IMG/VR virus record: IMGVR_UViG_3300020201_000017
Origin: an uncultured virus (IMG/VR IMGVR_UViG_3300020201_000017)
Lineage: Duplodnaviria > Heunggongvirae > Uroviricota > Caudoviricetes
DNA length: 20,000 bases
Direction: 5' to 3' (one strand)
The notes under the pieces are model-generated. The model was not told the origin of the DNA. It searched no databases and worked only from the letters and a program-made list of their open reading frames with translations. Each line of letters begins with the position of its first letter. Positions within the stretch are counted from its first letter, which is position 1. The translations under genes were made by a program, and so were the position numbers. Positions 1-20,000 of the stretch are shown piece after piece.

Positions 1-2
1 TA

Positions 3-446
3 GAAAAAGAATTAGACCATTCTGCCAGTATTGGTAGACCAGGAATAGGTTTAGCCGCTCCTCAAATAGGAATAGCTAAGAATATTGCAATAGTTAGAAT
101 TAATAAAGAATTAAGCTTCAATTTAATTAACGCTAGAATTAATAATGTTTATGATCAAAAGATATTTGAAAATGAAGGCTGTTTATCATTTCCAGGTGAA
201 TTTGTAAAAACGCTAAGATATGATGAAATTCATGTAACTAATCATTATGAGAATAAACGAGAATCATTTATATTAACAGGATTGCCAGCAGTTGTTTGGC
301 AGCACGAGCACAATCATTTACATGAAATTTTATTATCTGATATTGCTATAAAAGATAAAATCATAAAAAAACAAAAAATGCGACCAAATGATCTGTGTTC
401 ATGCGGTTCTGGTAAAAAATATAAAAAATGTTGCGTAAAGGCTTAA
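3..446 (+). CDS. def: Peptide deformylase with C-terminal SEC-C motif (5' end lies before the window; absent from ORF track)
   Basis: Manual translation from nt 3: EKELDHSASIGRPGIGLAAPQIG...ENEGCLSFPG...VWQHEHNHLHEIL...KMRPNDLCSCGSGKKYKKCCVKA*. All three PDF motifs (GxGxAAxQ, EGCLS, HExxH) plus the SEC-C consensus CxCGSGKKYKKCC. Confidence 0.95.
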   Translation, partial: EKELDHSASIGRPGIGLAAPQIGIAKNIAIVRINKELSFNLINARINNVYDQKIFENEGCLSFPGEFVKTLRYDEIHVTNHYENKRESFILTGLPAVVWQHEHNHLHEILLSDIAIKDKIIKKQKMRPNDLCSCGSGKKYKKCCVKA

Positions 447-447
447 T

Positions 448-696
448 ATGACTGAAGAAAGTGATAAAATTGTTGAATTAGAAAAAATTATAAAAGATCT
501 TGAAAAAGATCTTTTAAGAAGTAATGGCGCTCAAGTAGAATGTTTTGTTAGAATTAATTCTTTAGAGAAACTTTTGCTTCAAAAAGGAATTTTTTCTGAA
601 AAAGAATATGAAGATTCTGTAAAAAAGAATATTGAAACGTTTGGAGCTGCGATGGAAGCTGCTCTCAAAGCAAGAATTGAAAATAATATAAATTAA
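448..696 (+). CDS. Hypothetical helical/coiled-coil protein
   Basis: 82-aa ORF starting 1 nt after the def stop; TAATG overlap with the next gene. Confidence 0.75.
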   Translation: MTEESDKIVELEKIIKDLEKDLLRSNGAQVECFVRINSLEKLLLQKGIFSEKEYEDSVKKNIETFGAAMEAALKARIENNIN

Positions 697-959
697 TGAT
701 TAACGTTAAATTATTTTATGCAGAGTGGAGCAGACCAAGTGTTGCTGTTAAAAATATTATAAACAAAATGCAAAATGAATTTTCATTAATTAATTTTGAA
801 TATCTTGAGTACGATAATGATAAACAAGCTTTTTTTAAGTTAAATGATATTGTTAATCTTCCAACAGTAGTGATATATAAAGATAGCATTGAAGTAAAAC
901 GAATCGAAGGCTCGTTTTTAACCAGCCCTCTAAGGAAATTTCTAATTAAATTAAAATAA
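696..959 (+). CDS. Thioredoxin-fold protein lacking catalytic cysteines (WSRPS)
   Basis: FYAEWSRPS aligns to F-x-A-x-W-C-x-P-C; LPTVVIYKD...VKRIEG matches the cis-Pro strand and C-terminal part of thioredoxins. Confidence 0.85.
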   Translation: MINVKLFYAEWSRPSVAVKNIINKMQNEFSLINFEYLEYDNDKQAFFKLNDIVNLPTVVIYKDSIEVKRIEGSFLTSPLRKFLIKLK

Positions 960-967
960 AGGAAAAA

Positions 968-1333
968 ATGGCTACAAAAAAAGCAAGTAAAGTTTCAAAA
1001 TCAGCAAAATTAACTCCTAAAACAGTTGTGCAAAATGTTAAAGATAATATTGCTGATCTTGTTGTTGATTTAACACCAAAAGTTAAAGAAGAAAAGAATT
1101 TGCAATCTTCTTCTGAACACGCTCTTTGGTCTGAATTAAAAGATAGACAAATTCAAGCATTTGGTTTACCAAAACAGAAAGTTTGCGATCATGTTAAATT
1201 TAAATCAGGTGCTGGAAGTAAAATTATTGTTACTTTGAAAGCATCAGCTATTCTTCCATTATTAGAAGAGACATTTTTTAAAGAATATTTATTTGAACAG
1301 AGTGAAAAATACGTAGTAATTACCAAGATTTAA
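968..1333 (+). CDS. Hypothetical protein with Lys/Ser/Ala-rich N-terminus
   Basis: 121-aa ORF, AAGGA Shine-Dalgarno upstream. Confidence 0.75.
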   Translation: MATKKASKVSKSAKLTPKTVVQNVKDNIADLVVDLTPKVKEEKNLQSSSEHALWSELKDRQIQAFGLPKQKVCDHVKFKSGAGSKIIVTLKASAILPLLEETFFKEYLFEQSEKYVVITKI

Positions 1334-1337
1334 AAAT

Positions 1338-1793
1338 GTGGATATACCTAAAATACAATTATTATTGGGTTGCTTTGGCTACCAGGAAAACGGATTCGTA
1401 TCCTGCAGAGGTTGTGAAAATTGTATTTTATTGATTGATTCTCAAACTGATCAATATAAGGTAATGATGGATTATCTTGATTCCTGCCGTCTTTTTGATA
1501 AAGCTTTATTTGAATATAATTCTATTAATGGTTTTATTAGAAATATGCAAGCCAAGTTTGATCAGGCAAGTAGAGATAGGACTCTTTGGAATGAAAAAGA
1601 GTATAGGCTATTTCAAAAGTTCATTGCTGAGCATAGATCTTGTGGTTTATATGTAAAATTACTACCTATTGATGATAATAAAATAGAATTAAAGAGTATT
1701 GAGGAAAAAAGTATTACTGTTAAAACGCCAAATAATTTAAATAAAAAAATAATTACTCAAAAAATTAAATTAAATTTGCGATGTAGAAGGTAA
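1338..1793 (+). CDS. Hypothetical protein, possible Zn-binding (CRGCENC ... HRSC)
   Basis: 151-aa ORF tightly packed between neighbours; GTG start. Confidence 0.7.
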   Translation: MDIPKIQLLLGCFGYQENGFVSCRGCENCILLIDSQTDQYKVMMDYLDSCRLFDKALFEYNSINGFIRNMQAKFDQASRDRTLWNEKEYRLFQKFIAEHRSCGLYVKLLPIDDNKIELKSIEEKSITVKTPNNLNKKIITQKIKLNLRCRR

Positions 1794-1805
1794 GGGTATT
1801 TTTGT

Positions 1806-2009
1806 ATGGTGAACGAGCGAAAAGATTATAATAATTTAGTAGAAGCTAGTATTTCTGTGCTAGAATCTAAAAAATTGTCTTATAAAAAATCGTTCTGTAT
1901 TGCTTGCGGATTAGAGTTTCGTGCCATATTAATACCTATTTGTTCTGATTGTTTAGATAGTGAATGTGATATTTATGTAGACAGGATAGACGGTGATGAA
2001 ACAAAGTGA
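1806..2009 (+). CDS. Small putative zinc-finger protein
   Basis: CIAC-x10-CSDC cysteine pairs. Confidence 0.6.
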   Translation: MVNERKDYNNLVEASISVLESKKLSYKKSFCIACGLEFRAILIPICSDCLDSECDIYVDRIDGDETK

Positions 2010-2247
2010 TTATAACTCCTGTTTGTTATATTTGTTATACTTATCAAAATCTAATATGATTTTTTTAGAACTTAAAATTGATGAATACCCTTCTGTACAA
2101 GAAGTTCCATCAGGATTATATGAAGAAATTCTATTAGAAACAGATAAATATTATAAAATTCATAATAAACTATCAAAATACTTTGCTTCAGAGTCAAATG
2201 TTGATAAACATTTAAAAATGTTTGAAAAACAAGTTGCAAAAGCTTAA
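1993..2247 (+). CDS. Hypothetical protein
   Basis: 84-aa ORF overlapping the previous gene's end; start may be ATG 1996. Confidence 0.65.
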   Translation: MMKQSDYNSCLLYLLYLSKSNMIFLELKIDEYPSVQEVPSGLYEEILLETDKYYKIHNKLSKYFASESNVDKHLKMFEKQVAKA

Positions 2248-2270
2248 TATCAATAATTTACCATATAATA

Positions 2271-2471
2271 ATGGATAGAAATCATCGAAAAACTTTATTA
2301 AAAGCTTTAATAAAAAAAATGAAAGAGTTAAATCTTACGGAAACTGATGATATTGGTGATATATTACCTAATAACAAGATACAATATTTAAACCCTCAGG
2401 ATAGACAAAGCCCAAATTATGGCTATATGACTATTTCTGAAATGGCTGCTGGAACTCCAAATATATTCTAA
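2271..2471 (+). CDS. Hypothetical protein
   Basis: 66-aa ORF filling the gap between neighbours on the coding strand. Confidence 0.65.
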   Translation: MDRNHRKTLLKALIKKMKELNLTETDDIGDILPNNKIQYLNPQDRQSPNYGYMTISEMAAGTPNIF

Positions 2472-2481
2472 GGTGAATCTC

Positions 2482-2868
2482 ATGAGAACAATTACAGAAA
2501 ATCAATTTAATCGTTTAGTAATTCAGGCTGAAGAAGCTGAAAAACAAAAACTAACAAAGATTGCAACAAATCTTACAAAGCAGGTTGAAAAAGTTTCGGT
2601 TCGTCCTGATGATGCGTCATATATATATGCTCAATCCTCTTTGTCAGAGGATGTAGAAGTATCATTGTGGGATGCAGCCATCCGTATATCAGATTTCCAC
2701 AATGCCTCTGTAGACGCCGTAGAGATGCAAGGGCTGATTGAGACCTTTGCTAAGGCGCTGATTAAAGAAATTGAAATTAAAGCTAATTGCGAACATGGTG
2801 TGGGCGCATATGAACCATCAGTGCCAGGAGAAGACAGAGAGACGGTGGCTATTGAAATTGAGGAATAA
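2482..2868 (+). CDS. Hypothetical acidic protein
   Basis: ORF track start is GTG 2473; ATG 2482 is preceded by an SD-like AAGGTG. Ala/Glu-rich. Confidence 0.75.
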   Translation: MRTITENQFNRLVIQAEEAEKQKLTKIATNLTKQVEKVSVRPDDASYIYAQSSLSEDVEVSLWDAAIRISDFHNASVDAVEMQGLIETFAKALIKEIEIKANCEHGVGAYEPSVPGEDRETVAIEIEE

Positions 2869-2870
2869 TT

Positions 2871-3341
2871 ATGAGCGAAAAAATTGCTTTTAGTGATGAA
2901 AACGCTGATGTTATTGATGAAAAAAACAAAGGTATCAAAATAGATCGTAAAAAATCTATGTTTCAATCAACAAAAGATCAAGAGCATACCGCAGATCAGT
3001 TCTCTGAAGAGATAACTGATTATCAAAACAAAGAAAAAATGCTAGCAAATCGCACACTTGATGCATCAATTAGATTCAGAGATGCTTTGAATGACAAGAC
3101 ATTATCTGAAAACAAAACTCCTCAAGATAAAGATATTGAAAAATCAATCATGAAAGAATTATGTCAAGTTGCTTTAGAAATGAATAATGATGAAAATAAA
3201 CCTGAAGGTGCTGGGTCCGTTGGACTTCACAGTTTAATTTTAAATATGTTCTTACTACAAAGAAACACCATAAATTCTTTGAATTATAAAATATTTAAAT
3301 TATCAGAAGAAATTAAAAGTTTAAAAAATAATGGCAAATAA
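2871..3341 (+). CDS. Hypothetical helical protein
   Basis: 156-aa ORF, GAGGA SD upstream, coiled-coil-like C-terminus. Confidence 0.8.
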   Translation: MSEKIAFSDENADVIDEKNKGIKIDRKKSMFQSTKDQEHTADQFSEEITDYQNKEKMLANRTLDASIRFRDALNDKTLSENKTPQDKDIEKSIMKELCQVALEMNNDENKPEGAGSVGLHSLILNMFLLQRNTINSLNYKIFKLSEEIKSLKNNGK

Positions 3342-3561
3342 AGATATAGATAATACTTATATTGTCGAGTTGTTGGCGCAAGAAATACAGACATATAGTG
3401 AATACGTAAGATTATGTGTGAGATACAAAATTCAACCAAACCCGATAGTAGAAGCGTCATCATTAGCCACTCAAAATATCTTGAAGAAGATAATGGATGG
3501 CAGACCAATATCGGATCAAATGCTGAACGAGAATGGTCAAAAGAATATAATTTTAAAATAA
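3331..3561 (+). CDS. Hypothetical protein overlapping the primase zinc-finger ORF
   Basis: 76-aa ORF whose start overlaps the upstream gene end; amphipathic-helix-like sequence (YIVELLAQEIQTYSEYVRLC). Confidence 0.6.
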   Translation: MANKDIDNTYIVELLAQEIQTYSEYVRLCVRYKIQPNPIVEASSLATQNILKKIMDGRPISDQMLNENGQKNIILK

Positions 3562-4109
3562 TTAAATTAGCTAACAAACAGAGTTCATTATTACAATCTT
3601 TAAGTAATAAAAATATAAAATTTGAAATAAATTACAGCACATCTGGTTGGACCCATAAAAGCTGTTGTCCGTTTCCAGATCATCAAGATAAGACTCCATC
3701 TTTTCATTATAATTCATCTGATGATATATTTAAATGCCACGGGTGTGGCAGAGTTGGTGGGAATGTAGAATTTTTATCTTTTTTAACAGGAAAAAAGAAA
3801 ACAGAAGTAGCTAAAAGCATATTAGATAAAGAAAATATAACAAGTGATATTTATGACTCTATTTATGAAGATATAGATGATAGGTTTGATGTATTAATGA
3901 AGCAGGCTTCGGATTGTGCTCGTTCTTTTTTAAGAAAAAATAATGAGAAAAAACACTTATCTATAATTGAAAAGTTATTTTGGAATATAGACCTTTACAT
4001 AGAAAAATATTTTGGTACGGACATGTACAGTTCTGATGACTTACAGGTTAGAATTAATTATATTAAAGAAAGATTAGAAGAATATGAGCAACAGTCTAAT
4101 AGTAGGTGA
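3414..4109 (+). CDS. DnaG-type CHC2 zinc-finger protein without TOPRIM catalytic domain
   Basis: CPFPDHQDKTPSF...FKCHGCGRVGGNVEFL matches the zf-CHC2 primase zinc-binding domain; the remaining ~100 aa look helical with no EG..D / DxD TOPRIM motifs. True start uncertain. Confidence 0.85.
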   Translation: MCEIQNSTKPDSRSVIISHSKYLEEDNGWQTNIGSNAEREWSKEYNFKIIKLANKQSSLLQSLSNKNIKFEINYSTSGWTHKSCCPFPDHQDKTPSFHYNSSDDIFKCHGCGRVGGNVEFLSFLTGKKKTEVAKSILDKENITSDIYDSIYEDIDDRFDVLMKQASDCARSFLRKNNEKKHLSIIEKLFWNIDLYIEKYFGTDMYSSDDLQVRINYIKERLEEYEQQSNSR

Positions 4110-5298
4110 TTTGCATATTGGAAAAGGTTTATCAATTGGCAAACCTGGTGTTGGCAATAATTATAATAGCCGCATTATAGATCAACTAAATCTTTTAAAT
4201 TGGATTACTGATGTTGTTCATGAAAAAAACGTTGATCGCATCATTTTAACTGGTGATATTTTTGAAGATTTAAAACCACCATATTATCAATCCAAACTAT
4301 TTATTGATTGGTTAAAAAGAATTGAAAGTGACGGTATTGATATTCATATCATAATAGGTAATCATGATATTACAAGATCAGGTGCTACAATTATCTCTCC
4401 GGTTTTAGATTTAATAAATTCATGTGATTTTCAAAATGTTTATATTTATTATAATATAGAAACTATTGAAACAGAACTGGTTGATTTTACTTTTATTCCA
4501 TTTCGCGATAGAAGGTCTTTACAATGCGAAACCCACGGTGAGGCATTATCTATAATTAAAAACTGTTTAGAATTTGAAGTATCAGCAATTTCTAAAATGA
4601 AAAAGAAAGTGATTGTTGGTCATTTAGCCCTTGAAGGGGCTATTTATGTTGGAGATGAATGCGATGATTCATTAAACGAATTAATTTGTCCATTAAGTAT
4701 GTTTACAGATTACGATTATACTTGGATGGGTCATGTTCACAGGCCTCAAGTTAAATCAGAAACGCCATTTATAGCTCATACTGGCAGTTTAGATCTTTCT
4801 GATTTTGGAGAGACAGATCATACCAAAAATTTAATTTTAATTAATCCAAAATCAGATGATTTTTTTGAAAACATACCAGTACCTAGCAGACCATTAAGAC
4901 GTTTAAAAATAAATGTTGCAAATAAAGATATTAATTCCACAGAATATGTAATGGAAATAATTTCGGGTCAACACGAAGGATCATCGTATAAAAACGCTAT
5001 TGTTAAAATTGAAATAACATTATGTGGAGAAGAAATCGAAAATATTAACTTAGATAAAGTTACTGAATTTATATATTCTTTGGGAGCTTATTATATTTCA
5101 TCTATAACACAATCAAGGCAAATATCAGTTATAGCTGTGGATCAAAAAGACTCTGTAGATAACAGTATTGACCCAAAATCAGCTGTAAAACTGTATTCTG
5201 AATATATTTCCAATGATGATTTAGAAAAATCACAATTTATATTGCTTTGTAATTCAATAATTGACGAATGTAAGGAGAAATCTCGTGAAACCAATTAA
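4084..5298 (+). CDS. sbcD: Mre11/SbcD-family (T4 gp47-like) DNA repair nuclease
   Basis: Metallophosphoesterase motifs GDLH, GDIF, GNHD, GH, GHVH; adjacent to a Rad50-like ATPase. Confidence 0.93.
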   Translation: MSNSLIVGDLHIGKGLSIGKPGVGNNYNSRIIDQLNLLNWITDVVHEKNVDRIILTGDIFEDLKPPYYQSKLFIDWLKRIESDGIDIHIIIGNHDITRSGATIISPVLDLINSCDFQNVYIYYNIETIETELVDFTFIPFRDRRSLQCETHGEALSIIKNCLEFEVSAISKMKKKVIVGHLALEGAIYVGDECDDSLNELICPLSMFTDYDYTWMGHVHRPQVKSETPFIAHTGSLDLSDFGETDHTKNLILINPKSDDFFENIPVPSRPLRRLKINVANKDINSTEYVMEIISGQHEGSSYKNAIVKIEITLCGEEIENINLDKVTEFIYSLGAYYISSITQSRQISVIAVDQKDSVDNSIDPKSAVKLYSEYISNDDLEKSQFILLCNSIIDECKEKSRETN

Positions 5299-7444
5299 TT
5301 TATGTATTGAGAAATTCATGGGTCACTCTCAAAGTGATATTGATTTCACTAATTTTAACAGTTGTTTGATTGTTGGTGTTAATAAAAATAATAATCGTAT
5401 ATCTAATGGCGTTGGTAAGAGTACAATATTTCATGCTATTGAATATGTGTTGTATAACGAATATCCGTGTAAAAAAGCTGAGAAAATAATTAAAGATGGT
5501 GAAAGCAAATGTAAAGTTGAGTTTATTTTTGAAATTAATGAACAGATTTATAAAGCACGCAGAGAAAGAACTAAGTCAGTATCCAATTTATATTTGGAGA
5601 GACAGTTAACTGATGGATCATGGGAAGAAATATCTGGTAAAAGTAACTCTGAAACGGAGCTTGAGTTACTTAAAATTATTAAACTAAATTATAAAGCTTT
5701 TAAAAATTGCGTTTTGTTTTCTCAAGGCGATCTTGACGGGCTAGCTTCCACATCATCAGATAAAAGAAAAGACTTATTAAAAGAGCCGTTACAATTATCT
5801 AATTATAATGCTTATAGTAAAGCTGCAAAAAAGAAATTAGATACGGAAAAGCTTAATTTTGAAAAAAATCAAGTTTTAGTTGAATCTTTAGGTAATCCAA
5901 GCGAAGATATTGATTTATTTACTATTAAAGTTGATGAAATTAAAAATAGTAATGTTTTTAATAAAAAAGAAAAAAATTCTTTGCAGGTTTTGCTAGAATC
6001 ACAAGTCCAATCATTATCAGATCTAGATAATACACTAAAATCTGCGGCATCAAATACGGTAAATCAAATACACGATTTAGATGTAGATTTAAAAGTATTA
6101 AATAGTGATTTAAAAAAATCACTCGGTAATGACGAAACAAATTCTAAAAAGCTTGAATTTTTATTATTAAACCTAGTAAATAAACAGAGCACACTTGATG
6201 AAAAAAAGACATTATTAACACAAATACAAGTTGAAACAAAAAGAAATATTTTAGATGTAAAAAAAGAACTTGAATCAGTTTCTAGTAAAGAAAGTGATGG
6301 TAAGAATTTTCTTTTAAATTTAAAAAATCAAAAAAATAAATTAGAAAAAGAATTACCTGAGAAAAGTAAGTGTGATATATGTCTACAAAACATTGGTGAA
6401 GATCATCGTCACAATTATAGCGTATATAAAGAATCAAAAATAACAGAAATTAATTCAAATTATGAGTTGTATTCGATAAAACTAGATAAATGCATAGCGT
6501 GTAGAGAAGCTTTATCCAAAGAAATTTATGAAATTGAGTTTTATAATGATAAAATAAAATCGTTAATTTCGGATATAGCAAATTATAAAAGTAATATTTT
6601 ATTAGAATCAGAGTCAGTCAGCACTTATAAAGATATAGTTAAACAAAATAAAATAACTATAGAAGATCTTAAAAATAAAATATATTTAGCTGAACAACGT
6701 AAAGATCATTTACTATCTATATCTGTCGAAAACAAAAATGAAGAAATTAATGATAAAATATTAAAATTAAAATTAAATATTAATATTTCTCGGTCTAGTA
6801 TTAATAAATTGATAGAAACAATTTCATCGAGCGATACATTTCTTGGTGTTTATGCAGAAAAGCTTCATAAAAGACAAGACGACTTGCTTAAGTTAAACGT
6901 TTTAATTGCAGATGCTGTGTTAATTCGAAAACAAATAAATTTAAATGAAAAAGTTCTGAAAGCTTTTGGTCCAAACGGCATCCCTACGATGATTATTAAT
7001 AATATATTAGATGATTTACAAATCGAAGGAAACAGTATACTATCAGAAATGAGGCCATCATTACAGTTTCAGTTTATTTCTAATAATGAAACTGATTCAT
7101 TAGATATAATTTTCAATGTACATGGTAAAAATAGAGATTATGAATTACTTTCAGGTGGTCAGAAATTATATTTTGCTTTAGCATTTAAACTTGGGCTATC
7201 TAAGGTTATTCAAAAAAGAGTTGGAATAAAAATAAACTTTATAGGTTTAGATGAAGTAGATCAATCTCTGGATCTTGACGGCATTGATGCTTTTTCTGAT
7301 ATAATTAAAAAGTTGCAAAATCAATTTAAAATATTAATTATTACTCATAATGAACATATTAAAAGTAAATTTAATCATTTTATTATTGTTGAAGGTGATG
7401 ATGCAAACGGTTCTTGTGCAAAATATTCGGCAAACTTGGAGTAA
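5285..7444 (+). CDS. sbcC: Rad50/SbcC-family (T4 gp46-like) SMC ATPase
   Basis: Walker A NGVGKST, Q-loop FSQG, long coiled coil with zinc hook CDIC, signature LSGGQ, Walker B/D-loop LDEVDQSLD, H-loop ITH. GTG 5285 follows AAGGAG and is preferred to TTG 5261. Confidence 0.95.
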   Translation: MKPINLCIEKFMGHSQSDIDFTNFNSCLIVGVNKNNNRISNGVGKSTIFHAIEYVLYNEYPCKKAEKIIKDGESKCKVEFIFEINEQIYKARRERTKSVSNLYLERQLTDGSWEEISGKSNSETELELLKIIKLNYKAFKNCVLFSQGDLDGLASTSSDKRKDLLKEPLQLSNYNAYSKAAKKKLDTEKLNFEKNQVLVESLGNPSEDIDLFTIKVDEIKNSNVFNKKEKNSLQVLLESQVQSLSDLDNTLKSAASNTVNQIHDLDVDLKVLNSDLKKSLGNDETNSKKLEFLLLNLVNKQSTLDEKKTLLTQIQVETKRNILDVKKELESVSSKESDGKNFLLNLKNQKNKLEKELPEKSKCDICLQNIGEDHRHNYSVYKESKITEINSNYELYSIKLDKCIACREALSKEIYEIEFYNDKIKSLISDIANYKSNILLESESVSTYKDIVKQNKITIEDLKNKIYLAEQRKDHLLSISVENKNEEINDKILKLKLNINISRSSINKLIETISSSDTFLGVYAEKLHKRQDDLLKLNVLIADAVLIRKQINLNEKVLKAFGPNGIPTMIINNILDDLQIEGNSILSEMRPSLQFQFISNNETDSLDIIFNVHGKNRDYELLSGGQKLYFALAFKLGLSKVIQKRVGIKINFIGLDEVDQSLDLDGIDAFSDIIKKLQNQFKILIITHNEHIKSKFNHFIIVEGDDANGSCAKYSANLE

Positions 7445-7447
7445 AAG

Positions 7448-8353
7448 ATGATTATTTGTTTATCTGGAAGAATAAAAAGTGGTAAGTCAACAATAGCAAA
7501 CGATTTAGTCACTAACAAAGGTTTTAAAAAAATTTCCATTGCTTACTTTTTAAAAGATAGTATTTCAAAACTATATAATATAGACATTATCAACTGTTTT
7601 GACCAGAATTTAAAAAATAAAAAAAGAAAAGACCTTCGTTGGGACTCTGAAATTGCAAAAAAATATGCTTTAGACCATGGTTTAGATTATAATAAACTAT
7701 ATTTTGGTTCAATTGATGATAAGATTTTTGAAGACATCAGAGATGCTTTAACATATATTGGAACAAATATTTTGCGAAGATATGATGAAAACTTTCACGT
7801 CAAAAGGGCATTACTAGAAGTAGTTGATGATTTTGAAAATTATGTTTGTGATGATGTTAGATTCCAGAATGAAAAACAAGCTTTTGAAAAGGCTGGTGCT
7901 AAATGTTTTTTCATTTTACGACCACATAATTTTGAATATTTAAACCATATATCGGAAACATCTCTAACATGTAAAGATTTTAGCAATTTTATAATTAATA
8001 ATAGTTCTTTTACAGAATTAATCATAACAGCTAATGATGCTATATTTAATAATAAAAAAATTAGTATTGAAGTTGATCATACAGTGTTTATTTATAAAAA
8101 TATTAACGATGCTTTCTGGGCCGGTTTTATCCAAGGCAATAATTCATTACATTTTGATCAAAAAACTCAAAAATATAAATTAGTAATTTCTAGCGAAAAA
8201 AATAAAATTATTAATGATTTTTGTAATTTTTTAAAGATAGGTTTGTTCCAATATGTAACCCTAGGTACACCTGATGAAAAACCAACTCAGTATGTTGTTG
8301 AAACTGATAATCCTTTCATTTTGGAAAATATAAAGCTTTGGGATATTCATTAA
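7448..8353 (+). CDS. Deoxynucleoside monophosphate kinase (T4 gp1-like) with C-terminal degenerate LAGLIDADG-like extension
   Basis: P-loop SGRIKSGKST, RDALTYIGTNILR, DDVRFQNE, HISET are phage dNMP kinase motifs; tail contains AFWAGFIQGNNS. Confidence 0.85.
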   Translation: MIICLSGRIKSGKSTIANDLVTNKGFKKISIAYFLKDSISKLYNIDIINCFDQNLKNKKRKDLRWDSEIAKKYALDHGLDYNKLYFGSIDDKIFEDIRDALTYIGTNILRRYDENFHVKRALLEVVDDFENYVCDDVRFQNEKQAFEKAGAKCFFILRPHNFEYLNHISETSLTCKDFSNFIINNSSFTELIITANDAIFNNKKISIEVDHTVFIYKNINDAFWAGFIQGNNSLHFDQKTQKYKLVISSEKNKIINDFCNFLKIGLFQYVTLGTPDEKPTQYVVETDNPFILENIKLWDIH

Positions 8354-8380
8354 GCACTGAATAATACAGTATTCTTGTGT

Positions 8381-8689
8381 ATGGCTTTAAAATTAAATGA
8401 AGAATTAGCAAATCAATATATTGAACTTTTAGAAAAAAAAGGTGAGGTCGGGCTTTACAAACAAGCCATAGCTGTAGGTGTTCGTGCATCTGTTGAAATA
8501 AAAAATCCAGAAAACGATATATTAAACTTATCAGAAGCTTTTTTATTAAAATACAGAGTGACTGCTAACTTTAATTATTTTATAATTAGCAAATGTTTGC
8601 GCCGGGCAGCTCATGTTTTATACAGAGAATTTTTAAAAAAGAATAATCGCGCCGATATTAATAAGCGGTTTTTAAATATGGTGAAATAA
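8381..8689 (+). CDS. Hypothetical basic helical protein
   Basis: ORF track gives TTG 8375; in-frame ATG 8381 is more plausible; abuts the next gene. Confidence 0.7.
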   Translation: MALKLNEELANQYIELLEKKGEVGLYKQAIAVGVRASVEIKNPENDILNLSEAFLLKYRVTANFNYFIISKCLRRAAHVLYREFLKKNNRADINKRFLNMVK

Positions 8690-8690
8690 A

Positions 8691-9674
8691 ATGGCAGTAA
8701 TAACCATAACCATAGCTGATAGCCCAATTCAAATAATTGAAGGAATACCTCAAACTGTTGCTGTTTCAGCTAATATTGCATCAACAATATTTTATACCCT
8801 AGATGGATCTGTACCAACTATTAATTCTGATATTATTATCGGCCCAATTACTATGCCTACAGATACTGGCTCTGTAATTTTGCAAGTATTTGCCTCTAAC
8901 GGTACAGACTCGTCTGCCATAATTGAAAAAACTTATACAAACAATGTTTTTTCCTCTATGCGTAGACCAAGAGATACTATCCAAGGTACAGCTCAGCCAT
9001 TTCCTGGTCCAAATTTATTCCCATTTGGAAGCAACTCTACAGACCCAAATGTAATTTATGGAAATATTGGCGGAGAAGTTGTTAGTACACCAGGTAATAC
9101 CAATCATCCTGCTGGATGGGATGGTAAAGGGAATATTGTAGGATACACAGATCTTCCAGCAAAATCTTACCAAAATATTTATTCTGAAACGGATAGTGAA
9201 GGACGATATGGTAGATTTTTAGGAAATTTGCCTGCTAAAGTTCAAGTTCGTGTTCCACCGCCACCAACAGATGAATCACAAGAAAACTCTCTACTGTTTA
9301 ATTCAAGGTCTTTAGTTATCTTTCAGGATGGTACAAAACCACCAGTTGACCCGACGGTTGCACGTCAAAATCGTCAATTTTTCTCTCTAGAAAACTCTGA
9401 AGTGGTAAGAGATGGTTCAAATTATTACAATACCGGTCTGGAAGTTGGAGGCCCTACAGGCTCACTAACTCGGCCGCAATATAATGATAGAGATGGTACA
9501 GTAACTTATTATTATTTTGATAGTCAAAATCTTCGCTGGATTATTTCTAAAGAAAATGTTGGTGTTAGGGGTAATCCTACAGCCAATCTATCTCATATTC
9601 TAAGGTCTCCACGAGATACATCTGTTGGTAAGGTTTTCAAATGGATTCCATTTAAACGACAGTTTTTAGGATAA
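8691..9674 (+). CDS. Probable virion/structural protein with N-terminal FN3-associated (chitobiase/beta-hexosaminidase C-terminal-like) domain
   Basis: STIFYTLDGSVPTINS is the I-Y-Y-T-x-D-G-S-x-P motif of that Ig-like domain; protein is Gly/Pro/Ser/Thr-rich and Lys-poor, unlike its neighbours. Confidence 0.65.
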   Translation: MAVITITIADSPIQIIEGIPQTVAVSANIASTIFYTLDGSVPTINSDIIIGPITMPTDTGSVILQVFASNGTDSSAIIEKTYTNNVFSSMRRPRDTIQGTAQPFPGPNLFPFGSNSTDPNVIYGNIGGEVVSTPGNTNHPAGWDGKGNIVGYTDLPAKSYQNIYSETDSEGRYGRFLGNLPAKVQVRVPPPPTDESQENSLLFNSRSLVIFQDGTKPPVDPTVARQNRQFFSLENSEVVRDGSNYYNTGLEVGGPTGSLTRPQYNDRDGTVTYYYFDSQNLRWIISKENVGVRGNPTANLSHILRSPRDTSVGKVFKWIPFKRQFLG

Positions 9675-9710
9675 TTGTCGAGTGTTAATAAAATGACTAT
9701 ACATAATAGT

Positions 9711-10559
9711 ATGGTTATTCATAAAGCAATTTTATTAAATAAAAAACCTCAAGTGGCTGAAGGAGAATCTTGGCCATATTTTAATCTTAGTGTTAGTAAA
9801 GCTAAGACATTTAAAGATTGTAAAGCTAAATATAATTTTTCATATATCGAAAAACTTCCTAAAAAAGATTGGGAACATTTATCTTTTGGTAAATTTGTAC
9901 ATGAAATATTAGAAAGGTTCTACAAATATAGAATTGCTGGTAACGAAGACCCAGATCACATTTTAGTCTCTTTATCTTGTAAAGAATCTTTAGTAGAGTG
10001 GAGAGGTAAGCTCTCAGATGAATCTTTAGATTTATCTAAAGATATGATTAATCAATTTATTAAAAAATTAAAATATGATAAAGAAAATCATTTAAATCCA
10101 AATGTTATTGCTGTTGAAAAAGATTTTAATATAAGTATAGATGATAAAGTTTTATTATTAGGATTTATCGACAGAGTTCAAATTGATCGAGATGGCATAA
10201 TGTGTGTGGCAGATTATAAGACAAGTAAGAGTATGGCTTATCTTAAAAAAGATTTTTTACAATTGCAAACATATGCTATGGCTTTGTTTTTAGAAAATCC
10301 AGATGTTGAAATTATTCGAGGTTCATATATTATGTTACGTCATAAATTTGTTGAAATTACAAAAGAATTTAGAAGAAATGATGTTATGTCGTTAATAGAT
10401 ACTTTTTATGATTACTACGAACAAATTGGTAATGAAAAATTATTTAGACCAAAAGTTACACCTCTTTGTGGCTGGTGTGATTATTTAGAAAATTGTAAAG
10501 ATGGTAAGTCTTTTATGAAAATACCAGAAACGAGTCACGGTGAAACTAGTTGGTTGTAA
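9711..10559 (+). CDS. PD-(D/E)XK RecB/AddB-family nuclease with 4-Cys Fe-S staple (Cas4-like)
   Basis: LSVSKAKTFKDC, FGKFVHEILE, EKDF, GFIDRV, DYKTSK, QLQTYA and C-terminal CGWCDYLENC. Start uncertain (9675 TTG, 9693 or 9711 ATG). Confidence 0.88.
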   Translation: MVIHKAILLNKKPQVAEGESWPYFNLSVSKAKTFKDCKAKYNFSYIEKLPKKDWEHLSFGKFVHEILERFYKYRIAGNEDPDHILVSLSCKESLVEWRGKLSDESLDLSKDMINQFIKKLKYDKENHLNPNVIAVEKDFNISIDDKVLLLGFIDRVQIDRDGIMCVADYKTSKSMAYLKKDFLQLQTYAMALFLENPDVEIIRGSYIMLRHKFVEITKEFRRNDVMSLIDTFYDYYEQIGNEKLFRPKVTPLCGWCDYLENCKDGKSFMKIPETSHGETSWL

Positions 10560-10702
10560 TGGATATCTGAACGTTTCGATAAACATTTATATCATAATTA
10601 AGAAGTTATAATAAAATTATACTCAATGTTTCGTGGTTTAATATTAAGCAAATAGATAAATTAGCTAAAAATAAAAATATTATAGAAGAAGGAAAATAAA
10701 AT

Positions 10703-11923
10703 ATGAATGTTACTACACAAGAAATTGAATTTTGCAAAGTTAAAGCTAGCTATACGGCCGACAAGGAATTTGTTAAAGAAAAAAAAGATGAGGTTGTTTC
10801 TTTTTTTCAAAAACAAAAAATTCCTGGTTTTAGAAAAAACAAAGCAAGTAAATTAGTAATTTTAAATAAATATAAGCAACAAATTGAAGATAATTTGAAA
10901 CAATTATTACTCAATCAAGCTTATGAGGATGTAATTTTTGAAACAAAAATGCGTTCAATTGGTCAACCACAAATGTTAAGCATTAATCTTAAAGGTAACA
11001 GTTTTACCTGTGATCTTCTTTTTCTAAAGAAACCTGATTTTGAATTAAAAGATTTTAATGGTATGAAGGTTGTAAAGCCTAGCTCTACCAAAAACGAAAC
11101 TGAGATTGCCGAGGCTCAACTGCAAGAGTTGCGGGTTTCAGCTGGATCTTTTAAAGCGTATGATGAAAATGATTTCGTTCAATTAAAAGATAAAGTTACT
11201 TTATCACTAGATGTTTTTGTAGATGATAAAAAATCTGAAGAACTCTCGGAAGAAGGTAAACTCTATGTTGTTGGGTCCGGATTATTTAAAGAGTTTGATG
11301 AAAATATTGTAGGTATGACTTCAGGTGAAGACCGTGAGTTTGATGTTTTGCTAGATAATAAAACAAAAGCTCATGTTAAAACAACTCTGCATACTGGTTT
11401 ACGTCAAACAGCTCATCCTTTAAATGATGAACTTGCTAAGGCCTTTGGTAAAGAAACTCTTGTTGAACTGCGTGAGGCTGTTACTGGTATGGCGACAAAT
11501 CAAGTGAAAGCGGAAGTTGATGCTAAAATTAATGAGCAAATTAAATTACAATTAATTCAGATGCACGACATTGTTGTCCCAACTTGGCTTCAACAAATGG
11601 AATCGCAACAGATTGCAGCTTTTGATAAAATTAATCTTGAGTCCTGTACACCAGAAGTTTTGGAACATTATATGGATCGGGCAAAAATACAAGTTCAATT
11701 TGCTTTAATTTTAGATTCAATTCAACAAACTATACCTGAAGCCATGTTAACTGACGCTGAAGCAATGGAAGTTGTTAAAAATAAATTAGTTACGCAAGGT
11801 TATGATTATAATAATGTAGTTGGAGATAAAAATAATGCAAATCAATTATATGGTATGATGATTTCAGCGAAAAACGAATTTACACTTGGTTACATTATTG
11901 ACAAAGCGGAGATTATAGAGTAA
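10703..11923 (+). CDS. tig: Trigger factor (ribosome-associated chaperone), divergent
   Basis: N-domain signature IPGFRK; FKBP-like middle (DKVTL...VGSGLFKEFDENIVGMTSGEDREFDV); LNDELAK linker; C-domain (HDIVVP); 406 aa; GAAGGA SD. Confidence 0.92.
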   Translation: MNVTTQEIEFCKVKASYTADKEFVKEKKDEVVSFFQKQKIPGFRKNKASKLVILNKYKQQIEDNLKQLLLNQAYEDVIFETKMRSIGQPQMLSINLKGNSFTCDLLFLKKPDFELKDFNGMKVVKPSSTKNETEIAEAQLQELRVSAGSFKAYDENDFVQLKDKVTLSLDVFVDDKKSEELSEEGKLYVVGSGLFKEFDENIVGMTSGEDREFDVLLDNKTKAHVKTTLHTGLRQTAHPLNDELAKAFGKETLVELREAVTGMATNQVKAEVDAKINEQIKLQLIQMHDIVVPTWLQQMESQQIAAFDKINLESCTPEVLEHYMDRAKIQVQFALILDSIQQTIPEAMLTDAEAMEVVKNKLVTQGYDYNNVVGDKNNANQLYGMMISAKNEFTLGYIIDKAEIIE

Positions 11924-11925
11924 TT

Positions 11926-12162
11926 ATGGAAACAGATTTTAACCTAATATATGAACAAGTAAGCGTAACAATAGATTATGATAATGGTAAATTAGGCTTG
12001 AACGCTTATCATAGTGGTCCTGGATGGTATTTTTGGGAAACAGAATGCCCAAGTGAAGGTTGTAACGGCCCTTATGATATCAAAGAAGACATGATGGAAG
12101 CGATTACGTCAGTTAATGGTATAGTTGAATTTGATTATACAATAGTTAGAAAGGTAAAGTAA
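11926..12162 (+). CDS. Hypothetical protein (GWYFW...GPY motif)
   Basis: 78-aa ORF, separated by only 1-2 nt from each neighbour. Confidence 0.7.
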   Translation: METDFNLIYEQVSVTIDYDNGKLGLNAYHSGPGWYFWETECPSEGCNGPYDIKEDMMEAITSVNGIVEFDYTIVRKVK

Positions 12163-12163
12163 T

Positions 12164-12454
12164 ATGGAAATGTTGGGATTTAATATTTTAATCGAAGAAA
12201 TTAAAGAAGAGTTAGTTGAGGAGAAAACAGCCAGCGGTTTAATTGTTCCTGGAACAGCTAAAAAAGAAAGCGAATTTTTGACAGCTAAAGTCGTACGTAT
12301 AGGTCCGGGTGATTATGTTTTTAATGTTTTTGTTAAACCAACAGTTGCTGTTGGTAACACTATTGTGGTAGATAAAAAGTTCGTACGCGACTTCAAACAT
12401 GACGGAAAAGAATTTAAATTAGTTCTTCTTCGTGATGTGCTAATGACATTATGA
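12164..12454 (+). CDS. groES: Co-chaperonin GroES (Cpn10)
   Basis: Mobile loop EEKTASGLIVPGTAK, KVVRIGPG, VAVGNTIV, DGKEFKLV..RDVL; 96 aa. Confidence 0.92.
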   Translation: MEMLGFNILIEEIKEELVEEKTASGLIVPGTAKKESEFLTAKVVRIGPGDYVFNVFVKPTVAVGNTIVVDKKFVRDFKHDGKEFKLVLLRDVLMTL

Positions 12455-12552
12455 AAAACACACAAGTATTAACGGATGCTGCCTATTATGTTATATTAGT
12501 CGCAATGTGTGGTAGCTTCCTTTATGCAATTCAATTTATATATAATTTATAA
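12451..12552 (+). CDS. Small single-pass membrane protein (33 aa; below ORF-track cutoff)
   Basis: MKNTQVLTDAAYYVILVAMCGSFLYAIQFIYNL*; ATGA overlap with the groES stop; fills the intergenic gap. Confidence 0.6.
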   Translation: MKNTQVLTDAAYYVILVAMCGSFLYAIQFIYNL

Positions 12553-12568
12553 CCAGGAGTAAGAAAAA

Positions 12569-12883
12569 ATGACAAGAAAAGAACGGCCAGTAAAAAAAGA
12601 TGATGATAACGATAGTGGTTTTCCAAAGAAATGGGCAAAATCTCTTCCTGATGGATTTATGGAAGAAGTTGCTGGATTTACGGAAGATGATATTAAAAAA
12701 ACAATGCTTGCATGTAATAGCAATGTATATAATATAGAAGCTGAAGTAGATGCTGATGAAAAACTTAACGCTGCAAAAGAAGTTCTTAAAGAACTCAGCG
12801 CTGGATACAAAGAAGCTCTCAAAACTCAAAATGCAAAAATTAAATATTGCTCTTTTGAATTAAAACATCGCGGTAAAGAATAA
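12569..12883 (+). CDS. Hypothetical coiled-coil protein
   Basis: 104-aa ORF with AGGAG SD; charged helical pattern. Confidence 0.8.
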   Translation: MTRKERPVKKDDDNDSGFPKKWAKSLPDGFMEEVAGFTEDDIKKTMLACNSNVYNIEAEVDADEKLNAAKEVLKELSAGYKEALKTQNAKIKYCSFELKHRGKE

Positions 12884-12898
12884 CTATAAAGGATAACC

Positions 12899-13192
12899 TT
12901 GATTATATCAAAAACAACAACTTCAGGATGTTGTGGTAACTCAAACGGGACTACCATTATGTATCTTGAAAAGCCAATTATGAAAGCGCACGTACAAGCA
13001 TTTTTAAACGCTGGATATTTGGCTCCTTCAAGATATATCGATCAAGGTTTTTTCTATGTACGCAGAAACGGATTGGTAGCCAATTGTACCTTTGGGTCGA
13101 ATAAGGTTACCGTCCGTTGTAATGCATCCCAGAGAGATGAAAAACTAAAACAGTTTCAAGATACACTGGAAGAAACAATGTTATTAATATGA
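12899..13192 (+). CDS. Hypothetical Cys-containing protein (GCCG)
   Basis: 97-aa ORF, TTG start preceded by AAAGGA. Confidence 0.7.
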   Translation: MIISKTTTSGCCGNSNGTTIMYLEKPIMKAHVQAFLNAGYLAPSRYIDQGFFYVRRNGLVANCTFGSNKVTVRCNASQRDEKLKQFQDTLEETMLLI

Positions 13193-13330
13193 TCTGCTTA
13201 AAAAGTAATGATATTAAATTATTAAAATTTTAAATATTGATTGCGTTTATTATTTATATTTATTATGTTCCTTAAATAATGAGGATAAAAATTATTATAT
13301 TATCTAATAATTTTAAAATTATAAAATCTA

Positions 13331-13359
13331 TTGCTAATAGCTGCAAGTACCAGTATAAT
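13331..13359 (+). promoter_or_regulatory. Putative sigma70-type promoter for dnaE
   Basis: TTGCTA (13331-13336), 17-bp spacer, TATAAT (13354-13359), with a very AT-rich UP-like tract upstream. Confidence 0.55.
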
Positions 13360-13366
13360 GCAAAAG

Positions 13367-16300
13367 ATGGCATACACTAACATGCAAGAATATATTCCTT
13401 ACGTTTCTCTACATAATAATACAACTTTTTCTCTTATGGACTCTTTAATAGAACCTAAAGAGTTATTTCAGCGCGCCAAAGAATTAAATCAGCCAGCAGT
13501 GGCTGTTACCGATCATGGCACCCTGTCTGGTATTTATGAATCATATAAAGCTTCAAAAGAAACCGGTGTTAAATTAATCGTTGGAGTAAACTTTTACTTT
13601 GTTAATGATGTAAATAATAAGGATGAAAGATTACGTCATCTTATTCTTTTAGCTAAGAACAAAATCGGCTATCAGCATTTGTTAAAATTAAGCAAACTTG
13701 GATTCGATAATAGACTAGTTTCTTCCAAAAAAGTTTATCCTAGAATTGACTGGGCGCTATTGAAGGATAATTCTTCAGACCTAATCTGCACTACGGCTTG
13801 TGGTGCCGGAATTATTTCCCAACTACTTAACAAACGAGATTTTGAAGAAGCAGAAAAACAATCGCTGCAACTAAAAGAAATATTTGGTGATAATTTGTTT
13901 TTTGAAGTTCAACCAAATGCTTTAAATAGAAATGTAAATCTTTATACAGATTATGTTGACCAAATGTTTACCAATCGTCAATTAAAAAAACTTGGCGAAA
14001 AACTTGGTATTAAATTAATTGTAGCTACTGATGCCCATTATGTTACTCCAGATCAGTATGAAAGTCATGACGCTATGCTTGCAATGGGTAGTGGTCAGCC
14101 AATTTTTTCAGGTAACCGTCTAAAATATAATGTAAATGACTTTTATATCAAGTCAGGAAATGAAGTTAAGGCTTTCTTCTCTCGTGTCTGGGGTGAGGAG
14201 TTCGCTCAGTCGTTAATTAATAATACCTTAGAAATTGCTGATATGTGCGAAGATCCTTCTTGGACCAATCCGGTTGTTGCATCTGGTAAAAACAATCAAT
14301 TACCAAGATTCCCAATCGAAGATGAACCAGATTATGAATACTTTTTAGCTTGGAAATATGATAACCCAGTTGAAAATATTTCTGATGATGCACTGTTTTA
14401 TAGATACAGAAGTTTTAAATGTCTTGATGCCAAAATCAAAAAAGGTGATATCCCAGAAGAAGATCGCCAAGAATGTATTAAACAAATGGAAGAAGAGTTC
14501 GAAGTTTTTGAATTTCGTGGCTTTTCTAGCTATATGTTAATCGTAGCTGATTTTTTAAACTGGGGAAGAAGCCAAAATATTTCAATTGGTTATGGTCGAG
14601 GATCAGTCGGAGGATCTCTTACAGCTTATGTAAATGATATTCATGCAGCTTATCCCAAAAAGTTCGGCCTTATTTTTGCTAGGTTTTTAAACAAATTTAA
14701 AGATGCTTACCCGGATATAGACTCGGATATCTCTCCAAAAGGGCGAGGAGCTATTCATAATTATCTGGCTCGCAAATATGGTGCAGATAGAATAGCTCAT
14801 GTAAGCAATGTTCTTACAATGAAACCAAAAGTATATGCAAAATCTATTACTCGTACATTTGATCTTGCTGGTGATAGGAAAGAATCTGTAGTTCTTGGAC
14901 AGAAATTAGCAGATCTTATTTCCGCTGATACTAAAAAAGTTACCGATGCTTTTGAAAGAAGCCCATTATTAAATGAATATGCTGAAAAATATAAGCCGTT
15001 AAAAAATCACGCAAAAAATCTTCAAAATAAAAAAATGGCTTGGGCTACGCATGCTGCAGGTATTGTTTTATCAATTGATCCTCTTCAAGATTATTTCCCA
15101 TTAAGAATTGATAAAGAGGGTCAAATTGCTGTCGAATTTACAAAAGATGATGCCGAAGCAAACTCTCTGGTAAAAATTGATACTCTTGGCCTGAGTACAC
15201 TGGACATCATCACCGAAACAGAAAGAATTATTAAAGAGTGTGGTAAAGAAGTCCCGATTATCAATCTTAATGAATATGACGAAGCAACTTATAATCTTAT
15301 TTCTGATGGTAGAAATAATTGTGTCTTTCAACTAGGTACTTCTGGTGGAACAATTGATCTTTGCCGAAGAGTTAAACCAAAAAGCATTTATGATCTCGCT
15401 TTAATCAACGCACTTGCAAGACCATCAGCTAAAGATATTCGTAATGATTTTATTGCTACTCGTAATGGTGATGTTGCAGTAAATATTCCAAAACATTTTA
15501 TGGATAGGGCTTTTAGTAGTACGTATGGTTTCGGTTTGTTTGAGGAAAGCTTAATGTTTTTGGCTGAAGATGCGGCTGGATGGAATTTACATCAAGCTGA
15601 CAACCTTCGTAAGTTAACTAAGATGAAAGGCAAAGATCAGAAAAAAGTTGATGAGTGGCGTCAAGATTTTATTGGTGGTATGAAGAAAAAACATGACTAT
15701 TCCCAAGAAGATGGCGAAATTTTCTGGGAAAAGCACATTGCATCATTCGGCGGTTATGGTTTCAATGCTAGCCATGCGATTATGTATTCAATGGTAGGAT
15801 ATCATACAGCTTATCTTAAAGCACATTTCCCATTAGAGTTTTTGGTTGCTAATCTTAAATCTGAAGTTGCTTCAAATGCAAAAATAGCTGCCGATAATAT
15901 TATGAAAATTAAAGAAGAGATTCGTTTTTTAAATATTAAAATTATACCTCCAGATATTAATATTTCAGAAATGGATTACAAAGTAATTGATAACCATACA
16001 TTGATGACAGGACTATCAGCATTAAAATTTGTTTCCGACGATGCAATTCAAAACATACTTGAAACTCGTCCATATACATCTTTCGAAGATTTTCTTGCAA
16101 AAACTAATTCATCAAAAGTCAGAAGCACTGCTATTCAAGCTTTAGCTGCCTCGGGCTGTTTTGATTCGATTGCGCACACACTCACGCGCAAGCAGATGTA
16201 CTTATACGCCTCAGATTTTAAAAAGAAATTTCAAGCTTATGCTAAGAGTAAAGCAAAGAATCCTGCAAAATATCCTACATTTAATTATCCTTGGCCAGAA

Positions 16301-16951
16301 GAAGCTGAGTGGAGTATTCCTGAAATATTTGCTTTGGAAAAACGTTATCTTGGCGAGGGTCTTACGGGAACCAAGTTTGATGTATTTGGTAAATTTTTTA
16401 AGCCAGGCGATATTAATTTCAAAAAACTGGATAAAATATTTCCTCCACCACCAGATGATATGGATGAATCTGATTTAAAAAAATATTCGCAGCGTGTAGA
16501 TAATCTTAAGGGTGAGATTAAGCAGATATTTGAATTCAACGTTAAGAAAGAAGATTCAAAATTATTTGGACAAACGATGGCAAAAATGCTGATTGAAGAT
16601 CCTTTTGGCAATCAAATGCGCGTTACTTTATTTCCTGATGGCCTAGATGGTGTCAAAAAGAAATGTTTAGAAACCAGCAATAAACGCCAGCCGTTAGCGG
16701 TCGGGATAGCTGTGAAGCTTATTGGAAATCTTCAGTATTATGAAGGGACGATGGGGTGTATTATTACTGATATTCGAGGTTTGGCCATGGCTCCGCAAGA
16801 ACCGAGTGAATTAAAATCTAGGAAGATAGTTATGAAAAAAGAAAAAGTTATTAAGCAAATTAATCTTGAAGACTTTGATCGTAATGATATTCTTGATGAT
16901 TTAGAAGAAGATTTAGCTTACGGTGAAAATGGTGATATTATAGATGAGTGA
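13367..16951 (+). CDS. dnaE: DNA polymerase III alpha subunit (DnaE, family C)
   Basis: PHP domain (TDHG, HLILLAKN, TDAHY), GRGSVGGSL, catalytic PDIDSD and KIDTLGL, YGFNASHA, HhH region, C-terminal OB fold. No intein-sized insertion. Start probably ATG 13367 or 13382, not TTG 13331. Confidence 0.97.
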   Translation: MAYTNMQEYIPYVSLHNNTTFSLMDSLIEPKELFQRAKELNQPAVAVTDHGTLSGIYESYKASKETGVKLIVGVNFYFVNDVNNKDERLRHLILLAKNKIGYQHLLKLSKLGFDNRLVSSKKVYPRIDWALLKDNSSDLICTTACGAGIISQLLNKRDFEEAEKQSLQLKEIFGDNLFFEVQPNALNRNVNLYTDYVDQMFTNRQLKKLGEKLGIKLIVATDAHYVTPDQYESHDAMLAMGSGQPIFSGNRLKYNVNDFYIKSGNEVKAFFSRVWGEEFAQSLINNTLEIADMCEDPSWTNPVVASGKNNQLPRFPIEDEPDYEYFLAWKYDNPVENISDDALFYRYRSFKCLDAKIKKGDIPEEDRQECIKQMEEEFEVFEFRGFSSYMLIVADFLNWGRSQNISIGYGRGSVGGSLTAYVNDIHAAYPKKFGLIFARFLNKFKDAYPDIDSDISPKGRGAIHNYLARKYGADRIAHVSNVLTMKPKVYAKSITRTFDLAGDRKESVVLGQKLADLISADTKKVTDAFERSPLLNEYAEKYKPLKNHAKNLQNKKMAWATHAAGIVLSIDPLQDYFPLRIDKEGQIAVEFTKDDAEANSLVKIDTLGLSTLDIITETERIIKECGKEVPIINLNEYDEATYNLISDGRNNCVFQLGTSGGTIDLCRRVKPKSIYDLALINALARPSAKDIRNDFIATRNGDVAVNIPKHFMDRAFSSTYGFGLFEESLMFLAEDAAGWNLHQADNLRKLTKMKGKDQKKVDEWRQDFIGGMKKKHDYSQEDGEIFWEKHIASFGGYGFNASHAIMYSMVGYHTAYLKAHFPLEFLVANLKSEVASNAKIAADNIMKIKEEIRFLNIKIIPPDINISEMDYKVIDNHTLMTGLSALKFVSDDAIQNILETRPYTSFEDFLAKTNSSKVRSTAIQALAASGCFDSIAHTLTRKQMYLYASDFKKKFQAYAKSKAKNPAKYPTFNYPWPEEAEWSIPEIFALEKRYLGEGLTGTKFDVFGKFFKPGDINFKKLDKIFPPPPDDMDESDLKKYSQRVDNLKGEIKQIFEFNVKKEDSKLFGQTMAKMLIEDPFGNQMRVTLFPDGLDGVKKKCLETSNKRQPLAVGIAVKLIGNLQYYEGTMGCIITDIRGLAMAPQEPSELKSRKIVMKKEKVIKQINLEDFDRNDILDDLEEDLAYGENGDIIDE

Positions 16952-17712
16952 AGCAAAATATAAAGTCTGTAGAGGTAAGAACGGATGTCAACTTTTTTTA
17001 TCTTTAGATAATTTTTATTTTGATCTTAGATTAGAAATTTACAGATCTAGATGTAATGCCTGTCAAAAAATATATAATCAAAAATGGAATCAGAAAAATA
17101 ATTTAAGGTCAAAAGAAAATAAAAAAATACATTATTTAAAAAATAGAGAAATTGTTTTAATTAGGTTAAAAGAAAATTATAATACTGAAAAACAAAAAGA
17201 AAAAAATAAATTATATTATAAAAAAAATAAAGAAAAACTAATAAAAAACTCTATTGATTATGAAAGAAATAGAAATAAAATAGATGAAATTTATAAATTT
17301 AAATCAATTATGGCTTCATCTATAAAGAGTGTGTTTAAATAGTAAAAAACTAAATGTCAGTAAAAAAACAAGTGAATTCTTTACAGATACAGTTGCCAAT
17401 TATCGCAAGCATATAGAGTGTCAATTTGAAAGCTGGATGTGTTGGGAAAATAGAGGTAATTTTAAAAAAAATAAGCTGACTTGGCAGCTAGACCATATTA
17501 TTCCAGTTGCTGCATTTAAAATGGATAAAAATAATTATAAAGATATTTTAAAAATTATTTGGATGAAACAAAATTTGCAACCGTTAGCCGCCAAAGATAA
17601 TATGCTAAAAAAAACAAAAGCTACTGAAGAGGCAATATGTTTTCTTAAAACTTACCCTGAAATAAAACAACATTTAATTCAGGAATATTTAAATAAAATT
17701 CATAAACTATGA
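16944..17712 (+). pseudogene. HNH (homing-type) endonuclease split by a +1 frameshift near 17330
   Basis: ORF 16944-17342 has the Cys-pair N-terminus (CRGKNGC...NFY...RCNAC) and basic helical linker; ORF 17329-17712 has HIECQFESWMCWENRG, WQLDHIIP and NLQPL...N. Removing one base from ATA AAG AGT G TGT TTA joins them into a ~255-aa protein. Confidence 0.75.
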
Positions 17713-17721
17713 AGGAATACT

Positions 17722-17925
17722 GTGAATACTGATTGGGAAAACTACAACTATATTTCTGTCGCCTGTAAGAATTTTGAAAATAAATTCAAATCACAGTTAA
17801 GTTTAATGTTAACAAACAATTCCGAAGATGAAATTATAGAAAGATTATGTTCAGAACTGGAATTAATAAAAATTAACATTAAAAATGAATTAAATGATAG
17901 GATAATTAAAAATATCATAAAATAA
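17722..17925 (+). CDS. Hypothetical protein ending IIKNIIK
   Basis: 67-aa ORF, GTG start after AAGGA. Confidence 0.65.
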   Translation: MNTDWENYNYISVACKNFENKFKSQLSLMLTNNSEDEIIERLCSELELIKINIKNELNDRIIKNIIK

Positions 17926-17954
17926 TGATATATATGATGGATAAAGGAGATAAT

Positions 17955-18650
17955 ATGATAAAATGTCAAAATTGCGGCGTAGAGATTCCGCCAACTTGGA
18001 GTAAGGTACTTGCTAGCAACGAATGTCCTTCTTGTGGTGAACCAATACTTAATGAAAGCACCGTAAACCTGATTGAAGAGCTGACCGAAGCTCTTACAAT
18101 TATGCCAAATGATCCGCGAGGCCTTGCTGGTTGGTTAATTTCAAACTATCGAATGCAAAAAGTCGGTAGTGCTGAGCCCGTTGTAAAGTTCAACAACGGT
18201 AAGGATAAAGCCGTTATTGTTTCTGGCCATGTTAATCCTAATAGTCCTATGGCACAAAGGGGCGAGTCGCCGATGGACAAATTTTTTAAAAATGCCGGCG
18301 TAAATATTAATGCGTCAAATAATGATAAATTTAAAGAGATAGTTTCTGAGTTAAGAGATCCGGAAGAGGAAGCTGAACGCAGGCTGGCTATTGAGTTGGC
18401 AGAAAACCCTGATTCGATTGAAGAAGATTTAAGAGACCCGGATTTTACGAGAGCTGCTCTGGCAGCAATGGAAGCTGCTGACCCTAAAACTCTAAAAGCT
18501 AAAATGAGTCAATTGAAATCTCAAGGTGAAGATGTTGATTTTACTTCTGACGGACCTTTGCCACAAAGTTTACAAACGGATAGAATTAAACGTCTTCAAA
18601 AACAAAGAGAATTAAATGACGGTGGCACTGGTATAATTAAGAGATCATAA
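17955..18650 (+). CDS. Hypothetical protein with N-terminal zinc ribbon
   Basis: CQNC...CPSC pairs; ATG 17955 follows AAAGGAG and is preferred to 17925. Confidence 0.8.
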   Translation: MIKCQNCGVEIPPTWSKVLASNECPSCGEPILNESTVNLIEELTEALTIMPNDPRGLAGWLISNYRMQKVGSAEPVVKFNNGKDKAVIVSGHVNPNSPMAQRGESPMDKFFKNAGVNINASNNDKFKEIVSELRDPEEEAERRLAIELAENPDSIEEDLRDPDFTRAALAAMEAADPKTLKAKMSQLKSQGEDVDFTSDGPLPQSLQTDRIKRLQKQRELNDGGTGIIKRS

Positions 18651-18976
18651 TGTTAAGAATTATAGATAATAAAAGGGTGGAAATTACTGAAAGTGAATTT
18701 CAGCTTTATGATGAGATTTGCAAATCTTTTTCTAAAGATAATTTTGATGGTAAATTTCTTTTTAAAAATCTTTTTGAAACTGATGGCGAAGGTATAATTA
18801 CTTTTCTTCGAGCACCAACCACAACTTTCTCTATGGAGATTGTTATATTTTTGCAAAATTTAATGGTCCGGCAACATTTAACAAGAATATATAAAGAGCA
18901 TGATTTAGCTCTAGATGAGCTTAAAAAAACCAATTTAGAGGTAAAAGATTTGATCGAAAAATTATCGAGTACGTAA
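18650..18976 (+). CDS. Hypothetical protein
   Basis: 108-aa ORF, TAATG overlap with the upstream gene. Confidence 0.8.
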   Translation: MLRIIDNKRVEITESEFQLYDEICKSFSKDNFDGKFLFKNLFETDGEGIITFLRAPTTTFSMEIVIFLQNLMVRQHLTRIYKEHDLALDELKKTNLEVKDLIEKLSST

Positions 18977-19013
18977 AATTCAAAGCAAGATACATACAAA
19001 GGAGAAAGATCGT

Positions 19014-19493
19014 ATGTCAGAAAATTGGGGAGCTGTTAAATACGGCCAAGAAGAAGAAACCGAAGATCAAGAAACTCAGTCTGATAAAGTTGAGGTTATG
19101 ATTGAAAAAATCATGATTGAATTTCGAAAGGCTCATTCTCGAAAATACGAACCTGAGGATGCTGAAAAGACAGCAGCCTTGTGTTTAGAGGCTCAAAAAG
19201 AATTAACAGAATTCTTAAGTGATGCTGAATTAATTTCTAAAGAAAAAAAATTAGAAGTTGAGCGTATAGAGGCTGAAAAAATATTTTATTATAAATCATT
19301 AAAAAATGGCGGTGAAAAAGTTACAGACACTATCCTCAAAGCTTATGTTGCTAAAGATGATGATGTTTGTAATGCTAAAAAAGGTCAGTATAAGGCCGAA
19401 GCCGATTTTAATAAGTGGAAAAATTTATTAAATGTTTTGAAAGATGGCCATTTGTTTTTCCGAGGTGTAAGTAAAGGAAAAAATGAGTGGTAA
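19014..19493 (+). CDS. Helical protein, possibly UvsY-like recombination mediator
   Basis: AAAGGAG SD; pattern YYKS...KVTDTILKAYVAKDDDV...LLNVLKD resembles the UvsY helix-turn-helix region. Family assignment tentative. Confidence 0.45.
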   Translation: MSENWGAVKYGQEEETEDQETQSDKVEVMIEKIMIEFRKAHSRKYEPEDAEKTAALCLEAQKELTEFLSDAELISKEKKLEVERIEAEKIFYYKSLKNGGEKVTDTILKAYVAKDDDVCNAKKGQYKAEADFNKWKNLLNVLKDGHLFFRGVSKGKNEW

Positions 19494-19791
19494 TATAGTT
19501 CATTCTTTAACTGGTCAAGATTATATTAGTGAAGATTATAATAAAGAAGACATATTAAAAATTATAAATTCTATAGAGTTAGAGAATGATGGTGATGATA
19601 TCAAATATTATTTAATAACCAATAATTTTAAAGAAATCAGAACTGGTTATTATTGGTTATTAGTTCATTGGGAAGTTATTTTTAAAAATAGATTAACGAA
19701 TCTTGGCAAAGAAATAGTTGAAAAGATATCTGAAAATGAAAGCTTGGAATATCTGCATAGTAAATTTATAATTAGAAACATTATAAAGTGA
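19483..19791 (+). CDS. Hypothetical protein ending IIRNIIK
   Basis: 102-aa ORF, AAAGGA SD, overlaps the upstream stop. Confidence 0.7.
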   Translation: MSGNIVHSLTGQDYISEDYNKEDILKIINSIELENDGDDIKYYLITNNFKEIRTGYYWLLVHWEVIFKNRLTNLGKEIVEKISENESLEYLHSKFIIRNIIK

Positions 19792-20000
19792 AATCTATAA
19801 TTGCTCACAGCTCTGTATTTATTATTAATAACAATAGAATTAAAATTTGTTGTGTTTTTAAAGATAAAGTCTTCTCTAATTTTATTTCTATATATCGACA
19901 TATAAAGGGTGACTCTTATAACAAGATAGGCATTTATAATATTCAAAAAGATAAAATGGATTATAAATCATGCTCAAAAAATGAAAATACTAAAATTTTA
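19788..20000 (+). CDS. Hypothetical protein, runs off the window end
   Basis: GTGA overlap with the previous stop; 71 open codons MKSIIAHSSVFIINNNRIKICCVFKDK... Confidence 0.55.
   Translation, partial: MKSIIAHSSVFIINNNRIKICCVFKDKVFSNFISIYRHIKGDSYNKIGIYNIQKDKMDYKSCSKNENTKIL

Follow-up and report, generated by a model that had tools for sequence, protein, structure and literature searches.

A phage-specific trigger factor and a SEC-C-tailed peptide deformylase within a conserved block of a giant tailed phage group

In E. coli, the tunnel-exit set is composed of peptide deformylase (PDF), methionine aminopeptidase (MAP) and trigger factor (TF), described in complexes with the 70S ribosome (bioRxiv 10.1101/312850); TF docks to uL23 via its N-terminal domain, and its peptidyl-prolyl isomerase (PPIase) activity is dispensable for chaperoning (the system is reviewed in PMC8185961). 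The cargo known from phages includes tRNAs, ribosomal proteins, deformylases and co-chaperones. Phages larger than 200 kb, in particular, encode bS21, PDF, release factors and tRNAs (Al-Shayeb et al. 2020, PMC7162821; Mizuno et al. 2019, PMC6375957); the main texts of these two reports name neither TF nor an aminopeptidase, and the same is true of 10 files in the supplement of the former (file 7 excluded). In jumbo phages, HSP10/GroES and DnaJ occur without an ATPase partner, and have been proposed to recruit host HSP60 and HSP70 (Iyer et al. 2021, PMC7824862). The TF of the Hodor megaplasmid, which adjoins a sortase and secYEG, has been proposed to act as a chaperone of giant proteins, no deformylase being mentioned in its description (PMC12934698). 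Neither a phage trigger factor nor a full PDF-MAP-TF set was described in the open-licence literature that we searched; tig may be listed in other annotation tables.

The window analyzed here, 20,000 nucleotides of the uncultured virus record IMGVR_UViG_3300020201_000017, is part of a conserved replication block belonging to the core of a giant tailed phage group. ORFs and profile matches confirm the coordinates of def, a thioredoxin-fold gene, tig and groES, all on the + strand within 12.5 kb, as the initial annotation had reported; the four genes are scattered among about 20 ORFs and form no compact unit. Two further remarks of that annotation hold as well: the usual bacterial neighbors are missing, neither fmt, nor clpP/clpX, nor groEL being found within the window, and phage-type replication genes are interleaved. 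The def-to-tig backbone (3414..10559, + strand) comprises a primase Zn finger, SbcD, SbcC, a dNMP kinase, an Fn3-like protein and a PD-(D/E)XK nuclease; a DnaE-type DNA polymerase III alpha, recognized by profile match, lies further downstream (13331..16951, + strand). The arrangement is syntenic across 83 loci, the nuclease being present in 83, the Fn3-like protein in 82, SbcC in 73 and DnaE, within the same conserved block, in 82. In 77 of the 83 loci tig is followed by a gene for a helical protein (12569..12883, + strand, in the window), and in 69 of these 77 relatives at most 36 bases separate the two genes; neither the profile search nor the atlas comparison (top score 0.88) placed it in a family. 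The tig-clpP-clpX and def-fmt contexts of bacteria are not seen in the phages: ClpP lies inside none of the 83 phage-type tig loci, in contrast to 51 of 77 cell-type ones. A single contig of run X3, possibly the source of the DNA itself, covers positions 1-13400 with 14 differing letters, and a contig of run X4 covers positions 10780-13400, from tig through groES to the 12569 ORF, with zero differences; an assembly artefact at the groES junction is unlikely, because contigs of both runs span it.

The contig had been taken as viral, and its syntenic relatives bear this out: the marks of Caudoviricetes (HK97 capsid, terminase, tail genes) are present in them, the window itself being devoid of virion genes. 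Related records reach 481 kb, and an HK97-fold capsid is found in 10 out of 10 near-complete ones; terminase, baseplate J and sheath initiator are encoded by syntenic relatives, one of which features direct terminal repeats. When records were selected by capsid, and not by tig, 8 of the 11 new ones contained tig; of the remaining three, two stop inside the block, short of tig, and the third extends only about 28 kb beyond its capsid gene. A cellular or megaplasmid origin, whose probability we consider negligible, might be argued from the lack of virion genes in the window, from the existence of megaplasmids bearing a trigger factor and from the 'provirus' class assigned to 6 of the 35 related records, a set which includes several near-duplicates. 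It is contradicted by the capsid, terminase, tail genes and terminal repeats of the relatives, by the failure to find GroEL in any of the 35 records or Hsp70 in any of the 16 searched, and by the absence of this TF family from 151 + 5 bacterial genomes searched and from a GTDB scan, whose 100 pattern matches included no relative, the pattern being limited to the point of missing ordinary bacterial TFs too. The Hodor TF is likewise carried by a mobile element, which is, however, a plasmid. Among GenBank phages, Bacillus phage G (Donellivirus) gives the top capsid match, 52% over 84%, but is absent from the 16 TF and 31 MAP matches; the terminase of the group is of a different type, its best matches, at 25%, being small Bacillus phages.

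The tig gene (10703..11923, + strand) encodes a full-length, three-domain trigger factor, assigned to a phage-specific branch by profiles, structure model and tree. Trigger_N matches with 69.4 bits and TIGR00115 with 141.7 bits over residues 11-343, below its cut-off of 180.2, which the orthologues of relatives G002 and G003 exceed (187.2 and 187.6 bits). The structure model (pLDDT 89) matches 1W26 in Foldseek with E 9.3e-23 over 429 columns, its N-domain reaching a TM of 0.84, and FKBP structures are matched too; a BFVD search gave no match at E 0.001. Identity to solved TFs is 18-22%. An alignment-based scan of IMG/VR yielded 99 matches, and the scan with the single tig protein as query none. 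The family profile scores 422-592 bits at the 83 phage-type loci, versus 85-199 bits at 75 cell-type ones, with a top score of 194.5 among 151 genomes from a single bacterial phylum. The family is deep, splitting into well over 100 clusters at 50% identity, and the sampled viral TFs form a single branch (SH-aLRT 100), in agreement with the monophyly of viral tig that the initial annotation had proposed to test. The 16 TF matches in GenBank phages are 22-29% identical, none covering 80%, and several of the records resemble host DNA.

Both the TF fold and the ribosome-binding loop are retained. The latter, G42-F-R-K-N-K47 (10826..10843, + strand), is equivalent to E. coli G43-F-R-K-G-K48, and no other part is so well conserved in this family, whose members are otherwise mostly 30-46% identical: among 76 viral rows G43 is found in 76, F44 in 74, R45 in 76 and K48 in 68, counts which are biased because one of the three search patterns contained the motif. 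In TF matches collected blind to the motif, it is strictly conserved in 92 out of 116; of the other 24, about 10 have F44 replaced by N, S or W, and one is loopless. The middle domain (11150..11407, + strand) has an FKBP fold in the model, keeps F198 and has lost the Y221 loop. We take F198, Y221 and F233 to be the aromatic residues of the PPIase pocket. F198 is kept in 70 and F233 in 59 of the 76 viral rows; the Y221 site is G in 38 and a gap in 19, with no common Y state, as opposed to Y in 50 of 70 cellular rows. The window TF lacks both Y221 and F233 and, judging from these residues, its PPIase activity is probably weak or lost; the viral family as a whole is a naturally occurring set of trigger factors with an eroded PPIase site. 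The tig gene is under purifying selection, with a median dN/dS of 0.14 (20 pairs), as is also found for the adjacent nuclease (0.14).

The def gene is cut by the window edge: the fragment at 3..446 (+ strand) lacks the first 28 residues of the complete 175-aa protein (P0349), and features a peptide deformylase domain (Pfam PF01327, 79.5 bits) and a C-terminal SEC-C tail (PF02810, 27.5 bits). The tail (387..434, + strand; fragment residues 129-144), similar to the SecA metal-binding domain, takes the place of the E. coli enzyme's C-terminal helix. In the structure model (pLDDT 93.5; Foldseek E about 5e-12 to PDF structures) no helix of at least 4 residues is seen beyond position 142, and a linker plus SEC-C stands where type 1B enzymes have their ribosome-docking helix; the last 30 residues have a net charge of +8. 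The motifs GxGxAAxQ, EGCLS and HExxH are found in all 31 PDFs of the clade, the third being HEHNH (D to N) in the window PDF, and TIGR00079 scores 76-91 bits, below 103.95. The PDFs of cyanophage S-SSM7 and vibriophage VP16 share the active-site motifs and have no C-terminal helix either (PMC3660681), but are simply truncated, whereas 26 of the 31 PDFs of the group gain a SEC-C tail, resembling that of E. coli SecA; 5 of the 31 have no tail at all. None of the 146 GenBank phage matches to the fused PDF-SEC-C covers 80% of the protein. The def gene is present in 10 out of 10 near-complete relatives, with a median dN/dS of 0.19 (6 pairs). For SecA, the tail has been found to bind 70S ribosomes (PMC6620043), and the SEC-C tail may serve as a ribosome tether for PDF; natural pairs of PDFs with and without it offer a test of SEC-C in this role in general.

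Three more genes, map, dnaJ and bS21, are known from the relatives only, outside the window. DnaJ is encoded by all 35 records and bS21 by 34 of them, both being found in 10 out of 10 near-complete ones; map (M24 peptidase) is present in 19 of the 35 and, again, in 10 out of 10. The two MAPs that were scored lie above the TIGR00500 cut-off for type I methionine aminopeptidases, and the median dN/dS for map is 0.10 (2 pairs). Residues H79, D97, D108, H171, H178, E204 and E235 are all kept in 18 of 19 MAPs, a degenerate one being found in G032; the catalytic residues of both PDF and MAP are otherwise intact in the alignments. A basic loop of E. coli MAP is thought to serve on the ribosome: over residues 205-230 the E. 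coli protein, the only one compared, has 7 K/R, the 19 viral rows 0-4 (median 1).

The best reading of these observations is that PDF, MAP and TF, together with DnaJ and bS21, constitute a vertically inherited, selected phage core, to which GroES is added only in some members. These genes do not make up one operon, def and map being located 9-16 kb and 129-171 kb (about 140 kb), respectively, from tig. We regard as fairly probable that the phage supplements host ribosomes and chaperone engines with its own tunnel-exit processing factors and co-chaperones. During infection the phage TF would dock through its GFR loop to uL23 of the host ribosome, the TF-uL23 pair being rRNA-dependent, and would then hold the emerging chains; the basic SEC-C tail would tether PDF near the exit, in place of the usual uL22-binding helix, and methionine would next be removed by the phage aminopeptidase. 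DnaJ, and GroES where present, would pass the chains to host DnaK and GroEL, counterparts of which were not found in the phage records searched. The outcome would be an added capacity to mature phage proteins made in a large burst. Expression of the genes, ribosome binding, reliance on host chaperones and a benefit to phage proteins are what we infer from these genomic data. As vertically kept core genes, PDF, MAP and TF would extend the control of translation by phages from initiation to the tunnel exit.

With the E. coli set, the phage proteins share the three folds, the PDF and MAP catalytic residues and the TF ribosome loop; they differ in the missing Y221 of TF, in the replacement of the PDF helix by SEC-C and in the lack of the MAP basic loop. 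As in jumbo phages, co-chaperones are found without their ATPase partner, but here DnaJ belongs to the core and GroES is patchy.

The MAP devoid of a basic loop, the tail-less PDFs, the TFs missing the motif and the degenerate MAP count against action at the ribosome exit. The first two would also fit proteins acting off the ribosome, huge virion or replication proteins being held or helped to assemble by free TF, with PDF and MAP acting after chain release. We assign a minor, though appreciable, probability to this alternative, in keeping with the 1000-2200 aa proteins encoded in the virion region of the relatives, the activity of known phage PDFs without a docking helix (PMC3660681) and the role proposed for the megaplasmid TF (PMC12934698). 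The prominent conservation of the GFR loop, and a basic tail like the ribosome-binding one of SecA in most PDFs, argue instead for action on the ribosome.

A takeover of the host may also be envisaged, by which host TF and PDF are displaced, phage chains are served first and host chains are left formylated or unfolded for ClpP, resulting in host shut-off. The accompanying bS21 and ClpP, the latter common to G002 and G003, and a PPIase site eroded next to a preserved docking loop, as fits a competitor, are in line with it, as are the preference of a cyanophage PDF for D1 peptides (PMC3660681) and the role of retained formyl-Met as a degron (PMC8185961). We nevertheless hold it improbable: intact catalytic sites fit plain supplementation, and a tunnel-exit factor would have to discriminate between phage and host chains. 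Equally doubtful is a scheme in which phage TF, SEC-C PDF, MAP and an extended bS21 displace the host factors, producing phage-dedicated ribosomes and degradation of host chains, with SEC-C as a portable tether.

The groES gene is part of a lineage-specific two-gene insertion (11926..12454, + strand), composed of a 78-aa ORF (11926-12162) and a divergent GroES (12164-12454), neither of which is found at any of the 83 relative loci. The 96-aa protein has a canonical layout with an SGLIVPG mobile loop (GLIV), and matches Cpn10 with 44.9 bits versus a cut-off of 21.1, falling below every NCBIfam cut-off; no near relative was found, identity to 21 other viral GroES being 19-34%. In this layout and loop it presumably differs from T4 gp31. 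At the same tig-12569 junction 8 of 77 relatives hold other, unrelated inserts, such as HNH-like nucleases; groES here is a one-off insertion at an insertion hotspot. Elsewhere, GroES is found in 4 of the 10 near-complete genomes, about 84-170 kb from tig, and 8 sequences gave no usable pair for dN/dS.

The initial annotation had seen in def, trx, tig and groES a nascent-chain kit, whose members should co-occur. Its def and tig components are group-wide, def-SEC-C accompanying tig in 34 of 35 records; GroES is not fixed. That the four genes form a selected, co-regulated module is very improbable, and largely refuted as far as groES is concerned, by the lack of groES next to tig at all 83 loci and by the unrelated nature of the other inserts at the junction. 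The def, trx, tig order is indeed kept throughout the group, but nuclease, SbcCD and DnaE are equally well conserved in the block. The 240 bases between tig and groES contain no terminator-like site, and the two genes may be co-transcribed in the window lineage.

Polyangiaceae were considered as host of G003, the best match of its release factor 2 (48%) being in this family, with Lachnospira nearly equal (300 against 279 bits); no host was assigned, because of these close scores and of a TF tree which indicates no donor. No CRISPR array was revealed in G002 or G003 by a simple scan, and the Shine-Dalgarno signal is weak. Sigma-70-like sites (93, versus 80.6 +/- 8.2 in shuffles) gave no signal, and no shared motif upstream of tig was evident by eye.

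The thioredoxin-fold protein (696..959, + strand), encoded two genes past def, matches its fold profile with 24.1 bits, the cut-off being 23.5. It is cysteine-free, with W-S-R-P-S in the place of the active-site W-C-x-x-C, and its proposed role as a nascent-chain factor is not supported. The gene is conserved at the same position in the relatives, where 8 of the 43 distinct, full-length orthologues do have WCxxC.

Every long open reading frame in the window is encoded on the + strand, with a GC content of 23-36%. As the initial annotation had it, genes for a peptide deformylase (PDF) with a SecA-type tail (def-SEC-C; 3-446, cut at the window edge, the whole protein being 175 aa), a thioredoxin-fold protein (696-959), trigger factor (TF; tig, 10703-11923) and GroES (12164-12454) share this strand and are interleaved with replication genes, all of which was confirmed with Pfam, PHROGs and NCBIfam. 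Between and after the four are found a primase zinc finger, SbcD, SbcC, a dNMP kinase, an Fn3-like protein, a PD-(D/E)XK nuclease and DnaE. A contig from sequencing run X3, possibly the source of the window DNA, reproduces the arrangement of 1-13400, and one from run X4 that of tig and groES. Runs containing window DNA, 13 in all and 8 of them with at least half of its words, are labelled microbial mat or freshwater and may belong to one campaign.

An alignment-based tig search of IMG/VR produced 99 matches, 80 of which were kept; three further phage-type loci, found among 80 metagenome loci, raised the total to 83. Homologues of tig number 233, mostly at 30-46% identity. Gene order around tig is fixed: the nuclease is present in 83 loci, the Fn3-like protein and DnaE in 82 each, ORF 12569 in 77 and SbcC in 73, counts limited by the early end of many loci. 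No gene is linked to tig more closely than those for the Fn3-like protein (8691-9674) and the 104-aa helical product of ORF 12569 (12569-12883), which flank it.

Gene content beyond the window was read from related records: 37 of the 80 tig records reach at least 115 kb, and 35 of these, including some near-duplicates and ten at least 90% complete, were searched as a whole. Capsid family NF042927 is found in 28 of the 35 and in all ten near-complete ones, the closest cultured capsid being that of Bacillus phage G, at 52%. Two genomes, G002 (459 kb) and G003 (452 kb, with terminal repeats), have 161 ORFs in common; the 135 scanned include terminase, baseplate J, sheath initiator, tubulin, bS21, ClpP, DnaJ and an M24 peptidase. 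Given the fixed gene order and the capsid, terminase, baseplate and sheath genes of its syntenic relatives, the window belongs to the core block of replication genes in a giant tailed phage; the viral nature of the contig is thus borne out, and the chance of a cellular origin is negligible.

Other features of these records may be mentioned. IMG/VR classes six of the 35 as provirus (G001, G004, G014, G016, G023 and G035). The tubulin common to G002 and G003 is TubZ-like, and the two also share DksA/TraR, Thg1, RNA ligases, a CCA-adding enzyme and a cold-shock protein. In G003, release factor 2 is full-length and exceeds the TIGR00020 cut-off (L246:7194-8279); G002 has a 130-aa release factor domain only. 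The best genome matches of the G003 protein are Polyangiaceae, a weak lead to the host. ARAGORN tRNAs with TTA and CTA anticodons, possible suppressors, are found at 451588-451662 in G002 and 80119-80195 in G003, despite table-11 coding densities of 0.95 and 0.91, respectively.

Within the 35 tig-picked records, PDF and bS21 are each found in 34, respectively 9-16 and 13-31 kb upstream of tig, and DnaJ in all, 9-16 kb downstream. The M24 peptidase, 129-171 kb downstream, is present in 19, among them all ten near-complete ones; both proteins tested pass TIGR00500, all seven key residues are intact in 18 out of 19, and by its sequence the enzyme is a type I methionine aminopeptidase (MAP). One MAP (L267, in G032) lacks six of the seven residues, and the G031/G032 lineage also has a tail-less deformylase. 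The bS21 frames of relatives (e.g. L212:474-824) are open for 90-140 aa, against a 55-position model, and thus carry extensions. GroEL was detected in none of the 35 records and Hsp70 in none of 16 (controls positive in 14 and 12 of 14).

Since these records had been chosen by tig, further sampling was by capsid. In the first such sample, one record reaching 48.7 kb upstream being left out, all 13 records extending at least 62 kb upstream of the capsid gene are known IMG/VR tig carriers; in the second, tig is present in 8 out of 11 new long records, while, of the tig-less ones, G197 and G206 stop within the block before reaching tig, and G204 extends for only about 28 kb beyond the capsid gene. 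In capsid-picked records, tig holds up as a gene of the group. MAP was found in four of five and three of five records of two capsid-picked sets; the three lacking it continue for no more than 82 kb beyond the capsid gene, short of the 86-104 kb at which MAP lies in four checked records.

The TF model of the window (pLDDT 89) matches E. coli TF over its length. Among 76 distinct viral rows, 76 keep G43, 74 F44, 76 R45 and 68 K48 (E. coli numbering), a count biased by the search pattern; a motif-blind profile search gave 116 full-length matches, 92 with the strict loop motif, most others with variants of it and one with no such motif at all. Y221 is replaced or deleted in viral rows and kept in 50 of 70 cell rows; with the roles that we assume for these residues, the PPIase site of the phage TF is, to judge from the alignment, eroded. 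Two quick LG+G4 trees with long branches (39 viral and 47 cell rows; 17 and 60), drawn from subsets of 77 and 70 rows with 22 genomes from the G036 phylum and three others added, both place the sampled viral TFs on one branch with SH-aLRT 100; within this limited cell sampling the anticipated monophyly of viral tig is upheld, and neither tree shows a donor. Median dN/dS, from non-independent pairs with dS of 0.05-1.5, is 0.14 for tig (20 pairs), 0.19 for def (6) and 0.10 for map (2). Among P0145, P0149 and P0159, two are TFs in which a long lysine/arginine-rich insert directly follows GFR, and one is a 710-aa protein with TF at 289-699.

All 31 deformylases contain the three PDF motifs, and 26 bear a SEC-C tail, closely like that of E. 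coli SecA and with a net charge of +4 to +10; the structure model has no docking helix. A thioredoxin fold was found in 30 out of 30 def loci. The WCxxC motif occurs in 8 of 43 such proteins, that of the window being cysteine-free; being kept in the window's own branch where seen (L005, L008 and others) and absent from the window and from the other large branch, the motif suggests at least two losses.

In E. coli, PDF and then MAP act near the exit, TF binds uL23 via its N-domain, its PPIase domain being dispensable (PMC8185961), PDF docks at uL22 by a C-terminal helix (PMC12690207; bioRxiv 10.1101/312850), and the metal-binding tail of SecA attaches to 70S ribosomes (PMC6620043). The phage would supply extra copies of the first-contact factors PDF, MAP and TF, the SEC-C tail would be a substitute ribosome tether for its PDF, and its co-chaperones would serve host DnaK and GroEL; on the whole, we regard this as the probable reading. 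Against it, however, stand the absence of the E. coli basic loop from viral MAPs, the five PDFs without a tail, and the fact that def, tig, map and the others do not form one operon. That the factors act off the ribosome seems unlikely to us, and takeover of host ribosomes with host shut-off distinctly improbable. Phage PDFs (PMC3660681), bS21 (PMC6375957, PMC7162821, PMC9723584), and HSP10 and DnaJ (PMC7824862) are already known, and TF has been reported on megaplasmids (PMC12934698). Neither a phage TF nor a PDF-MAP-TF set was found in the literature searched, though annotation tables beyond it may hold one.

The initial annotation had joined def, the thioredoxin-fold gene, tig and groES into a nascent-chain kit. 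While the def and tig part of this proposal, and of the expected co-occurrence, is supported by the PDF counts, the groES part is not: GroES is found in 12 of the 35 tig-picked records, in four of the ten near-complete ones and in three of five further records, 84-169 kb from tig in the tig-picked set, and tblastn and a profile built from GroES sequences of the clade itself placed it next to tig in none of 83 loci. GroES is hence no fixed partner of tig, and a four-gene module is very improbable. The GroES of the window, for which no near relative was found, shares 19-34% identity with 21 other viral GroES; together with a 78-aa ORF, it separates tig from ORF 12569. Those two genes are direct neighbours in 69 of 77 relatives, and the remaining eight hold unrelated inserts. 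GroES in the window is an insertion.

Two further arrangements concern the replication genes. The primase appears to be split: the window has a lone CHC2 zinc-finger ORF (3414-4109), and in relatives Toprim is a gene of its own, located after dnaJ (L213:17726-18529). Directly after dnaE, two overlapping ORFs (16944-17712), both matching HNH/endonuclease VII families, are possibly a split homing endonuclease; similar genes occur at many sites in relatives (23 of 83 loci).
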